Source: an uncultured Mycobacteriales bacterium (GTDB taxonomy: Bacteria; Actinomycetota; Actinomycetes; Mycobacteriales; CADCTP01). From it: a DNA stretch of 53,213 nt. Positions within the stretch are counted from its first letter, which is position 1. Each line of letters starts with the position of its first letter. The position numbers and the translations under genes were made by a program. The stretch covers positions 1-53,213 of the forward strand of contig CADCTP010000412.1 in assembly GCA_902805565.1 (NCBI GenBank), written 5' to 3'. This document shows, one piece after another, positions 1-53,213 of the stretch. The notes beneath the pieces are model-generated. The model searched no databases. It was given only the letters and a program-made list of their open reading frames with translations, and was not told the DNA's origin.

Positions 1-25
1 GGGTTTCAGTGCCGGCCGGTTCCGG

Positions 26-868
26 TCAGCGCAGGCGGGTCAGCTGGACGGCGACGCCCAGGGACTCGGCGGCGGGGCCCGAGTAGATGCCGGCCAGCGG
101 CCGTACGTCGGAGTAGTCCCGGCCCCGGGCGACCAGCACGTGCCGCTCGGCGACCTCGGCCAGGCTGGAGGGGTCCAGCGGCACCCAGTCGCCGGCCCAG
201 AACTCCACCCAGGCGTGGCTCTCCGCGGACACCGGCTCGTCGAGGTGGGCGTCCCGGCTCGGGTGCAGGTAGCCGGAGACGTACCGGGCCGGCAGCCCGG
301 CCGAGCGCAGCAGCGCCAGCGCCAGGTGCGTGAAGTCCTGGCAGACGCCCTTGCCCAGCGCGCGGGCCTCGGCCGAGGTGGTGCCGACCGAGGTCGCGCC
401 GCGGACGTAGTCGAGGTTCTCGTGCACCCAGCGCACCGCGGCCCGCCCGGTCTCCAGCGGCGAGCCGGCCGAGCGCAGCTCGACGGCGACCGCGTCGACC
501 TCGTCCTCGGCCACCACGTACCGGGACGGGGCGAGCAGCTCGCTGAACTCGTCGGTGACCCGCGGGTCGGCCAGCGCCGCCCAGCCCGGGTCCGGCGGGT
601 CCGGCCGCGGCCCGGCCGTCTCCACCACCGAGGTCGCGGTGACCATCAGCTCGGTGTGCGGGACGTGCACGTCGAACGCGTGCACCTGGGTGCCCCAGTA
701 GTCGACGTACCGCAGGGTGCGGGCCTCCGGGCGGATCTCCAGCCGGCTGGTCAGCAGGTGCTGCCCGGAGGAGGTCGCGGGGGTCATCCGCACCTCGTTG
801 TACGACGCGCGCGCCGGCGAGCCGTACTGGTAGCCGGTCCGGTGCCGGACCGCGATCCGCCAGCTCAC
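26..868 (-). CDS. transglutaminase-like family protein (bacterial transglutaminase N domain + core)
   Basis: 280-aa ORF. The N-terminus MSWRIAVRHRTGYQY is typical of Bact_transglu_N. The Cys/His/Asp core is readable as GVCQDF, SHAWVEFW and PLDPS. It lies 100 nt downstream of the alpha-E gene on the same strand. Confidence 0.85.
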   Translation of the reverse strand: MSWRIAVRHRTGYQYGSPARASYNEVRMTPATSSGQHLLTSRLEIRPEARTLRYVDYWGTQVHAFDVHVPHTELMVTATSVVETAGPRPDPPDPGWAALADPRVTDEFSELLAPSRYVVAEDEVDAVAVELRSAGSPLETGRAAVRWVHENLDYVRGATSVGTTSAEARALGKGVCQDFTHLALALLRSAGLPARYVSGYLHPSRDAHLDEPVSAESHAWVEFWAGDWVPLDPSSLAEVAERHVLVARGRDYSDVRPLAGIYSGPAAESLGVAVQLTRLR

Positions 869-968
869 GGTGCCGCCCCTCGTTCGCCTCGTCGGTCGTT
901 CCGCTCCTCGGGCGACCGCGGGGCGAGCCGTCGTGCGGGGGCCCTGCGGTGCTCGCTCCCTCGTCGGC

Positions 969-1946
969 TCACGGTGCCGCCCCCCGTCCGCCGGGGGAGC
1001 CGGCGGTGCTCCACTCGGCCTCCTCCCGGCTCCAGCCGACCATCTCCGAGCTGCCGAAGTAGCGCCGGGCCACCGACTCGCTGACGTCCGACACCCCGCG
1101 CTGGATCGACTGCAGCCGCTCCGGCAGCCCCTCCAGCAACTGCTCGGAGGACAGGAACTCCAGGTCGGTCCGGACCCGGCCGATCAGCCGGCGGGCGTCG
1201 TCGCCGTGCCCGAGCCGGCCCGAGTTCGGCTCCAGCCGGGACAGCGCCTCCTCCGCGACGCTCAGCGCGTGCAGCACCGAGCGCGGGAACAGCCGGTCCA
1301 GCATGAGGAACTCCAGCACCAGCCGGGTCTCCAGCGCCCGCTGGTACGTCCGCAGGTACGCCTCGTGGGCCGAGCAGGCCCGCAGCGTGGTGACCCAGTG
1401 GTCGCCGCCCCGGGTCGGGGTGCCGATCGCGGCCGCCAGCAGCCGGGCGGTCATGTCGGCGCGCTCCAGCGACCGGCCGAGGGCGAGGAAGTCGTAGCCG
1501 GCGTCCCGGCTGATCGTCGAGGCGACGTAGCCGGACAGCGTGGCCGAGCGCTGCCGGACGTAGGAGAAGAACGGCGCCGGGCCGAACTGGCGGGCCGCCG
1601 ACACCCGCCGCGGCAGCTCCAGGTGGGTGGCGTTGAGGCACTCCCAGATCTCGCCGGAGACCGCCTCCCGCACTCCCCGGGCGTTCTCCCGGGCCGCGGA
1701 CAGCGACCCGGCGATCGAGCTGGGGTTGTCCCCGTCGTACGCGAGCAGGTCCAGCACCTCGCGCATCGTCGCCGGCCCCTGCCGCAGCCCCATCACGGTG
1801 CCGACCACCCGGCAGGTGTCGCCCTCGTCGACCGCCGGGTCGACGATGATCTGGTGGAAGTGCACGTCGAGCAGTCGCGCGGTGTCCTCGGCCCGCTCGG
1901 CGTACCGGCCGATCCAGAACAGCGCCTCCGCGGTCCGGCTCAGCAC
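969..1946 (-). CDS. alpha-E domain-containing protein
   Basis: This is the C-terminal 325 codons of track ORF 969..3299. The GTG at 1946 gives VLSRTAEALFWIGRYAERAEDTARLLDV, the characteristic alpha-E start. The start overlaps the stop of the upstream ATP-grasp gene (GTGCTGA). Confidence 0.85.
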   Translation of the reverse strand: MLSRTAEALFWIGRYAERAEDTARLLDVHFHQIIVDPAVDEGDTCRVVGTVMGLRQGPATMREVLDLLAYDGDNPSSIAGSLSAARENARGVREAVSGEIWECLNATHLELPRRVSAARQFGPAPFFSYVRQRSATLSGYVASTISRDAGYDFLALGRSLERADMTARLLAAAIGTPTRGGDHWVTTLRACSAHEAYLRTYQRALETRLVLEFLMLDRLFPRSVLHALSVAEEALSRLEPNSGRLGHGDDARRLIGRVRTDLEFLSSEQLLEGLPERLQSIQRGVSDVSESVARRYFGSSEMVGWSREEAEWSTAGSPGGRGAAP

Positions 1947-3496
1947 CGCGCGCCCCGGGACTGCTGTTGCTGCTGGGCCTGCTCGGTGCCCGGACCCGGG
2001 TCCGGCGCGTCGGCCTGCAGGGCGCTGGGCAGCAGCTCGACCGGCGGGTCGGCGGTCAGCGGCCGGGGCCGCGAGGTCAGCACCCAGGTGTCCTTGGAAC
2101 CGCCGCCCTGGGAGGAGTTCACCACCAGGCTGCCCTCCCGCAGCGCGACCCGGGTCAGCCCGCCGGGCAGCACCCGCACCCGCTCGCCGTCGTTGGTCGC
2201 GAACGGCCGCAGGTCCACGTGCCGCGGGGCGAGGACCTCGCCGTCCTGGGACGGCACGGTGGACAGCAGCACCAGCTCCTGGGCCACGTACGCGCGGGGC
2301 AGCGCCCGCACCTTGGCCGCGATGTCGGCCAGCTCCGCGTCGGTGGCCTGCGGGCCGATCACGATGCCGTGCCCGCCGGACCCGTCCACCGGCTTGAACA
2401 CCAGCTGGTCGGCCCGGTCCAGGCAGTGGGCCAGCACGTCCGGGTCGTCCAGCCGGAAGGTCGGCACGTTGGGCAGCAGCGGCGTCTCGCCGAGGTAGTA
2501 CTCGATGAGCTCCGGCACGTAGGTGTAGACGAGCTTGTCGTCGGCGACGCCGTTGCCGATCGCGTTGGCCAGCGTGACGTTGCCGGCGCGGGCGGCGTTG
2601 ACCAGGCCGGGGCAGCCGATCATCGAGTCGCCGCGGAAGTGCACCGGGTCCAGGTAGTCGTCGTCGATACGCCGGTAGACCACGTCCACCCGGCGCTGCC
2701 CGCTGGTGGTCCGCATGTAGAGCACGTTGTCCCGGCAGACCAGGTCCCGGCCCTCGACCAGCTCGATGCCCATCTTGCGGGCCAGGAACGCGTGCTCGAA
2801 GTACGCCGAGTTGTGCACGCCCGGGGTCAGCAGGACCACGGTCGGGTCGGTCACCCCGCCCGGCGCCGACGCCCGCAGCGAGTCCAGCATCGTCGCGACG
2901 TAGTTGGCCACCGGCTGGACCTGCTGCTCCAGGAACAGCCCCGGGAAGACCCGGGTCAACGCCTCCCGGTTCTCCACCACGTACGAGATCCCGGACGGCA
3001 CCCGCAGGTTGTCCTCCAGCACCCGCATCATGCCGTCGGAGCCGCGGACCAGGTCGATGCCGGCCAGGTGGACGCGCACCCCGTTCGGCGGGCTGATGCC
3101 GGCGGCGGCCCGGGCGTAGTGCTGGCTGGTCATCACCAGGGAGTGCGGGACGACGCGATCGGCGAGCACCTGGCGGGTGCCGTACAGGTCGGCCAGGAAC
3201 GCCTCCAGCGCCCGCACCCGCTGGGCCACCCCGGCCTCGATGTGCTCCCACTCCTGCTCCGGGATGAGGCGTGGGATCAGGTCCAGCGGGAAGACCCACT
3301 CCCGCCCGGAGGAGGAGAAGGTGATGCCCTGTTCGAGGAAGCTGCGGGCCCGGGCCGCGCCGCGCTCGGTCAGGTCCGCCGCGGACAGTAGCTGGAGTGC
3401 CTCGTAGAGCGACTTGGTGTGCGCGTGCGGCACCCCGTCCGCGTCGACCATCTCGTCGAACGCGGAGCTGCGATATCCCGCGAGCAGTCCCTCCAC
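1940..3496 (-). CDS. circularly permuted type-2 ATP-grasp protein
   Basis: 518-aa ORF with realistic composition. It has the family-typical stretches GITFSSSGREWVFPLDLIPR, LEDNLRVPSGISYVVENR and FKPVDGSGGHGIVIGP. It is the first gene of the ATP-grasp/alpha-E/transglutaminase operon. Confidence 0.9.
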   Translation of the reverse strand: MEGLLAGYRSSAFDEMVDADGVPHAHTKSLYEALQLLSAADLTERGAARARSFLEQGITFSSSGREWVFPLDLIPRLIPEQEWEHIEAGVAQRVRALEAFLADLYGTRQVLADRVVPHSLVMTSQHYARAAAGISPPNGVRVHLAGIDLVRGSDGMMRVLEDNLRVPSGISYVVENREALTRVFPGLFLEQQVQPVANYVATMLDSLRASAPGGVTDPTVVLLTPGVHNSAYFEHAFLARKMGIELVEGRDLVCRDNVLYMRTTSGQRRVDVVYRRIDDDYLDPVHFRGDSMIGCPGLVNAARAGNVTLANAIGNGVADDKLVYTYVPELIEYYLGETPLLPNVPTFRLDDPDVLAHCLDRADQLVFKPVDGSGGHGIVIGPQATDAELADIAAKVRALPRAYVAQELVLLSTVPSQDGEVLAPRHVDLRPFATNDGERVRVLPGGLTRVALREGSLVVNSSQGGGSKDTWVLTSRPRPLTADPPVELLPSALQADAPDPGPGTEQAQQQQQSRGARC

Positions 3497-3575
3497 GGGG
3501 GTCTTCCTACCCCGATCCTGTTACGGGGACTTTGCGTAACGTTCCAGTAATCCGCCTGCGGCACGCTGGAGGGCT

Positions 3576-4454
3576 ATGGAACCCCGTCGTCAGGTCCGCG
3601 TGGGCTGCGAATTCCGCTACACCGCGGCGATCGACACCCCGGCCGTCTTCCAGGTGCAGCCGTACGACGCCGGGCCCGCCGTGGTGCGCACCCAGACGTG
3701 GTCGGGGGAGCCCGAGGTGCTCCGGCACGGCTACTCCGACCTCTACGGCAACCCCTGCCAGCGGCTCACCCTGCCCGCCGGGTCCGCCACGCTGCGCTTC
3801 GACGCCCTGGTCACCGTCCCGGACGCCACCGAGGAGGTGAACCCGGACGCCCGCGAGTCGCCGGTCGCCGACCTGCCGGACGAGGTGCTGCTCTACACGC
3901 TGCCCAGCCGGTACGTGCTGTCCGACGAGCTCGGCGACCACGCCTGGGACACCTTCGGCTCGACCCCGCCCGGGTACGGCCGGGTGCAGGCGGTCCTGGA
4001 CCACGTCCACGACTCGCTGACCTTCCGCTACGGCGCCAGCTCCGCGACCACCACCGCGGTCGACGTCTGGACCGCCAAGGAGGGGGTCTGCCGCGACTTC
4101 GCCCACGTCTCGCTGAGCTTCCTGCGCGCGCTCAACATCCCGGCCCGGTACGTCTTCGGCTACCTGCCGGACCTGGACGTGCCGCCGGCGGGCGAGCCGA
4201 TGGACTTCGCCGCCTGGATCGAGGTCTGGCTGGACGGCACCTGGTACACCTTCGACCCCCGCAACAACACGCCCCGCAAGGGCCGGGTGCTCATCGGCCG
4301 CGGCCGGGACGCCTTGGACGTGGCCATGGTGACCACGTACGGCGGGCCGGTGCTGGAGTCCATGGTGGTCTGGGCCGAGGAGACCGGGACGGACCCCACG
4401 CCGCTGCCACCGGCCCGGGGCGAGCTGGTCGCCGATCCCGGGGCGGCGCCGTGA
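3576..4454 (+). CDS. transglutaminase family protein (catalytic His position substituted)
   Basis: 292-aa ORF divergent from the ATP-grasp gene. The core Cys motif is EGVCRDF. The usual S-H-A-W position reads DFAAWIEVW (Ala instead of His). The Asp is in TFDPRN. Confidence 0.85.
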   Translation: MEPRRQVRVGCEFRYTAAIDTPAVFQVQPYDAGPAVVRTQTWSGEPEVLRHGYSDLYGNPCQRLTLPAGSATLRFDALVTVPDATEEVNPDARESPVADLPDEVLLYTLPSRYVLSDELGDHAWDTFGSTPPGYGRVQAVLDHVHDSLTFRYGASSATTTAVDVWTAKEGVCRDFAHVSLSFLRALNIPARYVFGYLPDLDVPPAGEPMDFAAWIEVWLDGTWYTFDPRNNTPRKGRVLIGRGRDALDVAMVTTYGGPVLESMVVWAEETGTDPTPLPPARGELVADPGAAP

Positions 4455-5362
4455 CGGGCTGGCTCGACCGGCCCCTGCTCGACCTGGACGCCGTCGACCT
4501 GGACGGCGCGGAGTCGGTCACGTACCTGCTCCACCAGGTCTTCCGCTACGACTACGACGGACCGGCGTACGACGTGCGGCAGCGGCTGGTCGCCCTGCCG
4601 CGCCCCCGGCACGGCAACTTCCACCGCCGGGCCCAGCACGTGCAGGTCGCCGACCCCGGCGGGGTGCTCGGTCGCCCGCACGCGGCGACCGACCCGGTCG
4701 GCAACGCGGTGGTCGAGGTGGAGCTGCCGACCGTGCCGGTGTCGGTCGAGTTCACCCTGGCCGCGCTGGTCGAGCGGGTCGGCCCGCCGGCGGACGCGGT
4801 GCTGCCGGCGGCGGCGCTGACCGACCCGCGGCACCTGGTGCCGACCCGGCTGACCAGCCCCGACCACCGGCTCTGGGACCTGGCCGAGGAGCTGCGCCGG
4901 GCGTACCCGCAGGCCCCGGCGCTGGCCGAGGCGCTGTGCCGGCGGCTGCGGGCGGAGTTCACCTTCGAGCTCGACTCGACCTCGGTGTCCACCACCGCGG
5001 CGGAGGCGTACGGGCTGCGGCACGGGGTCTGCCAGGACTTCGCGCACGTGATGCTCACCGTCTGCCGCGCCGCCGGCATCCCGGCCCGGTACGTCTCCGG
5101 GCACCTGCTGGGGGAGCACGGCGGCAGCCACGCCTGGGTGGAGGTGCTGGTGCCCGACCCGGCGGGGGCCCGCGCGCTGGCCTTCGACCCGACGAACGGC
5201 TCCCGGGCCGGCGCCCGGCACCTGCCGGTCGCCGTCGGCCGCGACTACGCCGACGTGGCCCCCACCAGCGGCGTCTACTCCGGCCCGGCGCGGGGCGCGC
5301 TGACCTGGACCAAGCGGGCCGGCGTCACCGCGGTCACCCGCGACCTGGTGCTAGAGCGCTGA
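4451..5362 (+). CDS. transglutaminase family protein
   Basis: The GTG at 4451 overlaps the upstream stop (GTGA). The gene is 303 aa. The N-terminus YLLHQVFRYDYDGPAYDV resembles Bact_transglu_N. The core reads HGVCQDF, SHAWVEVL and FDPTNG. Confidence 0.85.
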   Translation: MTGWLDRPLLDLDAVDLDGAESVTYLLHQVFRYDYDGPAYDVRQRLVALPRPRHGNFHRRAQHVQVADPGGVLGRPHAATDPVGNAVVEVELPTVPVSVEFTLAALVERVGPPADAVLPAAALTDPRHLVPTRLTSPDHRLWDLAEELRRAYPQAPALAEALCRRLRAEFTFELDSTSVSTTAAEAYGLRHGVCQDFAHVMLTVCRAAGIPARYVSGHLLGEHGGSHAWVEVLVPDPAGARALAFDPTNGSRAGARHLPVAVGRDYADVAPTSGVYSGPARGALTWTKRAGVTAVTRDLVLER

Positions 5363-6385
5363 GACCGCGGCGTCCCGGGCGGCGATGGCGGCGCCGCGGG
5401 CGCCGGCCATGTCCCGGTCCGGGACCAGCTCCAGGGTGGCCACGGCCCGCTGCTCGGCCCGCAGCCCGGTGTGCGCCCGGACCCGCTCCAGGAACCACTC
5501 GCGGAAGGCCGGCGCCGCCTCCACCACCCCGCCGCCCAGGAAGTACGCGTGCGGGTCGGTGAAGTTCGCCGCGATCGTGAACAGCCGGCCCAGCGCGGCC
5601 GCCTGCTGCTCGAAGACCGCCAGCGCCAGCTCGTCGCCGGCCTCGCCCAGCCCGCGCACCTTCCGCGCGGCCTCGCCGATCGGCAGGACGGCCAGCGGGT
5701 GCCCGGGATAGCGGGTCAGCCAGTACGGCAGCAGGCTCTTCACGATGCCGGTCAGCGAGGCCACGCTCTCCGCGTCGCCGACGAAGCCGCAGTTGCAGAC
5801 GGGCAGCGGCTGGTCCTCGGCCAGCAGCCCGTGCATCGGGATCTGCACGTGCCCCAGCTCGCCGGCCATCCCGGCCGCCCCCTGCACCACCCGGCCGCTC
5901 TCCACCACGCCGCCGCCGAGGCCGGTGCCGACGATGGCGGCCACCGAGGAGCGCCGGTCGGCGTCCGCGCCGAAGTGGGCGTGGTGCGCGTACAGCGCGG
6001 CCGCGTTGGCGTCGTTGGTGTAGACCACCGGCAGCCGGAGCCGCTCGGCCAGCGCCGTGCGGATGTCGAAGCCGCGCCATTCCGGCTGGCTGAAGTTCGT
6101 CGCGCCGCGGGAGGCGATGACACCGTCCGCGCTGGCCGGGCCGGGGGTGTCCAGGCCGACCGCGACGACCGCGGTCCGCGGCACGGCGGTGCGGGCCAGC
6201 ACCCCGTCCAGGGCGGTCTCCAGCGCGCTCAGCGTGGCCGCCGGCCCCTCCAGCACCCGGCTGGGGATCTCGACCAGCTCGTCGACCAGGAACGTGCCGG
6301 AGCCGTCCAGGACGGTCGCGTTGGTGGACGTGCCGCCGATGTCGAGCCCGACGACCACACCGGGACTGACTGACGCTGGGGACAT
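5351..6385 (-). CDS. ROK family sugar kinase
   Basis: The ATG at 6385 gives MSPASVSPGVVVGLDIGGTSTN (ATP-binding DxGGT). ROK signature stretches are AAIVGTGLGGGVV, AGELGH and a CNCGFVGDAES zinc-motif region. The longer track ORF (to 6802) has an implausible Arg-rich N-terminus. Confidence 0.85.
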   Translation of the reverse strand: MSPASVSPGVVVGLDIGGTSTNATVLDGSGTFLVDELVEIPSRVLEGPAATLSALETALDGVLARTAVPRTAVVAVGLDTPGPASADGVIASRGATNFSQPEWRGFDIRTALAERLRLPVVYTNDANAAALYAHHAHFGADADRRSSVAAIVGTGLGGGVVESGRVVQGAAGMAGELGHVQIPMHGLLAEDQPLPVCNCGFVGDAESVASLTGIVKSLLPYWLTRYPGHPLAVLPIGEAARKVRGLGEAGDELALAVFEQQAAALGRLFTIAANFTDPHAYFLGGGVVEAAPAFREWFLERVRAHTGLRAEQRAVATLELVPDRDMAGARGAAIAARDAAVSAL

Positions 6386-6606
6386 GACACCTCGCTGCGG
6401 TGCGGTCGGGCGGTCGCCGACGGGACGACCTGCCGGCAGTGTCGCAGGACACCCGTGCCGGACCCATCCGGGTCGCCAGGAAGCAGACCGCCCGCCCGAT
6501 CCACCGGTGTCCCGGCGGATCGGACGGGCGTCGACCGTGTCGGCCCTCCGGTCGTCTTGCGGTACGCCGTTCGGCTCTCTACGGTTGTGTCGAGCCGCGG
6601 GCGGCG

Positions 6607-6750
6607 TCAGTTCTTGCCGATCACCCACCAGCAACCGCCGCAGATGGCGGTGTCCTGCTGGGCAGAGGCAGGCGTCGCGGTCGCGACCTGGACGGCGGCG
6701 GCGGCACCGAGGGCGACGGCGGCGGCGAGAAGGGCACGGACGAACTTCAC
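6607..6750 (-). CDS. small secreted peptide (47 aa; predicted mature 17-mer QQDTAICGGCWWVIGKN)
   Basis: The GTG at 6750 is preceded by AGGAGA with a 5-nt spacer (acAGGAGAtgccGTG). The product is VKFVRALLAAAVALGAAAAVQVATATPASA/QQDTAICGGCWWVIGKN. It has a classic n-h-c signal peptide with an A-S-A cleavage motif and GC-rich third positions. Confidence 0.55.
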   Translation of the reverse strand: MKFVRALLAAAVALGAAAAVQVATATPASAQQDTAICGGCWWVIGKN

Positions 6751-7283
6751 GGCATCTCCTGTATCGGCGAGGGTTTGGGGTTTGCGAGGTCGGACATAGC
6801 ATGCCATGAGTTGTCCGCTTCCGGTCACTTGTCAGTTTTGGCGATATCCGCCGTCCGCGACCGGTCGTGATCGAGACCCCCCGCTTTCGGGCACTCCGTG
6901 GCCGGTTCCGGACACCGCTCTGTCCGAGGACTGCCCACTCGTCCGGTTGCGGGTGGCCGGCCCGGCCGGGAACGGTCAGCCGGGGCCGGGGCTCTTGCCC
7001 TGATCACGGCCCGTGTCGCACGGTCATCGGGTCCGGGGTTCCCGCCCGTCGCCGCCCCCGTCCCGGTCGGGGCGCGGAGTCGGGCGCCCGGACCGCCGAC
7101 CGACCCGCTCGCGGGAAACCGGTCGACGTCCGCGGCCGGGCCCGGCCGGGCGTGTCCCCGCCCGGCCGGCCCGGACCCGGGCGTCGCCGGGATGCACCCT
7201 TGCGATGCGGGTCATCCCGCGTTGTCCGCATCGAGCTGCCCGGTTAGGGTCGGTGCCGTACCCGAGCGGGGGAGCGGCAATCG

Positions 7284-8261
7284 GTGACGTTGGAGATCCT
7301 CGGCCTGGACGGGCTGTCCGAGTCCGTCTACCGGGCGATGCTCGCCGATCCGGACGCGGACCTGGACGCGCTGGCCGCCCGACTCGGGGTGCCCGGCTCG
7401 GAGGTCCGTGAGGCCCTGCGCCGGCTCGTCGACCTGTCCCTGGTGACCGAGCGCTCGCCCGGGCGGATCTACGTCCCGGTCAACCCGGACGTCGCCCTGG
7501 ACGCGCTGCTGTCGCTGGAGCAGGCCGAGCTGACCCGGCGCGAGCGCCAGCTGCTGGAGGCCCGGGCCGAGCTGGCCCGGCTGGTCCGCAACACCGGGGA
7601 GAAGATCACCCCGGTCCGCGAGGTCCGCCGGATCGACGACCTGGACCGGGTGGTGGAGGTGCTGCGGGAGCTGCTGGCCCGCTGCTACCAGGAGATGCTC
7701 AACGTCGTCCCGGGTGCGCCGATCCCGCCGGACCTGCTGGCCGACACCGCCCCGCACGACATCGCCCTGCTCAAGCGCGGGGTCCGGTTCCGCACCCTGT
7801 ACACCCGGACCCAGCTCGCCGACGAGCCGATGCTCGAGTACATGCGGATGATGCGGCGGCACGGCGCCGAGATCCGGATCGCCGACACGCTGCCGCACCG
7901 GCTGGCGATCTTCGACCGGACGGTGTCGTTCCTGCCGGTCGACCCGCGCCGGCCGCGCAACGGCGCCCTGGTGGTGCGGGAGCCGGCGATCACGGCCAAC
8001 CTGGTGATGCTGTTCGAGTCGCTGTGGGCCGGTGCCCAGGACCTCGACGAGGCGCTGGAGGCCGGGGCCCCGGCCGCCTCCGACCTGGACCGCTCGGTGC
8101 TGATGCTGATGAGCAGCGGGGTCAAGGACGAGGCCGCCGCCCGGCAGCTCGGCATCTCCGACCGGACGTACCGGCGGCACGTGGCCGACATCATGGTCCG
8201 GCTCGGGGCGTCCAGCCGGTTCCAGGCCGGCGTCGAGGCGGTCCGCCGCGGCTGGCTGTAG
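7284..8261 (+). CDS. transcriptional regulator, TrmB-like N-terminal HTH plus LuxR-type C-terminal HTH
   Basis: 325-aa ORF starting at GTG. The C-terminus SGVKDEAAARQLGISDRTYRRHVADIMVRLGASSRFQAGVEA is a LuxR/GerE-type HTH. The N-terminus LSESVYRAMLADPDADLDALAARLGVPGSEVREALRRLVDLSLV looks like a winged HTH. Confidence 0.8.
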   Translation: MTLEILGLDGLSESVYRAMLADPDADLDALAARLGVPGSEVREALRRLVDLSLVTERSPGRIYVPVNPDVALDALLSLEQAELTRRERQLLEARAELARLVRNTGEKITPVREVRRIDDLDRVVEVLRELLARCYQEMLNVVPGAPIPPDLLADTAPHDIALLKRGVRFRTLYTRTQLADEPMLEYMRMMRRHGAEIRIADTLPHRLAIFDRTVSFLPVDPRRPRNGALVVREPAITANLVMLFESLWAGAQDLDEALEAGAPAASDLDRSVLMLMSSGVKDEAAARQLGISDRTYRRHVADIMVRLGASSRFQAGVEAVRRGWL

Positions 8262-8285
8262 CCGCGGCGGACCGCCCCGCGGCGA

Positions 8286-9092
8286 TCAGGCCGCGGCGCC
8301 CAGCAGGAGCGGCAGGTAGCCGAGGGAGTAGCCGTTGCGGTTGGGGTGGTACGAGTCCCCGACCGGGAAGGTCGTCCCGTTCAGGTACGGCGACCACGAG
8401 CAGATCCCGTGCCCGGCGTACGTGCTGCGGGCGTCGAGGTAGGTGCCGCCGGCCGCCGCCACCCGCTGCGCGGTGACCGAGGACAGCAGGTCCGCCGTGG
8501 CGTTGATCCGGCTCCGCTTGGCGTTGCCGACCTCGAACAGGCAGTTGATCCCGTTGACCTGGAACAGCTGCGGGTAGCCGAGCACCACCAGCCGGGCGTT
8601 CGGCGCCCGCGCCTTGATATCGGCGTAGATGGCGTCCAGCCGGCCCGGCAGCGTCCCGGTGACGAAGGCGTTGACCGAGTCCAGCTTGCTGAAGCAGGTC
8701 GCGTCCGAGCCGAGCTTGCAGGTCAGCACGGTGCCGACGAAGTCGGCGTCGTTGCCGCCCACGGTGATCGTGACCAGGTCGGTGCCGGCGTTCAGGGCGC
8801 CGAGCTGGCCGCTGCGGACCGAGGACGTGGTGGCCCCGGCGCAGGCGGCGAAGGTGAAGCTGGCGGTGCCCCGCTGGGCCGCCCAGAGCGCCGGGTACGC
8901 CCGGGACGAGCGCTGGCAGGAGATGTCGAGGTCGTAGGAGTTGGTGCCGGTTCCGGAGGAGTACGAGTCGCCGAGCGCGACGTAGTCCGTGGTCGGGCCG
9001 GCGAAGGCGGCCGAGGGTGAGACGGCGGCGGGCACCGCGACCAGGCCGGCGCTGAGGGCGACGGTGGCGAGCGCGCGCAGGAGGGATCGCAT
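8286..9092 (-). CDS. secreted SGNH/GDSL lipase/esterase
   Basis: It has a signal peptide (MRSLLRALATVALSAGLVAVPAAVSPSAAFA). Block I is YVALGDSYSSG, block III is ITVGGND, and block V is DSYHPN. Confidence 0.85.
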   Translation of the reverse strand: MRSLLRALATVALSAGLVAVPAAVSPSAAFAGPTTDYVALGDSYSSGTGTNSYDLDISCQRSSRAYPALWAAQRGTASFTFAACAGATTSSVRSGQLGALNAGTDLVTITVGGNDADFVGTVLTCKLGSDATCFSKLDSVNAFVTGTLPGRLDAIYADIKARAPNARLVVLGYPQLFQVNGINCLFEVGNAKRSRINATADLLSSVTAQRVAAAGGTYLDARSTYAGHGICSWSPYLNGTTFPVGDSYHPNRNGYSLGYLPLLLGAAA

Positions 9093-9230
9093 CGGTGGGG
9101 ACCTCCCGGTGGGGACGGGTCGGACCCTGAGGCCGAGGTGGCGACCCTCCGCGGTGGGGAAGTCTCCTCGTCAGGTGGCCGAACCGTAGCTGTGCCGCTT
9201 GCCCGGTAGGAATCCACCGAACGGGGGTAA

Positions 9231-10559
9231 GTGTGGTGGACATCTCCTGACCGTCCGGTATCAGGCCGCGCAGCCGCGGGGTTAGACCGCGTCGTGGGGA
9301 CCGGATCTCGACGTGCCTGGGCCATGTGGGGCCTCGGGGTCCTCGCCTACGTGGTCGCGGTCTTCGACCGCGCGTCGCTCGGCGTGGCCGGGCTGGACGC
9401 CCAGCAGCGGTTCGGCACCACGGCCGCGGTCCTTTCCCTCTTCGGCGTCGTGCAGCTCGGCGTCTACGCGGCGCTGCAGGTCCCGGTCGGCGTCCTGCTG
9501 GACCGCATCGGCTCCCGGCGGATGATCGCGGCCGGCGCGCTGCTCATGGCCGGCGGCCAGCTCCTGCTGGCCAACGCGGACGGCGTGCCGACCGGGCTGC
9601 TGGCCCGGGTGCTGGTCGGCGCGGGCGACGCGATGACGTTCATCAGCGTGCTGCGGCTGGTGCCGGCCTGGTTCCCGGCCCGGCGGGTGCCGGTGGTCAG
9701 CCAGCTGACCGGGCTGCTCGGCCAGGCCGGGCAGGTCGTGGCCGCGTACCCGCTGGTCGCCGGGCTGCACGGACCGGGCTGGACGCCGACGTTCAGCACC
9801 GCGGCCGCGGTCGGCGTGGTGGTGTCGGTGCTGGTCCTGCTGGGGCTGCGCAACGCCCCGGCCGGGGTGGCCCCGCTCGCCGCCCCGGACGGCCGGCGCG
9901 CCGCGCTGCGGGCGTCCTGGCGGGAGGCCGGCACCCGGCTCGGGCTGTGGACCCACTTCGTCACCCAGTTCTCCGGCAACACCTTCGCGCTGTTCTGGGG
10001 CTACCCGTACCTGGTGGAGGCGCAGGGGCTCAGCCCGGCCGCCGCAAGCGGGCTGCTCACCCTGCTGGTCGTGACGGGCATGGGCCTCGGGCCGCTGCTC
10101 GGCGCGCTGGCCGGGCGGTGGCCGGCCCGCCGCTCCACGATGGTGCTGGGCATCGTGCTCGGCAGCGCCGCGACCTGGACGCTGGTGCTGGCCTGGCCGG
10201 GGCGGGCCCCGCTGCCGGTGCTGGTCCTGCTGGCCCTGGCGCTGGCCTCCAACGGGCCGGGCTCGATGGTCGGGTTCGACTTCGCCCGCACCGAGAACCC
10301 GCCGGCCCGGCTGGGCAGCGCCAGCGGCATCGTGAACGTGGGCGGCTTCCTCGCCACCCTGCTGACCATCCTGGCCGTCGGCCTGCTGCTGGACGCCTCC
10401 GGCTCCTACCGGGTCGCGCTCTGCGTGCAATATCTATTCTGGGCCGTCGGCCTGCTCGGAGTGCTCCGGCACCGCCGCACGGTGCGCCGCCGCCGGGGCT
10501 ACGTGGTGGACGCGCTGCCGAAGGCGGTGGCCCGGAAGCTGGCGGCCACCCGGTCCTAG
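9231..10559 (+). CDS. MFS transporter
   Basis: The 442-aa ORF has many hydrophobic segments and an MFS loop motif, LLDRIGSRRMIAAG. The start is uncertain. The GTG at 9231 is the first in-frame start, and the first TM (WGLGVLAYVVAVF) needs a start upstream of about 9320. Confidence 0.8.
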   Translation: MWWTSPDRPVSGRAAAGLDRVVGTGSRRAWAMWGLGVLAYVVAVFDRASLGVAGLDAQQRFGTTAAVLSLFGVVQLGVYAALQVPVGVLLDRIGSRRMIAAGALLMAGGQLLLANADGVPTGLLARVLVGAGDAMTFISVLRLVPAWFPARRVPVVSQLTGLLGQAGQVVAAYPLVAGLHGPGWTPTFSTAAAVGVVVSVLVLLGLRNAPAGVAPLAAPDGRRAALRASWREAGTRLGLWTHFVTQFSGNTFALFWGYPYLVEAQGLSPAAASGLLTLLVVTGMGLGPLLGALAGRWPARRSTMVLGIVLGSAATWTLVLAWPGRAPLPVLVLLALALASNGPGSMVGFDFARTENPPARLGSASGIVNVGGFLATLLTILAVGLLLDASGSYRVALCVQYLFWAVGLLGVLRHRRTVRRRRGYVVDALPKAVARKLAATRS

Positions 10560-10607
10560 CTGATTAGGTCGGTGCCACAGCTGTCGAACACTCAGCGAGG
10601 AGTGCGC

Positions 10608-12272
10608 ATGACCGCGTTCGCCGATGCCCACCGGGAGACCCTCGACCGGGCGCTGGCCGCGCTCGCCGACCGCGGCTACTGGTCGGCCTACCCCGAGTCC
10701 CCGAGCCCCCGCGTGTACGGCGAGACCGCCGCCGCCGAGGGCCTGGCCGCCTACGAGGCCCACCTGGGGAAGCGGTTCGAGCTCGACCAGCCCGGCACCG
10801 TCGGCTGGGTCGGCGCCGAGCGCTCGCCGTACGGGCCGGAGCTCGGGGTGACCTATCCCCGGGCCGACCTGGATGTGCTGCTGGCCGCGGCCCGGGACGC
10901 CATGCCGGCCTGGCGGGACGCCGGACCGGCCGTCCGGGCCGGCGTCTGCGTCGAGATCGTCAACCGGATCAACCGGCGCTCGTTCGAGATGGCCAACGCG
11001 GTGATGCACACCAGCGGGCAGGCCTTCGTGATGGCCTTCCAGGCCGGTGGGCCGCACGCCCAGGACCGCGCCCTGGAGGCCATCGCCGTCGCGTACGCGG
11101 AGCAGACCCGGGTGCCGGCGACGGCCCGCTGGGAGAAGCCGCAGGGCAAGCGGCCCCCGGTGGTGATGGAGAAGACATACACGGTCGTCCCGCGCGGGAT
11201 CGGGCTGGTGATCGGGTGCACCACGTTCCCGACCTGGAACTCGTACCCGGGCCTGTTCGCTTCCCTGGCCTGCGGCAACCCGGTCGTGGTGAAGCCGCAC
11301 CCCGGCGGGATCCTGCCGCTGGCGATCACGGTGTCCATCGCCCGGGAGGTGCTGGCCGAGGCCGGCTTCGGCCGCGACCTGGTGACCCTGGTCGCCGAGG
11401 ACCCCGGCGGCACGGTCGCCTCCGACCTGGCGGTGCGGCCCGAGGTCAAGGTCGTCGACTTCACCGGCTCCACCGCGTACGGCGAGTGGCTGGAGGAGCA
11501 CGCCCGGCAGGCCTCGGTCTACACCGAGAAGGCCGGCGTCAACATGATCGTGCTCGACTCGACCGACGACTACGCCGGGATGCTGTCGAACCTGGCGTTC
11601 TCGCTGTGCCTCTACAGCGGCCAGATGTGCACCACCCCGCAGAACCTGCTGATCCCGGCGGACGGGATCCGGACCCCGGACGGCGTGCGCGGCGTGGACC
11701 AGTTCGCCGCCGACCTCGGCGCGGCGATCGACGCGCTGCTCGGTGAGGACAAGCAGGCCGTGGAGCTGCTCGGGGCCGTCGTCAACGACGCCGTGCTGGG
11801 CCGGGTCGAGGGGGCCGGGACGCTCGGCGACGTCGTCGTGCCGTCCCGCACGGTCACCCACCCCGCCTACCCGGACGCCCGCGTCCGCACCCCGGTCGTG
11901 GTGCGGGTGGCGGCCGACCGGCCGGACGTGTGGGGCGCGGAGTGCTTCGGCCCGGTCGCCTTCCTGGTGACCACCGAGTCCACCGACTTCGGCCTGGAGC
12001 TGCTGCGCCGGACCGTCACCGCCCGGGGTGCGCTCACCGCCGCGGTGTACTCGACCGACGAGAAGGTCGTGGCCGGCGCCCGGGAGGCCGCGCTGGACGC
12101 CGGGGTGGCGCTGTCGGAGAACCTCACCGGCGGCGTGTACGTCAACCAGAGCGCGGCGTTCTCCGACTTCCACGCCACGGGCGCGAACCCGGCGGCGAAC
12201 GCGGCGTACACGGACGCGTACTTCGTGTCCGGGCGGTTCCGCGTGGTGCAGTCCCGGCGGCACACCGCGTAG
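10608..12272 (+). CDS. paaN: phenylacetic acid degradation protein PaaN-type aldehyde dehydrogenase
   Basis: The ATG at 10608 is preceded by GAGGAG. The gene is 554 aa. It has an aldehyde dehydrogenase core with catalytic-Cys context YSGQMCTTPQN. The N-terminus RGYWSAYPESPSPRVYGE and C-terminus FHATGANPAANAAYTD are typical of PaaN. Confidence 0.8.
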   Translation: MTAFADAHRETLDRALAALADRGYWSAYPESPSPRVYGETAAAEGLAAYEAHLGKRFELDQPGTVGWVGAERSPYGPELGVTYPRADLDVLLAAARDAMPAWRDAGPAVRAGVCVEIVNRINRRSFEMANAVMHTSGQAFVMAFQAGGPHAQDRALEAIAVAYAEQTRVPATARWEKPQGKRPPVVMEKTYTVVPRGIGLVIGCTTFPTWNSYPGLFASLACGNPVVVKPHPGGILPLAITVSIAREVLAEAGFGRDLVTLVAEDPGGTVASDLAVRPEVKVVDFTGSTAYGEWLEEHARQASVYTEKAGVNMIVLDSTDDYAGMLSNLAFSLCLYSGQMCTTPQNLLIPADGIRTPDGVRGVDQFAADLGAAIDALLGEDKQAVELLGAVVNDAVLGRVEGAGTLGDVVVPSRTVTHPAYPDARVRTPVVVRVAADRPDVWGAECFGPVAFLVTTESTDFGLELLRRTVTARGALTAAVYSTDEKVVAGAREAALDAGVALSENLTGGVYVNQSAAFSDFHATGANPAANAAYTDAYFVSGRFRVVQSRRHTA

Positions 12273-12380
12273 GCGGCGCTGTCGGTGCCGGTCGGCGGGC
12301 CGAGCGTGGGCCCCGCCGGCCGGCGGGCCCACGCGGCGTTGCCAGGAGCTGCCCGGCCGGGCGCGGCGGTGCTTGGACCC

Positions 12381-12490
12381 GCCTGGTCCTGCCTGGTTCT
12401 GGTCCGGCCTGGTTCTGGTCGGGCCTGGCTCTGGTCGGGCCTGGCTCTGGTCGGGCCTGGCTCTGGTCCGGCCTGGCTCGGCTCTGTCCG
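12381..12490. repeat. 16-bp tandem repeat (GCCTGGYTCTGGTCSG), 5 full copies plus degenerate flanks
   Basis: Read directly: full units start at 12391, 12407, 12423, 12439 and 12455, with a partial unit at 12381 and a degenerate unit at 12471. The unit length is not a multiple of 3. The array lies in the convergent intergenic space between paaN and the anti-sigma gene. Confidence 0.85.
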
Positions 12491-12637
12491 GCCCGGCCCT
12501 GCCTGGCGCAGTGCGGCCGGCGCGGTGGGTGAGCCGGCGCGGCCGGCCCGGTGCGGCGCGCCGGTGCGGCCGGACGCGCCCGGTGCGGACGCGGTCCGGC
12601 CGTCTGACCCGGCCCGAACGGATGTGGTCGGGCCGGG

Positions 12638-13822
12638 TCAGCCGAGTGCGCCGCGCGCGAGGACGTCGCCCGGCGTCGTCGGCGTCGAGCCGGCCGGCTC
12701 CTGGCTCACCGCGAGCACCGGGTAGTCGCCGATCGCGCGGGTGAGCTGGACCGGGTAGGAGTGCAGCCCGTCCTGGGTCACCTCGAACGTCCCGAGCACC
12801 TGCGGGACCCCGGCGTCGCCGGCAGGCACCCCCCAGACGTAGTACGCCGTCGTGCCCGTGGTCGTCGGCAGCCCGTCGGTGACCACGTCGACCCGACCGT
12901 CCCGGACGACCACCGTGGCCAACGCCCGGTTACCGTCCGTGCTGGTCAGCGCGGCCACCCGGTCGGCGGACGCGATCGGCGCCGACACCGGGGCCGGCCG
13001 CGTCACCTGCCAGGTGGTCACCGCCGACAGCCCGACGAGGGCCGCCGCGGCGAACACCGAGACCAGCCGACGCCGGGACCGCCGAGCGCCGGGAACCGTC
13101 CCCGCCCGGGGTCCGTGCCGGCCGCCCCGGTCGATGAGGTGCCCCTCGCCGGTCCCCGCCGGCCGGCCGCCCGGGCCGGCGACCGGCCCGCGGTCGACAT
13201 CGGCCCGCGTGTCGCCGGCCCCGAACTGCGTGCCGCCGTCGTCCCCGGCGTCGGCTGTCCGGCCGCGCGGCGCCGCCGCGTGCCGGCCGTAGCCGGCGGC
13301 CGGGTCGTCGTCCCCGCTCCCGTCATCCGCGGGCGTCCCGTCGCCCGGCCGGTCCAGCGGGCGACTCGGCCGGACCACGCGATCGGTCGGCCGGTTCAGG
13401 GGGTGACTCGGCCGGTGAACGCGATCGGTCGGCCGGTCCAGACCGTCGCTCGGCCGGTCCGCGCCGTCACTGGGCCGGTCCGTGCGGTCGGTGCGCCGGT
13501 CCGCACCGTCGGCCGGCCGGTCCGCGTTCCACCCCGCGGGGTGGCGGAGGCTCTCCGACGACCCTCCCGGGGCCGGTGACTCAGGGATCGCGGCCGAGAG
13601 CACGCGCAGCCGGAGCGAGGGCGGTGGGGCGATGTCCGGTACGCCGTAGGCGAGCTCCACCGCGACCTCGAGCGCGTCCCGTACCGTTCGCTCGCAGTCG
13701 TCGCAGCCCGCCTGGTGCGCCTCGAAGCGCTCCTGGTCCGCGGGCTCCAGGGCATCGATAGCCCAGGCCACGGCCAGCGCCGCGAACTCCTCGTGCCCCT
13801 TCGGCAGAACCGGAGCGCTCAT
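12638..13822 (-). CDS. anti-sigma factor (zf-HC2 N-terminus, TM helix, RskA-like extracytoplasmic C-terminus)
   Basis: 394 aa. The H-x3-C-x2-C motif is HQAGCDDC. The TM helix is LVSVFAAAALVGLSAVTTW. The C-terminus AYYVWGVP...VLAVSQEPAGS is typical of RskA. The start ATG overlaps the stop of the upstream ECF sigma gene (ATGA). Confidence 0.8.
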   Translation of the reverse strand: MSAPVLPKGHEEFAALAVAWAIDALEPADQERFEAHQAGCDDCERTVRDALEVAVELAYGVPDIAPPPSLRLRVLSAAIPESPAPGGSSESLRHPAGWNADRPADGADRRTDRTDRPSDGADRPSDGLDRPTDRVHRPSHPLNRPTDRVVRPSRPLDRPGDGTPADDGSGDDDPAAGYGRHAAAPRGRTADAGDDGGTQFGAGDTRADVDRGPVAGPGGRPAGTGEGHLIDRGGRHGPRAGTVPGARRSRRRLVSVFAAAALVGLSAVTTWQVTRPAPVSAPIASADRVAALTSTDGNRALATVVVRDGRVDVVTDGLPTTTGTTAYYVWGVPAGDAGVPQVLGTFEVTQDGLHSYPVQLTRAIGDYPVLAVSQEPAGSTPTTPGDVLARGALG

Positions 13823-14481
13823 CGCGAACCCCCCTCGATCTCGTCCGCGATCGCCAGACCGTTGAGGTCCGACAGATCGTCCAGTGCTGCCCGTAAGTTG
13901 TGCATCGCCCGGTGCATCCGGGTCTTGACCGTCCCGAGCGGTGTACTCGTCAACGACGCGATCTCGCGCTGCGTGTAGCCGCCGTAGTAGGCCAGCGTCA
14001 GTGCCTCACGCTGGGACTCGGGCAGGTCCTTCAACGCCCGGCGGACCCGCTCACCGCGCAACCGTTCCTCGACCGCGTCCTCCGGCCGGTTGGCCGGCGG
14101 ATCGGAGGCGTCCAGGCCCTCCACCGCCTGCAGGGCCATCACGCGCCGGCGGACCGCCTCCTCCCGGCGTACCGCGTCGACCGCCTTGTGGTGCACCGCG
14201 GCGAGCAGCCAACTGGCGAAGCCACCGCGATGCGCCTGGAACCGTTCCGGACTGCGCCAGACTGCGAGGAAGACCTCCTGCACGGCCTCCTCGGCGAAGG
14301 TCGGGTCCCCGGTGACCCGGCGGGCCAGGGAGTAGGCGGGCCGGGCGTACCGGTCGTAGAGGTGCTCCAGTGCGCGGCTGTCGCCGCCGGCCACCCGCTC
14401 GACGAGCGCGGCGCACCAGGCGTCCTCGTCAGATCGGGAGGGCGGCGTCGGACTATCGGCGACCACTCTCACGCACCGCAT
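13819..14481 (-). CDS. ECF-type RNA polymerase sigma factor
   Basis: Region 2 is YDRYARPAYSLARRVTGD...AEEAVQEVFLAVW. Region 4 is LPESQREALTLAYYGGYTQREIASLTSTPLGTVKTRMHRA. Start candidates are ATG 14481, GTG 14472 and GTG 14466. The remainder of track ORF 13819..15207 is Arg/Gly-rich shadow. Confidence 0.85.
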   Translation of the reverse strand: MRCVRVVADSPTPPSRSDEDAWCAALVERVAGGDSRALEHLYDRYARPAYSLARRVTGDPTFAEEAVQEVFLAVWRSPERFQAHRGGFASWLLAAVHHKAVDAVRREEAVRRRVMALQAVEGLDASDPPANRPEDAVEERLRGERVRRALKDLPESQREALTLAYYGGYTQREIASLTSTPLGTVKTRMHRAMHNLRAALDDLSDLNGLAIADEIEGGSR

Positions 14482-14507
14482 TCGCCCTGGACACCCTGAA
14501 CGGTTCC
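14480..14507 (-). promoter_or_regulatory. possible ECF-type promoter (GGAAC-N18-CGAAT) overlapping the ATG at 14481
   Basis: The minus strand reads GGAACC gttcagggtgtccaggg CGAAT gcggtgcGTG. If it is functional, transcription would start just before GTG 14472 or 14466, giving a leaderless or near-leaderless sigma mRNA. Confidence 0.3.
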
Positions 14508-14647
14508 GTCCCCCCGTCCCAGCGCCCTCCGTGACCGCGCCGGAACGCCCATGGCTCCGTATGCCGCCCGACCCCCCGCACGACCGACGGACCTCGACCG
14601 CCCCGATCCACGCCATCGCGCGCGCCGCCCCGACGCAGTGTCGGGAG

Positions 14648-14681
14648 GTGCTGCCTGGACCCGTGCTGCCTGGACCCGTGC
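14648..14681. repeat. 15-bp tandem duplication (GTGCTGCCTGGACCC x2 plus a partial third copy)
   Basis: Two identical units at 14648-14662 and 14663-14677 are followed by GTGC. The repeat is intergenic, between the APP1-like gene end and the ECF sigma start. Confidence 0.8.
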
Positions 14682-14726
14682 CCCGCCGCGCCATGTCCCG
14701 CCGCGGGCCCGGGGCGCCAGGGCGGC

Positions 14727-16232
14727 TCAGTGCCGGGTGGCGGCGCTGACCGCTCCCACGTCCGCGGCGTCCAGCAGCCCCAGCCCGGCGGCGTGCCGGG
14801 CGATGTCCACGCTGTCCTCGACTGCCACCATCGGGACGCCGGCCGCGGCTGCCCGCCGGGCCAGTGCGTCGACCTCGACAGCCCGGGCCGGGGAGATCGA
14901 CGGCGTGCGCCGCACGTACACCGCTCGCACCCGGTCCGGCGACTCCACCGCGACCGTCGCGTAGATCTCCGGGTCGAGTTGCCCGGTGTCCCCGATGAGC
15001 ACGACCTGCAGTGCCGGGTGCTCGGACAGCAGCGTCCGGATCATCGTGAGCTTGTGTTCCTCGGCGGTGACCCGGAACCAGTTGGTCCGGCTCGGGCCCC
15101 AGTCGGTGAGCATGAGCGGCCCGGTCGGGAACCCGCGGAGCACCATGAACCGCGCCAGCAGCTCGTACAGGTTCCACGGGCTGGTCGAGAGGTAGAACAC
15201 CGGGCAACCGGCCGTGCCGGCGCGTGGCGCGGTCAGTGCCCGGTAGAGCTCGGCCGCCCCCGGCAGCGGGGTCCGGTCGGTCACGCTGGTGAGCAGGGTC
15301 AGCCGCAGGAACTCCAGCCCGCGGGTCAGACCGGTCTCGATCACCGTGTCGTCCAGGTCACTCACCAGGGCCAGCGTCGCCTCCGGGTCGACGATGAGCA
15401 CCGGCACCGCCATCTCGGTGGAGTGCCCGCGCCGGGACGCGGCCACGGTCAGCTCCTGCCAACCCGGCGTCAGCCCGGCGCCGTCCACGGCCACGTCCAG
15501 GTAGCCCTGCCGGTCGCAACGCACCACCGTCGCCCCGGCCGGGGCCCGGACGGTCACCCGGATCCGCGGCAGCTCCACCGTGAAGAACGGTGTCAGCGAC
15601 TCGCGCAACGTCCGCCAGGTCCCCAGCCGGGCCGACGCCGACCGCCGCTCCGCCCGCCGCCCCCCTCTGCCGCCGGCCACCGCGGTCCTTGCTGACCGCC
15701 CCCCGCCACCACCGCCTGCCCCTCCGTCGCCGGCCGTGCCCGCGGCACCCCGCGGGCCTGCAGTGCCGGCCGGGCCCGCGGCGCCGGCCGTGCTCCCCGG
15801 GTTTGCCGTGCTCGCCGCTTCGCCGGTGCTTCCAGCCCCGGTCATGCCGGCTGTGCCAGCAGCGCCCGGCGTATCCGCTGAACCGGCATCGTCGAGCGTG
15901 CCACCGGGCCGCGCCGCGCGACCGTCACCTGCCCCTACGTCAGCACCTGGCCTGACATCGTCGCCTGGGCCTGCGCCGGTGCCGTCACCTGTCCCGGGCT
16001 CGGGAGCCGTCGTCGCGTCGGCACCGTCGCCGGCCGGCGCAGGCTCGTCGGAGACGACGACCGTGGTCGCCGCGTCGCGGGCGGCCTTGCTGCCCAGCAC
16101 CACCCGGGCCCGGACGTGCACCAACTCGGGGGAACCGTGTCCGATGAAGGGCAGCACGGTCACCTGGCGACGGCCCCGGAAGCCGGCGACCTCGACCAAG
16201 GTGATCTGCACGATGTCCTCTACGGCGAGCAC
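14727..16232 (-). CDS. APP1-family phosphatidate phosphatase-like protein (DUF2183) with a low-complexity insertion
   Basis: The C-terminal catalytic region is ALVSDLDDTVIETG...FYLSTSPWNLY...VLIGDTGQLDPEIY (DxDxT HAD-like motif). The start is uncertain. GTG 16232 (VLAVEDIV...) is chosen because the upstream DUF4177 gene ends at 16274. An Ala/Gly/Thr/Pro-rich segment of about 155 aa occupies roughly 15621-16091. Confidence 0.7.
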   Translation of the reverse strand: MLAVEDIVQITLVEVAGFRGRRQVTVLPFIGHGSPELVHVRARVVLGSKAARDAATTVVVSDEPAPAGDGADATTAPEPGTGDGTGAGPGDDVRPGADVGAGDGRAARPGGTLDDAGSADTPGAAGTAGMTGAGSTGEAASTANPGSTAGAAGPAGTAGPRGAAGTAGDGGAGGGGGGRSARTAVAGGRGGRRAERRSASARLGTWRTLRESLTPFFTVELPRIRVTVRAPAGATVVRCDRQGYLDVAVDGAGLTPGWQELTVAASRRGHSTEMAVPVLIVDPEATLALVSDLDDTVIETGLTRGLEFLRLTLLTSVTDRTPLPGAAELYRALTAPRAGTAGCPVFYLSTSPWNLYELLARFMVLRGFPTGPLMLTDWGPSRTNWFRVTAEEHKLTMIRTLLSEHPALQVVLIGDTGQLDPEIYATVAVESPDRVRAVYVRRTPSISPARAVEVDALARRAAAAGVPMVAVEDSVDIARHAAGLGLLDAADVGAVSAATRH

Positions 16233-16273
16233 GACCCGCAGCGCGAGCCGGCCCAGCCGTGCCGTGTCGATGT

Positions 16274-16480
16274 TCAGCTGCGTGCCCGTTCGAACGTCAC
16301 CAGCAGGCCGTCCACGCCCCCGGGCCCGATCCGGCCCTTCACCTCGACGGCGGTGATGGCCTTCAACTGCCAGCCGCCCTTGGCGTTGTCGTTGAGCAGG
16401 CGCTGCAGCTTGTCGCCGGACATCTTTCCGCCGACCAGCCCTTCCCGGACTTCGACCACGCGGTACTCGTACTCGGCCAT
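16274..16480 (-). CDS. DUF4177 domain-containing small protein
   Basis: The 68-aa product MAEYEYRVVEVREGLVGGKMSGDKLQRLLNDNAKGGWQLKAITAVE has the typical DUF4177 pattern (YEYkvv...GWeLv). Confidence 0.7.
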   Translation of the reverse strand: MAEYEYRVVEVREGLVGGKMSGDKLQRLLNDNAKGGWQLKAITAVEVKGRIGPGGVDGLLVTFERARS

Positions 16481-16534
16481 CCCGTGACGCTACCGGCCCG
16501 GCCGCACGGGACTGAAGGGTGTGTCGCCCACGGG

Positions 16535-18529
16535 CTACGGACCCGCCCGGCCGGTGCCGTCGGCCGCCAGGGTCTCGTCCAGCCGGATCACGTGCATCAC
16601 CGCGTTGATCAGCGCCAGGTGGGTGAAGGCCTGCGGGAAGTTGCCCAGGTGACGCCCGGTGCGGGGGTCCAGTTCCTCCGCGTACAGCAGGAGCGGGCTC
16701 GCGTACCCGAGGAGCTTCTCGCACAGTGCCCGGGCCCGTGCCTGCTCCCCGATCTCGCACAACGCCGAGACGAGCCAGAAGGAGCAGATGGTGAAGGTGC
16801 CCTCCTCACCGGCGAATCCGTCGTCGGTCTCCTTGGTTCGGTACCGCAGGACGAGGCCCTCGTCGGTGAGCTCGTCGGCGATCGCCAGCACCGTCGCCCG
16901 CACCCGCGGGTCGTCCGCCGGCAGGAAGCGCAGGAGCGGCACCAGCAGCATCGACGCGTCCAGCGCGGTGGTGTCGTAGTGCTGGGTCAGCACACCGCGC
17001 TCGTCGACCGCGTTGGCCAGCACGTCGGCGCGGATCTCGTCGGCGGTGGCCTGCCAGCTCGCGGCCAGCTCCCACTCCTCGCGCAGCCGGGCCAGCCGGC
17101 TGCCGCGGTCGACCGCCACCCAGCACATCACCTTGGACGAGGTGAAGTGCTTCGGCTCCCCGCGGACCTCCCAGATCCCCCGGTCCGGCTCCTTCCAGTG
17201 CCGGATGGCGTTCTCGACCTGCCTGCGCAGCATCGGCCACACCCGGTCGTCGAGCCGGTCCCTTGAGCGGGTGTGCAGGTAGACCGAGTCCAGGACGGCG
17301 CCCCACACGTCGTTCTGCTGCTGCCGGTAGGCCTCGTTGCCGACCCGGACCGGCCGCGCCCCCTCGTACCCCTGCAGATGCGGAAGCTCGGTCTCGGTCA
17401 GGTCCCGCCGGCCGTCAATGCCGTAGACGATCTGCAGGTCCCCATCGCGCTCGGCCACGTCGGTGATGAAGTGATAGAAGTCCGTGGCTTCCCAGTCGAA
17501 GTTCAGCGTGTAGAGGCCCCACAGGGCGAACGTCGAGTCCCGGATCCAGCTGTACCGGTAGTCGTAGTTGCGCTCGCCGCCCGGCGTCTCCGGCAGCGAC
17601 GTGGTCGCCGCCGCGGCAATGGCCCCGGTCGGCGCGTAGCTCAACCCCTTGAGCGTCAGCGCGCTGCGCGCCAGGTACGCCTTCCACGGATGGTCCGGGA
17701 TCCGCCCGCCGGCCAGCCAGTGCTGCCAGTGGTGCGCGGTCCAGGTCAGCCGCTTGTACGCCTGCTTGTAGGTCTTGGGTGGCTTGGCGTCCCCCCAGGA
17801 CAGCGTGCAGAACCGGGTCTCGCCCTCCTTGAGCAGGGTGCGCGCGACCGCCCGCGGCCCCTCGAATCCCAGCCGGAGGTCGGTGGTGAGGGTGAGCGGC
17901 AGGTCGCCGTCCTCCTCGGACATCGCCACGGCCTGGTGGTAACCGCCCGCGGTGTGCTCCCAGGTCGCGCGGCGCAGCCCGTACCCGAACGCGGGCTCGC
18001 ACTCCATCAGCAACTGCACCTCGCCGTTCACGCACCGCACGGTGCGGACGAGCATGTGCGCGGCGGCGTAGTCCGTCGGCGGCCGGTGGTACGTCGAGCG
18101 CTGCGGGTCCTTCACCCGCCACGGGCCCACGACCAGCGCGTCCCGCACGATGATCCAGCCCTCGCCGACGTTCCAGCTGGTCTCCATCACGAGCGTCCCG
18201 GGCAGGTAGCGCCGGTCGTGGGGCACGGAGGCCTCGGCCGCGCCGAGCCGGAAGTACCCGGCGCCGCGGTCCAGCAGCGCGCCGAACACGCTGGGTGAGT
18301 CCATCCGCGGCGTGCACATCCACTCGACCGCGCCGTTCGGCGCGACCAGCGCGTTCGTCTCGCAGTCGGAGAGGAACGCATAGTCGCCGATCGGCGGGTA
18401 GGGCGAGCTGGTGGCCGGCGTAGCGGGCAGCCCGACCGGGGGCAGGCCGTCGGGTCCCGGCGCGGCCGCCTCGACGTCGTGCGTCGACGGACCGGCCTCC
18501 GCGGTGTTGGTCACCACTGAATGATCCAC
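16535..18529 (-). CDS. glycoside hydrolase family 15 protein (glucoamylase/trehalase-like)
   Basis: GH15 hallmarks are YPPIGDYAFLSDCETNALVAPNGAVEWMC, ERNYDYRYSWIRDSTFAL, GIWEVRG and EEGTFTICSFWLV. The start is set to GTG 18529 (alternatives 18517 and 18514). The track ORF N-terminal extension to 18829 is Arg/Gly/Thr-rich shadow. Confidence 0.85.
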   Translation of the reverse strand: MDHSVVTNTAEAGPSTHDVEAAAPGPDGLPPVGLPATPATSSPYPPIGDYAFLSDCETNALVAPNGAVEWMCTPRMDSPSVFGALLDRGAGYFRLGAAEASVPHDRRYLPGTLVMETSWNVGEGWIIVRDALVVGPWRVKDPQRSTYHRPPTDYAAAHMLVRTVRCVNGEVQLLMECEPAFGYGLRRATWEHTAGGYHQAVAMSEEDGDLPLTLTTDLRLGFEGPRAVARTLLKEGETRFCTLSWGDAKPPKTYKQAYKRLTWTAHHWQHWLAGGRIPDHPWKAYLARSALTLKGLSYAPTGAIAAAATTSLPETPGGERNYDYRYSWIRDSTFALWGLYTLNFDWEATDFYHFITDVAERDGDLQIVYGIDGRRDLTETELPHLQGYEGARPVRVGNEAYRQQQNDVWGAVLDSVYLHTRSRDRLDDRVWPMLRRQVENAIRHWKEPDRGIWEVRGEPKHFTSSKVMCWVAVDRGSRLARLREEWELAASWQATADEIRADVLANAVDERGVLTQHYDTTALDASMLLVPLLRFLPADDPRVRATVLAIADELTDEGLVLRYRTKETDDGFAGEEGTFTICSFWLVSALCEIGEQARARALCEKLLGYASPLLLYAEELDPRTGRHLGNFPQAFTHLALINAVMHVIRLDETLAADGTGRAGP

Positions 18530-18763
18530 GGTCGGAGCCGATCCGGTGGGATCCGGCCGAAGTTCGAGATGGCACCCGGCGAGTCGCCGGCCACCTCCCG
18601 TGCCGGCCGTCCCCGTGCCGGTCGACCGTGCCCGCCGGGTCGTCGGTCGGGTCCTGCCCGGTGAGCCTCGACGGGTCCGCCGTCCGGGGAGTGCCGGCGG
18701 CGCGGGGCGACCGCGCGCAGGACCGAACCAATCCACGAACCCCCTCGGTGACGAACTCCTCTC

Positions 18764-19009
18764 ATGACGACGGCACAGGGGGACAGCGACGAGACGGCGG
18801 ACGACACCGACCTGACCGCGGCCGTCCACCAGGTCCTGACCTCGCTCACCCGGGTACGCCGCGGAGCGCCGCCGTCGCCGGAGCAGCTCCGTGACCGGCT
18901 CGAACTGGTCCGCTGGCTCCGCCGGGAGTTGGCCGAGGTCGAAGCACTCCTCGTGGGCCGGACCGGCCGCCCGACGCCCGCGTCCGCACCGCCGACTCCG
19001 GCCCGCTGA
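18764..19009 (+). CDS. hypothetical small protein (81 aa)
   Basis: It has an ATG start, GC-rich third positions and balanced composition (MTTAQGDSDETADDTDL...LELVRWLRRELAEVEALL). It ends 33 nt before the polymerase gene on the same strand. No clear RBS is visible. Confidence 0.45.
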   Translation: MTTAQGDSDETADDTDLTAAVHQVLTSLTRVRRGAPPSPEQLRDRLELVRWLRRELAEVEALLVGRTGRPTPASAPPTPAR

Positions 19010-19041
19010 GCGGAACCGTCAGTGGGACGGCGAATGATGGC

Positions 19042-20730
19042 ATGGTGCGCTGCGTCGTCGTTCCGGAGCAGGACAGCGACGCGGGCTGGGTGCGTGCCCT
19101 CGACGACGCCGGTCAGCCCCTCGGCCCGGTCGAGAAGGTCGACGACCTCGTCCGTGCCGTCGCCGACCGTGAGCGCGCCGACGGACCACGCTGGGTCCTG
19201 CCGGCCGCCGGTGACCTCTACCCGAGGTTGCTCGAGGCCGACGTGGTGCTGCGGCGGTGTGTCGATCTGACCCTCACCGAGGGACTGTTGATCGCGTACG
19301 CCGGTAACTGGGGTGCGCCACGGTCGCTGGCGGCGGCGTGGGCCCGCCTCATGGGTCTGCCCGTTCCCGACGACGCCGCGCCGGCCGCTCGCCAGGCCCA
19401 GCAGGCGCTGTTCGGCGCCCGGGTCACCGAGCTCCCCGGTGGTGCCGCTCCCGTCGACGCGGCCGTCGCCGTGCACGCCGACCAACTCCGGCGGCTGGCG
19501 GCCGTCCCGCAGTCCGGGCTGCACCTGTTGGTCGCGGCCGAGTCCGCCTCCGCTCTGGTCGCCGCCGAGATGACCCGCGCGGGCCTGCCGTGGCGGGTGG
19601 ATGTCCACCATGCCGTGCTGGCGGAACTGCTCGGCCCGCGCCCGCCCGCGGGCCTGCCGCCGCGCCGGCTGACGGAACTGGCCGATCAGGTGGCCGCCGC
19701 GTTCGACGGTCGGCGGGTCAACCCGGACTCCCCGGCCGACGTCGTCCAGGCCTTCACCCGGGCCGGGCTGCCGATCAGCTCCGCCCGCTCGCACGTGCTG
19801 CGCCGTCTCGACCACCCGGCGGTGGCGCCGCTGCTGGAGTACAAGGAGCTGGCCCGGCTCCACGCCGCCAACGGTTGGGCCTGGCTGGAGACCTGGATCC
19901 GCGACGGCCGTTTCCGCCCGGACTGGATCGTCGGGGGAGTGGTCTCCGGTCGCTGGGCCACTCGCGGCGGTGGGGCACTGCAGATCCCGCACGCCGTGCG
20001 CCGGGCCGTCATCGCCGACCCGGGCCACCAACTCATCGTGGCGGACGCAGCGCAGCTGGAACCCCGGATCCTGGCCGCGCTGGCCGGTGACGACCGGATG
20101 GCGGAGGCCGCGGCGGCCACCGACCTCTACTCCGCGCTGGCCGCGGTCGCCTTCGACGGCGACCGGTCTCGGGCGAAGGTCGCGATGCTGGGCACCCTCT
20201 ACGGGGCCACCAGTGGCGATGCCGCTCCGGTGATCGGGGCGCTGCGCCGCCGGTTCCCCGTCGCGGTCGCGTACGTCGAGGCAGCGGCGCGCGACGGGGA
20301 GACCGGCCGTGTCGTCCGCTCCCTCCTCGGCCGGACGTGCCCGCCGCCGTCCCGCGGCTGGCAGGAGGCGCAGGAGCGCGCGTCGCTGCCCGGTGCGAGC
20401 GCCGCCGATCAGTCCAGGGCCCGGCAGACCGCGCGTGACCGCGGCCGCTTCACCCGGAACTTCGTCGTCCAGGCCACCGCGGCGGACTGGACCGCGGTGC
20501 TGCTGGCCGCGCTGCGGCGCCGACTGCTCGCCGGTGTCGCGCCCGGGGCGGAGATCGTCTTCTTCCAGCACGACGAAGTGGTGCTGCACTGCCCGGATGA
20601 GGTCGCGACCGAGGCGGCGGGCGCGGCCCAGGAAGCGGCGCAGGAGGCCACCCGGCTGCTCTTCGGGTCGACGCCGGTGCGCTTCCCCTTCGAGGGCCGC
20701 ATCGTCCGGAACTACGCCGACGCGAAGTGA
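19042..20730 (+). CDS. family A (PolA-like) DNA polymerase with a degenerate 3'-5' exonuclease-like N-terminus
   Basis: 562 aa. Motif A is LIVADAAQLEPRILAALAGD, motif B is RSRAKVAMLGTLYGATSG, and motif C is FFQHDEVVLHCP. There is no 5' nuclease domain. I could not recognise the ExoI DxE motif at the N-terminus. Confidence 0.85.
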   Translation: MVRCVVVPEQDSDAGWVRALDDAGQPLGPVEKVDDLVRAVADRERADGPRWVLPAAGDLYPRLLEADVVLRRCVDLTLTEGLLIAYAGNWGAPRSLAAAWARLMGLPVPDDAAPAARQAQQALFGARVTELPGGAAPVDAAVAVHADQLRRLAAVPQSGLHLLVAAESASALVAAEMTRAGLPWRVDVHHAVLAELLGPRPPAGLPPRRLTELADQVAAAFDGRRVNPDSPADVVQAFTRAGLPISSARSHVLRRLDHPAVAPLLEYKELARLHAANGWAWLETWIRDGRFRPDWIVGGVVSGRWATRGGGALQIPHAVRRAVIADPGHQLIVADAAQLEPRILAALAGDDRMAEAAAATDLYSALAAVAFDGDRSRAKVAMLGTLYGATSGDAAPVIGALRRRFPVAVAYVEAAARDGETGRVVRSLLGRTCPPPSRGWQEAQERASLPGASAADQSRARQTARDRGRFTRNFVVQATAADWTAVLLAALRRRLLAGVAPGAEIVFFQHDEVVLHCPDEVATEAAGAAQEAAQEATRLLFGSTPVRFPFEGRIVRNYADAK

Positions 20731-20875
20731 GGACATCGCCCGACGCGCCGTCCACCACGGACCCGCGGTGAGTCGCCGGGCGGCGGCTCGCCGGCGCGGC
20801 AGTCGGGCGACGGGAGCGGTGGGAGCGGGCACGCGACAGTCGTACGGCAGCCGCGGGAACGTCCGCAAACAGCTG

Positions 20876-20903
20876 TCCACAGGCGGATCCGTCGTCCACA
20901 GAT
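20876..20903 (+). promoter_or_regulatory. 28-bp bipartite motif TCCACAGGC-N8-CGTCCACAGAT (copy 1)
   Basis: It reads tccacaggc ggatccgt cgtccacagat and ends 48 nt upstream of ATG 20952. The same half-sites and spacing recur at 22158-22185. Confidence 0.45.
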
Positions 20904-20951
20904 GTGCTCGTGCGGGTTCCCCGGCCCAGCGGTCCCGAGCACTGTGCCGGC

Positions 20952-21908
20952 ATGAGCATGTCGCGCAGTCCGGAGCAGCGGGCCCGGTTCGTCCGGGCCG
21001 CGGCGACCGACCTGGACACGGCACCGGAGGTGGCCTCGCGGCTGCTGTTCCTGTCCGAGGCCGCCCGCGAGCACGCCGGGTCCGGCGCGCGACCTGCGGA
21101 CGGCGTCCTCCGGGCCCTTCTCGACTGCCTGCTCGACGACGACGTCTGCCGGTACGGATGGTGGGTCGCCGACGAAGGTGAGGCGCTGTGGCGACTGCTG
21201 ATGGGATTGGCCCGGCTTCCTCGGGACGTCGGACCGGCGATCCTGCTGGCGGTGGCGCTGGCCCGGCGGGACGCGGCGGCGGACGCGTTGCAGATTCTGC
21301 TCGAGACCATCCGCGCCGGCGAGTTCCGCCGGCCGGCGATCGAGTGCGCGGCCGAGCTGGCCGAGGACTGCGGTCGACCTGACGTGGCCTGGTCCCTGGT
21401 GGTGCGGCTCGGGTTGGCCCACGCCGACCACGAGTGGGGCGCGTTGCGCTGCGTCCTGGGCTGCTCGGCGCGCCGGCAGTGCGAGCGGTCGCGGCTCGCC
21501 GGCGTCACGCACGCGCGGTGGCTCCGGCACCGCGTCGCCCGGTGGGCGCGGCGGCAGTGGTCCGGCGCCCAGCGGAGCCCGGCCTACCGGCTGGTCCACC
21601 CATACGTGCAGGGACGGCAGCGCTGGGGAGCGATGATCGGTGGCTACCTCGCCGCCCGAGGCACGTCCCTGCCGCCCGGCGAGCGGCAACTGCTCGACGG
21701 CTGGACGCGGGTCGTTCGCCGGGAGGTGACCGTGGTGGCCACCTCACGGTGGGAGACCGTGCTCAGCGACGCGGACTCCCGCTGGACCGCCGGCTGGGAG
21801 GCGGCGTCGACGGTCGGGCCGGGGACGCGGATCAGCTGCTGGCTGCTGCCCACGCTCCGTCCCGGCGAGTGGCTGGCCGCCCGATCGATCGACGTGCCGA
21901 CGTGGTGA
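20952..21908 (+). CDS. hypothetical protein (Trp/Cys/Arg-rich, no recognised domain)
   Basis: This 318-aa ORF starts at ATG 20952 (MSMSRSPEQRARF...). The composition is realistic, with more rare codons (gga, ttg, cga, cct, att) than neighbouring genes. Track ORF start 20904 abuts the motif and is less likely. Confidence 0.6.
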   Translation: MSMSRSPEQRARFVRAAATDLDTAPEVASRLLFLSEAAREHAGSGARPADGVLRALLDCLLDDDVCRYGWWVADEGEALWRLLMGLARLPRDVGPAILLAVALARRDAAADALQILLETIRAGEFRRPAIECAAELAEDCGRPDVAWSLVVRLGLAHADHEWGALRCVLGCSARRQCERSRLAGVTHARWLRHRVARWARRQWSGAQRSPAYRLVHPYVQGRQRWGAMIGGYLAARGTSLPPGERQLLDGWTRVVRREVTVVATSRWETVLSDADSRWTAGWEAASTVGPGTRISCWLLPTLRPGEWLAARSIDVPTW

Positions 21909-21922
21909 GCGACCGGAGGCGC

Positions 21923-22075
21923 TCAGCCGGCGGGCGAATCCTCGATGGCGGCAGGGGGCTCCTCGACGTCCTCGTCGCCCTCCAGCCGGCGGTACTGGTT
22001 GATCTCCTCCTGCGTCGGGTCGACCCCGACCTCCTCGGCGAACTCCTCGGCCGCGTCCGTGTCCGGGCTGGTCAT
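21923..22075 (-). CDS. small acidic protein (50 aa)
   Basis: The ATG at 22075 is preceded by a strong RBS (cgacGGAAGGAGAcaccATG). The product is MTSPDTDAAEEFAEEVGVDPTQEEINQYRRLEGDEDVEEPPAAIEDSPAG. The rest of track ORF 21923..22732 is shadow. Confidence 0.6.
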   Translation of the reverse strand: MTSPDTDAAEEFAEEVGVDPTQEEINQYRRLEGDEDVEEPPAAIEDSPAG

Positions 22076-22157
22076 GGTGTCTCCTTCCGTCGTCGGCCCG
22101 GTGCCCCTACCCGAGCGGTACCCCCGGACACCTCCTGCCGACCTTGTCGAACGACCA

Positions 22158-22185
22158 TCCACAGGCTCGGTCGCCGTCCACAGAT
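22158..22185 (+). promoter_or_regulatory. 28-bp bipartite motif TCCACAGGC-N8-CGTCCACAGAT (copy 2)
   Basis: It reads tccacaggc tcggtcgc cgtccacagat and ends 49 nt upstream of ATG 22235. It lies in the divergent region between the small acidic protein gene and the DUF4192-like gene. Confidence 0.45.
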
Positions 22186-22234
22186 CACGTCCGGGGCATG
22201 GCGACCGAGGGGCCCTGCGCGGCACGGTCGACCC

Positions 22235-22828
22235 ATGACGACGCGAGCCACTCACCGTTCCGAGGTCCGCCCGACCGGCGCCGTTCCGCCGCCGCGCGCC
22301 GGTCTTCCCCGGACCGAGGTGCCGAATCTCGGCATGCCGCCGGGATGGGTGGCGGCGGCCCTGGAGCGAGCGGAGTTGCACTTCGTCACGCGGGTGGTCC
22401 GCGACGGCGGCATTGGACCGTGGCGCGAGCAGGTGACGGCGCGGTTCGGCGCCGCCCGTTCGGCCGTGGCCGGATCGGGACTGTCCCGGACCGACACGGC
22501 CGGGCTCCTCGTCGCCCTGGTGGACCGGGTCGTCCGGGACCGGTGCTGGCTGCGGGTCGAGCAGGACCGCCATCCCGACTGGGTCGGGCTGTGGCGGCAC
22601 CTGGCCGAGCACGCCGAGCCGCCCTACCGGGCGGAGCCGCTGTTCCTGCTCGCCTGGAGCGCGTGGCGGACCGGTGACGCCGCCTTGGCGCGAGGCGCAG
22701 TCGACGCCGTGCGGTCCGCGGACGGCACCCACCGACCGGCCGCGATGCTCGACACGATGCTGGCCGCCCGGCTGCGGCCCGGCGACCTGCCGTCCCTGGC
22801 CGACCGCACCTCCGACGGACCGTCGTGA
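22235..22828 (+). CDS. DUF4192-like protein (only the C-terminal half of the family is recognisable)
   Basis: The C-terminus AEPPYRAEPLFLLAWSAWRTGDAALARGAVDAVRSADGTHRPAAMLDTMLAARLRPGDL matches the conserved DUF4192 C-terminal pattern. The usual N-terminal half is absent. The start (ATG 22235, alternative about 22333) is uncertain. It may be a truncated remnant. Confidence 0.45.
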   Translation: MTTRATHRSEVRPTGAVPPPRAGLPRTEVPNLGMPPGWVAAALERAELHFVTRVVRDGGIGPWREQVTARFGAARSAVAGSGLSRTDTAGLLVALVDRVVRDRCWLRVEQDRHPDWVGLWRHLAEHAEPPYRAEPLFLLAWSAWRTGDAALARGAVDAVRSADGTHRPAAMLDTMLAARLRPGDLPSLADRTSDGPS

Positions 22829-22905
22829 CCCGCCGGACAGGCGGGCTGCGGGCCGCTCTCAGGTCGCTTCTCGGCCGGCTGGTGCGCCGGTTCCCCGAGC
22901 CGGAC

Positions 22906-24381
22906 TCAGAGCGGCCGGGCTCCCGGGCGGACCGGCGCCGGCAGCTCCGTGCGGCCGGTGAGCGCCGTGTCCACAGCGGCGGCGCAGGCCCGGCCCTCGG
23001 CGATCGCCCACACCACGAGGCTGGCACCGCGGGTGGCGTCGCCGCAGGCGTAGACACCCTCGGCGCTCGTCTCCCAGCTGCCGCGCAACCGGAGGGAACC
23101 GCGTTCCGGATCCACCTGGACACCGAGCCGGTCCAGCAAAGAGCCTCGCTCGGTGCCGAGGAAGCCCGCGGCGACGAGCAGCAGGTCGCACGGGATCTCG
23201 GTCCGGCTGTTCGGCACCGGACGGAACTCCCGTCGCCCGTCGACGCGGACGGTCTGCACCTCCTCGACGAGGACGGCGCGGATGTGGCCCGCGTCGTCGC
23301 CGAGGAAGGCGACGGCCTCCCGGGCCCACGACTCGATGACGCCCTCCTCGTGGGCGGCCGACGTGCGGTGGACCTTGGGCCACTGCGGCCACGGGTTCGC
23401 GGTGATGTCCCGGGCCGCCGGCGGGCGCGGGTTGTGGTCCAGCTGCGTGACGTCCAGCGCGCCCTGCCGGTTCGCGGTGCCGAGACAGTCCGCCGCGGTG
23501 TCGCCGCCACCGATGATCACGACGTGCTTGCCGGCGGCGTCGATCGGTGGGGTGGTCAGGTCGCCGGTCCGAACCCGGTTGGCCTGCGGCAGGTAATCCA
23601 TGGCCTGGTGGACGCCGTCGAGGTCCCGGCCCGGGACCTCGAGGTCGCGGGGGTCGAGCGCCCCGGTGGCCAGGACCACGGCGTCGACGCCGGCCCGCAG
23701 CTCCACCGGGTCGGGACCGCCCTCGCCACCGATGTCGACGCCGGCGCGCAACTCGATGCCCTCCTCGACGAGCTGGGCGAGCCGCTTGTCGATCAGCTCC
23801 TTGGGCATCTTGAAGTCCGGGATGCCGTAGCGCAGCAGCCCACCGAGCCGGTCGGACCGCTCGTACACCGTGACGTGGTGGCCGACCCGGGTCAGCTGCT
23901 GGGCGCAGGCCAGGCCGGCCGGCCCCGAGCCGATGACCGCGATCCGCTTGCCGGTGCTCTCCGCGGGACGGCGGCCGCCGACCCAGCCCTCGTCCCAGGC
24001 CCGGTCGATGATCGCCAGCTCGACCTGCTTGATCGCGACCGGCTCGGCGTTGATCGCGAGGACGCAGGACGCCTCGCACGGCGCCGGGCACAGCCAGCCG
24101 GTGAACTCGGGGAAGTTGTTCGTCGCGTGCAGGCGCTCGATGGCCTCACGCCAGTCGTCCTCGGCGACGAGCTCGTTCCACTCCGGGATGAGGTTGCCCA
24201 GCGGGCAGCCGGCGTGGCAGAACGCCACGCCGCAGTCCATGCACCGGCTGGCCTGGACCTTGACGTCCCCCGGAGCCGGCCGGCCGTAGACCGGGTCCCA
24301 GTCGAGGAGCCGTTCGGCGACGGGACGCTTCGGCGCCTCGGCACGGGCGAGACGCAGAAATCCCCAGGGGTTGGCGACCAT
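22906..24381 (-). CDS. gltD: glutamate synthase small (beta) subunit-like NADPH oxidoreductase
   Basis: 491 aa. Fe-S Cys clusters are ASRCMDCGVAFCHAGCPLGN and CPAPCEASC. The dinucleotide folds are IAVIGSGPAGLACAQQL and VVIIGGGDTAADC. No gltB is adjacent. Confidence 0.85.
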   Translation of the reverse strand: MVANPWGFLRLARAEAPKRPVAERLLDWDPVYGRPAPGDVKVQASRCMDCGVAFCHAGCPLGNLIPEWNELVAEDDWREAIERLHATNNFPEFTGWLCPAPCEASCVLAINAEPVAIKQVELAIIDRAWDEGWVGGRRPAESTGKRIAVIGSGPAGLACAQQLTRVGHHVTVYERSDRLGGLLRYGIPDFKMPKELIDKRLAQLVEEGIELRAGVDIGGEGGPDPVELRAGVDAVVLATGALDPRDLEVPGRDLDGVHQAMDYLPQANRVRTGDLTTPPIDAAGKHVVIIGGGDTAADCLGTANRQGALDVTQLDHNPRPPAARDITANPWPQWPKVHRTSAAHEEGVIESWAREAVAFLGDDAGHIRAVLVEEVQTVRVDGRREFRPVPNSRTEIPCDLLLVAAGFLGTERGSLLDRLGVQVDPERGSLRLRGSWETSAEGVYACGDATRGASLVVWAIAEGRACAAAVDTALTGRTELPAPVRPGARPL

Positions 24382-24480
24382 GTTTCAGCTCCCGAGGTCT
24401 GGAGTCGACTCACTGACAGGAGCGAGACGACGCCGGCTCGCGAGATCACCCCGATGTTACCGGCAGGGAACCTGCGGCGA

Positions 24481-26583
24481 TCAGAGCAGGTCGGGGCGCC
24501 GCCAGGGCTGGTCGAGGAGATGCTCGGCAAGGAACGCCCCGATCGTCTCGTACCAGACCTTGGCGTTGCCGGGGGCGAGGATCCAGTGGTTCTCGTCCGG
24601 GAAGTACAGGAACTTCGCCGGCACCGAGAACCGCCCGAGGTCGTTCCAGAGCCGCAGCGCCTCGCCGATCGGGACCCGGTAGTCGCGGTCACCGTGGATC
24701 ACCAGCATCGGCGTGCGGATGTCCTGCACGCGAAGGTGCGGCGAGTTCTCCAGGTAGCGCTCGGGCTTGTCGAACGGGTCGCCGAACTCGCGGTGCCAGA
24801 ACGATGGCTCGTCCGTCGTACCCGCGAACGCGTCCAGGTGCCAGAGGCTGGCGTGGGTCACGATCGCCCGGAAGCGGTCGGTCTGCGTCGCGATCCAGTT
24901 GGCCATGTAGCCCCCGAAGGAGCCGCCCATCGCCGCCGTCCTGGTCCCGTCGATCTCCGGACGTTCCAGCGTGGCGTCCGTCACCGTCATCAGATCGGTG
25001 AACGGACGGCCACCCCAGGCACCCCAGCCCCGCTGCAGGAACTGGTCGCCGTAGCCGGTGGACAGCGCCGGGTCCGGCAACAGCACGGCGTAGCCCCGGG
25101 CCGCCATCAGCCACGGGTTCCAACGCCAGGACCAGGCGTTCCAGCTGCTCAGCGGGCCGCCGTGGACCCACAGCAGCAGCGGCGCGGGCGCCTGCGCGGA
25201 CGCGCCGACCGGCAGCACCAGCCAGGCGCGCAGCGGCGTGCCATCCTCCGCCGTGGCCGTGACCTCTGTCAGCGTGCCCGGCAGCGGGACGTCGTCCTGC
25301 GGGCCGAGCAGGAAGACCGGGTCCTGGTCGGCGGTCCCCGGGTCGAGCCGGACCGGACGCGCCGGGGAGTCGACGGCGGAGCGCAACGCGTACAGGGCGG
25401 TGCCGTCCGGGCTGAGGACGAGGTCGGTGTACGCGCCGGCGGCGGTCAGTCGCAGCACCGCGCCGGTGGACAGGTCGAGCCGGAAGATCGGGGCGCGCCC
25501 GTTCTCGTCGGCGGCGAAGTAGAGGACGGTCCCGTCGGGGGAGAAGATCGGCTGGCCGGGCCACAGCGATGTGCCGGGCAGCAGGTCGTCGGCCTCGCCG
25601 GTGCCGAGGTCGATCATGACCAGCGTGCGGTGCGGCACGGTGTTCCAGTCGCCGAACGTCTCGCGCACACAGGCCAGCCGGCGGCTGTCCGGGGCGAACG
25701 ACGGGTCGAACAGCATGTGGCCCTGGTCGCCGACGATCCGTCGGTCGCCGCTGGCGGTGTCGATGAGGGCCAGGGCGATGCGGTTGACGGCGCGGCCCTC
25801 GCTCACGCGCCAGCCGGCGGCGACGGTGCCGCCGTCCGGAGAGACCGCGAGGCCCTCGAGGACCCGCCCGCCGGCGTCCGGGGTGACGTCCCGGACCTCG
25901 GTGAGCCGGCCGTCGCCGATCGGCACCGTGCCGCCGAGGAGCACGTGCGACTCGGCCGGTCCGAGGTCGTGGTCCCAGAACCTGATGGGGTGCCCCTCGT
26001 GCAGGATCGCGGTGACGCCCGCGTCCTTGCGGGAGCGGCGGCGCTCCTCGTCCTCCTCCACCGCGGTCGTGCCCGGCAGCGCCGACGCCGTGAACACGAC
26101 GTCGCCCGAGTCGCGGGCCACCGCCACGGCATCGATGTCGCCGGCGCGGCGGGCCACCTGGCGCGCCTCGCCCGCTTCCGGGAGCAGCCACAGGGTGGTG
26201 CGGTCCTCGCTGTCGTCCGCCGGCTTGGCCTGGGCGTCCGGTCGACGCGAGGCGAACAGCAGCCGGCCGTCCGGCAGGAACGCCGGCTGGGTCTCGCCGG
26301 GTGCCGACCGGGTCAGCCGGCGCGCGTCGCGTTGGCCGCGCGGATCGATCGCCCACAGCGACGTCGAGTAGCGCTTCCGGTCCGGCGACAGTTCCGCGAC
26401 CGTGGTCACCAGCCGGATGCCGTCCGGCGACATCGCGAGGCCGCCGAGCCGCCGTAGCGCGACGAACTCGCTCAGGTCGTCGAACGGAGTGCCGCCATGC
26501 CGGGATCCCGTTGCCTCGTCCCCCGCACCGGTCGCGGCGGCGCTGGGCTGCTGTTCACGGTGCGCTGGGTCCTGTTCCGCCAT
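24481..26583 (-). CDS. S9 family peptidase (prolyl oligopeptidase / acylaminoacyl-peptidase-like)
   Basis: The gene starts at ATG 26583 (MAEQDPAH...) and is 700 aa. The N-terminal region looks like a beta-propeller. The catalytic motifs are Ser GGSFGGY, Asp HGDRDYRVP and His ENHWI. Confidence 0.85.
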   Translation of the reverse strand: MAEQDPAHREQQPSAAATGAGDEATGSRHGGTPFDDLSEFVALRRLGGLAMSPDGIRLVTTVAELSPDRKRYSTSLWAIDPRGQRDARRLTRSAPGETQPAFLPDGRLLFASRRPDAQAKPADDSEDRTTLWLLPEAGEARQVARRAGDIDAVAVARDSGDVVFTASALPGTTAVEEDEERRRSRKDAGVTAILHEGHPIRFWDHDLGPAESHVLLGGTVPIGDGRLTEVRDVTPDAGGRVLEGLAVSPDGGTVAAGWRVSEGRAVNRIALALIDTASGDRRIVGDQGHMLFDPSFAPDSRRLACVRETFGDWNTVPHRTLVMIDLGTGEADDLLPGTSLWPGQPIFSPDGTVLYFAADENGRAPIFRLDLSTGAVLRLTAAGAYTDLVLSPDGTALYALRSAVDSPARPVRLDPGTADQDPVFLLGPQDDVPLPGTLTEVTATAEDGTPLRAWLVLPVGASAQAPAPLLLWVHGGPLSSWNAWSWRWNPWLMAARGYAVLLPDPALSTGYGDQFLQRGWGAWGGRPFTDLMTVTDATLERPEIDGTRTAAMGGSFGGYMANWIATQTDRFRAIVTHASLWHLDAFAGTTDEPSFWHREFGDPFDKPERYLENSPHLRVQDIRTPMLVIHGDRDYRVPIGEALRLWNDLGRFSVPAKFLYFPDENHWILAPGNAKVWYETIGAFLAEHLLDQPWRRPDLL

Positions 26584-26911
26584 GCTGCTACCCCTTCTGC
26601 CACGACGTCGGATCTCGACCCTAACCGGGTCGCAGTGTCGACGCCTCCGGCCGTCCCCGGCCCCGCGGTCGGCCGGGTCCAGGGGCTGGCGGTGGTCCGC
26701 CTGTAACGGCAAGGTGTACGGGCACCAGCGTGCTGCGAGGGATGGAGCTGATGGAACACCGACGACAGCTGGGCCCGGCTGCCGGCGTGTCCGTCGGGAC
26801 CCGCTCAGGGCCGGCTGCCCGGCCGGTCCGTACGGCACACCGCTCGACCGCTGCGTCGATGAACCCTGCCCGGACAGCCGCCGGCGGTGCCGCGGTCGCG
26901 GGGGGACGCCG

Positions 26912-27514
26912 GTGACCGGGATCGCGGACCTGCCCGAGGACCAGCGGCTGCTGGCCGAGCGGTTCCGGGGCGGGGACGAAACCTCTTTGCGGGAGTTGTA
27001 CGAACGCTACGGCGGGCTGGTGCACCGGCTCGGCCTGTCCTGTCTGGGTGCACACCATGAGGCGGAGGACGTGACCCAAGCCACGTTCGTCGCCGCCTGG
27101 CGGGGGCGGGAGACCTACGACCCGGCGCGCGGCACGCTCGCCGGGTGGCTGCTGGGCATCGCCCGGCGGCAGGTCGTCGACCGGCTGCGGGTGCTGCGAC
27201 GGGAAGAAGGAGCGGCCGCCGCTGCCGTTCGGGAGGCTGGAGTCGGATACTCGGAAGAGCCCGTACCCGAGAGGGTGCTCGACCGGTTGGTCGTCGCGGA
27301 CGAACTGCGGCAGCTGACCGACGAGCAGCGGCGGGTGGTGGAGCTGGCGTTCTTCGACGATCTGACGCACGTGCAGATCGCCGGGGTCACCGGCCTGCCG
27401 CTGGGAACGGTCAAGAGTCACCTGCGCCGGGGACTGGCGCGGCTGAGGACGCGATGGGAGGTGGACGGTGCAGCACGTGGATCCAGACCAGCTGACGCTT
27501 CTGGCCCTCGGTGA
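26912..27514 (+). CDS. ECF-type RNA polymerase sigma factor
   Basis: The gene starts at GTG 26912. Region 2 is LYERYGGLVHRLGLSCLG...AEDVTQATFVAAW. Region 4 is LTDEQRRVVELAFFDDLTHVQIAGVTGLPLGTVKSHLRRG. The upstream part of track ORF 26402..27514 is antisense shadow of the S9 peptidase. Confidence 0.8.
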   Translation: MTGIADLPEDQRLLAERFRGGDETSLRELYERYGGLVHRLGLSCLGAHHEAEDVTQATFVAAWRGRETYDPARGTLAGWLLGIARRQVVDRLRVLRREEGAAAAAVREAGVGYSEEPVPERVLDRLVVADELRQLTDEQRRVVELAFFDDLTHVQIAGVTGLPLGTVKSHLRRGLARLRTRWEVDGAARGSRPADASGPR

Positions 27515-28802
27515 GCCCCTCGGCGACGCCGAGGACGCGGCGACGACCGACCATCTCCAGCGGTGCGTCGCCTGCCGGGACGAACTCCGGTCGCTGCGGG
27601 AGACCATCGGGCTGGCCCGGGAGACCGTCGAGTTCCGCGACGGGATGTCGGCGCCGCCCGCTGCGGTCTGGGACCGGATCGTCGCGGAGGCCGGTATCGG
27701 GCCCACGACGGCGCGCCGGTCGCACCTGTCCGCCGACCTGCCGGCGCCGCGTTCCACCCTGCCGGTCCCGAGCTTCACCGACCCGAGCGACGTCGCCGGG
27801 CCGAGCGACGTCACCGACCCGGGCGATGTCACCGGGCCGGGCCGCCGGAGCGGCTCCAGCCGCCTGACTGACCCGGCTGACCCGGGCCGCTCCAGCGACC
27901 TCAGGGGATTGGGCGGGCCGACCGAGCCCAGCGGGCCGGTCGATGCGGGCGGATCAGCAACGCTGACCGGACCGACCGGCCGGAGTGGCCGCGGCGACCA
28001 CGGCCGGCCGGCCGGCGGAAGCCGACAGGCAGATGGAAGCCGGCCGGCCGACCGGAGCCCGCAGGCCGACCGGAGCCGGCTGGCCGATCAGGCCGGCCCG
28101 GACGGTCACGGGGCACCGGCTCGGCACAGCGGCCTTCCGGGCCACAGCCGCCCGGACGATCCGGGCGACCCGACCGGATCGACAGGCCCGGCCGGCTCGA
28201 GCGGTCCGGGCGACTCCACCGGCTGGACCGGTCCGACCGCGACGGGCCCTACGGTTACAGGCCCGACGGCGACCGGACCAGGTCGAGGCGGCCGACACCG
28301 TTCTCCGGACGGGCCGGGTACGCCCCCGGGCAACTCCGAGGCCCGGGTGCTGCCGCTGCGGCGGTGGGGGAGCATCGCGATCGCCGCGGTCGCGGCCGCC
28401 GCCGTCGGGGTCGTCGGCACCCTGGCCGCGGTCCGGCCCTGGGAGGAGGACGCGCCGGCGGTCGTCGTCGCGAGCGCCTCGGCCAGCCTCGGGCCGGTGT
28501 CCGGCGGCCCGGGTGGGGTGACCGGGCGGGCCGTGGTGGTGCAGGCCGCCGCCGGACCGCGGCTCGAGGTCACCGCGGCCGGGCTGCCATCGCCCGAGGG
28601 CTACTACGAGGTCTGGGTGTTCGACGGCACCAGCCGGATGGTGTCGGTGGGCACCCTCGGACCCGACGCGTCGGCCTCGCTGCCGTTGCCGGCCACGATG
28701 GACCTGGGCACGTTCCGGGTGGTGGACATCTCGGCCGAGCGGTACGACGGCGAGCAGACCCACTCCCAGGACAGCGTGCTGCGCGGGACCCTGAGCAGCT
28801 GA
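27468..28802 (+). CDS. anti-sigma factor (zf-HC2, long repetitive linker, TM helix, RskA-like C-terminus)
   Basis: The GTG at 27468 follows GGGAGG and overlaps the sigma gene by 47 nt. The H-x3-C-x2-C motif is HLQRCVAC. The TM helix is IAIAAVAAAAVGVVGTLAAV. The C-terminus is YYEVWVFDG...FRVVDISAE. Confidence 0.75.
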   Translation: MQHVDPDQLTLLALGEPLGDAEDAATTDHLQRCVACRDELRSLRETIGLARETVEFRDGMSAPPAAVWDRIVAEAGIGPTTARRSHLSADLPAPRSTLPVPSFTDPSDVAGPSDVTDPGDVTGPGRRSGSSRLTDPADPGRSSDLRGLGGPTEPSGPVDAGGSATLTGPTGRSGRGDHGRPAGGSRQADGSRPADRSPQADRSRLADQAGPDGHGAPARHSGLPGHSRPDDPGDPTGSTGPAGSSGPGDSTGWTGPTATGPTVTGPTATGPGRGGRHRSPDGPGTPPGNSEARVLPLRRWGSIAIAAVAAAAVGVVGTLAAVRPWEEDAPAVVVASASASLGPVSGGPGGVTGRAVVVQAAAGPRLEVTAAGLPSPEGYYEVWVFDGTSRMVSVGTLGPDASASLPLPATMDLGTFRVVDISAERYDGEQTHSQDSVLRGTLSS

Positions 28803-28879
28803 CCGGGCCTGCGCGGCTCAAGAGGACCTGAGCAGCTCGACAGGACCTGGGCAGCTCGACGGGACCCGCCGGCTGCTCG
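28785..28879. repeat. 19-bp tandem repeat (rGGACCTGrGCAGCTCGAC), about 5 copies of decaying identity
   Basis: Units start at 28785 (it contains the anti-sigma stop codon), 28804 (degenerate), 28823, 28842 and 28861 (degenerate). The 28823 and 28842 copies differ at one base. Confidence 0.7.
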
Positions 28880-28905
28880 GCCGGGCGGCGTGCCGCCCGG
28901 CCGAG
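28876..28905. terminator. GC-rich palindromic hairpin between convergent genes (bidirectional terminator candidate)
   Basis: The arm ctcggccgggcggc (28876-28889) and the arm gccgcccggccgag (28892-28905) are perfect reverse complements. There is no U-tract, as is common in high-GC actinobacteria. Confidence 0.5.
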
Positions 28906-28913
28906 CCGGCCGA

Positions 28914-29606
28914 TCAGGCCAGGGTGACGAAGACGTGCCGCGCGGTGAGGTCGTCCACGGTGGTGGCGCCGAAGTCGGTGGTGAGCAGCAGCCCACGGCC
29001 GTCGGGGACGATCTTGACGGTCCGGCCCGGCTGTACGCCGGCCGAGCGCAGGCCGCGCAGGACCTCCGCGTCCGGCTGGATCTGCTCGCTGATCCGGCGG
29101 ACCACCGCCGTCTCCGAGCCGCTGGTGGCGGCCTGCTCCAGGGTGACCAGCGGCCCGTTGTCCGGCGCGACGGGCAGGGTCCCGAGCTCGTCGAGTCCGG
29201 GGATGGGGTTGCCGTGCGGGCAGGTGGTCGGCGCACCCAGCAGGGCGGCGATCCGGCGCTCCACCGAGTCGGACATGACGTGCTCCCAGCGGCAGGCCTC
29301 GATGTGCACCTCCTCCCACTCCATGCCGATGACGTCGATCAGCAGGCACTCGGCGAGCCGGTGCTTGCGCATGACCGAGGTGGCGTGCTTGCGGCCTTCC
29401 TCGGTGAGCTCCAGGTGGCGGTCGCCCTCGACCGTGATCAGGCCGTCCCGCTCCATCCGTGCGACGGTCTGGCTGACGGTCGGGCCACTCTGCTTGAGTC
29501 GTTCGGCGATCCGGGCGCGCAGCGGTACGACACCCTCCTCCTCCAGTTCATAAACTGTACGGAGGTACATCTCGGTGGTGTCGATCAAGTCGCTGTGATG
29601 GCTCAA
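28914..29606 (-). CDS. ideR: iron-dependent repressor IdeR/DtxR family
   Basis: The TTG at 29606 is preceded by GGAGG (ccGGAGGacagTTG) and gives 230 aa. The N-terminus LIDTTEMYLRTVYELEEEGVVPLRARIAERL matches the IdeR N-terminus. Metal-site regions are MRKHRLAECLL and EEVHIEACRWEHVMS. An SH3-like C-terminus is present. Confidence 0.9.
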   Translation of the reverse strand: MSHHSDLIDTTEMYLRTVYELEEEGVVPLRARIAERLKQSGPTVSQTVARMERDGLITVEGDRHLELTEEGRKHATSVMRKHRLAECLLIDVIGMEWEEVHIEACRWEHVMSDSVERRIAALLGAPTTCPHGNPIPGLDELGTLPVAPDNGPLVTLEQAATSGSETAVVRRISEQIQPDAEVLRGLRSAGVQPGRTVKIVPDGRGLLLTTDFGATTVDDLTARHVFVTLA

Positions 29607-29692
29607 CTGTCCTCCGGCTGGTCCCACCGAATGGTACGACCCGACCAGCGAGTACGTGTGGCGGGACGCCGGGCGTGGGCCACGATGACCGA

Positions 29693-30544
29693 ATGCAGTC
29701 CGAGAATCCGTTGATCGACGTCACCGAGTTGGCACGGCTCGCCGCCGCGGGCACCGCAGGGCCCGTCCTGCTCGACGTGCGGTGGCGGCTGGGCGGCCCG
29801 TCGCCGGCCGAGCTGTACGCCGGCGGGCACCTGCCCGGCGCGGTCGCCGTCGACCTGGATACCGACCTCGCCGCCCCGGCCGGCGACCGGACCCGGGGCC
29901 GGCACCCGCTGCCCGAGCCGCCCGCGCTGGAGGCGGCGCTGCGTCGGTGGGGCGTCCGGGCGGACAGCGCCGTGGTCGCGTACGACGACGCCGACGGGAG
30001 CAGCGCGGCCCGGGCGTGGTGGCTGCTGCGCTGGGCCGGGCTGACCGACGTCCGCGTGCTGGACGGCGGGATCGCGGCGTGGGTGGCCGCCGGCCTGCCG
30101 CTGACCACCGAGGTGCCCGCGCCGGTGCCGGGGGACGTGGTGGTGCGGCCGGGCGGGATGCCGGTGCTGGACGCGGCCGGAGCGGCGGCGCTGCCGGCGA
30201 GGGGCGTGCTGCTGGACGCACGGGCGGCCGCCCGGTACCGCGGCGAGGTGGAGCCGGTGGACCCGGTGGCCGGGCACATCCCCGGCGCGCGCAGCGCACC
30301 GACCAGCGGGAACGTCGCCGGGAACGGCCGCTTCCTGCCGGCGGCGGCGCTGCGGGAGCGGTTCGCGGCGCTCGGCGTGGAGCCGGCCCGGCCGGTCGGC
30401 GCGTACTGCGGGTCCGGGGTGACGGCGGCGCAGGCGGTGCTGGCGCTGGAGGTCGCCGGGATCCCGGCCGCGCTCTACCCCGGGTCGTGGAGCGAGTGGG
30501 TGGCCGACCCCACCCGCCCCGTCGCCACCGGCCCGGAGGACTGA
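29693..30544 (+). CDS. thiosulfate/3-mercaptopyruvate sulfurtransferase (tandem rhodanese domains)
   Basis: The gene starts at ATG 29693 (MQSENPLIDV...). It has two rhodanese repeats. The active-site loop is YCGSGVTAA and the C-terminus is YPGSWSEW. Confidence 0.85.
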   Translation: MQSENPLIDVTELARLAAAGTAGPVLLDVRWRLGGPSPAELYAGGHLPGAVAVDLDTDLAAPAGDRTRGRHPLPEPPALEAALRRWGVRADSAVVAYDDADGSSAARAWWLLRWAGLTDVRVLDGGIAAWVAAGLPLTTEVPAPVPGDVVVRPGGMPVLDAAGAAALPARGVLLDARAAARYRGEVEPVDPVAGHIPGARSAPTSGNVAGNGRFLPAAALRERFAALGVEPARPVGAYCGSGVTAAQAVLALEVAGIPAALYPGSWSEWVADPTRPVATGPED

Positions 30545-30591
30545 CCGGCCCGGAGCAGTGACCGGCCCGGAGCAGCGACCGGCCCGAGGAC
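30526..30591. repeat. 17-bp tandem repeat (yGACCGGCCCGGAGsAs), about 4 copies spanning the sulfurtransferase stop codon
   Basis: The copies are caccggcccggaggac, TGAccggcccggagcag, TGAccggcccggagcag and cgaccggcccgaggac. The first TGA (30542) is the gene stop. Confidence 0.75.
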
Positions 30592-30645
30592 TGTCCGGCC
30601 GGCTGCGGGAAGCGCCCCGATCGGCTGCGGGGCGCCGGACACGCG

Positions 30646-30680
30646 CCGGCCCGCCCTGCCGGGGCGGCAGGACGGGCCGG
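30646..30680. terminator. 15-bp-stem hairpin (one mismatch) between convergent genes
   Basis: The arm ccggcccgccctgcc (30646-30660) pairs with ggcaggacgggccgg (30666-30680) across the loop ggggc. It lies between the sulfurtransferase (+) and lipoprotein (-) 3' ends. Confidence 0.5.
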
Positions 30681-30693
30681 GGAGCGGGACCGC

Positions 30694-31308
30694 CTACTTC
30701 GGGAACTTCGGGACGACCTGCTCCAGGACCTTGACCGCGATCGCGTCGCCGCCCTCCCGCAGGCCGGCGAAGTACGCCGCGATCAGGCCGGCGGCCTCCG
30801 GGTCGCTGCTGCGGGCCACGTAGATGATCGTGGTCGAGGTCTTGACCGCCGGCTTGCCGGCCACCGTGAGGTCGGTCGAGTCGGCCTTCTTGTACTCGCT
30901 GAGCTTCAGGTAGTCGAAGACGGCGATGATCATGGACCGGCCGTCCTCGGCCCGGAGCTGGCACCCGCTGCTCTGCGACCGGCCGAAGGACACCGTGGTG
31001 CCGAACGCGTCCTCGACGGCCTTCTTGTCCATCGCCTGGCAGACCGGGCTGGTCTCGGTGGAGTCGGACCCGCTGGACGACGCGGACGGGGTGCTGGTGG
31101 CGGTGGCGTCGCCACCGTCCTCGTCGCCGGTCGGCGACGAGGACGGCATCATCGTGGCGGACGGGGTGGGGGTCCCGCCGAGACCGCCCGATCCGGCCGG
31201 GATGTCGGCGGCGACCGTGCCGGTGCCTTCCACGACCTGGGCGCAGGCGGCCGCCGTGCTCGCGGCGAGCAACAGGGCGAGGCTTGCCAGGATCCGTCGG
31301 GCCCTCAT
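30694..31308 (-). CDS. probable secreted lipoprotein
   Basis: The signal peptide MRARRILASLALLLAASTAAAC carries a lipobox-like AAAC. It is followed by a Ser/Thr/Pro/Gly-rich linker and then a globular domain with two Cys (SPVCQAM, SSGCQL). Confidence 0.7.
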   Translation of the reverse strand: MRARRILASLALLLAASTAAACAQVVEGTGTVAADIPAGSGGLGGTPTPSATMMPSSSPTGDEDGGDATATSTPSASSSGSDSTETSPVCQAMDKKAVEDAFGTTVSFGRSQSSGCQLRAEDGRSMIIAVFDYLKLSEYKKADSTDLTVAGKPAVKTSTTIIYVARSSDPEAAGLIAAYFAGLREGGDAIAVKVLEQVVPKFPK

Positions 31309-31533
31309 CTACCGATCCTCTCTCAGGGTGCCTGCCGGCATGTGGCGGGTCACATGCCGACGTCCGGCGCAACGATGGGTTGTCTTCCGGCTCTCGGCCC
31401 ACGACCACCGTGCGCAACGAGGGCTCAGCCTACGGGGTGAAACGGGACGAGGCAGGCAACCCCCGCATGTCGTTTCCGGTTGCCCAGAGTGATCATGCCG
31501 GGTCCCGGATCGCCGGCCGGTAGCGTCGGCTGC

Positions 31534-32727
31534 GTGAGTGACTCGGTCACCGTCGTCTGGGACGACGAGTTCCTGTCCTACGACTGGGGTGTCGAGCACC
31601 CGATGAACCCGATCCGGCTGGCGCTGACGATGTCGCTGGCCCGCGGGCTCGGGGTGCTCGACCATCCGGGCGTCACGGTCGTCCGACCGCGCCCGGCGAC
31701 CGAGGAACAGCTGACGCTGGTGCACGACCCGGCCTACCTGGACGCGGTCCGGGCCGCGCCGACCCGGCCCCGGGGGGTCGGGCACGGGTTCGACTCCACC
31801 GACAACCCGGTCTTCCCGCACATGTACGAGGCCTCCGCGCTGGTCACCGGTGGCTCCGTGCTCGCCGCCGAGCGGGTCTGGTCCGGCCGGGCGCAGCACG
31901 CGGTGAACATCGCCGGCGGGCTGCACCACGCGATGCGGTCCCGGGCGTCGGGATTCTGCGTGTTCAACGACCCGGCGGTGGCCATCGCCCGCCTGCTGGA
32001 GCTCGGTGCCGAGCGGGTCGCGTACGTCGACGTGGACGTGCACCACGGCGACGGCGTGCAGGCGGCCTTCTACGCCGATCCCCGGGTGCTCACCGTCAGC
32101 CTTCATCAGAGTCCACTGACGCTGTTCCCGGGCACCGGGTTCCCCGACGAGCTGGGTCGGGGCGACGCGACCGGGACCAGTGTCAACGTCGCGCTGCCGG
32201 CCGGCACGACCGACGAGGGCTGGCACCGGGCGTTCGCCGCGGTGGTGCCCTCGGTGCTGCGGGCCTTCCGGCCGCAGGTGCTGGTGACCCAGGCCGGCTG
32301 CGACACCCACCACGAGGACCCGCTGGCCGAGCTGGCGCTCACCGTGGACGGCCAGCGCCGGTCGTACATGGTGCTGCACGAGCTGGCGCACGAGCTCTGC
32401 GGCGGGAGGTGGGTCGCGTTCGGCGGCGGCGGGTACGGCCTGGTCCGATGCGTGCCGCGGGCGTGGACCCACCTGCTGGCCGAGGCCGTCGGGCAGCGGG
32501 TGGAGCCCGGCTGCCCCGTGCCGGAGGAGTGGCGGGCCGAGGTGCGCGAGCGCGGCCTGCGCACGCCGCCGCCGCGGGCGATGACCGAGCGGGACCCGGC
32601 CGCCGCCGACCTGGCCTGGTCGGCCTGGCAGCCGGGGGAGGACAGCGCGCTGGCCCGCGCGGTCGCCGCGACCCGGCGGGCGGTCTTCCCGCTGCACGGC
32701 CTGGACCCCGACGACCCGAGGGACTGA
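31534..32727 (+). CDS. acuC: acetoin utilization protein AcuC / class I histone deacetylase-family deacetylase
   Basis: The gene starts at GTG 31534 (VSDSVTVVWDDEF...). Deacetylase motifs are HPMNPIRL, GGLHHAMRSRASGFCVFND, DVDVHHGDGVQ and the FPGTG context. Confidence 0.85.
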   Translation: MSDSVTVVWDDEFLSYDWGVEHPMNPIRLALTMSLARGLGVLDHPGVTVVRPRPATEEQLTLVHDPAYLDAVRAAPTRPRGVGHGFDSTDNPVFPHMYEASALVTGGSVLAAERVWSGRAQHAVNIAGGLHHAMRSRASGFCVFNDPAVAIARLLELGAERVAYVDVDVHHGDGVQAAFYADPRVLTVSLHQSPLTLFPGTGFPDELGRGDATGTSVNVALPAGTTDEGWHRAFAAVVPSVLRAFRPQVLVTQAGCDTHHEDPLAELALTVDGQRRSYMVLHELAHELCGGRWVAFGGGGYGLVRCVPRAWTHLLAEAVGQRVEPGCPVPEEWRAEVRERGLRTPPPRAMTERDPAAADLAWSAWQPGEDSALARAVAATRRAVFPLHGLDPDDPRD

Positions 32728-32728
32728 G

Positions 32729-35371
32729 ATGACCGCCGCCGTGCCGCCCGTGCCGTACCCGGCGGGGTGGGAGGCCGATGTCGTCGCCTCCGACGGGGGC
32801 GTCGTGCACCTGCGGCCGATCCGGCCCGAGGACGCCGACGCGCTGGTCGCGTTCCACGGCCGGTTGTCGGAGCGGACCCGCTACCTGCGCTACTTCGGGC
32901 CGTACCCGCGGATCCCGGAGCGCGACCTGCACCACTTCACCCACGTCGACCACGTGGACCGGGTCGCGCTGGTGGCGGTGCTCGGCGACGACCTGATCGG
33001 CGTCGGCCGGTACGACCGGCTCGGCGCCCGGCCGGACGCGGAGGTCGCGTTCGTGGTCTCCGACGAGCACCAGGGCCGCGGCATCGGCTCGGTGCTGCTG
33101 GAGCACCTGGCCGCGGCCGCCCGGGAGCGCGGGATCCAGCGCTTCGTCGCCGAGGTCCTGGCCGAGAACGCGAAGATGATCCGCGTCTTCACCGACGCCG
33201 GCTACACCGCCGACTACAAGTACGACTCCGGCGTGGTCGAGCTGACCTTCCCGATCGCGCCGACCGAGCAGTCCCGGGCGGTGGCGGCCGAGCGGGAGCG
33301 CCGCGCCGAGGCCCGGTCGATCGAGCGGCTGCTCACCCCGGGCTCGGTCGCGGTGATCGGGGCCAGCACCGACCCGGCCAAGATCGGCCACGTCGTGTTC
33401 GCCAACCTCATGGCGTACGGCTTCGCCGGCCCGGTCTACCCGGTGCACCCAGGGGCCCGGCACGTCGGCGGCGTCCGGGCGTACCCGTCGGTGCTGGACG
33501 TGCCGGACGACGTCGACCTGGCCGTCGTCGCGGTGCCGGCGGCGATGGTCGGCGAGGTGGTCGAGCAGTGCGGGCGGAAGGGCGTCCGCGGGGTCGTGGT
33601 GGTCTCCGGCGGGTTCGGCGAGCGGGACGCCGCCGGCCGGGAGGCGGAGCGGCGGCTGGTCGCGGCGGCCCGGGCGCAGGGCATGCGGGTGGTCGGGCCG
33701 AACTGCCTGGGCGTCGTCAACGCCGACCCGGCGGTCCGGCTCAACGCGACGATCGCGCCGCTCGCGCCGGGGCTGGGCCGGGTCGGGTTCTTCTGCCAGT
33801 CCGGCGCGCTCGGCGTGGCCATCCTGGCCGCCGCCAGCCGGTGGGGACTGGGCCTGTCCACGTTCGTCAGCGCGGGCAACCGGGCCGACGTCAGCGGGAA
33901 CGACCTGCTGCAGTACTGGGAGCGCGACCCGGCCACCGACGTGGTCCTGCTCTACCTGGAGAGCTTCGGCAACCCGCGCAAGTTCGCCCGGCTGGCCCGG
34001 CGGGTCGCCCGCACCAAGCCGGTGGTCGCGGTGAAGACCGGCCGGTACGGCGCGTCCACCCCGGCGCTGGCGGCGCGGTCGGTGCCGGTGCCGGAGGAGC
34101 GCGTGCAGGCGCTGTTCGAGGACTCCGGCGTCATCCGGGTCGACACCCTGACCGAGCTGTTCGACGTCGCGCAGCTGCTGGCCTACCAGCCGCTGCCGAC
34201 CGGCTCCCGGGTCGCCACCGTGACGAACTCCTCCGCGCTCGGCGTGCTCGTCGCCGACGCCTGCCTGGCCTCCGGGCTGGACGTGACGGCGACCGTCGAT
34301 GTCGGGCCGGACGCGGACGTGCCGGCCTTCTCGGCCGGGGTGCGGGACGCGGTGCAGCGGGCCGACGCGGTGGTGGTGGTGTTCGCCCCGGCCCTGGCGA
34401 CCCCGGGGGACGACTACGCCGCCGCGCTGGCCGGGGTCGCCGCGACCTCCCGGGTGCCGGTGCTCACCACGTTCCTGGGGCACCGGGGCGTGCCGGTGCC
34501 GCTGCGTCGCTGCGGCCCCGGTGGGGAGGCGCTGCCGGGCTCGGTGCCGTCGTACCCGACGCCGGAGCGGGCGGTGCGGGCGCTGGCCTCCGCCGCCCGG
34601 TACGCCGCCTGGCGCCGCCGCCCCGCCGACACCTTCCCCGAGCTGCCCGGCGTCGACGTCGCCGCGGCGCGGGCCGTGGTGGAGACGGTGCGCGGCACCC
34701 GGCAGCTCACCCCGGCCGAGGCCGGCGCGCTGCTGGGCGCGTACGGGCTGCCGGTGCTGGAGCGGCGGGTCGCCGCCGACCCGGACGAGGCGGCTGCCGC
34801 CGCGGCCGAGCTGGGCTACCCGGTCGCCGCGAAGGCCACCGCGCCCGCCCTGCGGCACCGCCAGGACCTCGGCGCCGTCCGCCTGGACCTGGCCGACGAG
34901 GCCGCGGTACGGGCCGCGGTCGCCGCGCTGGCGGCCCCGGACGGCGCGCCGGTGGTCGTGCAGCGGATGGCCCCGCCCGGGGTGGCCACGGTGGTCGAGG
35001 TGCTCGACGACCCGTCGTTCGGCGCGCTGGTGTCCTTCGGCGTCGGCGGGCTGGCGACCGAGCTGTTCGGCGACCGGGCGTACGCGCCGGTGCCGCTGTC
35101 GGACCTGGACGCCGCCGAGCTGGTGGCCGCGCCGCGGGCGGCGCCGCTGCTGTCCGGCTACCGCGGCTCCGCGCCGGTGGACACCGACGCCCTGCGGGAC
35201 CTGCTGCTGCGGGTGTCCCGGCTGGCCGAGGACCTGCCCGAGGTGCTGGCGCTGGAGCTGAACCCGGTCCTGGTCAGCGGGACCGGCCTGTCGGTGCTGT
35301 CGGCGACGGTCACCGTGGGCCCGCCGACCGCCCGGGTCGACCCCGGCCCGCGCCGCCTCGGCGAGACCTGA
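32729..35371 (+). CDS. GNAT acetyltransferase fused to an ADP-forming acyl-CoA synthetase-like region (protein lysine acetyltransferase, Pat-type with N-terminal GNAT)
   Basis: 880 aa. The GNAT core is FVVSDEHQGRGIGSVLLEHLAAAARERG. It is followed by a CoA-binding fold (SVAVIGASTDPAKIGHVVF), a succinyl-CoA-ligase-like part and a C-terminal ATP-grasp-like part. The ATG lies 1 nt after the acuC stop. Confidence 0.85.
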   Translation: MTAAVPPVPYPAGWEADVVASDGGVVHLRPIRPEDADALVAFHGRLSERTRYLRYFGPYPRIPERDLHHFTHVDHVDRVALVAVLGDDLIGVGRYDRLGARPDAEVAFVVSDEHQGRGIGSVLLEHLAAAARERGIQRFVAEVLAENAKMIRVFTDAGYTADYKYDSGVVELTFPIAPTEQSRAVAAERERRAEARSIERLLTPGSVAVIGASTDPAKIGHVVFANLMAYGFAGPVYPVHPGARHVGGVRAYPSVLDVPDDVDLAVVAVPAAMVGEVVEQCGRKGVRGVVVVSGGFGERDAAGREAERRLVAAARAQGMRVVGPNCLGVVNADPAVRLNATIAPLAPGLGRVGFFCQSGALGVAILAAASRWGLGLSTFVSAGNRADVSGNDLLQYWERDPATDVVLLYLESFGNPRKFARLARRVARTKPVVAVKTGRYGASTPALAARSVPVPEERVQALFEDSGVIRVDTLTELFDVAQLLAYQPLPTGSRVATVTNSSALGVLVADACLASGLDVTATVDVGPDADVPAFSAGVRDAVQRADAVVVVFAPALATPGDDYAAALAGVAATSRVPVLTTFLGHRGVPVPLRRCGPGGEALPGSVPSYPTPERAVRALASAARYAAWRRRPADTFPELPGVDVAAARAVVETVRGTRQLTPAEAGALLGAYGLPVLERRVAADPDEAAAAAAELGYPVAAKATAPALRHRQDLGAVRLDLADEAAVRAAVAALAAPDGAPVVVQRMAPPGVATVVEVLDDPSFGALVSFGVGGLATELFGDRAYAPVPLSDLDAAELVAAPRAAPLLSGYRGSAPVDTDALRDLLLRVSRLAEDLPEVLALELNPVLVSGTGLSVLSATVTVGPPTARVDPGPRRLGET

Positions 35372-35377
35372 CACGCG

Positions 35378-35406
35378 AAGGACCCCGGCACCCGGCCGGG
35401 GTCCTT
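35378..35406. terminator. 11-bp-stem hairpin between convergent pat-like and sigma genes
   Basis: The arm aaggaccccgg (35378-35388) and the arm ccggggtcctt (35396-35406) are perfect complements with a 7-nt loop. Confidence 0.55.
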
Positions 35407-35440
35407 CGATTCGGGAGGGGCTCCAAAGGGCCCCGAGCGC

Positions 35441-36535
35441 TCAGCCCTCGACGTAGTCGCGCAGCGCGTTCGACCGGGACGGGTGGCGCAGCTTGGCCAT
35501 CGTGTCCCGCTCGATCTGCCGGATGCGCTCCCGGCTCAGCCCGAAGGCCTTGCCGATCTCGTCCAGCGTGCGCGGCCGGCCGTCGTCCAGCCCGTACCGC
35601 ATCCGCAGCACCTGCCGCTCGCGGCTCTCCAGGGTGTCCAGCACCGCGTCGAGCTGCTCGCGCATGAAGCCGAACTCCACCGCGTCCTGCGCGTCCGCGG
35701 CGTCGGAGTCCTCGATGAAGTCGCCCAGGTGGGCGTCCTCGTCGTCACCGACGGTCTGGTCCAGGCTGACCAGGTCCCGGCCGTGCTGCAGCAGCTCGAT
35801 CACCCGCTGCGGGGTGATGTCGAGCTCCAGGCCGAGCTCCTCCTCGGTGGCGTCCCGGCCGAGCTGCTGGTGCAGCAGCCGGCGGGTGCGCTCCAGCTTG
35901 TTGACCTGCTCCACGAGGTGGACGGGCAGCCGGATCGTGCGCCCCTGGTCGGCCATCGCGCGGGTGATGGCCTGGCGGATCCACCAGGTGGCGTAGGTCG
36001 AGAACTTGAAGCCCTTGGTGTAGTCGAACTTCTCCACCGCGCGCACCAGGCCGAGGTTGCCCTCCTGGATCAGGTCCAGGAACGGCAGCCCGTGGCCGGT
36101 GTAGCGCTTGGCCAGCGAGACCACCAGCCGCAGGTTGGCCTGCAGCAGGTGCTCCTTGGCGCGGCGGCCGTCGGTCGCCAGCGCCTGCAGGTCGCGGCGC
36201 TTGGCCGCGGGAATCTTCTTGGTCGTGTCGGCCAGCAGGTGGTCGGCGTAGAGGCCGGCCTCGATGCGCTTGGAGAGCTCGACCTCCTGCTCGGCGTTGA
36301 GCAGGGCCACCTTGCCGATCTCGTTGAGGTAGACCCGGACCAGGTCGGCGGACAGTGCCGCGGACTGCTCGTCCAGGTCGGGCAGCCGCTCGTCGACCTC
36401 GTCGACGGCAGCCGGCGTGCCGGTCGCGTCCGGCCGCGCCCCGGAACGCTGCGTACGGTGGGGCCGGGACATGATCCGCGGCTCCACCGACGCACGGCGG
36501 CGCGGCGTGGCAGAATCGGTGCGAGGAAGGGTCAC
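35441..36535 (-). CDS. group 2 (SigB/Hrd-like) sigma-70 family RNA polymerase sigma factor
   Basis: Region 1.2 is [16 protein letters not shown]. Region 2 is [39 protein letters not shown]. Region 4 is [30 protein letters not shown]. The start is either GTG 36535 or ATG 36472. Confidence 0.85.
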
Positions 36536-36577
36536 GGACTGTACTCCCGGGCTCGGGTGCTGTCGTACGGTCAGTTC

Positions 36578-36602
36578 AACGTTTCGTGGTACGGGGTGTT
36601 CC
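36578..36602 (-). promoter_or_regulatory. ECF-type promoter candidate GGAAC-N16-CGTT upstream of the group-2 sigma gene
   Basis: The minus strand reads GGGGAAC accccgtaccacgaaa CGTT. It lies about 40 nt upstream of GTG 36535. The motif class matches SigE/SigH-type promoters that drive sigB in mycobacteria. Confidence 0.4.
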
Positions 36603-36691
36603 CCGCAGCCCCGAGCTGACCCCTGCGCTCAGCAATCTCACAGTTCTCGGCGCGCCGGCCCGGCCGGTGGTCCCCGATCGCGGCGGACCCG

Positions 36692-37114
36692 TCAGACCTC
36701 GAGCAGGACCGTGTACGGCCCGTCGTTGACCGACGCGACCTGCATGGCCGCCCCGAAGACGCCGGTGGCGACCTCGGCCCCGCGCCCGCGCAGCCCCGCC
36801 ACCACCGCGTCCACCAGCGGCTCGGCGACGTGGCCGGGGGCGGCGGCCGACCAGCTCGGCCGGCGGCCCTTGCGGGCGTCGCCGTACAGGGTGAACTGGC
36901 TGACCACGAGCAGCGGGGCGCCGACCTCGGCGGCGGACCGCTCGTCGCGCAGGATCCGCAGCTCGTGCAGTTTGCGGGCCATCGTGCCGGCGGTCGCGGC
37001 CGAGTCGGTGTGGGTGACGCCGAGCAGCACCAGCAGGCCGGCGCCGATCTCGCCGGTCACCGCCCCGTCCACCGTCACGCTGGCCGAGGACACCCGGGCC
37101 ACCACCGCACGCAC
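36692..37114 (-). CDS. dtd: D-aminoacyl-tRNA deacylase
   Basis: The 140-aa product [17 protein letters not shown]...GLLVLLGV...[17 protein letters not shown]...GVFGAAM matches the classic Dtd pattern. Confidence 0.9.
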
Positions 37115-37249
37115 CGCGCGACTCTAAGGGGTGAGGCCGGCCCCGTCCGGGAAGGTTGGTCGAGCCGGCGCCGGCGGGTCGGTCGGGACCCGCCGGCGCC
37201 GGTGTACCGGAAGAGTCGCCAACCGGTCGATCCGGACATCGGGCTGCGG

Positions 37250-37636
37250 TCAGGGCACCGCCGGCGTGCCGCCCGGCACCGTCGGCAGGCCGGCCGCCGC
37301 CCAGGCCCGGAAGCCGCCGTCCAGGTCGGTGGCCCGGCGCACGCCCAGCCGGCGCAGGGTGTCGGCGGCGAAGCTGGACGCGTACCCGTCGTTGCAGAAC
37401 ACCACGACCCGGCTGTCCGCCCCGGCCTGCGGCAGCCGCCACTCGCCGCCCGGCTCGAACCGCCACTCCAGCACGTTGCGCTCCACCACCAGGGCGCCGG
37501 GGATCTCGCCCTCGGCGGCCCGGAACGCGACCGGCCGGATGTCGACCAGGACCGCGTCCGGCTCGGCCGCCGCCTCGGCCGGGGTGAGCCGGTCCAGCCC
37601 GGCCCGGGCGGCGGCCAGCAGGTCCTCGACGCTCAT
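37250..37636 (-). CDS. rhodanese-like domain protein
   Basis: The gene starts at ATG 37636 (MSVEDLLAAARAG...) and is 128 aa. The active-site loop is FCNDGYASS. The start overlaps the stop of the upstream cysteine dioxygenase (ATGA). Confidence 0.8.
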   Translation of the reverse strand: MSVEDLLAAARAGLDRLTPAEAAAEPDAVLVDIRPVAFRAAEGEIPGALVVERNVLEWRFEPGGEWRLPQAGADSRVVVFCNDGYASSFAADTLRRLGVRRATDLDGGFRAWAAAGLPTVPGGTPAVP

Positions 37637-38124
37637 CCGGGCGGCTCCTCGAGTTGGCCGTCGCCCATCGGCAGCAGCGGGGGCGAGTACGCGTGCACGC
37701 TCGACGCGTTCGGGGTGCCCCGGTTCGCGACGAGGTGCACGCGCTCCGGCCCGAACGCCGCCCCGCCGCCGATCCCGCGCACGCCGCGGCGGGCCGGGAG
37801 GCCGGGGGCGTCCCGCCAGGTCTCGGTCAGCTCGCCGTCCAGGACGGTGTACGAGCCGGCCGCGCCGCCGTGGTCGTGCGGCCGGGTGTGCTGGCCCGGG
37901 GTCCAGGTCAGCAGCCAGACCTCGACCGCCTCGGTGAGGGCGAGGCGGAGGTACCACCGCTGCGCCGGGTCGTGGACCGCCTCGCGGCGCAGGGCGCCGG
38001 GGAGGTCGGCGACCAGCAGCCGGGTCAGCCGGGCCAGGTCGCCGACGGCCCAGGCGCCGCGGCCGGTCACCGCCGGGGCCAGCGACATCAGGGCAGGGTG
38101 GACGTACAGGGTGGACGTGCTCAT
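37633..38124 (-). CDS. cysteine dioxygenase type I (cupin)
   Basis: The gene starts at ATG 38124 (MSTSTLYVHP...) and is 163 aa. The cupin metal motif is TRPHDHGGAAGSYTVLDGEL, with a later HLVAN. Confidence 0.75.
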   Translation of the reverse strand: MSTSTLYVHPALMSLAPAVTGRGAWAVGDLARLTRLLVADLPGALRREAVHDPAQRWYLRLALTEAVEVWLLTWTPGQHTRPHDHGGAAGSYTVLDGELTETWRDAPGLPARRGVRGIGGGAAFGPERVHLVANRGTPNASSVHAYSPPLLPMGDGQLEEPPG

Positions 38125-38260
38125 GGGGATGCTCCGGGGAACGGGTGCGGGTGGCGTGGGCGGGGTCAGGAGCGCGGACACGCACACGCCGCGACGCGGA
38201 GCAGGTCGACGGCGCGGTCCCGCCACAACGCGGCACTCGGCACGGCCGAACCCTACCGAT

Positions 38261-39694
38261 TCAGTGGGGAATGAGAAAGCCCTGCTCGACCAGGCCGCGG
38301 ACGATGCGCTGCACCTGCCCGGCGTCGATCCCGTACGCCAACTCCAGCACCGTGGCCAGCTCGCCCAGCGGCCGATTGCCGTCGCACCCGGCGACCAGGG
38401 CCGCCACCGCCGGGTCCACCGTCGCCGACCAGCGCAGCCCGTGCGGCTGGCGCAGCCGCTGCGCGGTCACCGCCCAGCCCTCCGGCCCCGGGGAGGCGAC
38501 CTGCTCCAGCTGGAGGTCCGGCGCCCGGCCGAAGCGGATCCCGGCCAGGTCGGCGTCCCGGACCGCGTCCAGCCGGTCGAACCAGTCGGCCACGTGCGGC
38601 CCGACCGGCTCCTCGACCTGCTGCGTCACCTCCTCGATCCGTACGGTCGGCACCGCGGCGCCGGACCGGTGCAGGGTGACCAGGCCGAAGCCGATCGCCT
38701 CCACCCCGGCCGCGGCGAACCAGTCCAGCCAGCGGGCGTAGCGGTCCTCGTACTCGCCGGAGCGCCGCTCGCCGGCGTCGGCCAGCCACAGCGCCGCGTA
38801 CTGCGCCGGGTCGGCGACCTCCCGCTGCCACACCCAGGCGTCCACGCCCAGCCCGTCCAGCCAGCCGGCCAGCCGGTCCTCCCAGCGCTCGCCGTCGCGG
38901 TGCACCCAGTTCGCCAGCAGCTGGCACCAGCCGCCGTCGGCGAGCACGCCCGGCGCCTGCCGGATCAGCCGACGGCAGACCTCGTCGCCGGCCAGCCCGC
39001 TGTCGCGGTAGACGAAGCCGCCGTCGCCGGGACCGACCACGAACGGCGGGTTGGACACCACCAGGTCGAACCGCTCGCCCCGCACCGGCTCCAGCAGGTC
39101 GCCGGCCCGCAGGTCCCAGTCCAGCCCGTTGAGCCGGGCGGTGAGCCGGGCCATCGCCAGCGCCCGGGGGAGCACGTCGGTCGCGGTGACCGCCCCGGCG
39201 TGCCGGGACAGGTGCAGCGCCTGGACGCCGCAGCCGGTGCCCAGGTCCAGCGCCGTGCCGACCGGGCGGCGCAGGGTCGCCTGCGACAGCGTGATCGACG
39301 CCGAGCCGACCCCGAGGACGTGGTCGGGCCGCAGCGGGCCGGGGCGCACGTCGGTGCCGAGGTCGGAGACCACCCACCAGTCCTCGTACGGCCGGAGGTC
39401 GACCGCCGCCCGGAACCCGTCGCCGTCGGCCTCCAGCAGGCCGCTGACCGGCATCGCGGCCCGCACGGCCGCCGCCGGCTCGGTGGTGCCGAGCAGGAAC
39501 AGCCGGGTCAGCGTCTCCACCGGCGACCCGCCGGTGGTCGCCCGCAGCGCCGGCACCCGCTCGCCGCGGGCCAGCGCCCCGGTCGCGTCCTCGCCCAACA
39601 GGTCGAGCACCCCGCGGGCGTCGTAGCCGGCGGTCCGCAGGGCGTCCGCCAGTCGGTCGGCCTCGGCGTCGGGCACCAGCGAGTCGGTCAGCAC
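38261..39694 (-). CDS. class I SAM-dependent methyltransferase (NPPF-motif type)
   Basis: The SAM motif I is ALDLGTGCGVQAL and motif IV is VVSNPPF. The start is set to GTG 39694. In-frame GTGs exist upstream, so the start is uncertain. Confidence 0.8.
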   Translation of the reverse strand: MLTDSLVPDAEADRLADALRTAGYDARGVLDLLGEDATGALARGERVPALRATTGGSPVETLTRLFLLGTTEPAAAVRAAMPVSGLLEADGDGFRAAVDLRPYEDWWVVSDLGTDVRPGPLRPDHVLGVGSASITLSQATLRRPVGTALDLGTGCGVQALHLSRHAGAVTATDVLPRALAMARLTARLNGLDWDLRAGDLLEPVRGERFDLVVSNPPFVVGPGDGGFVYRDSGLAGDEVCRRLIRQAPGVLADGGWCQLLANWVHRDGERWEDRLAGWLDGLGVDAWVWQREVADPAQYAALWLADAGERRSGEYEDRYARWLDWFAAAGVEAIGFGLVTLHRSGAAVPTVRIEEVTQQVEEPVGPHVADWFDRLDAVRDADLAGIRFGRAPDLQLEQVASPGPEGWAVTAQRLRQPHGLRWSATVDPAVAALVAGCDGNRPLGELATVLELAYGIDAGQVQRIVRGLVEQGFLIPH

Positions 39695-39978
39695 CCGGCC
39701 ATCCTGGCGGGTCGCCGCCCGACCGGCTCCGCAGGGGTTGCCGGGCTCCTCGACCCGGACCCCACCTCCGGTCGCCCGGGACGCCGTCCGCTCCGGCGGG
39801 TCGCGACGGTGTGTTCCGATCAGGAGAATGTCGTGACAGTGCGTCAATTTCCTTGTTGGCACGCCTGCGCCGTGACAACGTCGACATCCCCGAGTGCTTC
39901 GGTCAGTGGTGGCCCCCCGGCCGCTTCCCGCCGCACATCGCCCGGGTTCCCTGCTCGGCAACGACGAATGGAGCGCAC

Positions 39979-40110
39979 ATGCCGGAGAACGCCGCCGCGG
40001 TCGCCGCGGACATCAGCTCGGAGGCCCTCGACTTCGACGCGGTCAGCGAGGACCTCAACTTCGACGTCGTGAGCCTCAACGAGGAACTGGCGATGCACAA
40101 CCGCAGCTAG
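39979..40110 (+). CDS. candidate RiPP precursor peptide (43 aa)
   Basis: The ATG at 39979 has a GGAG 6 nt upstream (aatGGAGcgcacATG). The product is MPENAAAVAADISSEALDFDAVSEDLNFDVVSLNEELAMHNRS. All codons but one end in G or C. There are 10 acidic residues, and the only Arg and His are in the last four residues. It sits at the head of an enzyme operon. Confidence 0.6.
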   Translation: MPENAAAVAADISSEALDFDAVSEDLNFDVVSLNEELAMHNRS

Positions 40111-40133
40111 CCGGCCGCAGCTAGCCGACGTGA

Positions 40134-40161
40134 GGTCCCGGGCGTCCCGGCGCCCGGGACC
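40134..40161 (+). promoter_or_regulatory. perfect 11-bp GC stem-loop 24 nt after the peptide ORF (attenuator or mRNA-stabilising hairpin candidate)
   Basis: The arm ggtcccgggcg (40134-40144) and the arm cgcccgggacc (40151-40161) are exact reverse complements, with the loop tcccgg. No T-tract follows. Confidence 0.55.
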
Positions 40162-40218
40162 CCGCCCGACGAGACACGTGGAGTCCCCATCACCTCGGCG
40201 ACCATCTCCCTGGACGCG

Positions 40219-41553
40219 ATGCCGCTGCTGCGCGACCCGCAGTTGTCCGTTGACTACAGCGCCCGATTGGTGGCGCAGGGAGTGCTGAGGCCGCTGTTCG
40301 CCGCCGACGCGGGCACCGGGCCGGGCTGCGCCACGCGGGCGAGCCGCCTCGACGGCGGTCGCCGGTGGCGGGTCGTCGTGGACGACGGGCTGCGCTGGTC
40401 CGACGGACGCCGGCTGCACGCCGAGGATCTGGCGGCCGGACTCACGCACGCCGTCCGCGGTCGCGCCGCCGGCGTCCGCGCCTTCATCTCCGGCGCCGAC
40501 GCCGAGCCCCCGATCCGGATCGTCGACCCGGTGACCGTGGAGTACCGCTTCGACCGGCCGGTCGCCTTCGCGACCGAACTGCTGTCGTCGCCCGGTTTCG
40601 CTCCTCGCCGGCCGGGTGTCGACCGGCGCGGTCGGCCACTGTCGCTCGGGCCGTTCACCGTCGCGAGCTGGACGCCGGACCGGATCGTCCTGGAGCGCAC
40701 AGGTGCCGGTGCGGGACCGGCGCGGGTGGCCTTCGTGCACGTGCCCTCGGCCGCCGAGACGGTCCGCCGGTACGACGCGGGCGAACTGGACGCGACCTCA
40801 CCCACCGGGTTCGGCGTCGAGCAGGTCCTGGGGCTCGCCGGGCGGACGGACGTGGTGTCCGCACCGGTGGACATCTTCGGCTCCCTGGACCTCGGCCGGC
40901 GGGCGCCGCGCTCCTGGCTGGCCACCGCCGCTGCCCGGCGTGCGGTCTCCGGGCTGCTGGACCGCCACCGGTTCGCCGCCGTCACGGCCGAGCTGGCCGA
41001 GCCGTGGCACTGGCCGGGCTCCGCCGCCCTGGGGCCCGGCGCGCCCGAGGACCCGACCGCGCCGGCGGACCGCGTCACCGGCCCGCTGGACATCGCGTAC
41101 GCGGATTTCGCGCCGAACGCGGAGCTCGTCACAGAACTGGCCGGGCAGCTCGGCGACGCGTTCGGGGTGCTGGTGTCGACCACCCGGTTGTCGTTCGAGG
41201 ACTACGTCCGGGCGACGGTCTCCCGGGACTACTGCCTGCTGTACTCGCTCACCCTGCCGGCTTTCGGCCACCCGGCCGGCTCGCTGTCGGACTGGCGATC
41301 GACCGGCCCGGCCGCCCGACGCGGTGGGGTTGCCGACCAGGTGCTCGACGCCCTGCTGGACGCCGCTGAGAGCTGCCCGGACCCGGCCGCCGCCGACCCG
41401 CTGTGGGCGGACGTCGCGGCCCGGTGGTGCGCGCTGCTGCCGCGGATCCCGCTGGTCCGGGTACGGGCCGTGTTCCTGCGCGGCCGCCGGTTGCCCGGCC
41501 TGACCGTGACCCGGAGCGGATTGCTGGCCTGCGCGGGAGCGTCGGCGTCGTGA
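40219..41553 (+). CDS. solute-binding protein family 5 (SBP_bac_5)-like protein without a signal peptide
   Basis: 444 aa. Family-typical stretches are RWRVVVDDGLRWSDGRRLHAEDL, IRIVDPVTVEYRFDRPVAFATELL and GPFTVASWTPDRIVLER. The upstream in-frame extension runs into the TAG of the peptide ORF with no ATG/GTG/TTG, so no signal peptide or lipobox is possible. Confidence 0.7.
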   Translation: MPLLRDPQLSVDYSARLVAQGVLRPLFAADAGTGPGCATRASRLDGGRRWRVVVDDGLRWSDGRRLHAEDLAAGLTHAVRGRAAGVRAFISGADAEPPIRIVDPVTVEYRFDRPVAFATELLSSPGFAPRRPGVDRRGRPLSLGPFTVASWTPDRIVLERTGAGAGPARVAFVHVPSAAETVRRYDAGELDATSPTGFGVEQVLGLAGRTDVVSAPVDIFGSLDLGRRAPRSWLATAAARRAVSGLLDRHRFAAVTAELAEPWHWPGSAALGPGAPEDPTAPADRVTGPLDIAYADFAPNAELVTELAGQLGDAFGVLVSTTRLSFEDYVRATVSRDYCLLYSLTLPAFGHPAGSLSDWRSTGPAARRGGVADQVLDALLDAAESCPDPAAADPLWADVAARWCALLPRIPLVRVRAVFLRGRRLPGLTVTRSGLLACAGASAS

Positions 41554-41585
41554 GCCGGCCCCGCCCGGCACGAGGAGGAGCACCC

Positions 41586-43472
41586 ATGGACGGCACCGAC
41601 GCGGACGTCTGGCTCGTCTTCCCACCGTTGATCGAGACCAACTTCGGCAGCTTCTACCCGTCGACGGCGGTGCTGGCCGCCTACCTGCATGCGCAGGGCC
41701 TCCGTGCCGACCAGGCCGACCTCAACGAGGACTTCGCGGTCTGGCTGTTGCGCAGCACCGTCGACGGCGTCCCGCTGGCCGGCACCCCGCCGCCGGCGGA
41801 GTCGACCGCCGCGGCCGCCGGCCGCTGGCTCGCCAGGTCCTGGCACAAGCTGGTCGAGGAGGACGGGCGGCACGGCTTCGGCCCGTCCTCCGACTACGGT
41901 CATGTGCTGCAATTGCTCGCCCGGCATTACGTGGTGGATCCGGACGAGGGGGTGCTGGACCGCGATCCGGCCGCGGTCGAGGGCGCGGCTCTCTACCGGC
42001 AGTTCTACGAGCAGGCGGGACTCGCCACCCGGATGCCCCCGGCGACCGCGCTGATCGGGATCTCGGTCCCGATGGGTCCGCAGCTGCTGCCGGCTCTGGA
42101 GCTCGCCGAGCAGCTCAAGCGACTGCGGCCGGCGGCGCCGATCGTCCTCGGCGGTCCCGCGCTGAGCCTGATGAGTCCGCCAGAGATCGAGCGGCTGCTG
42201 GTCGGGTGGGACGCGGTGGACGCGGTGGTCCGGTTCGACGGCGAGATCCCGTTGCACCAGCTGGCCGTGCAGGCGACGACGGGCCAGTGGCGACCGGAGG
42301 TGGTGCCCGGGGTGTCCTGCCGGGCCGCCGGCACGGTCCGGCACGTCCCGCCCGGCGCCGGGCCCGCCATCAACCTGCTGCCGGTCCCGGCCTATCCGGC
42401 ACCGGCGCTCGCCGTGCTCGGCGACCCGGTCCTCGGCGTCACGCAGGCCCGCGGCTGCTACTGGGGCAAGTGCGACTACTGCGACTTCGTCGAGCTGTAC
42501 GACGGCAGCCCACCATTCCGCGGTCGCCGTCCGGACGGCTTCGTCGCCGAGCTGCGGACGCTGGCCGACACCTTCGGCGTGTCGAAGTTCAGCTTCATCA
42601 CCGAGTCGATCCCGCCGGCGTTCGCCCGCAGGGTGTGCGCCGACATCCTCGCGCAGGGCTTGGACCTGCGGTGGAGCTCGTTCGCGATGGTCGACCGCCG
42701 ATTCGATCGGCAGTTGCTGGCCCTCATGGTCGAGGCCGGCTGCGAGTTCCTGACCATTGGCATGGAGACGACCGTCACCCGGGTGCTCAAGCTGGTGCAC
42801 AAGTCGGCCGACCGGGAGGAGAACCTCCGGTTCCTGGCCGACGCCCGCGATGTCGGGTTGCCACTCGTGATCAACTTGATACCGGACCTGCCCACCACCA
42901 CGTTCGACGAGGCGATGGGCGCGCTGGCCGACGTGCGGGAGTTCGCTCCGGGACTGCGGGCGGTGGCGGTGTTCCCCTTCGAGCCGACCCGCTCCTCCCA
43001 GGTCGGCCGGACACCCGAGTTGTTCGGTCTGGACGTCGGCGTGGCCGCGACCACCACCGGCCAGGCCGAGTACGCCCTCAACCACCTGGTCAGCAACGAC
43101 CCGGCGATGACCCCGGCGGAGCGGGCGGAGGTGCACCGCCAGTACCGGGCGTTCGCCGAGACGGTCAACGGCCGGCCGGCCGTCCTCCGGGCGTACGGTT
43201 CGGACGAGCTGCTCCGGGTGGCGGTGGAGGACCTGGACCTGCTCGACAGCGAGGCCGGGCTGGTCTGCACCAATCTCCGCACCCGGGCCCGGGCGGTGAT
43301 CCCGGAGCGGGTGGCCGGAATGGTCCGCCCGCACCTCGCCGGCCGGCCGTTCTCGCCGGCGACCATGCACCCGTCCCTCAGCCCGACGGGCGCGGCCCGG
43401 GTGCTCGCGAGCCTGGACCGGGTCGCGATGCTCGCCCCGCTCGGCCCCGGTGCGCGTGCCGCCGGTGGGTGA
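41586..43472 (+). CDS. B12-binding domain radical SAM enzyme (class B)
   Basis: The ATG at 41586 follows GAGGAGGAG. The gene is 628 aa. The N-terminal Rossmann-like segment VWLVFPPLIETNFGSFYPSTAVLAAYLHAQG is typical of B12-binding rSAM proteins. The cluster motif is ARGCYWGKCDYCDF (42456-42482). Later stretches are FLTIGMET and INLIPDLP. Confidence 0.85.
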   Translation: MDGTDADVWLVFPPLIETNFGSFYPSTAVLAAYLHAQGLRADQADLNEDFAVWLLRSTVDGVPLAGTPPPAESTAAAAGRWLARSWHKLVEEDGRHGFGPSSDYGHVLQLLARHYVVDPDEGVLDRDPAAVEGAALYRQFYEQAGLATRMPPATALIGISVPMGPQLLPALELAEQLKRLRPAAPIVLGGPALSLMSPPEIERLLVGWDAVDAVVRFDGEIPLHQLAVQATTGQWRPEVVPGVSCRAAGTVRHVPPGAGPAINLLPVPAYPAPALAVLGDPVLGVTQARGCYWGKCDYCDFVELYDGSPPFRGRRPDGFVAELRTLADTFGVSKFSFITESIPPAFARRVCADILAQGLDLRWSSFAMVDRRFDRQLLALMVEAGCEFLTIGMETTVTRVLKLVHKSADREENLRFLADARDVGLPLVINLIPDLPTTTFDEAMGALADVREFAPGLRAVAVFPFEPTRSSQVGRTPELFGLDVGVAATTTGQAEYALNHLVSNDPAMTPAERAEVHRQYRAFAETVNGRPAVLRAYGSDELLRVAVEDLDLLDSEAGLVCTNLRTRARAVIPERVAGMVRPHLAGRPFSPATMHPSLSPTGAARVLASLDRVAMLAPLGPGARAAGG

Positions 43473-44499
43473 GCCCGTCCTCCGGTTGCTGGACACGGTC
43501 GAGGTCGCCCCGGCGGTCCACGAGGAGGAGCCGACCCTGCTGGTCCGCGGCGACCGGATGCTGCGGATCCGCCGGCCGAGCCGGGCCGTGGCGGAGGCGC
43601 TGTCGATGCTCCGGCACGGTCTGGCCGAACCCGACATCACTGCCCCTGACGTACGGCGCCTGGTGGACGAGCTGTCCGGGCTCGGCTGGCTGACCGCGGA
43701 GCCGCCCTGGCCCGGTTCCGCGGCCGGGTGGGACCGGCAGGTCGGCTGGTGGTCGACGCTCACCGCCGACGGTCAGGCCGCGCAGCGCCGCGTGGCCGCC
43801 GCCGACGTGGCCGTCCTGGGGCTGGGCGGGATCGGCGCGCCGGTCGCGCAGCACCTCGCGGCCGGCGGCGTCGGCAGGCTCCGCCTGATCGACCCCGACG
43901 TGGTCGAGCCGCACAACCTCAACCGGCAGTACCTGTACGGCCGCGCCGACGTCGGCCGGGCCAAGGTGGACGCGGCGGCGGACGGGCTCGGCCGCCTGAC
44001 CGACACCGTCGGCCTGCAGCGGACCCGGCTCCGGGTCACCACCCCGGCGGACCTCGACGTGCTGCGCGGCAAGGTGGACCTGCTGGTGGTCGCGGCCGAC
44101 CGGCCCGCCGACCTGATGGACACCGTCTGGGCCTGGGCGGCGCCTCGGGGGGTGCCGGTCCTCGGTTCCGGGGTGGGCCTGGGCACCGGCTACTGGGGGC
44201 CGCTGCTCGACCCGCGCCGGGGCCACTGCTGGCCGTGCACCGAGCGGGCCCGGCGGCACCGGCTGAGCGCCGACGAACGCCGGCTGGAGGACCGCGGCGG
44301 CCCCACGCCGTACTCCTTCGGCCCGACGAACGCGATCATCGCCGACCATGTCGCCCGGGACGGGCTGCTGTTCCTCGCGCTCGGCCGGTGCATCAGCCTG
44401 GACCGTCGGGTCCTGCTCGACGTGGTCGGGATCCCGGCCGGCGGGGCGCCGCAGGCCGCCGGGTCTCCCGGATGTCGGCACACCGGGGGAACAGCATGA
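43450..44499 (+). CDS. E1/ThiF-family adenylating enzyme with a PqqD-like (RRE-like) N-terminal extension
   Basis: The nucleotide-binding motif is VAVLGLGGIGAPVAQHLAAGGVG (43819-43836 encodes GLGGIG), followed by RLIDPDVVEPHNLNRQYLY, VVAADRPAD and a CxxC (GHCWPC). N-terminal residues 10-85 (...RAVAEALSMLRHGLAEPDITAPDVRRLVDELSGLGWL) resemble PqqD/RRE. The start is GTG 43450 or 43465, and both overlap the rSAM 3' end. Confidence 0.8.
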   Translation: MRVPPVGEPVLRLLDTVEVAPAVHEEEPTLLVRGDRMLRIRRPSRAVAEALSMLRHGLAEPDITAPDVRRLVDELSGLGWLTAEPPWPGSAAGWDRQVGWWSTLTADGQAAQRRVAAADVAVLGLGGIGAPVAQHLAAGGVGRLRLIDPDVVEPHNLNRQYLYGRADVGRAKVDAAADGLGRLTDTVGLQRTRLRVTTPADLDVLRGKVDLLVVAADRPADLMDTVWAWAAPRGVPVLGSGVGLGTGYWGPLLDPRRGHCWPCTERARRHRLSADERRLEDRGGPTPYSFGPTNAIIADHVARDGLLFLALGRCISLDRRVLLDVVGIPAGGAPQAAGSPGCRHTGGTA

Positions 44500-46253
44500 T
44501 CGTCCTGGGGCTGTCGGCGCTGTACCACGACTCGGCGTGCGCGGTCTTCCGCGACGGCCGGCTGGTCGCGGCCGCGCAGGAGGAGCGGTTCACCCGGCGC
44601 CGGTTCGACCCGGCGATGCCGGTCCGGGCGGTCCGGGCCTGCCTGCGCGACGCCGGCCTCGGGATCGGCGACGTGGACCACGTCGCGTACTACGAGGACC
44701 CGGTGGGCAAGTTGAGCCGGCAACTGTGGATGGGCCTGCCCGCAGTCCCGGATGCGTCCCGGCGAACGCTGTTCCGGTTGGATGCGCGCCGCCCGGCCCG
44801 GCAGATCGAGGAACTGCTCGGGTATCCGGGTCCGGTCACCTTCGTCCCGCACCACGAGTCGCACGCGGCGAGCGCCTTCCACCAGTCCGGCTTCTCCGAC
44901 GCCGCGCTGTTCACGGCGGACGCGGTCGGCGAGTGGGCCACCACCAGCTACGGCACGGGCGGACCGAACCGGTTCGAGCTCTTCGAGCAGGTCGACTTCC
45001 CGCACTCGCTAGGCATCCTCTACAGCGCGGTCACGTCGTTCCTCGGCTTCGCGGTCAACAGCGACGAGTACAAGGTGATGGGGCTCGCGCCGTACGGGAC
45101 GCCGCGGTACGCCGACCGGCTGCGCGGGCTGCTGACCGACCTGCCGCGTGGGCAGTTCCGGTTGGACCAGGACTGCTTCGACCTCAGTGGGCGGTCGCCG
45201 ATGTACACGGCGGCGCTGGGCGAGCTGCTCGGCGCGGAGCCCCGGGAGCCGGAGTCCGCGCTGTCCGCCGCACACTCCGATCTGGCGGCCAGCGTGCAGC
45301 TCGTACTGGAGGACATCCTGCTGGCCAAGCTCCGCTTCCTGCACGCCGAAACCGGACTCGGGCGGCTCTGCTACGCCGGCGGGGTCGCGCTGAACTGCGT
45401 CGCCAACCGGGTGATCCGGGAGCGGGGCCCGTTCGCCGAGGTCTTCGTGCAGCCGGCGGCCGGGGACGCCGGCGCCGCGATCGGAGCGGCCGCGCTGGTC
45501 AGTGCCCGGCTCGGCGCGGGGGTCCGGCCGGAGCGGCTGACCGACGTACGGCTCGGACCGGCGCCCGACCTCGGGCCGGTGGCGGCCTGGCTGGCCGCGG
45601 CAGGCGTGCCGTTCGAGGCCCACACGGACGATGAGGCGGGACTGGTCGGGCGGGCCGCCGAGGAGTTGGCGGGGGGAGCGGTGCTGGGGTGGTTCCAAGG
45701 ACGGATGGAGTTCGGCCCGCGGGCGCTCGGGGCCCGCTCCATCCTCGCCGATCCGCGCCGTGGTGACATGCGCGACCACATCAACGCGCTGGTCAAGAAG
45801 CGCGAGGCGTTCAGGCCGTTCGCGCCGGCGGTGGTGGCCGAGCGTGCCGGCGAGTTCTTCGGGCTGGCCGGCGACTCGCCGTTCATGCTCTTCACCGCCG
45901 ATGTCCGCGAGCCGGCCGCGCTGCCCGCGGTCACCCACGTCGACGGCAGCGCTCGCGTGCAGACGGTGGACCGGGCGGTGGATCCGCGGTTCCATGCGCT
46001 GCTCACCGCCTTCGGTCGCCGCACCGGGTTCCCGGTGCTCCTCAACACCTCCTTCAACATGCGCGGCGAGCCGATCGTCGCGACCCCGGCCGACGCGCTG
46101 GCCTGCTTCGTACGGTCCCGGCTGGACGTGCTCGTCCTCGGGGACCTGGTCGTCCGGGCGGCGGACCTTCCCGCGCACTGGGCCGGCCTGGTGGACCAGC
46201 AGTTGCCGTACCAGCTCCCGACCCTGGACCGCGATGTCTACTCCTTCCTCTGA
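44496..46253 (+). CDS. NodU/CmcH-family carbamoyltransferase
   Basis: The ATG at 44496 overlaps the ThiF-like stop (ATGA). The N-terminus is MIVLGLSALYHDSACAVFRDGRLVAAAQEERFTRRRFD. Other typical stretches are HHESHAASAF, the YAGGVALNCVAN context and the C-terminal LLNTSFNMRGEPIVATPADALACF. Confidence 0.9.
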   Translation: MIVLGLSALYHDSACAVFRDGRLVAAAQEERFTRRRFDPAMPVRAVRACLRDAGLGIGDVDHVAYYEDPVGKLSRQLWMGLPAVPDASRRTLFRLDARRPARQIEELLGYPGPVTFVPHHESHAASAFHQSGFSDAALFTADAVGEWATTSYGTGGPNRFELFEQVDFPHSLGILYSAVTSFLGFAVNSDEYKVMGLAPYGTPRYADRLRGLLTDLPRGQFRLDQDCFDLSGRSPMYTAALGELLGAEPREPESALSAAHSDLAASVQLVLEDILLAKLRFLHAETGLGRLCYAGGVALNCVANRVIRERGPFAEVFVQPAAGDAGAAIGAAALVSARLGAGVRPERLTDVRLGPAPDLGPVAAWLAAAGVPFEAHTDDEAGLVGRAAEELAGGAVLGWFQGRMEFGPRALGARSILADPRRGDMRDHINALVKKREAFRPFAPAVVAERAGEFFGLAGDSPFMLFTADVREPAALPAVTHVDGSARVQTVDRAVDPRFHALLTAFGRRTGFPVLLNTSFNMRGEPIVATPADALACFVRSRLDVLVLGDLVVRAADLPAHWAGLVDQQLPYQLPTLDRDVYSFL

Positions 46254-48249
46254 GCCGGGTCGGCGGCCGGCCGGCCGGCACCGCCGCCGTGTCGACCGGC
46301 TCGCCCGCCTGCTCGCCGACGAGCGAGGCACCGAGCTGCTCGCCGAACTGCAGAAGCTCGGCCTCGAGGCCGGCCCCACCGGGTCCCGGCCGGCCGCCGG
46401 CGCCGCGCCGGCGGTGGCCGCGGTCGGTGTCTGGTGGGTGCTCCCCACCCCGTCCGGTCCGGAGCTGCGTCGACGGGAGCTGCCCGCGGAGGAGCTGCGC
46501 GGGTGGGCCGACGTCGAGCACGTCCCTGCCGCCGGGGAGGCGATACGGGTGGTGTTGCTGGGCGAGTCCACCGCCCGCGGCTTCCTGCTGGACCCGGTGT
46601 TCACCCCGGCCGTGGCGCTGCAGGACCGGCTGGATGCCGGCGGCGCGTACCAGGTCGTGGACCTCGCCCACGTCGGCGCGGACGCACGCGACCTGACCGA
46701 GGTCGCATCGGCGCTGCCGGCGCTGGAGCCGGACGTGGTGGTGGTGCTCGCCGGCAACAACTGGGCCCGGCCGCGGCACACCCCGGGGTCGCTCGACCTG
46801 CTGGCCGGCGCGCTGCGGGAGGGCGGCTACCCGGCGCTGCGCCGTGCGCACGCCGAGGGCGTCGTGGCACCGGGGATCGAGCGGGCGCTGGACGCGCTCG
46901 CGGCAGTGCCCGCGGCGCGGGTGGTCGTGGTGGTGCCCGAGTTCAACACCGGCGGTTGGGCGCCGGACCCGGAGCTGGAGCTGCCACCGCTGGCGCCGGC
47001 CGACCTGCGATCGTGGACGGCGCTGCGCAGGGCGGCCGAGACCGCGCTGGCGACCGGCGACCTGGCCGGGGTGCGCGCCGCGACGACTGCCATGACCCGG
47101 CTGGACGCCGGCACCAGCCCGGTCCCGGGCCGGCTGCGGGCGCTCGCCGCCACCGATCCGGACGAGGTCCGTACCGCCCTGGAGGAGTCCCGGGACGCGG
47201 GGACCGGCCTACTCACCACGCACACCCCGCGGCTCACCGCCGACGTCCGGGCCCGGTTGCTCGCCGGTGCCCGCCGCCGCGGCTTCGACGTGCTCGACCT
47301 CGCCCCGGTGCTGCGGGCCCACCCGGACGCTCCCTGCCCGGACCCCGACCTGTTCCTGGACTACTGCCACCTCAGCGCCCGGGGGACGGCCACGGTGACA
47401 GCGGCGGTGGCGGATGTGCTGACCGGTCGGCCGCCCGGTACGACCCCACCGGCGGGCTTGCCGACGCCGGACGACTCGGCGATCGCCGACCTGCTGGCCG
47501 CCGTCCACAACAGCTACTACGGCCAGTCGCGGGAGCGGGTCGAGGAACTGGTGCGGCGCGCGGTCAAGGAGAGTCCGGCGGGCCGGGAGTTCGCTGTCGC
47601 GTTGCGTGACCTGCTCGGTAGTGCGGGACCGGTGTGGACCTCACCCACGCTGCAGGTCCTGCTCCGGCGACCCCATGCCGCCCGCTACCTCGCGCCGCTG
47701 CTGTCCCGGGAGGCCGGGACGCTCGGGGTGTGGGGCCTGCGCGCGGCACTGCTGGCCGAGCTGGGCCCGCCCCCGACCACGCCGCCCCCACCCACGGTCG
47801 TGGATCTGCTCCGCGCCGCCGAACAGGGCCTGCTGGACGGCGCTTTCCGCTCGGTCACCCAGCAGCCGGAACGGTCGTTCTTCCGCGCGTTCGGAGTCGA
47901 GTCGCATTTCGGCTTCGCCCTTCCCGCTGCCAACGCGTCCGGGCGTATTCGCGTGACCGGTCGGGTACCGGCCGCGCTCGATCCGGCCGCACCGGTGCAC
48001 GTCCTGGTGAACGACTGCCCGATCGGCACCGTTCCGGCCGGTCCGGGCTGGAGTGCCGCGGACATTGTCGTGCCGCCCGGGGTGCTCCGGCCGGGAATTA
48101 ACGATCTGATGATCCGATGGCCGACGGGCGGCGCGGACTGGAAGAACCGGCAGCTCACAGACGCGCGGGCACTGGCCTGCGGGGAGTACCCGACGGTGCT
48201 CGCCGTTCAGGGTGAGGTCTTCGATATCCTGTTGGAACTCGACCGGTGA
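46234..48249 (+). CDS. SGNH-hydrolase-fold protein with a large uncharacterised C-terminal region
   Basis: The ATG at 46234 overlaps the carbamoyltransferase by 20 nt (alternative GTG 46291). SGNH-like block I is IRVVLLGESTARG, block III is VLAGNNW, and block V is LDYCHLS. The C-terminal region of about 300 aa has no motif I recognise. Confidence 0.65.
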   Translation: MSTPSSEPGRRPAGRHRRRVDRLARLLADERGTELLAELQKLGLEAGPTGSRPAAGAAPAVAAVGVWWVLPTPSGPELRRRELPAEELRGWADVEHVPAAGEAIRVVLLGESTARGFLLDPVFTPAVALQDRLDAGGAYQVVDLAHVGADARDLTEVASALPALEPDVVVVLAGNNWARPRHTPGSLDLLAGALREGGYPALRRAHAEGVVAPGIERALDALAAVPAARVVVVVPEFNTGGWAPDPELELPPLAPADLRSWTALRRAAETALATGDLAGVRAATTAMTRLDAGTSPVPGRLRALAATDPDEVRTALEESRDAGTGLLTTHTPRLTADVRARLLAGARRRGFDVLDLAPVLRAHPDAPCPDPDLFLDYCHLSARGTATVTAAVADVLTGRPPGTTPPAGLPTPDDSAIADLLAAVHNSYYGQSRERVEELVRRAVKESPAGREFAVALRDLLGSAGPVWTSPTLQVLLRRPHAARYLAPLLSREAGTLGVWGLRAALLAELGPPPTTPPPPTVVDLLRAAEQGLLDGAFRSVTQQPERSFFRAFGVESHFGFALPAANASGRIRVTGRVPAALDPAAPVHVLVNDCPIGTVPAGPGWSAADIVVPPGVLRPGINDLMIRWPTGGADWKNRQLTDARALACGEYPTVLAVQGEVFDILLELDR

Positions 48250-49571
48250 CTGTTCCGGAGAAGAGTCGGACAAGGGACGGGGAACGCTTCATGCGCCGGT
48301 CGTCCCTGCGGGGAACGGGCTTCTTCACGATCTGGTTGGGCGAGTCCCTCTCGCTCGTCGGGGCCCAGGTGACGTTCTTCGCGTTACCGCTGGTCGCCAT
48401 TCTCGCGCTGGACGCGGACGCGCTCGGGATGGGTCTGCTCACGGCGGCCGGATCGCTCGCCGTGCTGCTGCTCGCCCCGTCGATCGGGGTCTGGGCCGAC
48501 CACCACGAGCGCCGCACCACCATGGTGGTGGCGAACCTTGCCCGGGGCCTGCTGCTGGGCACCGTCCCTCTCGCGTACGTCCTCGACGCGCTCACCCTGC
48601 CGCTGCTGATCGCGGTGGCCTTCGGGGTCGGGGCGCTGACCCTCCTGTTCGACAGCGCCATGTCCTCGTACGTGCCGGCCCTGGTCGGACCGAAGCGGCT
48701 GGTGGCCGCGAACTCCTGGATGCAGAGCAGCATCTCGGTGGCGGACACCGCCGGCCCGGGCCTGGCCGGACTGCTGGTGCAGGTGCTCGGGGCGCCGATC
48801 GCGGTCCTCGCCGACGCGCTGAGCTACCTCGCCAGCACGGTGGCGCTGCTCGCGTCGCCCCGGGTCGGCAAGCCCCCGGAGCCGGCCGAGCGGGAGTTGC
48901 ACTGGGCCGCGATCAAGCAGGGCCTGCGGATCGTGCTCACCGACCGGATCCAGCGCCCGCTGGCGCTCGCCGCCGGTCACTTCAACCTTTTCACCTCCAT
49001 GTTCTTCACGCTCTACCTGCTCTTCCTGGTACGGACGCTGGACTTCAGCCCGCTGCTGATCGGCCTGCTGAACATCGCAGGTGGCGTGGCCGGCCTGACC
49101 GGCGCCGGGATCAGCGCCCGGCTCGCCCGTCGCTTCGGCTACGGCCCGGTGCTCACGGTCGTCTACGCCCTGCCCGGGGTCGCCGCACTGCTGGTGCCGC
49201 TGGCCGGCCGGGTCGGCCCGGTGTCCGGCGCGCTGCTCGTCGCCGCGTCCAGCGCCCTGTGGTCCGGCTCGGTGATCGTCAACCTGGTGCTGAGCGAGTC
49301 GATCAAGCAGGCGCTGGTGCCGCACCACCTGCTCGGTCGGGCCACGTCGATCATCCGGTTCATCAGCTTCGGGGTGGAGCCGATCGGGGCGCTGCTGGGT
49401 GCCGCGCTGGTCGGGCTCGGCCTCAGCCTCGGCGGCACCCTGGCCGTGGCGTCCATCGGGGTCGGTAGCAGCGCGGTGTGGCTGCTGGCCAGCGGCGTCG
49501 CCAAGTTGCAGGACCCGGTGTCGCCCGCACCCGCGCCGACGCCGGCCGGCACCGCACCCGAGGAGGTCTGA
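48246..49571 (+). CDS. MFS transporter (EntS/MFS_3-like efflux type)
   Basis: The GTG at 48246 overlaps the upstream stop (GTGA). The gene is 441 aa with about 12 hydrophobic segments. The N-terminal pattern FFTIWLGESLSLVGAQVTFFALPLVA and the stretch WADHHERRTTMVVANL are typical of the MFS_3 group. Confidence 0.85.
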   Translation: MTVPEKSRTRDGERFMRRSSLRGTGFFTIWLGESLSLVGAQVTFFALPLVAILALDADALGMGLLTAAGSLAVLLLAPSIGVWADHHERRTTMVVANLARGLLLGTVPLAYVLDALTLPLLIAVAFGVGALTLLFDSAMSSYVPALVGPKRLVAANSWMQSSISVADTAGPGLAGLLVQVLGAPIAVLADALSYLASTVALLASPRVGKPPEPAERELHWAAIKQGLRIVLTDRIQRPLALAAGHFNLFTSMFFTLYLLFLVRTLDFSPLLIGLLNIAGGVAGLTGAGISARLARRFGYGPVLTVVYALPGVAALLVPLAGRVGPVSGALLVAASSALWSGSVIVNLVLSESIKQALVPHHLLGRATSIIRFISFGVEPIGALLGAALVGLGLSLGGTLAVASIGVGSSAVWLLASGVAKLQDPVSPAPAPTPAGTAPEEV

Positions 49572-51205
49572 TGGGCTACATCGACGTGCAGAGCGTCGGC
49601 TACACGCTGTCCGACGGCCGCGTCCTGTTCGACGACGTGTCCTTCCGGGTCGGGGAGGGCAGCAAGACCGCCCTGATCGGCGCCAACGGCACCGGCAAGA
49701 CCACGCTGCTGCGGATGATCGCCGACGACCTGCGGCCGAGCACCGGCACCATCGCCCGCAAGGGCGGACTCGGGGTCATGCGGCAGTTCATCGGCTCCGT
49801 CCGGGACGGCACCGAGGTGCAGGACCTGCTGCTCGGGCTGTCCGGTCCGGACCTCCGCGGCAGCGGCGCCCGCCTGGCCCGGACGGAGCTGGCGATGATG
49901 GAGCGCGACGACGAGCCGGCCCAGATGGCGTACGCGCAGGCGCTGGCGGACTGGGGCGACGCCGGCGGCTACGAGGCGGAGACGCTCTGGGACGTCTGCA
50001 CCACGCTCGCGCTGGGCCAGTCCTTCGACGCGTGCCGTTACCGGAAGGTCGCGACCCTGTCCGGCGGCGAGCAGAAGCGGCTGGCGCTGGAGGTCCTGCT
50101 GCGCGGCACCGACCAGGTGCTGCTGCTCGACGAGCCGGACAACTACCTCGACGTGCCCGGCAAGCGCTGGCTGGAACAGGCGCTGGCCGAGTCGCCGAAG
50201 ACGGTCCTGCTGGTCAGTCACGACCGGGAGTTGCTGGCCAACACCACCTCCCGGCTGGTCACCCTGGAGGCACACGGCGCGTGGGTGCACGGCGGCGCCA
50301 CCAGCCGGGCCACCTGGGAGAGCTACCCGAAGGCCCGGCAGGACCGCCGCGAGCGGCTGGCCGAGCTGCACCGGCGCTGGGACGAGGAGCACGAGCGGCT
50401 GCGCCAGCTGGTCCTCACGCTCCGGGAACAGGCCAAGATCAGCCCGGCGATGGCGTCGAAGCTGGCCGCGACCGAGACCCGGCTCGCCCGGTTCGAAGCG
50501 TCCCCGCGGCCGGCCGAGCAGCCGGTCGAGCAGAAGGTCACGATGCGGCTGCGCGGCGGCCGTACCGGGGTGCGGGCGCTGGCCTGCGAGTCCCTCGAGC
50601 TCACCGGTCTCATGCGGCCCTTCGACCTGGCCGTGGACTACGGGGAGCGCATCGCGGTGCTGGGCAGCAACGGCTCCGGCAAGTCGCACTTCCTCCGCCT
50701 GCTCGCCGGCCAGCCGGTCGCGCACACCGGGGCCGTACGGCTCGGCGCCCGGGTGGTGCCCGGCTGGTTCGCCCAGACCCACGAGCAGCCCCAACTCGCC
50801 GACCGGACGGTGGTGGAGATCCTGCACCGCGGCGAGGGCGGGCGGTCCGGACTCGACCGGGGCGCTGCGATGGGTGCGCTGCGCCGCTACGAGTTGGATG
50901 TCGCCGCGGACCAGACCTTCCCGTCGCTGTCCGGAGGCCAGCAGGCGCGGCTGCAGGTGCTGCTGCTGGAGCTGTCCGGCTGCACGATGCTGCTGCTGGA
51001 CGAGCCGACGGACAACCTGGACCTGGCCTCCGCAGAGGCGCTGGAGCAGGGGCTGCAGGGTTTCGACGGCACGGTGCTGGTGGTCACGCACGATCGCTGG
51101 TTCGCCCGGGGTTTCGAGCGCTTCCTGGTCTTCGGCGCCGACGGCCGCGTGTACGAGTCGAGCGAGCCGGTGTGGGACGAGGCGAGGGTCGCCCGGGCCC
51201 GGTGA
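49571..51205 (+). CDS. ABC-F family ATPase (two ABC domains, no TM domain)
   Basis: The ATG at 49571 shares its A with the MFS stop (TGATG) and follows GAGGAGG. Walker A motifs are GANGTGKTT and GSNGSGKSH. Signature motifs are LSGGEQKRLAL and LSGGQQARLQV. The inter-domain linker is charged and helical. Confidence 0.9.
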   Translation: MGYIDVQSVGYTLSDGRVLFDDVSFRVGEGSKTALIGANGTGKTTLLRMIADDLRPSTGTIARKGGLGVMRQFIGSVRDGTEVQDLLLGLSGPDLRGSGARLARTELAMMERDDEPAQMAYAQALADWGDAGGYEAETLWDVCTTLALGQSFDACRYRKVATLSGGEQKRLALEVLLRGTDQVLLLDEPDNYLDVPGKRWLEQALAESPKTVLLVSHDRELLANTTSRLVTLEAHGAWVHGGATSRATWESYPKARQDRRERLAELHRRWDEEHERLRQLVLTLREQAKISPAMASKLAATETRLARFEASPRPAEQPVEQKVTMRLRGGRTGVRALACESLELTGLMRPFDLAVDYGERIAVLGSNGSGKSHFLRLLAGQPVAHTGAVRLGARVVPGWFAQTHEQPQLADRTVVEILHRGEGGRSGLDRGAAMGALRRYELDVAADQTFPSLSGGQQARLQVLLLELSGCTMLLLDEPTDNLDLASAEALEQGLQGFDGTVLVVTHDRWFARGFERFLVFGADGRVYESSEPVWDEARVARAR

Positions 51206-51250
51206 GCCGGCCCGGCGGGCGACATCCATCCTGATCGAGGGAGAGCAGCG

Positions 51251-51973
51251 ATGACCGCAGCAGTCACCGACGCGACCGTCCGGGCGGCCGCGGCCGCGCA
51301 CCGCCGGGCGTTGATCGAGCAGTTCACCGGTCCGGTGGTCGCCGAGGCGGTCCGGCGGATCGGCCCGGCCGGCAGGGACATCCTCACCCCGATGTCCCTG
51401 CTGCCGCCCGAGCGGACCGAGCCGCTGCTGGCCTGCCTGAGCGAGCAGCAGGCGTGGCGGCAGGAGAAGTGGCTGATCTTCCCGGACGAGAGCGTGCGGA
51501 TGTGCTCCGACGAGGAGTTCGCCGCCGCCGCGCCGCACACGCGCTTCTCCTACAACGACTGCCTGCGCTCGCTGCCGAAGGACGCCTACCCGGTGCGCGG
51601 CCTGCTGTCGGCGATGGAGAGCCCCGAGGTGGCCGCCGCGCTGTCCGAGGCGTACGGGGCGGGGATCGAGCTCAAGGGCATCGACATGGCCCGCTACACC
51701 GAGGGCCACTACCTGCGCCGGCACGCGGACACCTTCGCCGACCGGCGCTTCGGGTTCATCTTCTTCGTGTCCGACGGCTGGGTGCCGGGCAGCGGCGGCG
51801 AGCTCGTCGTGGAGGCGCCGAGCGGCGAGGCGCGGGTCGCCTACCCGGTGCGCGGCGACGTGGCGCTGCTCCGGATCAGCCCGGGCTTCCAGCACGAGGT
51901 CTGCCAGGTCCGCTCCGCCACCTGGACCCGCTACGTGCTGTCGATCCACTTCGGCATCCGCGCCGGGGGCTGA
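51251..51973 (+). CDS. 2OG-Fe(II) oxygenase superfamily protein
   Basis: 240 aa. The HxD is in GHYLRRHADTF, the distal His is in GFQHEV, and an Arg lies in TRYVLSIHF. These are consistent with the prolyl-hydroxylase-like 2OG oxygenase fold. Confidence 0.65.
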   Translation: MTAAVTDATVRAAAAAHRRALIEQFTGPVVAEAVRRIGPAGRDILTPMSLLPPERTEPLLACLSEQQAWRQEKWLIFPDESVRMCSDEEFAAAAPHTRFSYNDCLRSLPKDAYPVRGLLSAMESPEVAAALSEAYGAGIELKGIDMARYTEGHYLRRHADTFADRRFGFIFFVSDGWVPGSGGELVVEAPSGEARVAYPVRGDVALLRISPGFQHEVCQVRSATWTRYVLSIHFGIRAGG

Positions 51974-51974
51974 G

Positions 51975-52973
51975 GTGCCGAACCGGACCCTGGGCAGGTC
52001 CGGGCTGCGGGTGTCGCCGGTCGCGCTGGGCACCATGAACTTCGGCTCCGCCGCCGGTGTGCCGATCTGCTCGCCGGCGGTCGCGAGCCGCATCGTGGGC
52101 GAGTTCCTCGATGCCGGCCACACGCTGATCGACACGGCCGACAAGTACAACGGCGGCGAGGCGGAGGAGATCGTCGGCGCCGCGATCCGGGGCAGGCGGG
52201 AATCGGTTCTGCTGGCCACGAAGGCCGGCCACCCCACCGGCGCCGGTCCCAACGACCGCGGGTTGTCCCGCGCGCACCTGACCCGGGCGCTGGAGGCGAG
52301 CCTGCGCCGGCTGGGCACCGACCACGTCGACCTCTACCAGTGCCACGTCCCCGACCCCGACACGCCCATCGAGGAGACCATGGCGACGCTGGACGGCTTC
52401 GTCCGTGCCGGCAAGGTCCGCTACCTGGGTTGCTCGAACTTCACCGCGGCGCAGCTGGTGGAGGCGCAGTGGGCGGCGCAGCGGATCGGCGGGGCGCCCC
52501 TGGTCAGCCACCAGGCGCAGTACTCGCTGGTCGACCGGACGATCGAGGCCGAGATCCTCCCGGTCTCCGGCCGGCACGGTCTCGGCACGCTGACCTGGAG
52601 CCCGCTGGGCGCCGGGGTGCTCGCCGGCCGGTACCGGCGGGATGCTCCGCCGCCCCCGGACAGCCGGCTCGGCCGGGTGACCGCCTCTTCGGCCCGGCTC
52701 GGCCGCTACTGGGCTCTCGACCTGCTGGCCGAGCGGAAACTGCGGATCGCCGACGAGGTGAGCCGGGTCGCCGCGGAGCTCGGCGCGCCGGCCGCCGCGG
52801 TGGCGGTGGCCTGGCTGCGGGACCGGACCGGCGTCAGCTCGATCGTCGTCGGACCCCGCACCCCGGACCAGCTCGGCGACTACCTCGCCGGCATGGGGCT
52901 CACCCTGCCCCCGGAGGCCGGGACCGCCCTCGACCACGTCTCCCGTCCGGGGTCGGCCGTCCGGGGGGCCTGA
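51975..52973 (+). CDS. aldo/keto reductase
   Basis: The GTG at 51975 lies 1 nt after the upstream stop. The N-terminus is RTLGRSGLRVSPVALGTMNFG. Other typical stretches are IDTADKYNGGEAEEIVG, VDLYQCH, RYLGCSNF and the SIVVGPRTPDQL context. Confidence 0.9.
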   Translation: MPNRTLGRSGLRVSPVALGTMNFGSAAGVPICSPAVASRIVGEFLDAGHTLIDTADKYNGGEAEEIVGAAIRGRRESVLLATKAGHPTGAGPNDRGLSRAHLTRALEASLRRLGTDHVDLYQCHVPDPDTPIEETMATLDGFVRAGKVRYLGCSNFTAAQLVEAQWAAQRIGGAPLVSHQAQYSLVDRTIEAEILPVSGRHGLGTLTWSPLGAGVLAGRYRRDAPPPPDSRLGRVTASSARLGRYWALDLLAERKLRIADEVSRVAAELGAPAAAVAVAWLRDRTGVSSIVVGPRTPDQLGDYLAGMGLTLPPEAGTALDHVSRPGSAVRGA

Positions 52974-53000
52974 GGCATCTCCGGGGCCGTCGCGGTGCCG

Positions 53001-53201
53001 TCAGCCGTCGAGGGCGCGGACGCCGACCGCGCTCATGCCGCGGTCGCCGGCCACCCGGGAGAACTCCACCCGCTCGCCCTCGTCCAGCACCCCGCCGTCG
53101 GCGACCTCCGAGGCGTGCACGAACACGTCCTCGCCGGTGTCGTCGGCGGCGATGAAGCCGAAGCCCTTGGTCGGATTGAACCACTGCACGGTGCCCTGCA
53201 C
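53001..53201 (-). CDS. cold-shock protein (CspA family)
   Basis: The 66-aa product (M)QGTVQWFNPTKGFGFIAADDTGEDVFVHAS carries RNP1 (KGFGFI) and RNP2 (VFVHAS). The GTG start at 53201 lies 12 nt from the window edge, so a start beyond the window cannot be excluded. Confidence 0.85.
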   Translation of the reverse strand: MQGTVQWFNPTKGFGFIAADDTGEDVFVHASEVADGGVLDEGERVEFSRVAGDRGMSAVGVRALDG

Positions 53202-53213
53202 GGTGCCCTGGCC

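Follow-up and report, generated by a model that had tools for sequence, protein, structure and literature searches.

A candidate ThiF-like adenylyltransferase RiPP operon with an OppA-fold partner protein in an uncultured Mycobacteriales bacterium

Results

The window analysed here, the whole stretch of 53,213 nucleotides from an uncultured Mycobacteriales bacterium, carries at positions 39979-52973 an operon whose ORFs all lie on the + strand and contain no internal stop (Table 1). Recomputation reproduced every coordinate and junction of the original prediction and corrected its count of eleven ORFs to ten. The precursor gene is separated by 108 nt from the SBP5-like gene and this by 32 nt from the radical SAM (rSAM) gene; the rSAM and ThiF genes overlap by 23 nt, the ThiF and carbamoyltransferase genes by ATGA, the carbamoyltransferase and SGNH-like genes by 20 nt, the SGNH-like and MFS genes by GTGA and the MFS and ABC-F genes by 1 nt (TGATG), with gaps of 45 nt from there to the 2OG oxygenase gene and 1 nt to the AKR gene. 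Such tight junctions agree with the proposal of a single translationally coupled operon. The domains, called with Pfam and NCBIfam, were as previously assigned throughout, with B12-binding and GDSL as marginal calls scoring slightly below the Pfam cut-offs. On the 3' side of the AKR gene lies a convergent - strand ORF that looks cold-shock-like by eye.

Table 1. Features of the operon and the basis of each call
Feature	Position	Strand	Basis
Precursor peptide gene, 43 aa	39979..40110	+	ATG start, SD GGAG, homologous upstream ORFs
Perfect GC-rich hairpin	40134..40161	+	Between precursor gene and enzyme genes
SBP5-like (OppA/DppA-fold, SBP_bac_5) protein	40219..41553	+	Pfam PF00496, 1.9e-20
Class B (B12-binding) radical SAM	41586..43472	+	Pfam PF04055 + PF02310
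MccB-type RRE + E1/ThiF enzyme	43450..44499	+	Pfam ThiF, 1.3e-32
NodU/CmcH-type O-carbamoyltransferase	44496..46253	+	Pfam PF02543 + PF16861
SGNH/GDSL-like protein, 671 aa	46234..48249	+	Pfam PF13472, 1.2e-6, below cut-off
MFS exporter (MFS_3 / EntS-like)	48246..49571	+	Pfam PF07690 + PF05977
ABC-F ATPase, two NBDs, without membrane domain	49571..51205	+	NCBIfam, below cut-off
2OG/Fe(II) oxygenase, prolyl-hydroxylase-like	51251..51973	+	Pfam PF13640
Aldo-keto reductase (AKR), final operon gene	51975..52973	+	Pfam PF00248, 1.4e-67

The first gene encodes an acidic peptide, MPENAAAVAADISSEALDFDAVSEDLNFDVVSLNEELAMHNRS, and its GGAG Shine-Dalgarno sequence (39970-39973) lies 6 nt 5' of the ATG. 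In the peptide the leader motif occurs twice, as LDFD and LNFD, and the two C-terminal residues are Arg-Ser. A further 23 actinomycete loci have a homologous small ORF 5' of their SBP5 gene. The C-terminal 18 residues align in one register, L-x-F ... L-[NS]-[ED]-x-L ... R-[C/S/T]-stop; invariance across all clades is limited to R(-2) and [C/S/T](-1). An acid occupies position -9 in all 24 actinomycete peptides and in those of loci L052, L053 and L055; precursors of the R-R-C clade have Met at -9 and no acid within 20 residues, the Pontibacillus precursor has its acid at -7 and that of L054 has acids at -10 and -5. Close pairs of the small ORF differ by more synonymous than non-synonymous changes, GC3 is 0.86-1.0, and the ORF is under purifying selection. 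All 35 database clusters of precursor homologues carry the name "hypothetical protein". The full core is accompanied in 24/24 actinomycete loci by a small ORF whose C-terminus is conserved, and such ORFs recur in distant clades; this conservation and the signature of selection strongly support the original proposal that an acidic peptide ORF at the head of the operon reflects RiPP logic.

The perfect hairpin reported 3' of the small ORF is indeed present; its stem has 11 perfect pairs, or 12 according to RNAfold, and it lacks a U tract. Of 25 loci, 12 have a perfect stem of at least 10 bp at this point between the genes, and since the stem sequences are unrelated it is the position that is conserved. 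In the mcc operon a similar terminator hairpin lies between mccA and mccB, and by this analogy the stem probably acts in partial termination or in mRNA stabilisation and thereby fixes how much precursor is made relative to the enzymes.

The ThiF enzyme combines an N-terminal RRE/peptide clamp (about residues 10-80) with an E1/ThiF adenylation domain. Its profile matched MccB (1e-45) and PaaA (3e-26) in the PDB, and in Foldseek its AlphaFold2 model (pLDDT 90) aligned with MccB over the full length at a TM score of 0.74, although identity to MccB is only 21-22%. The N-terminal clamp is part of this alignment and upholds the earlier description of an RRE-bearing E1 enzyme, even though the Pfam PqqD model (PF05402) has no match on the protein. 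GxGGxG, NLNRQ (R159), K172 and D217 are invariant in the family, the CxxC motif and C342 are nearly so (at least 90%), and the R/K/D spacing is identical to that of EnfB. The ATP/Mg site is intact and the E1 domain active-looking, in line with what had been read from the sequence before.

The SBP5-like protein has no signal peptide and is predicted to be a cytoplasmic protein of OppA fold: its AlphaFold2 model (pLDDT 83.5) retrieved OppA, MppA and DppA in Foldseek (TM 0.74-0.81), and one match was clavulanate OppA2 with bound arginine. Homology reaches 5' of the annotated ATG, and translation may start at ATC 40189 instead. The gene adjoins or is fused to ThiF in every informative relative, with a natural ThiF::SBP5 fusion in one 51-59% GC metagenome contig, and its product is the obligate partner of the ThiF enzyme. 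The predicted role of the OppA-fold protein could be immunity instead of catalysis.

The rSAM enzyme, whose cluster motif is CYWGKCDYC, is encoded in all 24 peptide-bearing actinomycete loci. In NCBIfam it matches best the RiPP C-methyltransferase TIGR03975 and ApyD, at scores far under the cut-offs of both, and it is probably a peptide C-methyltransferase. For the carbamoyltransferase the nearest solved relatives are NovN (2e-109), GdmN and TobZ; its gene is confined to the N-R-[C/S] clade, apart from a downstream position in some H-R-C loci. Within the N-R-[C/S] clade it is always accompanied by the SGNH-like gene (synteny in L001-L005 and L051), whose product has a weak SGNH/GDSL domain followed by a long C-terminal region of no recognised fold and found no match in PDB or NCBIfam. 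The 2OG oxygenase, with one to three paralogues in most related loci, is probably a hydroxylase of a peptide residue; its top PDB match is 4iw3 (1e-5), which we take to be a Pseudomonas putida prolyl hydroxylase. L001 and L002 likewise carry the AKR gene 3' of the one for the 2OG oxygenase. The carbamoyltransferase, SGNH-like protein, 2OG oxygenase and AKR are clade-specific tailoring functions outside the conserved core.

Dedicated export and resistance genes had also been proposed, and both the MFS and the ABC-F gene were confirmed and recur across loci. In each of the peptide-bearing actinomycete loci the ThiF block is followed by an MFS gene; 18 of the 24 have an ABC-F gene within 10 kb, as has the Pontibacillus locus, a co-conservation that spans phyla. 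A soluble two-NBD ABC-F inside an actinomycete biosynthetic cluster recalls OleB, CarA, SrmB, TlrC and LmrC; the top NCBIfam matches are ribosomal-protection families, yet all lie below the curated cut-offs (ribosomal-protection-like 263 bits, producer-type TlrC/CarA/OleB/SrmB 219, EttA 197). The ABC-F protein probably protects the ribosome of the producer and, if so, the product would inhibit translation, which makes the ribosome its probable target. To our knowledge this would be the first ABC-F associated with a ThiF-type RiPP. Against ribosome protection stand the scores below every NCBIfam resistance cut-off, the housekeeping YbiT as nearest PDB relative and the six of 24 actinomycete loci with no ABC-F gene within 10 kb.

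The core set of small ORF, SBP5-like protein, B12-rSAM, ThiF and MFS recurs in 23 other actinomycete species, with core synteny across loci L001-L028, and Pontibacillus and metagenome contigs of 51-59% GC have variants with the same cluster logic; judged from these sequences the family is widespread. No small ORF was detected in three related ThiF loci, L013 (a truncated 7.9-kb contig), L020 and L023. The surroundings of the ThiF-SBP5 pair in L020 and L013 are NRPS-like, with a stand-alone adenylation enzyme and a PCP-like ORF next to it. On comparative grounds we rule out chance as the source of the operon, because synteny extends to 23 further species and the small ORF shows purifying selection.

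Discussion

An RRE-fused ThiF/E1 enzyme defines a recognised group of RiPPs that comprises microcin C, pantocin A, GRC, enterofaecin and Ind (PMC12596934, PMC12250964), and the cluster is a new branch of these ThiF-like adenylyltransferase RiPPs. The original statement that the operon fits no RiPP class was too strong because this enzyme is itself class-defining, with MccB as the closest solved structure. Its narrower claims hold: neither the operon nor any of 20 further ORFs scanned in the window encodes a YcaO, LanB/C/M, lasso, SPASM, ATP-grasp or P450 enzyme, and no characterised pathway with this gene set was found in the literature searched. Nor did we find a paper or NCBIfam model covering the family, among those searchable, or a described product. 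Membership of microcin C, GRC or pantocin A was rejected on precursor motifs, and that of the LAPs on enzymes.

We consider it reasonably probable that these genes direct the synthesis of a RiPP of this group, with ring closure through the terminal side chain, tailoring, export and a ribosomal target. The clamp would bind the L-x-F leader motif while the OppA-fold partner grips the C-terminal tail, the E1 domain would adenylate a carboxylate near the precursor C-terminus and the side chain of the terminal Cys, Ser or Thr would close the ring. In its most specific version this would be a GrcB-like (thio)lactone onto Asp/Glu at -9, with chemistry on the alpha-carboxylate itself as the alternative. 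The core would be C-methylated by the rSAM enzyme, hydroxylated by the oxygenase and O-carbamoylated by the carbamoyltransferase; the leader would be removed, in some relatives by an M16 peptidase such as that encoded in L016, and the MFS pump would export a translation inhibitor from which the ABC-F protein shields the producer's ribosome.

A precedent for ThiF-like ring closure onto a Cys after Arg is the streptococcal GrcA, which ends in G-R-C and forms a Glu35-Cys39 thiolactone. The GRC system (GrcA/GrcB) shares with our cluster an RRE-fused ThiF-like enzyme, a short precursor with a C-terminal Arg-Cys (R-[C/S/T] here), accompanying radical SAM genes and, as proposed here, ATP-dependent carboxylate activation followed by attack of the terminal side chain; the comparison with GRC was made on precursor, gene content and described chemistry. 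In GRC, however, the acid lies four residues before the terminus and not eight, the terminal residue can here also be Ser or Thr (Ser in the window), an epimerase and dehydrogenase pair takes the place of our class B (B12) rSAM, and the obligatory OppA-fold partner, ABC-F and MFS of our cluster contrast with an Rgg/SHP quorum-sensing context. Since the -9 acid is not universal, being replaced by Met in the R-R-C clade and displaced in Pontibacillus and L054, a Glu/Asp-terminal lactone cannot serve the whole family.

As is proposed here, the enzymes of enterofaecin (EnfB) and Ind (IndF) activate the C-terminal carboxylate once, with ATP, and a ring then closes within the molecule; the R/K/D catalytic spacing is the same. 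Their nucleophiles, a backbone amide and a Trp indole, and their precursor motifs (WWIVI; Trp) differ from ours, and they belong to minimal Firmicute clusters without rSAM, SBP5 or ABC-F.

It is also possible, though we think it unlikely, that the peptide is a scaffold, following the logic of PQQ, mycofactocin, pantocin and fosfazinomycin. Of the precursor, only two to five residues at the C-terminus, x-x-[H/N/V]-R-[C/S/T], would enter the product, the E1 domain would adenylate the terminal alpha-carboxylate as MccB, EnfB, OxzB and TcdA do, and an oxazolone/dehydro-amino-acid, N-acyl diketopiperazine, acyl-guanidine or amide would be tailored and then cut free. Pantocin A (PaaP/PaaA) is such a peptide-derived small molecule made by an RRE-E1 enzyme, PaaA being the second-best solved homologue, but its Glu-Glu-Asn core is missing here and its tailoring and export genes differ. 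Invariance restricted to the last two residues, an R-R-C clade without a nearby acid and the co-variation of residues -3 to -5 with tailoring gene sets all favour a scaffold, as do the alpha-carboxylate as canonical E1 substrate with MccB as closest structure, OppA-fold proteins that take short peptides (with arginine in the OppA2 match), the fosfazinomycin precedent of building on the C-terminal Arg of a 22-mer and carbamoyltransferase relatives acting on small molecules. Yet residues -18 to -6 are conserved like the tail, including the acid at -9 in most clades, and the terminal side-chain nucleophile would have no role unless as a leaving group; the window encodes no dedicated protease, and no known metabolite was identified as a candidate.

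A microcin C-like Trojan horse, in which the MccB homologue adds a nucleotide to the C-terminus and the product inhibits an aminoacyl-tRNA synthetase after uptake and proteolysis, seems improbable. MccB is the best match in structure and sequence over the whole protein including the clamp, the MFS exporter has its counterpart in MccC, the hairpin after the precursor gene parallels what is generally known of mcc, and in non-actinomycete relatives a GNAT gene adjoins ThiF, comparable to MccE or TfxH immunity. But the N-P chemistry of MccB needs an Asn end and every precursor here ends in Cys, Ser or Thr, the window lacks equivalents of MccD, MccE and MccF and an extra synthetase, the precursor far exceeds MccA in length and has a distinct leader motif, mcc clusters have no counterpart of the OppA-fold partner or the rSAM enzyme, and the ABC-F points to the ribosome and not to a synthetase.

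Most improbable of all is a non-peptide metabolite, such as a carbamoylated nucleoside or aminoglycoside-like antibiotic beside an incidental or regulatory small ORF: NovN, GdmN and TobZ do use small molecules, ABC-F genes are typical of macrolide/lincosamide producers and L020 and L013 combine the ThiF-SBP5 pair with an adenylation enzyme, a PCP-like ORF and no detected precursor, but genes for sugar, nucleoside, PKS or NRPS pathways are missing from the operon, most family members lack the carbamoyltransferase, the ThiF enzyme bears a leader-binding clamp and the small ORF, under purifying selection, is kept in position, register and C-terminus across phyla.

Results

Because the window is about 75% GC, genes were called by third-position GC and every junction was then inspected directly on the sequence. 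This inspection reproduced exactly all the ORF starts, stops, overlaps and gaps of the original prediction, except that ten ORFs were found on the + strand instead of the eleven it had counted. Its domain names were all borne out by Pfam and NCBIfam HMM searches, which returned SBP_bac_5, Radical_SAM with B12-binding, ThiF, Carbam_trans_N/C, a weak GDSL match, MFS_1/MFS_3, two ABC_tran stretches, 2OG-FeII_Oxy_3 and Aldo_ket_red. The genes upstream are housekeeping (a DUF7059 methyltransferase, a rhodanese, Dtd, a sigma-70 factor, a Pat-like acetyltransferase, a deacetylase and a DtxR-family repressor), the remaining window ORFs scanned are unrelated to the operon, and the AKR gene is followed by a convergent ORF that reads by eye as cold-shock-like; we therefore set the cluster limits at the two ends of the operon. 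Scans for sigma-70 promoters and U-tract terminators around the peptide gene and after AKR gave none, an uninformative outcome that is expected of DNA with 75% GC. Far upstream and unrelated to the operon, a circularly permuted ATP-grasp protein adjoins a transglutaminase-like protein.

Features of the window and of related loci (L numbers; other genomes or metagenome contigs)
Feature	Sequence	Coordinates	Strand	Remark
Operon	window	39979-52973	+	ten ORFs
Precursor ORF	window	39979-40110	+	GGAG 6 bases upstream
Leader-motif duplication	window	40024-40077		LDFDAVSED then LNFDVVS
Hairpin	window	40134-40161		perfect, 11-12 bp
SBP5-like homology 5' of the ATG	window	40180-40221		'ISLDAMPL...'
GGAG before the ATC	window	40180-40183		
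ATC, candidate start	window	40189		
ATG of SBP5-like gene	window	40219		
rSAM cluster motif	window	42456-42482		residues 291-299
ATP-grasp and transglutaminase-like proteins	window	1940-4454		
Second B12-rSAM	L001	3532-5388	-	
RRE-ThiF::SBP_bac_5 fusion	L052	6001-8592		863 aa
GNAT	L052	11560-12363		
GNAT	L053	5538-6350		
M16 peptidase	L016	12542-13840		
ThiF-SBP5 pair and neighbours	L020	4389-12035		

The small ORF at the head of the operon encodes MPENAAAVAADISSEALDFDAVSEDLNFDVVSLNEELAMHNRS, a peptide of net charge -9 that ends in N-R-S. The original prediction proposed to check whether a small ORF with a conserved C-terminus always accompanies the enzymes, and such an ORF lies directly 5' of the SBP5 gene in all 24 precursor-bearing actinomycete loci (window included), with a shared C-terminal register. 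Aligned from the stop codon, the 24 actinomycete peptides show zero indels in their last 18 residues. Counting back from the last residue (-1), the positions kept are L(-18), F(-16), L(-11), [N/S](-10), [E/D](-9), L(-7), [A/G/V](-6), R(-2) and [C/S/T](-1), and three core types occur: N-R-[C/S] in the window's clade, H-R-[C/S] and V-R-[S/T]. Synonymous and non-synonymous codon changes stand at 9:1, 7:0 and 6:2 in close precursor pairs, and precursor differences number 2912 at third codon positions versus 1520 and 1930 at the others; the 66 nt 3' of the precursor stop carry no third-position bias. A profile search with the precursor gave 35 database clusters, every source-given name being 'hypothetical protein', and the 28 that were retrieved all end in R-[C/S/T] except for two apparent read-through artefacts. 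Judged from its sequence conservation, the small ORF is a real, conserved precursor. Its closest relative, the database protein P0273, has the last 14 residues in common with it. The leader motif of the window peptide is duplicated in tandem and among the relatives seen only P0273 also has this duplication.

The precursor gene is followed by a perfect GC-rich hairpin without a U tract. At least 12 of 25 loci have a strong hairpin 3' of this gene, each unrelated in sequence to the others, and the recurring position agrees with a role as conserved attenuator or stabiliser. Folded as a whole, the 121-nt intergenic stretch shows no significant gain in stability over its shuffles (z = -1.6), and the weight lies only with the local perfect stem and its conserved position, not with the fold as a whole.

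Compared as a profile with solved structures, the ThiF protein matched MccB of the microcin C pathway best (1e-45), followed by E1 enzymes and the pantocin A enzyme PaaA. Its AlphaFold2 model (pLDDT 90) has an N-terminal beta-beta-beta-beta-alpha-alpha domain and aligns with MccB over the full length in Foldseek (345-360 aligned columns, TM 0.74), with PaaA next. The Pfam PqqD model found no match in the protein; on the basis of the full-length alignment with MccB and PaaA we nevertheless assign it as a clamp/RRE joined to an E1 enzyme. GxGGxG, NLNRQ (R159), K172 and D217 are invariant, the spacing of R159, K172 and D217 being that of the ATP- and Mg-binding residues reported for the enterofaecin enzyme EnfB, and the enzyme looks active.

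The SBP5-like protein has the fold of OppA, MppA and DppA (TM 0.74-0.81), and clavulanate OppA2 bound to arginine is among its structural matches. A signal peptide and lipobox are absent in every family member. Its gene adjoins or is fused to that of ThiF in every informative context sampled. That the two genes are adjacent and translationally coupled, and in one relative naturally fused, speaks for the ThiF and SBP5-like proteins working as a complex. In the window, homology to the SBP5-like family runs five codons 5' of the ATG, and the only in-frame candidate start upstream is an ATC five bases after a GGAG, so the gene may use a non-canonical start.

Searching with the ThiF protein gave about 45 close relatives, almost all from actinomycetes, and a scan of one genome per species gave 28 actinomycete loci; no precursor was found in L020, L021, L023 and L013. 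Gene content was determined by tblastn with the ten window proteins and counted over the 24 precursor-bearing actinomycete loci. SBP5, rSAM, ThiF and MFS are present in 24/24 and ABC-F lies within 10 kb in 18/24. The carbamoyltransferase and the SGNH-like protein, for which a sequence search found no PDB match, are found as a pair in the clade of the window (L001-L005, L051). Only L001 and L002 have the 2OG-AKR pair behind the ABC-F gene. In other clades the additions are a second B12-rSAM, a class I methyltransferase, between one and three 2OG oxygenases of P4H-like type, or an M16 peptidase. The enzyme set that had been singled out as unusual is therefore a conserved core with clade-specific tailoring genes added to it: the small ORF, SBP5, rSAM, ThiF and MFS belong to the core, and the carbamoyltransferase, SGNH, 2OG and AKR genes do not.

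The family extends far outside the actinomycetes. When 1.84 billion representatives were searched with a profile, 1126 proteins passed E <= 1e-30. The top 150, each of which represents a cluster at 50% identity, have scores of 190 bits or higher, and most of them match along the whole protein. NCBIfam release 20 holds no model for any core component (precursors, SBP5-like partner or ThiF clade). In Pontibacillus litoralis (L029) the order is ABC-F, a 19-aa peptide MKIEELELDRTAEMLTHRT, a hairpin, ThiF, SBP5-like protein and MFS, with further ORFs read as cupin/JmjC-like and methyltransferase-like. On a contig of 59% GC (L055) an ABC gene fragment is accompanied by a peptide with the ending ...DFEFDRERLSDFLTMTHRT and by SBP5, 2OG, rSAM and ThiF. 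On a metagenome contig of 51% GC (L052), two precursors of 89-94 aa ending ...LSDVVSLKHRS and ...LNDVVSLRHRS lie upstream of a gene in which RRE-ThiF and SBP_bac_5 are naturally fused into a single protein, followed by rSAM, 2OG, GNAT and B12-rSAM genes. L053 has a peptide ending ...GDLFIVSHRS and a Pfam-silent 453-aa protein that matches the SBP5-like family by hhalign (99.6% probability). The clade L048-L050, at 32% ThiF identity, keeps the order small ORF, B12-rSAM, SBP5, ThiF, and its peptides end ...LIIARRC.

Of the tailoring enzymes, the class B rSAM has RiPP C-methyltransferases as its nearest families, with scores far below the NCBIfam cut-offs, and gave only marginal matches to the PDB by sequence. 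The 2OG oxygenase is P4H-like, and the nearest relatives of the carbamoyltransferase are NovN, GdmN and TobZ, all O-carbamoyltransferases. The cluster motif of the rSAM reads CYWGKCDYC (Cx4Cx2C) in place of the canonical Cx3Cx2C; it is identical in 7/7 actinomycete orthologues checked, whereas the distant L048 has the canonical CTYKCKFC.

The ABC-F protein (544 aa) consists of two NBDs and a linker without a transmembrane domain. Its best NCBIfam match is the ribosomal-protection type NF000355 (263 bits against a cut-off of 380), it scores 219 bits against a cut-off of 800 for the producer resistance family, and its nearest solved relative in the PDB is YbiT. A ribosome-targeting product is predicted mainly because this gene accompanies the cluster from Pontibacillus to Streptomyces. 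In some non-actinomycete relatives (L052, L053 and the context of the database match P0200) a GNAT gene lies beside ThiF instead of ABC-F, which hints at a different self-protection strategy, perhaps like MccE or TfxH.

Discussion

The finding is real, and the RiPP interpretation put forward in the original prediction is well supported by a conserved precursor together with a clamp-bearing, active-looking E1 enzyme. The cluster fails the precursor motif tests for microcin C, GRC and pantocin A and lacks the defining enzymes of linear azol(in)e peptides and tiarins. The claim that it fits no RiPP class was overstated, as the cluster lies within the ThiF-type RiPPs; its OppA-fold partner had not been noted before, and its predicted target is the ribosome. 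The operon contains both features by which RiPPs of ThiF-like adenylyltransferases (TLATs) can be recognised in sequence: an E1/ThiF domain with intact ATP/Mg residues and an N-terminal RRE/peptide clamp, and an adjacent short precursor with a conserved leader and C-terminal core. The group is further characterised by ATP-dependent adenylation of a precursor carboxylate and its nucleophilic capture, which would be predicted here as well. Two 2025 reviews (PMC12596934, PMC12250964) describe as known ThiF-like RiPP reactions a phosphoramidate (MccB), an indolizidinone (PaaA), a thiolactone (GrcB), a cyclic imide (EnfB) and an indolylamide (IndF) and, outside RiPPs, an oxazolone (OxzB), systems whose general logic the present cluster would share. 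In the text of these reviews that was searched, actinomycetes, B12 enzymes and solute-binding proteins are not mentioned. Our literature search, in which coverage of subscription journals was poor, found ThiF-RiPP reviews and no report of this family; earlier publication is possible.

GrcB, whose precursor ends in G-R-C and has its Glu35 linked to Cys39 at the C-terminus, is the closest precedent for ring closure onto the terminal residue, GRC being compared by description. This family and GRC share the terminal R-[C/S/T], but the Glu of GRC lies four residues upstream and closes a 5-residue thiolactone, whereas the acid here is at -9; position -3 is Gly in GRC and H, N or V here, and the terminal residue in the window is Ser. 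GRC further has two non-B12 rSAMs, a stand-alone RRE and Rgg/SHP where this operon has a single rSAM, of class B; the operon and the other window ORFs scanned gave neither a stand-alone RRE nor an Rgg. The microcin C precursor ends in Asn (succinimide, N-P bond), unlike the N-R-S of the window and the R-[C/S/T] of its relatives. A GNAT is seen in some distant relatives, but a scan of the operon and of 20 further window ORFs detected no MccE-type acetyltransferase, MccF-type peptidase or MccD-type tailoring enzyme. Pantocin A is made from a Glu-Glu-Asn core modified by PaaA, for which there is no conserved counterpart here (the window has E-E-L at -9 to -7). Linear azol(in)e peptides (TOMMs) combine a YcaO with an inactive E1-like protein; here the E1 active site is intact, and YcaO is absent, as had been claimed, from the operon and the remaining window ORFs that were scanned.

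Tiarins looked promising for their Arg, C-terminal Cys and optional ThiF, but are defined by the nitroreductase-like pair TfxB/TfxC and a conserved core Gln (bioRxiv 10.64898/2025.12.02.691738). They were rejected since this family has neither. Fosfazinomycin, built on a scaffold peptide with a C-terminal Arg, is alike in concept but uses an asparagine-synthetase-like enzyme. None of the Arg-containing ribosome inhibitors TAN-1057, tuberactinomycins and negamycin (from Kitasatospora purpeofusca) fits the gene set, nor does apidaecin with its C-terminal H-P-R-L.

We favour, with some confidence, a general model of a ThiF-type RiPP in which the ThiF clamp would bind the leader motif L-x-F, and the E1 domain would adenylate a carboxylate near the C-terminus with involvement of the terminal side chain. 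Cys, Ser and Thr invariably replace one another as the last residue, which suggests that its side-chain heteroatom acts as nucleophile or leaving group. Two versions of this model seem about equally likely. The first is a GrcB-like (thio)lactone of nine residues that links Glu/Asp(-9) with the last residue, for which the necessary acid is present in all 24 actinomycete peptides and in L052, L053 and L055. We at first favoured it as a universal reaction and then downgraded it, because it cannot hold family-wide: in the R-R-C clade (L048-L050) position -9 is Met and acidic residues are lacking within 20 residues, the Pontibacillus peptide has its Glu at -7 and the L054 peptide has Gly at -9. In the second version the alpha-carboxylate would be adenylated, which is the canonical E1 reaction and that of MccB, EnfB, OxzB and TcdA; ring closure or elimination at the terminal residue might follow, perhaps with the invariant Arg, possibly within a small-molecule pathway that builds on a scaffold peptide, as in fosfazinomycin. 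The class B rSAM as C-methyltransferase, the P4H-like oxygenase and the O-carbamoyltransferase would, from their enzyme families, tailor the peptide.

If this holds, the cluster represents a large, phylogenetically broad ThiF-type RiPP branch without a known product, whose precursors can be identified by a simple rule, the fixed 18-residue register ending in Arg-Cys/Ser/Thr. The partnership of an E1 with a cytoplasmic OppA-fold protein, fused in one relative, would be new, and the ABC-F gene, as a putative resistance gene, would point to the large ribosomal subunit as target. These three features make the family a good target for experiments. O-carbamoylation, which to our knowledge is not known from any characterised RiPP, would be an addition of the window's clade. 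The cluster is a strong discovery lead more than a conceptual surprise, and its family may provide an antibiotic scaffold that is new and add a sixth type to the reactions of ThiF-like enzymes. More tentatively, and with the odds in our view against it, the RRE-E1 enzyme and its OppA-fold partner could perform a new C-terminal chemistry that depends on the Arg-(Cys/Ser/Thr) end, unlike the five known ThiF-like RiPP reactions, to give a new class of ribosome-targeting antibiotic with ABC-F for self-protection. No ThiF-type RiPP would have had the ribosome as its target before, and a cytoplasmic solute-binding-protein fold would for the first time have a part in RiPP maturation, as catalyst or chaperone.

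Several relatives depart from this gene set. In Allokutzneria (L020) and Actinocatenispora (L013) the ThiF-SBP5 pair lies beside an aminotransferase, a stand-alone AMP-binding enzyme, an O-methyltransferase and an ORF that by eye looks PCP-like. Neither locus gave an R-[C/S/T] peptide, and the pair may also function in a non-ribosomal setting. In L016, of the V-R-S clade, an M16 (insulinase-type) peptidase gene immediately follows the MFS gene and may encode the leader peptidase; nothing equivalent is present in the window. Streptomyces sp. 8L (L001) carries, just 5' of the precursor gene, a second, divergently oriented B12-rSAM paralogue with 50% identity to the window enzyme. MccB-methyltransferase fusions occur in some microcin C-like clusters, and the profile matches include a 619-aa fusion of ThiF to a class I methyltransferase (P0212).

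Follow-up and report, generated by a model that had tools for sequence, protein, structure and literature searches.

A conserved small acidic peptide encoded before OppA-like, B12-radical-SAM and MccB-like ThiF genes in actinomycetes is a probable RiPP precursor

The locus considered here raises the question of whether a 43-codon open reading frame in the DNA of an uncultured Mycobacteriales bacterium (contig CADCTP010000412.1, analyzed as a stretch of 53,213 nucleotides and hereafter called the window) encodes a real peptide and, if so, which process that peptide might serve. The elements of the ORF itself are:

39979..40110, plus strand: predicted precursor-peptide gene, 43 aa plus TAG (translation, GC3, relatives, codon substitution pattern)
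39970..39973, plus strand: ribosome-binding site GGAG, 5 nt 5' of the ATG (read from the sequence)
40101..40127, plus strand: perfect 14-nt tandem repeat CCGCAGCTAGCCGG, 1.9 copies, spanning the Arg-Ser-stop codons (Tandem Repeats Finder)

The ORF translates as MPENAAAVAADISSEALDFDAVSEDLNFDVVSLNEELAMHNRS, followed by the stop codon. Our reading agrees with the preliminary description of this DNA in the translation, in the GGAG site and in the strong preference for codons ending in G or C (42 of 43, i.e. 98% GC3, with GAA as the sole exception), and likewise in a composition of ten Asp/Glu residues and no Lys, with the only His and Arg (residues 40 and 42) falling within the last four residues. 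The local G+C content by codon phase (position 3 > 1 > 2) agrees with this frame, and the start is backed by relatives that open with MAEN, MAED or MPES. The same peptide, including its terminal Ser, is encoded in a distinct, near-identical assembly (L091; 10 SNPs in 6132 nt), and hence this Ser is not a read error. The 14-nt repeat is specific to the window, being missing from locus L093, and is without effect on the protein; comparison of the same two loci showed the peptide region to be much more conserved than its flanks. Neither the promoter and terminator scan nor Rfam recovered a promoter, terminator or known RNA element in 39500-40400.

Used alone as the query of a word-indexed protein search, the peptide matched only itself, and its relatives were reached through synteny and then by profile searches. 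In this way we recovered 25 distinct relatives (26 peptides with that of the window), 32-54 aa in length and distributed across at least five actinomycete genera. Cultured carriers include Streptomyces sp. NPDC005898, whose peptide is of the Cys type, Streptomyces marispadix, Micromonospora sp. DT233 and Saccharothrix xinjiangensis. Alignment of the small ORFs upstream of homologous SBP5/rSAM/ThiF operons, as proposed in the preliminary description, revealed a homologous ORF 58-148 nt 5' of the SBP5-like gene, with the frame and stop conserved, at every one of the 12 syntenic loci examined, so that the refuting outcome named there, an ORF not conserved in syntenic clusters, did not occur. Across the 26 peptides, conservation is highest in the F-D motif and at the C-terminal residues. 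Differences among the peptide genes at codon positions 1/2/3 number 178/208/391, which is a coding-type pattern, and across loci Cys is encoded as TGT or TGC and the stop as TAA, TGA or TAG. A chance ORF in a genome of 74.5% G+C, where long spurious ORFs abound and a 298-aa antisense ORF overlaps the site, has a practically nil probability, being already refuted by this substitution pattern and the conserved columns, with the relatives sharing frame, stop position and motifs, the ribosome-binding site and the GC3 also standing against it. On the sequence evidence, a genuine and conserved gene encodes a small acidic peptide here.

Examination of the alignment showed that the last 20 residues align without gaps in all 26 peptides as (E/D)(E/D)-L-(D/E)-F-(D/E)-x-x-x-L-(N/S)-(E/D)-x-L-x-x-x-(N/H)-R-(C/S). 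Counting back from the terminal residue as 0, F-15, L-10 and R-1 are invariant; the column counts are 26/26 for F-15 and for D/E-14, 24/26 for L-17 and 25/26 for E/D-8. Four positions are two-state, namely D/E at -14, N/S at -9, N/H at -2 and C/S at 0. Position -7 is variable (Y in 11, E in 8, Q in 4, also V, L and D), and -4 may be M, A, F, L, V, T or S. In one peptide (L089) the residues at -8 and -7 are T and E. Several of the conserved positions fall within a single segment of the window peptide:

40075..40107, plus strand: conserved C-terminal segment LNEELAMHNRS, probable core (column counts, 26 peptides), containing L-10, N/S-9, E/D-8, L-6, N/H-2, R-1 and C/S-0

The preliminary description had singled out a basic tail, AMHNRS, and a very short core at the extreme C-terminus. 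The tail is indeed conserved, but as (N/H)-R-(C/S), and not for its basicity or as AMHNRS itself. The short core fares less well: the conserved block takes in the whole of the last 20 residues including E/D-8, so that the modified region may comprise about 11 residues and not merely the last few. A C-terminal third that is wholly conserved and not hypervariable is atypical of a RiPP core.

The terminal residue is Cys in 19 of the 26 peptides and Ser in 7, the window belonging to the minority. As Cys was the last residue in each of the 14 relatives recovered first, we considered whether the Ser might reflect a sequencing error or a decaying cluster; this was rejected because Ser is also found in L091, in the closest relative P0095 and in five peptides of other branches, and because L094, a Ser-type locus, has the same core genes intact. 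A scan of genome contigs with an alignment of the ThiF-like proteins recovered mostly generic MoeB/ThiF genes and only one useful locus, from a distant metagenome-assembled genome (L001; gene order rSAM-SBP5-ThiF). Its peptide, encoded 5' of the rSAM gene, ends in M-R-R-C and is without any acidic residue in its last 18 positions.

The window peptide carries a second peculiarity, an L-x-F-D-x-V-S motif which, as the preliminary description had noticed, recurs nine residues on (LDFDAVS at 40027-40047 and LNFDVVS at 40054-40074). The repeat is better viewed as a 9-codon tandem unit:

40021..40047, plus strand: distal copy EALDFDAVS, subclade-specific insertion (alignment against the family; 22/27 nt shared)
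40048..40074, plus strand: proximal copy EDLNFDVVS, the family-wide (E/D)(E/D)-L-(D/E)-F-(D/E) motif (column counts in 26 peptides, no gaps to the C-terminus)

The two copies agree at 6 of 9 residues as well as at these 22 nucleotides. In 20,000 shuffles each, such similarity arose 57 times when residues were permuted and once when codons were, and is therefore beyond chance; Tandem Repeats Finder did not call the 27-nt repeat, its threshold being higher than two copies at 81% can reach. Judged from the two copies, this is a true 27-nt tandem duplication. The proposal that it offers two docking sites holds only in part. The duplication is real, but it is limited to the window and P0095, where the distal copy is kept as EELDFDIVS (P0095/L093); the other 24 peptides have a single copy, and the family-wide distance of 15 residues to the C-terminus is held by the proximal copy alone. 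In the subclade with the duplicated motif, the distal copy may serve to bind a second partner.

To understand the context of the peptide we examined the genes 3' of it. In 12 of 12 loci these code for a signal-peptide-less SBP5/OppA-like protein, a B12-radical-SAM enzyme, a ThiF-like protein and an MFS exporter. The first three are, in the window:

40219..41553, plus strand: SBP_bac_5 protein (OppA/PrgZ-like) without signal peptide (Pfam 1.9e-20; PDB relatives PrgZ and OppA)
41586..43472, plus strand: B12-binding radical SAM enzyme (Pfam and NCBIfam; weak rSAM_ocin_1 and ApyD matches)
43450..44499, plus strand: ThiF-like adenylating enzyme with an N-terminal peptide-clamp/RRE domain (Pfam ThiF 1.2e-32; PDB; model; Foldseek)

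The true start of the SBP5-like protein is probably the ATC at 40189, and its conserved ISLDAMPL maps 5' of the ATG at 40219. A hydrophobic N-terminus is absent from the SBP5-like proteins of 10 of 10 loci, and the nearest solved structures, PrgZ and OppA, are peptide binders. The radical SAM enzyme, which shows 52-82% identity to its syntenic counterparts, has the CYWGKCDYC (Cx4Cx2C) motif in 9 of 9 loci. The start of the ThiF-like gene is uncertain (43450, 43465 or 43486). Its product recovers MccB (2e-19) and PaaA (6e-15) in sequence searches against the PDB, and its structure model (pLDDT 90.8) matches MccB over its full length in Foldseek (340-358 of 349 columns, E 1e-25, TM 0.72-0.76), with PaaA as the second-best structural match (342 columns, E 1e-20); plain ThiF and MoeB align over just ~240-260 columns. 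The N-terminal clamp of the model, in an N-domain of about residues 1-95, superposes on the clamps of MccB and PaaA. The adenylation residues, namely the GxGxxG glycines (G124/G126/G129), N156, the Arg of N-L-N-R-Q (R159), K172 and D217, are invariant in 31 homologues. The model is thus that of an enzyme of the MccB/PaaA type over its full length, peptide clamp at the N-terminus included, and this two-domain architecture, as modeled, fits the earlier suggestion of a C-terminus-directed E1-like enzyme, with leader docking and action near the C-terminus. The pairing of an azoline-forming cyclodehydratase, an E1-like C-protein next to YcaO, is not seen here: neither the genes of the window cluster nor those of the syntenic loci carry a YcaO domain, and TIGR03882 is matched at 0.0023 only.

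The remaining conserved genes of the block are:

44496..46253, plus strand: NodU/CmcH-type carbamoyltransferase, accessory (Pfam; in 7 compared loci)
46234..48249, plus strand: 671-aa protein with a weak GDSL/SGNH hydrolase signature, accessory (Pfam 1.2e-6, under the cut-off; synteny)
48216..49571, plus strand: MFS_3/MFS_1 transporter, probable exporter (Pfam and NCBIfam)
49469..51205, plus strand: ABC-F protein, ribosomal-protection-like type (NCBIfam ribo_prot_ABC_F 5.5e-78)
51206..51973, plus strand: 2OG-Fe(II) oxygenase, accessory, final conserved gene of the block (Pfam; 57-59% identity to L081 and L082)

The gene for the GDSL-like protein, which has no sequence relative in the PDB, adjoins that for the carbamoyltransferase in 6 of the 7 other loci carrying the latter, and is missing from the fetched part of L085. 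The MFS gene is present in 9 of 9 syntenic loci (tblastn) and also in L094. The ABC-F protein, whose real start is probably near 49570, scores 263 bits against an NCBIfam cut-off of 380; homologues with 56-83% identity occur in 7 of 9 loci, none being found in the parts of L086 and L087 that were fetched. L086 is a minimal cluster from which the tailoring and hydrolase genes are absent, and no leader-removing protease is evident in it. On the 5' side, the minus-strand neighbor (38261-39694) codes for a DUF7059/MTS/DUF7782 methyltransferase that has no counterpart at the other loci, and accordingly the cluster begins at the peptide gene.

Taken in this context, the ORF is most likely a RiPP precursor for a pathway built around three translationally coupled proteins, an OppA-like binder of peptides in the cytoplasm, a B12-radical-SAM enzyme and an MccB-like ThiF protein. 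The small ORF is co-located and co-oriented with the enzymes at the 12 syntenic loci, its L-(D/E)-F-(D/E) motif has a predicted pairing partner in the clamp domain of the ThiF-like protein, and in the latter the ATP/Mg residues are intact in an E1-like domain fused to the N-terminal peptide-binding domain.

The gap between the peptide gene and the SBP5-like gene bears on a rather different role for the peptide, as it holds a structured element:

40130..40165, plus strand: G+C-rich hairpin with a 12-bp core stem and 3 outer pairs (folding)

This hairpin (fold energy -37.9 kcal/mol, z -2.8) lacks a T-run and was not called by the terminator scan. Stems of 12-20 bp, whose sequence is not conserved, occur at the same place in 9 of 9 loci folded, with z <= -2.8 in seven of them (-2.4 in L081 and -1.1 in L083). 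ABC-F resistance genes are frequently controlled by leader peptides, and with a hairpin 3' of the ORF in every locus folded, the ORF could be imagined as a leader or arrest peptide that, together with the hairpin, attenuates the operon without being an enzyme substrate. We hold this to be very improbable, for the stem is single and stable, lacks a T-run and has no competing pairing with the ORF, and no known element is recovered in Rfam. Moreover, the conservation concerns particular residues whose distance from the C-terminus is fixed, the Cys/Ser end among them, and no stall motif; the ORF precedes the SBP5-like gene and not the ABC-F gene; and it co-occurs strictly with the peptide-clamp ThiF enzyme. 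If the ORF instead encodes a RiPP precursor, its gene would be transcribed with the operon, the hairpin setting or stabilizing an excess of peptide message.

For such a precursor, the acidic (E/D)(E/D)-L-(D/E)-F-(D/E) motif would form a strand that pairs with the ThiF-like dimer's N-terminal clamp, and the fixed 15 residues after the motif would deliver the C-terminus to the adenylation site; the most likely reading of the conservation is that (N/H)-R-(C/S) is the modification site and that the acidic motif docks on the clamp. A comparable mode is described for IndF and EnfB, where the peptide is bound on the RRE of one protomer and threaded into the other protomer's active site (PMC12150305). 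The ThiF-like enzyme would then adenylate a carboxylate, which the terminal Cys (in the window, Ser) would capture through its side chain to give a macro(thio)lactone. The B12-radical-SAM enzyme, which is without a clamp of its own, would be fed by the SBP5-like protein and would C-methylate or otherwise modify the core. The product might be tailored by the carbamoyltransferase, the GDSL-like protein and the 2OG oxygenase and exported by the MFS protein, and the ABC-F protein would shield the ribosome of the producer. The presence of the latter suggests a translation-targeting product, an inference that is soft because the protein scores under its cut-off and has no homologue in what was fetched of L086 and L087.

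The complement of genes could also suit a scaffold peptide, in which the last 1-3 residues (N/H-R-C/S) are modified in place by the radical SAM enzyme, the ThiF-like enzyme, the oxygenase and the carbamoyltransferase and then cut off as a small antibiotic derived from amino acids, with the carrier possibly being recycled. The extreme, gap-free conservation of the C-terminal third suits a carrier and not a variable core; carbamoyltransferase, 2OG oxygenase and PhyH genes are tailoring genes typical of small-molecule pathways; the hydrolase-like 671-aa protein could free the product; ABC-F resistance is typical for small ribosome-binding antibiotics; and the pearlins, e.g. 3-thiaglutamate, provide a precedent (PMC11002830). 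We nevertheless regard it as unlikely. The cluster has no aminoacyl-tRNA-dependent (PEARL, LanB-like) enzyme to rebuild the carrier and no recognizable peptidase, its tailoring and hydrolase genes are missing from the minimal cluster L086, and, unlike in pearlin pathways, the terminal residue is genetically encoded.

If the precursor is itself the substrate of cyclization, it has to be asked which carboxylate is activated. In the streptococcal GRC-type RaS-RiPPs, a subfamily named after a conserved G-R-C motif and having GrcA as its precursor, the RRE-bearing ThiF-like enzyme GrcB makes a thiolactone between a Glu and the C-terminal Cys, Cys39 being the last substrate residue (PMC12250964 section 4; PMC12596934 section 3.3). 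By analogy with GrcB, an adenylation-driven (thio)lactone is likely here too, and the activated carboxylate could be the side chain of E/D-8 instead of the C-terminus. The Cys/Ser swap at the end and the Asp/Glu swap at -8 form the pattern expected of (thio)ester partners, and the near-invariant E/D-8 would accordingly be the preferred partner, with the C-terminal alpha-carboxylate as the alternative. The acid at -8 is not strict (T-8/E-7 in L089, none in L001), which favors the C-terminal carboxylate as the universal site. MccB, the closest structural match, acts on a C-terminal carboxylate, an observation that runs against side-chain activation.

The same precursor might therefore undergo adenylation of its C-terminal alpha-carboxylate, as with MccB, IndF and EnfB, followed by capture by another nucleophile, a course that we consider possible though somewhat doubtful. 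Candidate nucleophiles are the side chain of the terminal Cys/Ser (giving a beta-(thio)lactone warhead), the Arg guanidine, the side chain of Asn/His-2, a backbone amide, or an external amine or nucleotide. The C-terminal carboxylate is the sole one available in every member including L001, MccB is the best match in sequence as well as in structure, the invariant R-1 and the two-state N/H-2 flank the terminus, and both IndF and EnfB use the C-terminal carboxylate (PMC12150305; PMC12596934 section 3.4). Such activation would leave the near-invariant E/D-8 and N/S-9 unexplained, however, and a four-membered (thio)lactone at a free peptide end would be very labile; further, the only characterized ThiF-like enzyme with a substrate ending in R-C uses a Glu side chain (PMC12250964).

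The GRC-type systems, with GrcB compared by its published description, resemble the present family in three respects: 1) a short precursor with Arg-Cys as its final two residues (PMC12250964; PMC12596934); 2) an RRE-bearing ThiF-like enzyme accompanied by radical SAM enzyme(s) and a transporter; 3) a logic of carboxylate plus terminal nucleophile, which the Cys/Ser and Asp/Glu alternations fit. The present family differs in having Asn/His and not Gly before the Arg, so that a Gly-Arg-Cys end is not found; in lacking Glu at -4, with its conserved acid at -8; and in having Ser for Cys in 7 of 26 peptides. It has a single B12-type radical SAM enzyme (Cx4Cx2C) in place of GrcC, GrcD and a standalone RRE, adds the SBP5-like and ABC-F proteins, is without Rgg/SHP control and occurs in actinomycete hosts.

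The microcin C system shares with it MccB, the top full-length match of the ThiF-like protein, clamp included, and, as proposed here, the delivery of the peptide C-terminus to the adenylation site. However, the MccA heptapeptide ends in Asn and MccB forms a peptidyl-nucleotide N-P bond via a succinimide, whereas the present peptides end in R-C/S (Cys/Ser in 26 of 26, with Asn/His at -2), are 32-54 aa long and have obligatory radical SAM and SBP5-like partners. Pantocin A (PaaP, PaaA, the PaaB oxygenase and the PaaC exporter) likewise combines an RRE-ThiF-like enzyme with a 2OG-type oxygenase and an MFS-type exporter, and the N-E-E-L-A-M-H of the window superficially recalls the E-E-N-A-M-Y of PaaP. 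A pantocin-A-type origin (E-E-x-A-M with oxygenase and MFS) was rejected, as the family does not keep the Glu-Glu pair: position -7 is variable, and no Asn follows to complete the internal Glu-Glu-Asn that is cyclized in pantocin A. The oxygenase, too, is accessory and not core. IndF and EnfB share the RRE-ThiF fusion and, as proposed for the present family, C-terminus-directed chemistry, but belong to minimal Firmicutes clusters with Trp or backbone-amide nucleophiles, other core motifs, and neither a radical SAM nor an SBP5-like protein.

Searches of the literature, core sequences included, recovered no paper describing this peptide/ThiF/rSAM family, and actinomycete clusters go unmentioned in the supplement to the network paper on RRE-ThiF proteins. 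Enzymes of the ThiF type form a small but growing source of unusual peptide chemistry, including N-P bonds, indolizidinones, thiolactones, indolylamides and cyclic imides; to our knowledge, all the characterized ThiF-like peptide enzymes come from Proteobacteria or Firmicutes. We found no precedent in the accessible literature for a solute-binding-protein fold as an intracellular RiPP partner. As a tentative proposal, which we consider possible but short of probable, the family might represent a new actinomycete RiPP class in which an MccB-like clamp-ThiF enzyme, a B12-radical-SAM enzyme whose Cx4Cx2C motif is unusual and an OppA-like protein serving in the cytoplasm as a biosynthetic chaperone for the peptide act on the C-terminal (N/H)-R-(C/S) to build a (thio)lactone or C-terminal warhead, yielding a translation inhibitor against which the ABC-F protein protects. 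If true, ThiF-like peptide chemistry would reach the actinomycetes, tied obligatorily to a B12-radical-SAM enzyme and a signal-peptide-less homolog of solute-binding proteins. The natural Cys/Ser and Asp/Glu alternations would serve as ready mechanistic probes, the ABC-F gene supplies a testable target hypothesis, the ribosome, and as several carriers are cultured strains the prediction is directly testable.

The 39979-40110 ORF (+ strand, 43 codons) translates exactly as had been reported, and the features that the preliminary description had read from it held. A GGAG lies 5 nt ahead of the ATG, and G or C occupies the third position in 42 of the 43 codons (window G+C 74.5%); the GC-by-phase profile agrees with the ORF frame. 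The peptide has ten Asp/Glu residues and no Lys, its His and Arg being confined to the last four residues. The repeat, likewise real, is a tandem 9-codon unit, EALDFDAVS (40021-40047, the distal copy) followed by EDLNFDVVS (40048-40074, the proximal copy). The two copies share 6 of 9 residues and 22 of 27 nt, a similarity that no more than 57 of 20,000 residue shuffles and one of 20,000 codon shuffles attained. A second repeat, CCGCAGCTAGCCGG (x1.9), lies across the Arg-Ser-stop codons (40101-40127); it is a perfect 14-nt tandem and is not found in the closest related locus, L093. This repeat and the 27-nt duplication suggest that the gene, a short one, is susceptible to replication slippage.

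A search with the window peptide alone returned no match but itself. Using homologues of the ThiF-like protein we reached syntenic loci in Streptomyces, Actinomadura, Micromonospora, Saccharothrix and metagenomes; the conservation whose absence, according to the preliminary description, would refute its reading was found, in that every such locus has a small ORF with the same motifs, ending 58-148 nt before an SBP_bac_5 (SBP5-like) gene. A profile built from the locus peptides recovered further called peptide genes, and 11 more peptides came from an HMM search run exhaustively over 1.84 billion representatives. The last 20 residues of the 26 distinct peptides (32-54 residues) align without gaps. 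Counting back from the C-terminal residue (0), the alignment has L at -17 (24/26), F at -15 (26/26), D/E at -14 (26/26), L at -10 (26/26), N/S at -9 (26/26), E/D at -8 (25/26), L at -6 (25/26), N/H at -2 (26/26), R at -1 (26/26), and C (19) or S (7) at 0. The putative docking motif sits in a fixed register. Of the proposed AMHNRS tail and very short core, the conserved C-terminus stands, but its conserved part is (N/H)-R-(C/S), with Cys in the majority, and the conserved region covers 20 residues including the putative acidic partner at -8. Across nine loci the differences in the peptide gene number 178, 208 and 391 at codon positions 1, 2 and 3, both TGT and TGC serve as Cys codons, and each of the three stop codons occurs; moreover, the peptide region of the window and L093 is far more alike than either flank. 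By these patterns the ORF is a gene under purifying selection. The small gene is both conserved and translated.

The family motif aligns with the proximal copy only, the distal copy being an insertion. Both copies and the HNRS end recur in the closest relative of the window peptide, P0095 (MPESLDTEARSEELDFDIVSEDLDFDVVSLNEELAMHNRS), whose sample also yielded the cluster most closely related to that of the window (ThiF 70%, rSAM 82% identity); the duplication is a trait of this subclade and not of the family. Between the two peptides 7 of 9 residues of the distal copy are kept while the N-terminal segments have diverged, with an indel, so that the second copy seems to be maintained. The window's terminal Ser, one base from Cys (AGC versus TGC), is real. 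A second assembly, different at 10 of 6132 positions, encodes an identical peptide; a Ser end also occurs in five peptides on other branches, and the core genes are likewise intact in the Ser-type locus L094.

Combined GC3 frame, Pfam and NCBIfam analysis defined the genes after the ORF as a single co-directional block reaching 51973:
40219-41553 (+), SBP_bac_5-like protein
41586-43472 (+), B12-binding radical SAM enzyme (rSAM)
43450-44499 (+), ThiF-like enzyme; its gene overlaps the stop of the rSAM gene
44496-46253 (+), NodU/CmcH carbamoyltransferase
46234-48249 (+), protein of 671 aa bearing a weak GDSL signature
48216-49571 (+), MFS transporter
49469-51205 (+), ABC-F protein of ribosomal-protection-like type
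51206-51973 (+), 2OG-Fe(II) oxygenase

The genes of the cluster are tightly coupled. Behind the peptide gene, a G+C stem of 12-20 bp, not conserved in sequence, forms in all nine loci folded (z <= -2.8 in seven; L081 -2.4, L083 -1.1); it lacks a T-run and was not called by a terminator scan. Translation of the SBP5-like protein probably begins ahead of the first canonical start, ATG 40219, a family-conserved (I/L)-S-L-D-A-M-P-L being encoded in frame before this ATG; the sole plausible upstream start is ATC 40189, 5 nt past GGAG 40180-40183. The constant core comprises the peptide, SBP5-like protein, rSAM, ThiF and MFS genes, with locus L086 as the minimal example, and accessory to it are the paired carbamoyltransferase and GDSL-like protein genes, oxygenase genes, a second rSAM gene accompanied by DUF5825, and a methyltransferase gene. 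In the His-Arg-Cys subfamily, L084 (15079-17600) and L085 (12309-14779) have a further B12-radical-SAM gene with a DUF5825 gene behind it, along with extra 2OG oxygenases, which substitute for, or supplement, the carbamoyltransferase and GDSL-like pair. Locus L089 has a second small ORF at 5490-5636 (-), MTVLVESAEAGVKTESSRNEKAKPAPADLTFHREPLDNTLAAVHLTEA, adjoining an extra radical SAM gene (3465-5444 (-)); its leader-like D-L-T-F-H-R-E-P-L...L-A-A-V-H segment resembles the family motif and its end is L-T-E-A, not R-C, and it may encode a paralogue of the precursor that meets another fate.

Upstream of the ORF lie:
35441-36535 (-), sigma-70 family factor
36692-37123 (-), D-Tyr-tRNA deacylase
about 37250-38124 (-), rhodanese and cysteine dioxygenase genes
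38261-39694 (-), DUF7059/MTS/DUF7782 methyltransferase, divergent from the ORF

The methyltransferase gene has no counterpart in the related loci; none of the 35441-38124 (-) genes is conserved beside the cluster in other genomes, and hence they appear unrelated to it.

From end to end, the ThiF-like enzyme model (pLDDT 90.8) can be superposed on MccB (E 1e-25, TM 0.72-0.76, 340-358 of 349 columns) and also on PaaA (E 1e-20), whereas plain ThiF and MoeB cover no more than about 240-260 columns. As modelled, the adenylating enzyme of the cluster therefore bears, at its N-terminus, the peptide clamp typical of RiPP-type enzymes; across 31 homologues its adenylation residues do not vary. Together with the conservation in syntenic loci, this clamp-bearing enzyme supports the earlier reading of the peptide as a RiPP precursor for an E1-like enzyme. 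The SBP5-like protein, a cytoplasmic homologue of peptide binders, has PrgZ and OppA as its closest solved relatives and no signal peptide in ten loci. The rSAM motif, CYWGKCDYC (Cx4Cx2C; residues 291-299), is present in 9/9 family members and departs from the canonical Cx3Cx2C, which the enzyme of the distant locus L001 has (CTYKCKFC); similarity to RiPP C-methyltransferases is weak. In L001 (6270-10759, an uncultured Actinomycetota MAG) the gene order is peptide, B12-rSAM, SBP5-like, ThiF, with ThiF 40% and rSAM 26% identical to the window; the candidate peptide lacks the L-D-F-D motif and ends in M-R-R-C (...NPTTMGLIIMRRC). Sequence comparison thus indicates that the rSAM/SBP5-like/ThiF trio and the R-C end travel together.

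We propose that the alternating acidic/hydrophobic L-D-F-D strand would bind the clamp, that the 15-residue spacer would bring the C-terminus to the active site, and that the ThiF-like enzyme would adenylate a carboxylate to be captured by the terminal Cys or Ser; the rSAM would probably methylate the core while the SBP5-like protein presents the peptide. We tentatively favour a macro(thio)lactone as the product, at somewhat less than an even chance. The paired alternations, Asp/Glu at -8 and Cys/Ser at 0, are the pattern that (thio)ester partners would show, and exactly such a thiolactone, joining a Glu to the terminal Cys, is made by streptococcal GrcB on a peptide of the GRC subfamily that ends at Cys39 (PMC12250964; PMC12596934; PMC13361665). 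Activation of the C-terminal carboxylate instead, as in MccB, IndF and EnfB, is the rival reading and somewhat less likely; consistent with it are MccB being the closest match of the ThiF-like enzyme, the L089 peptide, in which -8 is T and -7 is E, and an L001 peptide with no nearby acidic residue.

As regards the target of the product, the ABC-F gene is present in 7/9 loci (56-83% identity), and its product is the best-conserved cluster protein in the nearer relatives L081, L082 and L089 (78-83%, against 56-62% for the ThiF-like and 56-59% for the SBP5-like protein); it scores nearer ribosomal-protection ABC-F models than EttA or Uup, yet under the NCBIfam cut-off. The presence of the ABC-F gene suggests a ribosome-directed product.

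The family works like ThiF-like RiPP systems, but the defining features of each named system that are testable here are absent: the Gly-Arg-Cys end, Glu at -4, second rSAM with standalone RRE and Rgg control of the GRC type; the terminal Asn of microcin C; a conserved Glu-Glu-Asn as in pantocin A; the YcaO partner of azoline systems; and the PEARL enzyme of pearlins. Reviews from 2025 give only MccB, PaaA, GrcB, EnfB and IndF as ThiF-like chemistries. No description of the family, sought by its core sequences too, was found in the openly searchable literature or the RRE-ThiF network paper supplement; earlier publication in subscription-only literature is possible. The cluster most probably encodes a RiPP pathway centred on a ThiF-like enzyme, a variant distinct from the known ones, and the family is experimentally accessible in cultured strains.

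Follow-up and report, generated by a model that had tools for sequence, protein, structure and literature searches.

An MccB/PaaA-style ThiF-like enzyme in a predicted RiPP operon whose precursor peptides end in Arg-Cys, Arg-Ser or Arg-Thr

Introduction

The C-terminal alpha-carboxylate is what most E1-like enzymes activate. MccB, the E. coli microcin C7 synthetase (PDB 3H5N, 3H9J, 6OM4), joins an N-terminal clamp to an E1-like adenylation domain, requires a substrate that ends in Asn and yields a peptidyl-AMP phosphoramidate; the mcc operon also encodes an MFS exporter, MccD/E (aminopropylation) and MccF (immunity peptidase). PaaA of the pantocin A pathway (PDB 5FF5) is likewise an RRE-E1 fusion. 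It adenylates the side-chain carboxylates of an internal Glu-Glu pair to give a bicyclic small molecule derived from Glu-Glu-Asn, and its operon encodes the 2OG-type oxygenase PaaB and the MFS protein PaaC. ThiF/MoeB proteins and the docking proteins of TOMM systems share the Rossmann-type E1 fold and its nucleotide-binding motifs. The former are clamp-less and need a ThiS/MoaD partner with a Gly-Gly end, and the latter work with a YcaO partner and often have a degenerate ATP site.

EnfB (enterofaecin imide/amidation) and IndF (indolylamide macrocyclisation) are RRE-ThiF enzymes in which the C-terminal alpha-carboxylate is adenylated and attacked by a nucleophile of the peptide at the cost of a single ATP (PMC12250964, PMC12150305). 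Their precursors are marked by WWIVI and by a Trp...Ile C-terminus, and their clusters are found in Lactobacillales and lack SBP5 and B12 radical SAM genes. GrcB, the RRE-ThiF-like enzyme of the Streptococcus pneumoniae GRC RaS-RiPP (Johnson et al., JACS 2024), forms a Glu35-Cys39 thiolactone in an ATP/Mg-dependent manner on a precursor ending in Gly-Arg-Cys, with the side chain of the terminal Cys as nucleophile, as summarised in PMC12250964 and PMC12596934. Its cluster encodes a transporter, non-B12 radical SAM enzymes (GrcC/GrcD) and a stand-alone RRE, is under Rgg/SHP control and has no SBP5 gene. PaaA, GrcB, EnfB and IndF thus already use something other than a C-terminal Asn (PMC12250964, PMC12596934, PMC12150305), so that a sequence-only reading of the locus described here, which considered activation of a different terminus or side chain to be new chemistry for the family, was overstated.

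Results

The window analysed is a 53,213-nt stretch of DNA from an uncultured Mycobacteriales bacterium (GCA_902805565.1 CADCTP010000412.1:1-53213). On its plus strand, positions 43450-44499 encode a protein predicted to be an E1-like peptide adenylyltransferase of the ThiF family with an RRE-like clamp fused to it. The open reading frame gives 349 aa from its first start and 344 aa from a GTG at 43465 (MGEPVLRLLD...), which is likely the true start and is the one favoured by homologues. Residues 108-309 match Pfam ThiF with an E value of 1.3e-32, and the match is therefore not due to chance. Among solved proteins, MccB (E 2e-19, residues 107-321) and PaaA (6e-15) are nearest by sequence, although identity to MccB is only about 22-25%. 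The motifs GLGGIG (124), DPDVVEPHNLNRQ (148), AADRPAD (215) and CWPC (260) were all located, the first CxxC being held in common with MccB. Across a 39-sequence family alignment, G124/G126/G129, D148, D150, N156-L157-N158-R159, K172 and A216-D217 are invariant and Q160 is kept in at least 90% of sequences; R159, K172 and D217 align with R157, K170 and D214 of MccB. By Pfam and this alignment, every E1-type feature (glycine-rich loop, Arg finger, Lys and Mg-binding Asp) is present, and the invariance of the ATP/Mg residues therefore favours catalysis. The product of this gene is accordingly classed from its sequence and model as a RiPP ThiF-like adenylase of MccB/PaaA style with a predicted intact adenylation site, as the sequence-only reading had proposed.

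An AlphaFold2 (AF2) model of the enzyme (pLDDT 91.5, pTM 0.88) places an N-terminal domain of residues ~10-77, with four strands (10-13, 18-20, 29-33 and 36-40) followed by helices (45-54 and 66-77), ahead of the Rossmann domain. MccB and PaaA superpose on the whole length of the model, peptide clamp included: Foldseek aligned 322-344 columns with MccB (E 1e-23, TMq 0.71) and 327 with PaaA, the second-best structural match, but only ~234 with ThiF/MoeB. The superposition thus bears out the proposed kinship with these two enzymes along their full length. A winged-helix RRE-like peptide clamp is strongly supported by the model. The earlier proposal of a PqqD-like clamp at residues ~10-85 therefore holds as to the domain and not as to a PqqD signature, and the assignment comes from predicted structure only because Pfam PqqD gave no sequence match in this region.

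The precursor peptide gene lies upstream on the same strand at 39979-40110, with GGAG 6 nt 5' of its ATG, and encodes 43 aa (MPENAAAVAADISSEALDFDAVSEDLNFDVVSLNEELAMHNRS). The peptide, MPENAAAV...LAMHNRS, has an acidic leader in which an L(D/N)FDxVS motif occurs twice, and its last two residues are Arg42-Ser43. This ending agrees with the earlier reading of ...HNRS, and the AGC codon of Ser43 is the same in one independent DNA run and two RNA runs. Sixteen database peptides match the window precursor. Homologous peptides occur at the equivalent position in related loci L001, L002, L010-L014 and L017, and a precursor lies one to four genes from the ThiF gene of the same cluster in the window and in L001, L002, L010-L015, L017, L022, L025, L032 and L073-L075.

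Without exception, about 30 related precursors finish with Arg followed by Cys, Ser or Thr (VNRC, VHRC, AHRC, ARRC, TVRC, FSRC, KHRS, RHRS, SHRS, VHRT, IQRT). Arg-Cys closes some 21 of them; Arg-Ser is found in the window peptide, in the pair from L073 and in that of L075, and Arg-Thr in the L074 and L025 peptides. The only feature common to Cys, Ser and Thr is a beta-heteroatom nucleophile. Position -2, the Asn41 column of the alignment, takes N, H, R, V, S, Q or T. Because this column varies while Arg and the terminal Cys/Ser/Thr do not, what is conserved is the native C-terminus, and the variation at -2 was taken to exclude Asn chemistry; the suggestion that trimming exposes Asn41 is accordingly not supported. 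Compared with the Gly-Arg-Cys ending of the GrcB substrate, Arg at -1 is invariant here and the family's peptides terminate most often in Cys, but the window peptide has Arg-Ser and Gly never occurs at -2.

All precursor types but one also carry an acidic residue within -4 to -11. In actinomycete precursors it stands at -7 and/or -8, with a flip between NEQL and NTEL/NHEL; elsewhere it is found at -6 (L022, L025, L029), -10 (L032) or -11 (L074). In L022 (MQIKKMNKSSLESITVRC) and L074, whose precursors are short and basic, no other acidic residue is present. The exception is the L015-type precursor (...MRLIIARRC), which has no acidic residue within its last 20 residues. The window precursor has Glu35-Glu36 followed by Leu, and the pair is unconserved in relatives (NEQL, NTEL, NHEL, SDYL). 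With distances from the C-terminus that vary in this way, these acids may simply be leader residues.

The data strongly support a translationally coupled operon of 11 genes that opens with the precursor gene, includes the ThiF-like gene and runs to 52973. Loci L001 and L002 have the order precursor-SBP5-rSAM-ThiF-carbamoyltransferase-GDSL-like-MFS-ABC-F-2OG-AKR, parts of which recur in L010, L016, L017 and L019. Distant low-GC loci (L022, at 24% identity, L025-L028 and L074) keep the ThiF, SBP5-like and MFS genes. In nearly every related locus with enough flank, both an SBP5 gene and an MFS gene adjoin the ThiF gene. That ThiF-like orthologues are accompanied across phyla by an MFS exporter and by an OppA-like protein lacking a signal peptide is thus strongly supported. 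Variable accessories of the cluster are the B12 radical SAM enzyme, the carbamoyltransferase, the oxygenases and the ABC-F protein. The sequence-only reading had noticed neither the OppA-like partner, nor the Arg-Cys/Ser/Thr rule, nor the extent of the operon with its accessory enzymes. No YcaO gene, as the sequence-only reading had noted, and no ThiS/MoaD gene was found among the window's scanned candidate genes or the called genes of related loci. A scan of the operon's genes found no trimming peptidase and no MccD/E/F-like gene, and the window's cluster showed no stand-alone RRE and no Rgg.

Biocrust metatranscriptomes contain transcripts of the precursor and, at low depth, of the genes for the rSAM and MFS proteins. 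RNA contigs spanning the precursor (39886/39902-40220) had a word depth of 12.7-18.9, versus 0-4 downstream; two contigs end at 40220 and one extends to 40348. The gap between the precursor and SBP5 genes holds a G+C-rich 12-bp hairpin on the plus strand (40134-40161; stem 40134-40145/40150-40161 by RNA folding), and the 121-nt fold that contains it has a z-score of just -1.6. As to function, we infer only that the hairpin may stabilise the transcript or act in attenuation.

The second gene of the operon (40219-41553, plus strand) encodes a 444-aa OppA/DppA-like SBP_bac_5 protein (Pfam, 1.9e-20). It has no signal peptide and is predicted to be cytoplasmic, and no ABC permease genes stand beside it. 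Its AF2 model (pLDDT 83.5) is closest by Foldseek to MppA, OppA and DppA (TMq 0.74-0.81). The protein belongs to a narrow, divergent family with 15 database matches, and one relative, P0128, is a natural ThiF-SBP5 fusion. That this signal-less protein is a conserved partner of the ThiF-like enzyme is strongly supported by these comparisons of sequence and gene order. A precedent for an arginine-binding SBP5 protein encoded in a biosynthetic cluster is OppA2 (PDB 2WOP), from the clavulanic acid pathway. The partner described here has the same fold as OppA2, OppA, DppA and MppA, but differs from them in being signal-less, permease-less, divergent and once fused to the ThiF-like enzyme.

The remaining operon genes, all on the plus strand, encode predicted tailoring, export and resistance functions. 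A 628-aa B12-binding radical SAM enzyme (41586-43472; Pfam Radical_SAM and B12-binding, strong RBS at ATG 41586) had ApyD and rSAM_ocin_1 as its top NCBIfam matches at ~81 bits, far under the family cut-offs, and is likely a RiPP tailoring enzyme of the C-methyltransferase type; a Cupin_8/JmjC protein takes its place in L025, L032 and L074. The ThiF-like stop overlaps, in ATGA, the start of a NodU/CmcH-type carbamoyltransferase gene (44496-46253; Pfam Carbam_trans_N 6e-65, Carbam_trans_C 3e-69), a predicted accessory tailoring function present in L001, L002, L010, L012, L016, L017 and L019 but lacking in L011, L014 and L022. By synteny, this enzyme is always accompanied by a 671-aa protein (46234-48249) with a weakly GDSL/SGNH-like N-terminal region (Pfam Lipase_GDSL_2 2.5e-6, under cut-off), for which a PDB sequence search gave no match. 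The MFS gene pointed out earlier lies at 48246-49571 (MFS_1/MFS_3 by Pfam and NCBIfam) and encodes a probable exporter. It is followed by the gene for an ABC-F ATPase (49571-51205; Pfam ABC_tran twice) that carries a pair of ABC domains, lacks a membrane domain and is co-located in L001, L002, L010-L013, L016, L017, L019 and L074. Its best NCBIfam match, 'ribosomal protection-like ABC-F', scored 263 bits against a cut-off of 380, and its best PDB match is YbiT; the protein, though below curated ribosomal-protection cut-offs, may shield the producer's ribosome as self-resistance. A 2OG-Fe(II) oxygenase (51251-51973; Pfam 2OG-FeII_Oxy_3 3.9e-11), syntenic in L001, L002 and L010, is a further predicted accessory tailoring enzyme. 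An aldo-keto reductase (51975-52973; Pfam Aldo_ket_red 1.4e-67) closes the syntenic part of the operon; its gene keeps this place in L001 and L002 and is also found in L011.

Discussion

Our best guess, tentative and unproven, is that the ThiF-like protein is the class-defining enzyme of an uncharacterised RiPP family and uses ATP to activate a carboxylate that the side chain of Ser43 then captures as a lactone. The clamp would bind the acidic leader through its LDFD..V.LNEEL region, and the E1 domain with ATP would adenylate a carboxylate within the C-terminal core. Attack on the acyl-AMP by the beta-hydroxyl of Ser43, or by the thiol or hydroxyl of relatives, would give an ester and AMP. In the version preferred because the GrcB substrate ends in Gly-Arg-Cys, the side chain of Glu35 or Glu36 would be adenylated and joined to Ser43, closing an 8- or 9-residue macrolactone here and a thiolactone in relatives that end in Cys, with the Arg-Ser tail gripped by the OppA-like partner. 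The core would then be decorated by the B12 radical SAM enzyme, the 2OG oxygenase and the carbamoyltransferase before export by the MFS protein, the producer's ribosome perhaps being protected by the ABC-F protein. Against a Glu-Ser43 lactone stand the acid, whose distance from the terminus is not fixed, and the L015-type precursor. GrcB joins a Glu at -4, where the window peptide has Met39 and its relatives have Ala, Thr, Phe, Val, Ile or Leu, with Lys in L073; the two clusters also differ in their radical SAM type (B12-type here) and in the SBP5 gene. When known enzymes were scored against the family profile using OCR-derived sequences, MccB reached 117 bits, EnfB 86, GrcB 79 and IndF 45, so that the sequence relationship to GrcB is weak. 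In a crude NJ tree, also built on OCR-derived sequences, GrcB falls outside the family clade.

In another possible reading, slightly less favoured, the enzyme would adenylate the C-terminal carboxylate of Ser43 itself, as MccB, EnfB, IndF, ThiF and MoeB do with their substrates. No other carboxylate keeps a constant place with respect to the conserved Arg-Cys/Ser/Thr, the L015-type precursor has no acidic side chain nearby, and MccB is the nearest characterised relative by profile. EnfB and IndF form an imide and an indolylamide from a C-terminal acyl-AMP (PMC12250964, PMC12150305), and the core clusters encode no protease, which fits chemistry-driven release. The residue's own beta-OH or SH could capture the acyl-AMP, so that the peptide would end in a beta-lactone or beta-thiolactone; a backbone amide could do so and yield a cyclic imide or N-acyl diketopiperazine, possibly with release of a small Arg-Ser/Cys-derived molecule; or the OppA-like partner could hold an external nucleophile for the attack. 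We know of no precedent, however, for four-membered (thio)lactones made on peptides by E1-like enzymes, nothing in the data points to the nucleophile, and the sole Glu retained by the short basic precursors would be left unexplained.

Other readings fare much worse. That MccB is the best match by both structure and sequence, together with the MFS gene shared with the mcc operon, could suggest a microcin C-type route, with trimming to Asn41 and formation of a peptidyl-nucleotide phosphoramidate via a succinimide. This is highly improbable: the Asn41 column varies, the two residues to be removed are the most conserved of the peptide, and the operon offers neither a trimming peptidase nor MccD/E/F-like genes, whereas its OppA-like partner is absent from mcc. 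The 117 bits of MccB also place it outside the best 150 family representatives, which score at least 196. We would expect no microcin C-type peptidyl-nucleotide from this enzyme. The window peptide also differs from the internal Glu-Glu-Asn core of pantocin A, as its Glu35-Glu36 is followed by Leu and the pair is not conserved. For ThiF/MoeB-type sulfur chemistry, with the C-terminus adenylated and converted to a thiocarboxylate or the peptide serving as a sulfur carrier, one can cite the ThiF-family fold, the NCBIfam ThiF and MoeB models as top partial matches, and a tandem rhodanese gene at 29498-30544. Those matches lie far under their cut-offs (85 versus 437 bits, and similar), the rhodanese gene is 13 kb off among housekeeping genes, the called genes of related loci include no annotated rhodanese, and the window's scanned genes yielded no Gly-Gly protein of ThiS/MoaD type. 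ThiF and MoeB also lack the N-terminal clamp, and the acidic leader and variable core of the peptide are typical of a RiPP. We consider this chemistry improbable, and identity as a sulfur-carrier activator, the outcome that would have undone the sequence-only reading, is not borne out. Finally, the protein might be a non-catalytic docking protein like the TOMM E1-like 'C' protein, with another enzyme cyclising the Cys/Ser/Thr terminus; azoline-forming systems do use Cys, Ser and Thr, and a weak NCBIfam match to the TOMM leader-binding domain (E 0.0025) points the same way. With no YcaO found among the window's scanned genes or the called genes of related loci, and every ATP/Mg residue invariant in 39 sequences, this role is scarcely credible.

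A search of the available literature found no description of a ThiF-SBP5 RiPP family with Arg-Cys/Ser/Thr endings. The ThiF-like enzyme, for which we tentatively favour lactone formation, is part of a widespread, apparently unstudied natural-product pathway marked by peptides that end in Arg followed by Cys, Ser or Thr.

Gene organization of the ThiF-like operon

The contig, about 75% G+C and recovered from a biocrust metagenome, carries a forward-strand operon that opens with a gene for a 43-aa precursor (39979-40110, +), preceded by GGAG 6 nt upstream of its ATG. Then follow genes for an OppA-like SBP_bac_5 protein (SBP5; 40219-41553, +), a B12-binding radical SAM (rSAM) enzyme (41586-43472, +), the ThiF-like enzyme (43450-44499, +), a NodU/CmcH carbamoyltransferase (44496-46253, +), a 671-aa protein with a weak GDSL signature (46234-48249, +), an MFS transporter (48246-49571, +), an ABC-F ATPase (49571-51205, +), a 2OG-Fe(II) oxygenase (51251-51973, +) and an aldo-keto reductase (51975-52973, +). 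The ThiF-like gene is coupled within the operon. Its three candidate in-frame GTG starts (43450, 43456 and 43465) all overlap the end of the rSAM gene (stop codon 43470-43472), and its stop codon overlaps the ATG of the carbamoyltransferase gene as ATGA. Homologues of the enzyme start M-A-E-P-x-x-R-L-L-D, and GTG 43465 is therefore favored over 43450 as the start. PDB sequence searches with the rSAM enzyme and the 671-aa protein returned nothing useful.

Upstream of the operon lie housekeeping genes, namely those for Dtd, a cupin of the CDO-like type and a DUF7059 methyltransferase on the opposite strand, and genes scanned farther upstream include a sigma-70 factor and IdeR. No YcaO, ThiS or MoaD was found among the scanned upstream genes, including 21 further candidate ORFs at 1-32.7 kb that were picked by a GC3 filter and leave out 27.0-28.9 kb and the ORF at 32585-35371. 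The lack of a YcaO partner, claimed in the sequence-only reading, thus holds among the window genes scanned, and the ThiS or MoaD partner that would have marked a sulfur-carrier activator did not appear among them. At the start of the window (26-4454), two transglutaminase-like genes flank a gene for a circularly permuted ATP-grasp protein (1940-3520, -); this trio is commonly conserved and unrelated to the ThiF-like finding.

Adenylation site and predicted fold of the ThiF-like enzyme

The ORF at 43450-44499 (+) encodes 349 aa with a Pfam ThiF match (E 1.3e-32) at residues 108-309. The top PDB sequence matches were MccB (E 2e-19, residues 107-321) and PaaA (6e-15); ubiquitin-type E1, MoeB and ThiF came next, at E 1e-18 to 1e-13 and over shorter stretches. 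MccB residues R157, K170 and D214 align opposite R159, K172 and D217 of the ThiF-like enzyme, and C260-x-x-C263 corresponds to MccB's first zinc CxxC. The C-terminal Cys-x-His, which is CxC in other subgroups, probably supplies the second pair of ligands. A search of 5.8 billion proteins recovered approximately 35 actinobacterial homologues with 40-70% identity, all annotated solely as 'ThiF family adenylyltransferase'. In a 39-sequence alignment, G124, G126, G129, D148, D150, N156-L157-N158-R159, D167, K172 and A216-D217-x-P219 are invariant. Because these motif residues do not vary, the adenylation site is judged to be under purifying selection and not degenerate, in agreement with the earlier view of an intact E1 site; the four motifs on which that view was based were located at residues 124, 148, 215 and 260.

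An AlphaFold2 model built on the 39-sequence alignment (pLDDT 91.5, pTM 0.88) places four strands and then helices, together forming an N-terminal module (residues ~10-77), before the Rossmann domain, with disorder confined to the last 18 residues. In a Foldseek comparison with the PDB, 24 MccB chains ranked first (E 1e-23 to 4e-21, 322-344 columns, TMq ~0.7) and PaaA second (1e-19, 327 columns), with both alignments spanning the entire length. ThiF and MoeB aligned over only ~234 columns, corresponding to the C-terminal domain alone. Since Pfam PqqD gave no match to the N-domain even at E 10, its assignment as a candidate peptide clamp/RRE rests on the predicted structure; the clamp proposed earlier is upheld by this fold and finds no counterpart in the PqqD sequence search.

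Position among ThiF-like RiPP enzymes

Two reviews and one research paper (PMC12250964, PMC12596934, PMC12150305) describe five reactions of ThiF-like enzymes in RiPP pathways: formation of a peptidyl-nucleotide by MccB, cyclization from Glu side chains by PaaA, a Glu35-Cys39 thiolactone made by GrcB in a peptide ending Gly-Arg-Cys, a C-terminal imide or amidation by EnfB, and an indolylamide by IndF. Most of the sequence space of ThiF-like RiPP adenylases is unexplored (PMC12596934). A profile of the family scored MccB at 117 bits, EnfB and PaaA at 86 each, GrcB at 79 and IndF at 45, values that are approximate because all five sequences were taken by OCR from a supplementary alignment of PMC12150305. 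Searched against 1.84 billion cluster representatives, the same profile matched 1,220 proteins at E<=1e-30. Every one of the top 150 scored at least 196 bits, most of them over nearly the whole profile, versus at most 117 for the characterized enzymes. On these scores, the ThiF-like family is a distinct, large clade with no characterized enzyme within it, comprising at least 150 representatives at 50% identity. A crude neighbor-joining tree, computed without support values from OCR-derived sequences and leaving out the related loci L029 and L033, agrees with a distinct clade. Members occur in actinomycetes, in low-GC bacteria and in one Pseudomonas-like genomic island.

Conserved core of related loci

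By tblastn, the gene order from precursor to aldo-keto reductase was matched in Streptomyces sp. 8L (L001) and Streptomyces sp. NPDC005898 (L002), and parts of it in an Actinomadura genome (L010) and metagenome contigs L016, L017 and L019. More distantly related actinomycete loci, from Micromonospora (L011), Saccharothrix (L013) and Streptomyces (L014), retain genes for the precursor, SBP5, rSAM, ThiF and MFS with different accessories: methyltransferases, an ABC-ATPase-like protein and a second B12 rSAM paired with DUF5825. This rSAM-DUF5825 pair is MpcBC, the beta-C-methylation system of clavusporin (bioRxiv 10.1101/2024.01.23.576971); as a model for the core enzymes MpcBC was set aside, as it accounts only for the second rSAM in L011 and L013. 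A preprint on a sinefungin B12-rSAM was also dropped as a precedent, as it concerns small-molecule substrates. At greater distance, the low-GC contig L022 encodes a ThiF-like protein with 24% identity (248 bits against the family profile) in the order ThiF-MFS-SBP5-B12 rSAM, and L025-L028 and L074 have ThiF, SBP5 and MFS genes with a Cupin_8/JmjC protein replacing rSAM. From the gene content of the distant loci, the conserved core is therefore the ThiF-like enzyme, the SBP5-like protein and the MFS transporter; the B12 rSAM is a frequent but replaceable tailoring enzyme.

Several loci showed further features. In L032, a lower-GC island (1732-8042) with a Pseudomonas-like flank (efflux outer-membrane factor, AraC) holds genes for a precursor ending AVFSRC, Cupin_8/JmjC, a 447-aa protein without Pfam match, an ABC-ATPase-like protein, ThiF and MFS, and suggests horizontal spread of the core module. 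A protein of ~410-460 aa with a single weak ABC-ATPase domain is encoded in L014 (12383-13693), L013 (17925-19313), L017 (18132-19514) and L032 (4376-5599) and is absent from the window. A divergently transcribed B12 rSAM paralogue, ~50% identical to the main rSAM, occurs in L001 (3436-5930, -) and L017 (3465-5636, -), each with its own small peptide bearing a common leader-like motif, REPLDN(I/T)LA(L/A)VH; these peptides end ...NYRA and ...LTEA, not Arg-Cys.

SBP5-like proteins have no signal peptide and start directly at the mature fold. Only 15 database matches were found, and those with known genomic context all lie in the ThiF-SBP5 cluster family. The predicted structure (pLDDT 83.5) is OppA/DppA/MppA-like (TMq 0.74-0.81), and its structural matches include PDB 2WOP, the arginine-binding OppA2 of the clavulanic acid cluster. 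In L073 (8001-10592), the family representative P0128 is a natural RRE-ThiF/SBP_bac_5 fusion, a single polypeptide of 863 aa with a ThiF domain at 112-340 and SBP_bac_5 at 424-783. Because P0128 joins both proteins, its architecture argues that the ThiF-like and SBP5-like proteins act together in the cytoplasm. Two ~90-aa precursors ending KHRS and RHRS are encoded upstream of P0128, and two radical SAM genes, a 2OG oxygenase and an acetyltransferase downstream.

An ABC-F gene accompanies the cluster across several genera, in at least 10 loci (L001, L002, L010-L013, L016, L017, L019 and the distant L074). Its role may be self-resistance, or that of a translation factor for the acidic precursor. 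That the product targets translation is put forward only as a hypothesis, because the best NCBIfam model, 'ribosomal protection-like ABC-F', scored 263 bits, below its cut-off of 380, and the best PDB match was YbiT.

Precursor C-termini

Precursors recovered next to related cluster genes were compared with database peptides at their C-termini. VAVNRC, VTVNRC and AFVNRC are found in L001, L002, L010, L012, L017 and 12 further database peptides; AMVHRC, AMAHRC and AVVHRC in L011, L013, L014 and others; IIARRC in L015; and SITVRC in L022, where the 18-aa peptide has a strong RBS and a terminator. Alongside AVFSRC in L032, the remaining endings are SLKHRS and SLRHRS (the two copies in L073), VMSHRS (L075), AMVHRT (L074), GLIQRT (two tandem copies in L025) and AMHNRS in the window precursor. 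In all compared precursors Arg at -1 is invariant and the last residue is Cys, Ser or Thr; the -2 position, Asn41 in the window, is N, H, R, V, S, Q or T. This pattern excludes the trimming to Asn41 proposed as one option in the sequence-only reading and, with it, succinimide/phosphoramidate chemistry of the MccB type. One further candidate precursor, MDTTSSCTGSVRC in L021, was discarded because its frame differs from that of the ThiF gene it overlaps.

The AGC codon for the terminal Ser of the window precursor is the same in an independent DNA run and two RNA runs. Because Ser and Thr endings recur in other lineages, this Ser is a natural variant, not an error. The sole property common to Cys, Ser and Thr is a beta-heteroatom nucleophile.

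Precursor gene and its expression

Leader residues 16-32 (40024-40074) contain an internally duplicated recognition-like motif (LDFDAVSE / LNFDVVS) that is single-copy in relatives of the window precursor. Two copies of the 9-nt string CGCAGCTAG are present, one at the precursor stop codon and the other 5 nt further on. Between the precursor and SBP5 genes lies a perfect 12-bp G+C-rich hairpin (40134-40161). Biocrust metatranscriptome contigs identical to 39886/39902-40220 cover the precursor with a word depth of 12.7-23.7, and in one run the contig reaches 40348. Word depth over the downstream biosynthetic genes is 0-4; rSAM and MFS genes have only sparse RNA contigs (depth 2-4), and none lies clearly inside the ThiF-like gene. 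Abundant precursor transcript versus low downstream depth is the usual RiPP pattern, and the window precursor is expressed in situ in biocrust.

Discussion

The gene belongs to a sizeable, apparently uncharacterized RiPP family whose substrate rule is clear and whose obligate partner is new. No description of ThiF together with SBP5 and an Arg-Cys/Ser/Thr precursor was found in the searchable literature, with subscription journals outside the search. The observation behind the sequence-only reading was confirmed, and its interpretation was borne out in part only; its appeal to chemistry new to the family was overstated, since the reactions of PaaA, GrcB, EnfB and IndF had already been described.

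The enzyme would use ATP to adenylate a peptide carboxylate, which would then be captured intramolecularly. As in GrcB, an adenylated Glu or Asp side chain may be captured by the side chain of the terminal Ser, Cys or Thr, which in the window would yield a Glu35- or Glu36-Ser43 macrolactone. We tentatively favor this analogy, at somewhat less than an even chance, because GrcA shares the Arg-Cys terminus, Cys, Ser and Thr interchange at the last residue, and just one Glu is retained in each of the short basic precursors from L022 and L074. Against it count the distance of the acidic residue, which is not fixed (-6, -7, -8, -10 or -11), the L015-type precursor without a nearby acidic residue, and the nearer relationship to MccB-like enzymes, which use the alpha-carboxylate. 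The last point bears on the main rival explanation, doubtful yet a serious contender, in which the alpha-carboxylate of the terminal residue is activated and then captured by a backbone amide, by the beta-heteroatom of that same residue, or by a nucleophile that the OppA-like partner presents.

A broader proposal, which we consider unlikely, is a large RiPP class across phyla that combines an RRE-E1 adenylase, an obligate and sometimes fused cytoplasmic OppA-like partner and Arg-Cys/Ser/Thr precursors, with a core reaction outside the five known and ABC-F marking the product as a translation inhibitor. Under such a new reaction, capture of the alpha-carboxylate by its own beta-heteroatom would generate a C-terminal beta-lactone or beta-thiolactone warhead; alternatively, a small Arg-Xaa-derived molecule might be released by the chemistry itself. 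MccB-type modification, for all the structural likeness to MccB, sulfur-carrier activation, with MoeB and ThiF among the PDB matches and no ThiS or MoaD among the scanned genes, and a docking-only role in the face of an invariant adenylation site are each highly improbable.

Among RiPP enzymes, ThiF-like adenylases form a group that is small but growing, and only five of their reactions have been characterized. For the clade described here, the substrate rule is simple and testable (a C-terminal Arg-Cys/Ser/Thr), and the obligate partner is an unexpected one, a periplasmic peptide-binding fold now used intracellularly. The co-conserved ABC-F gene supplies a concrete hypothesis on the target, translation. 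If the chemistry is GrcB-like, thiolactone and lactone RiPPs would extend from streptococcal signaling peptides to soil actinomycetes, with Ser and Thr variants giving stable lactones; otherwise, a sixth ThiF-like reaction is still to be described.
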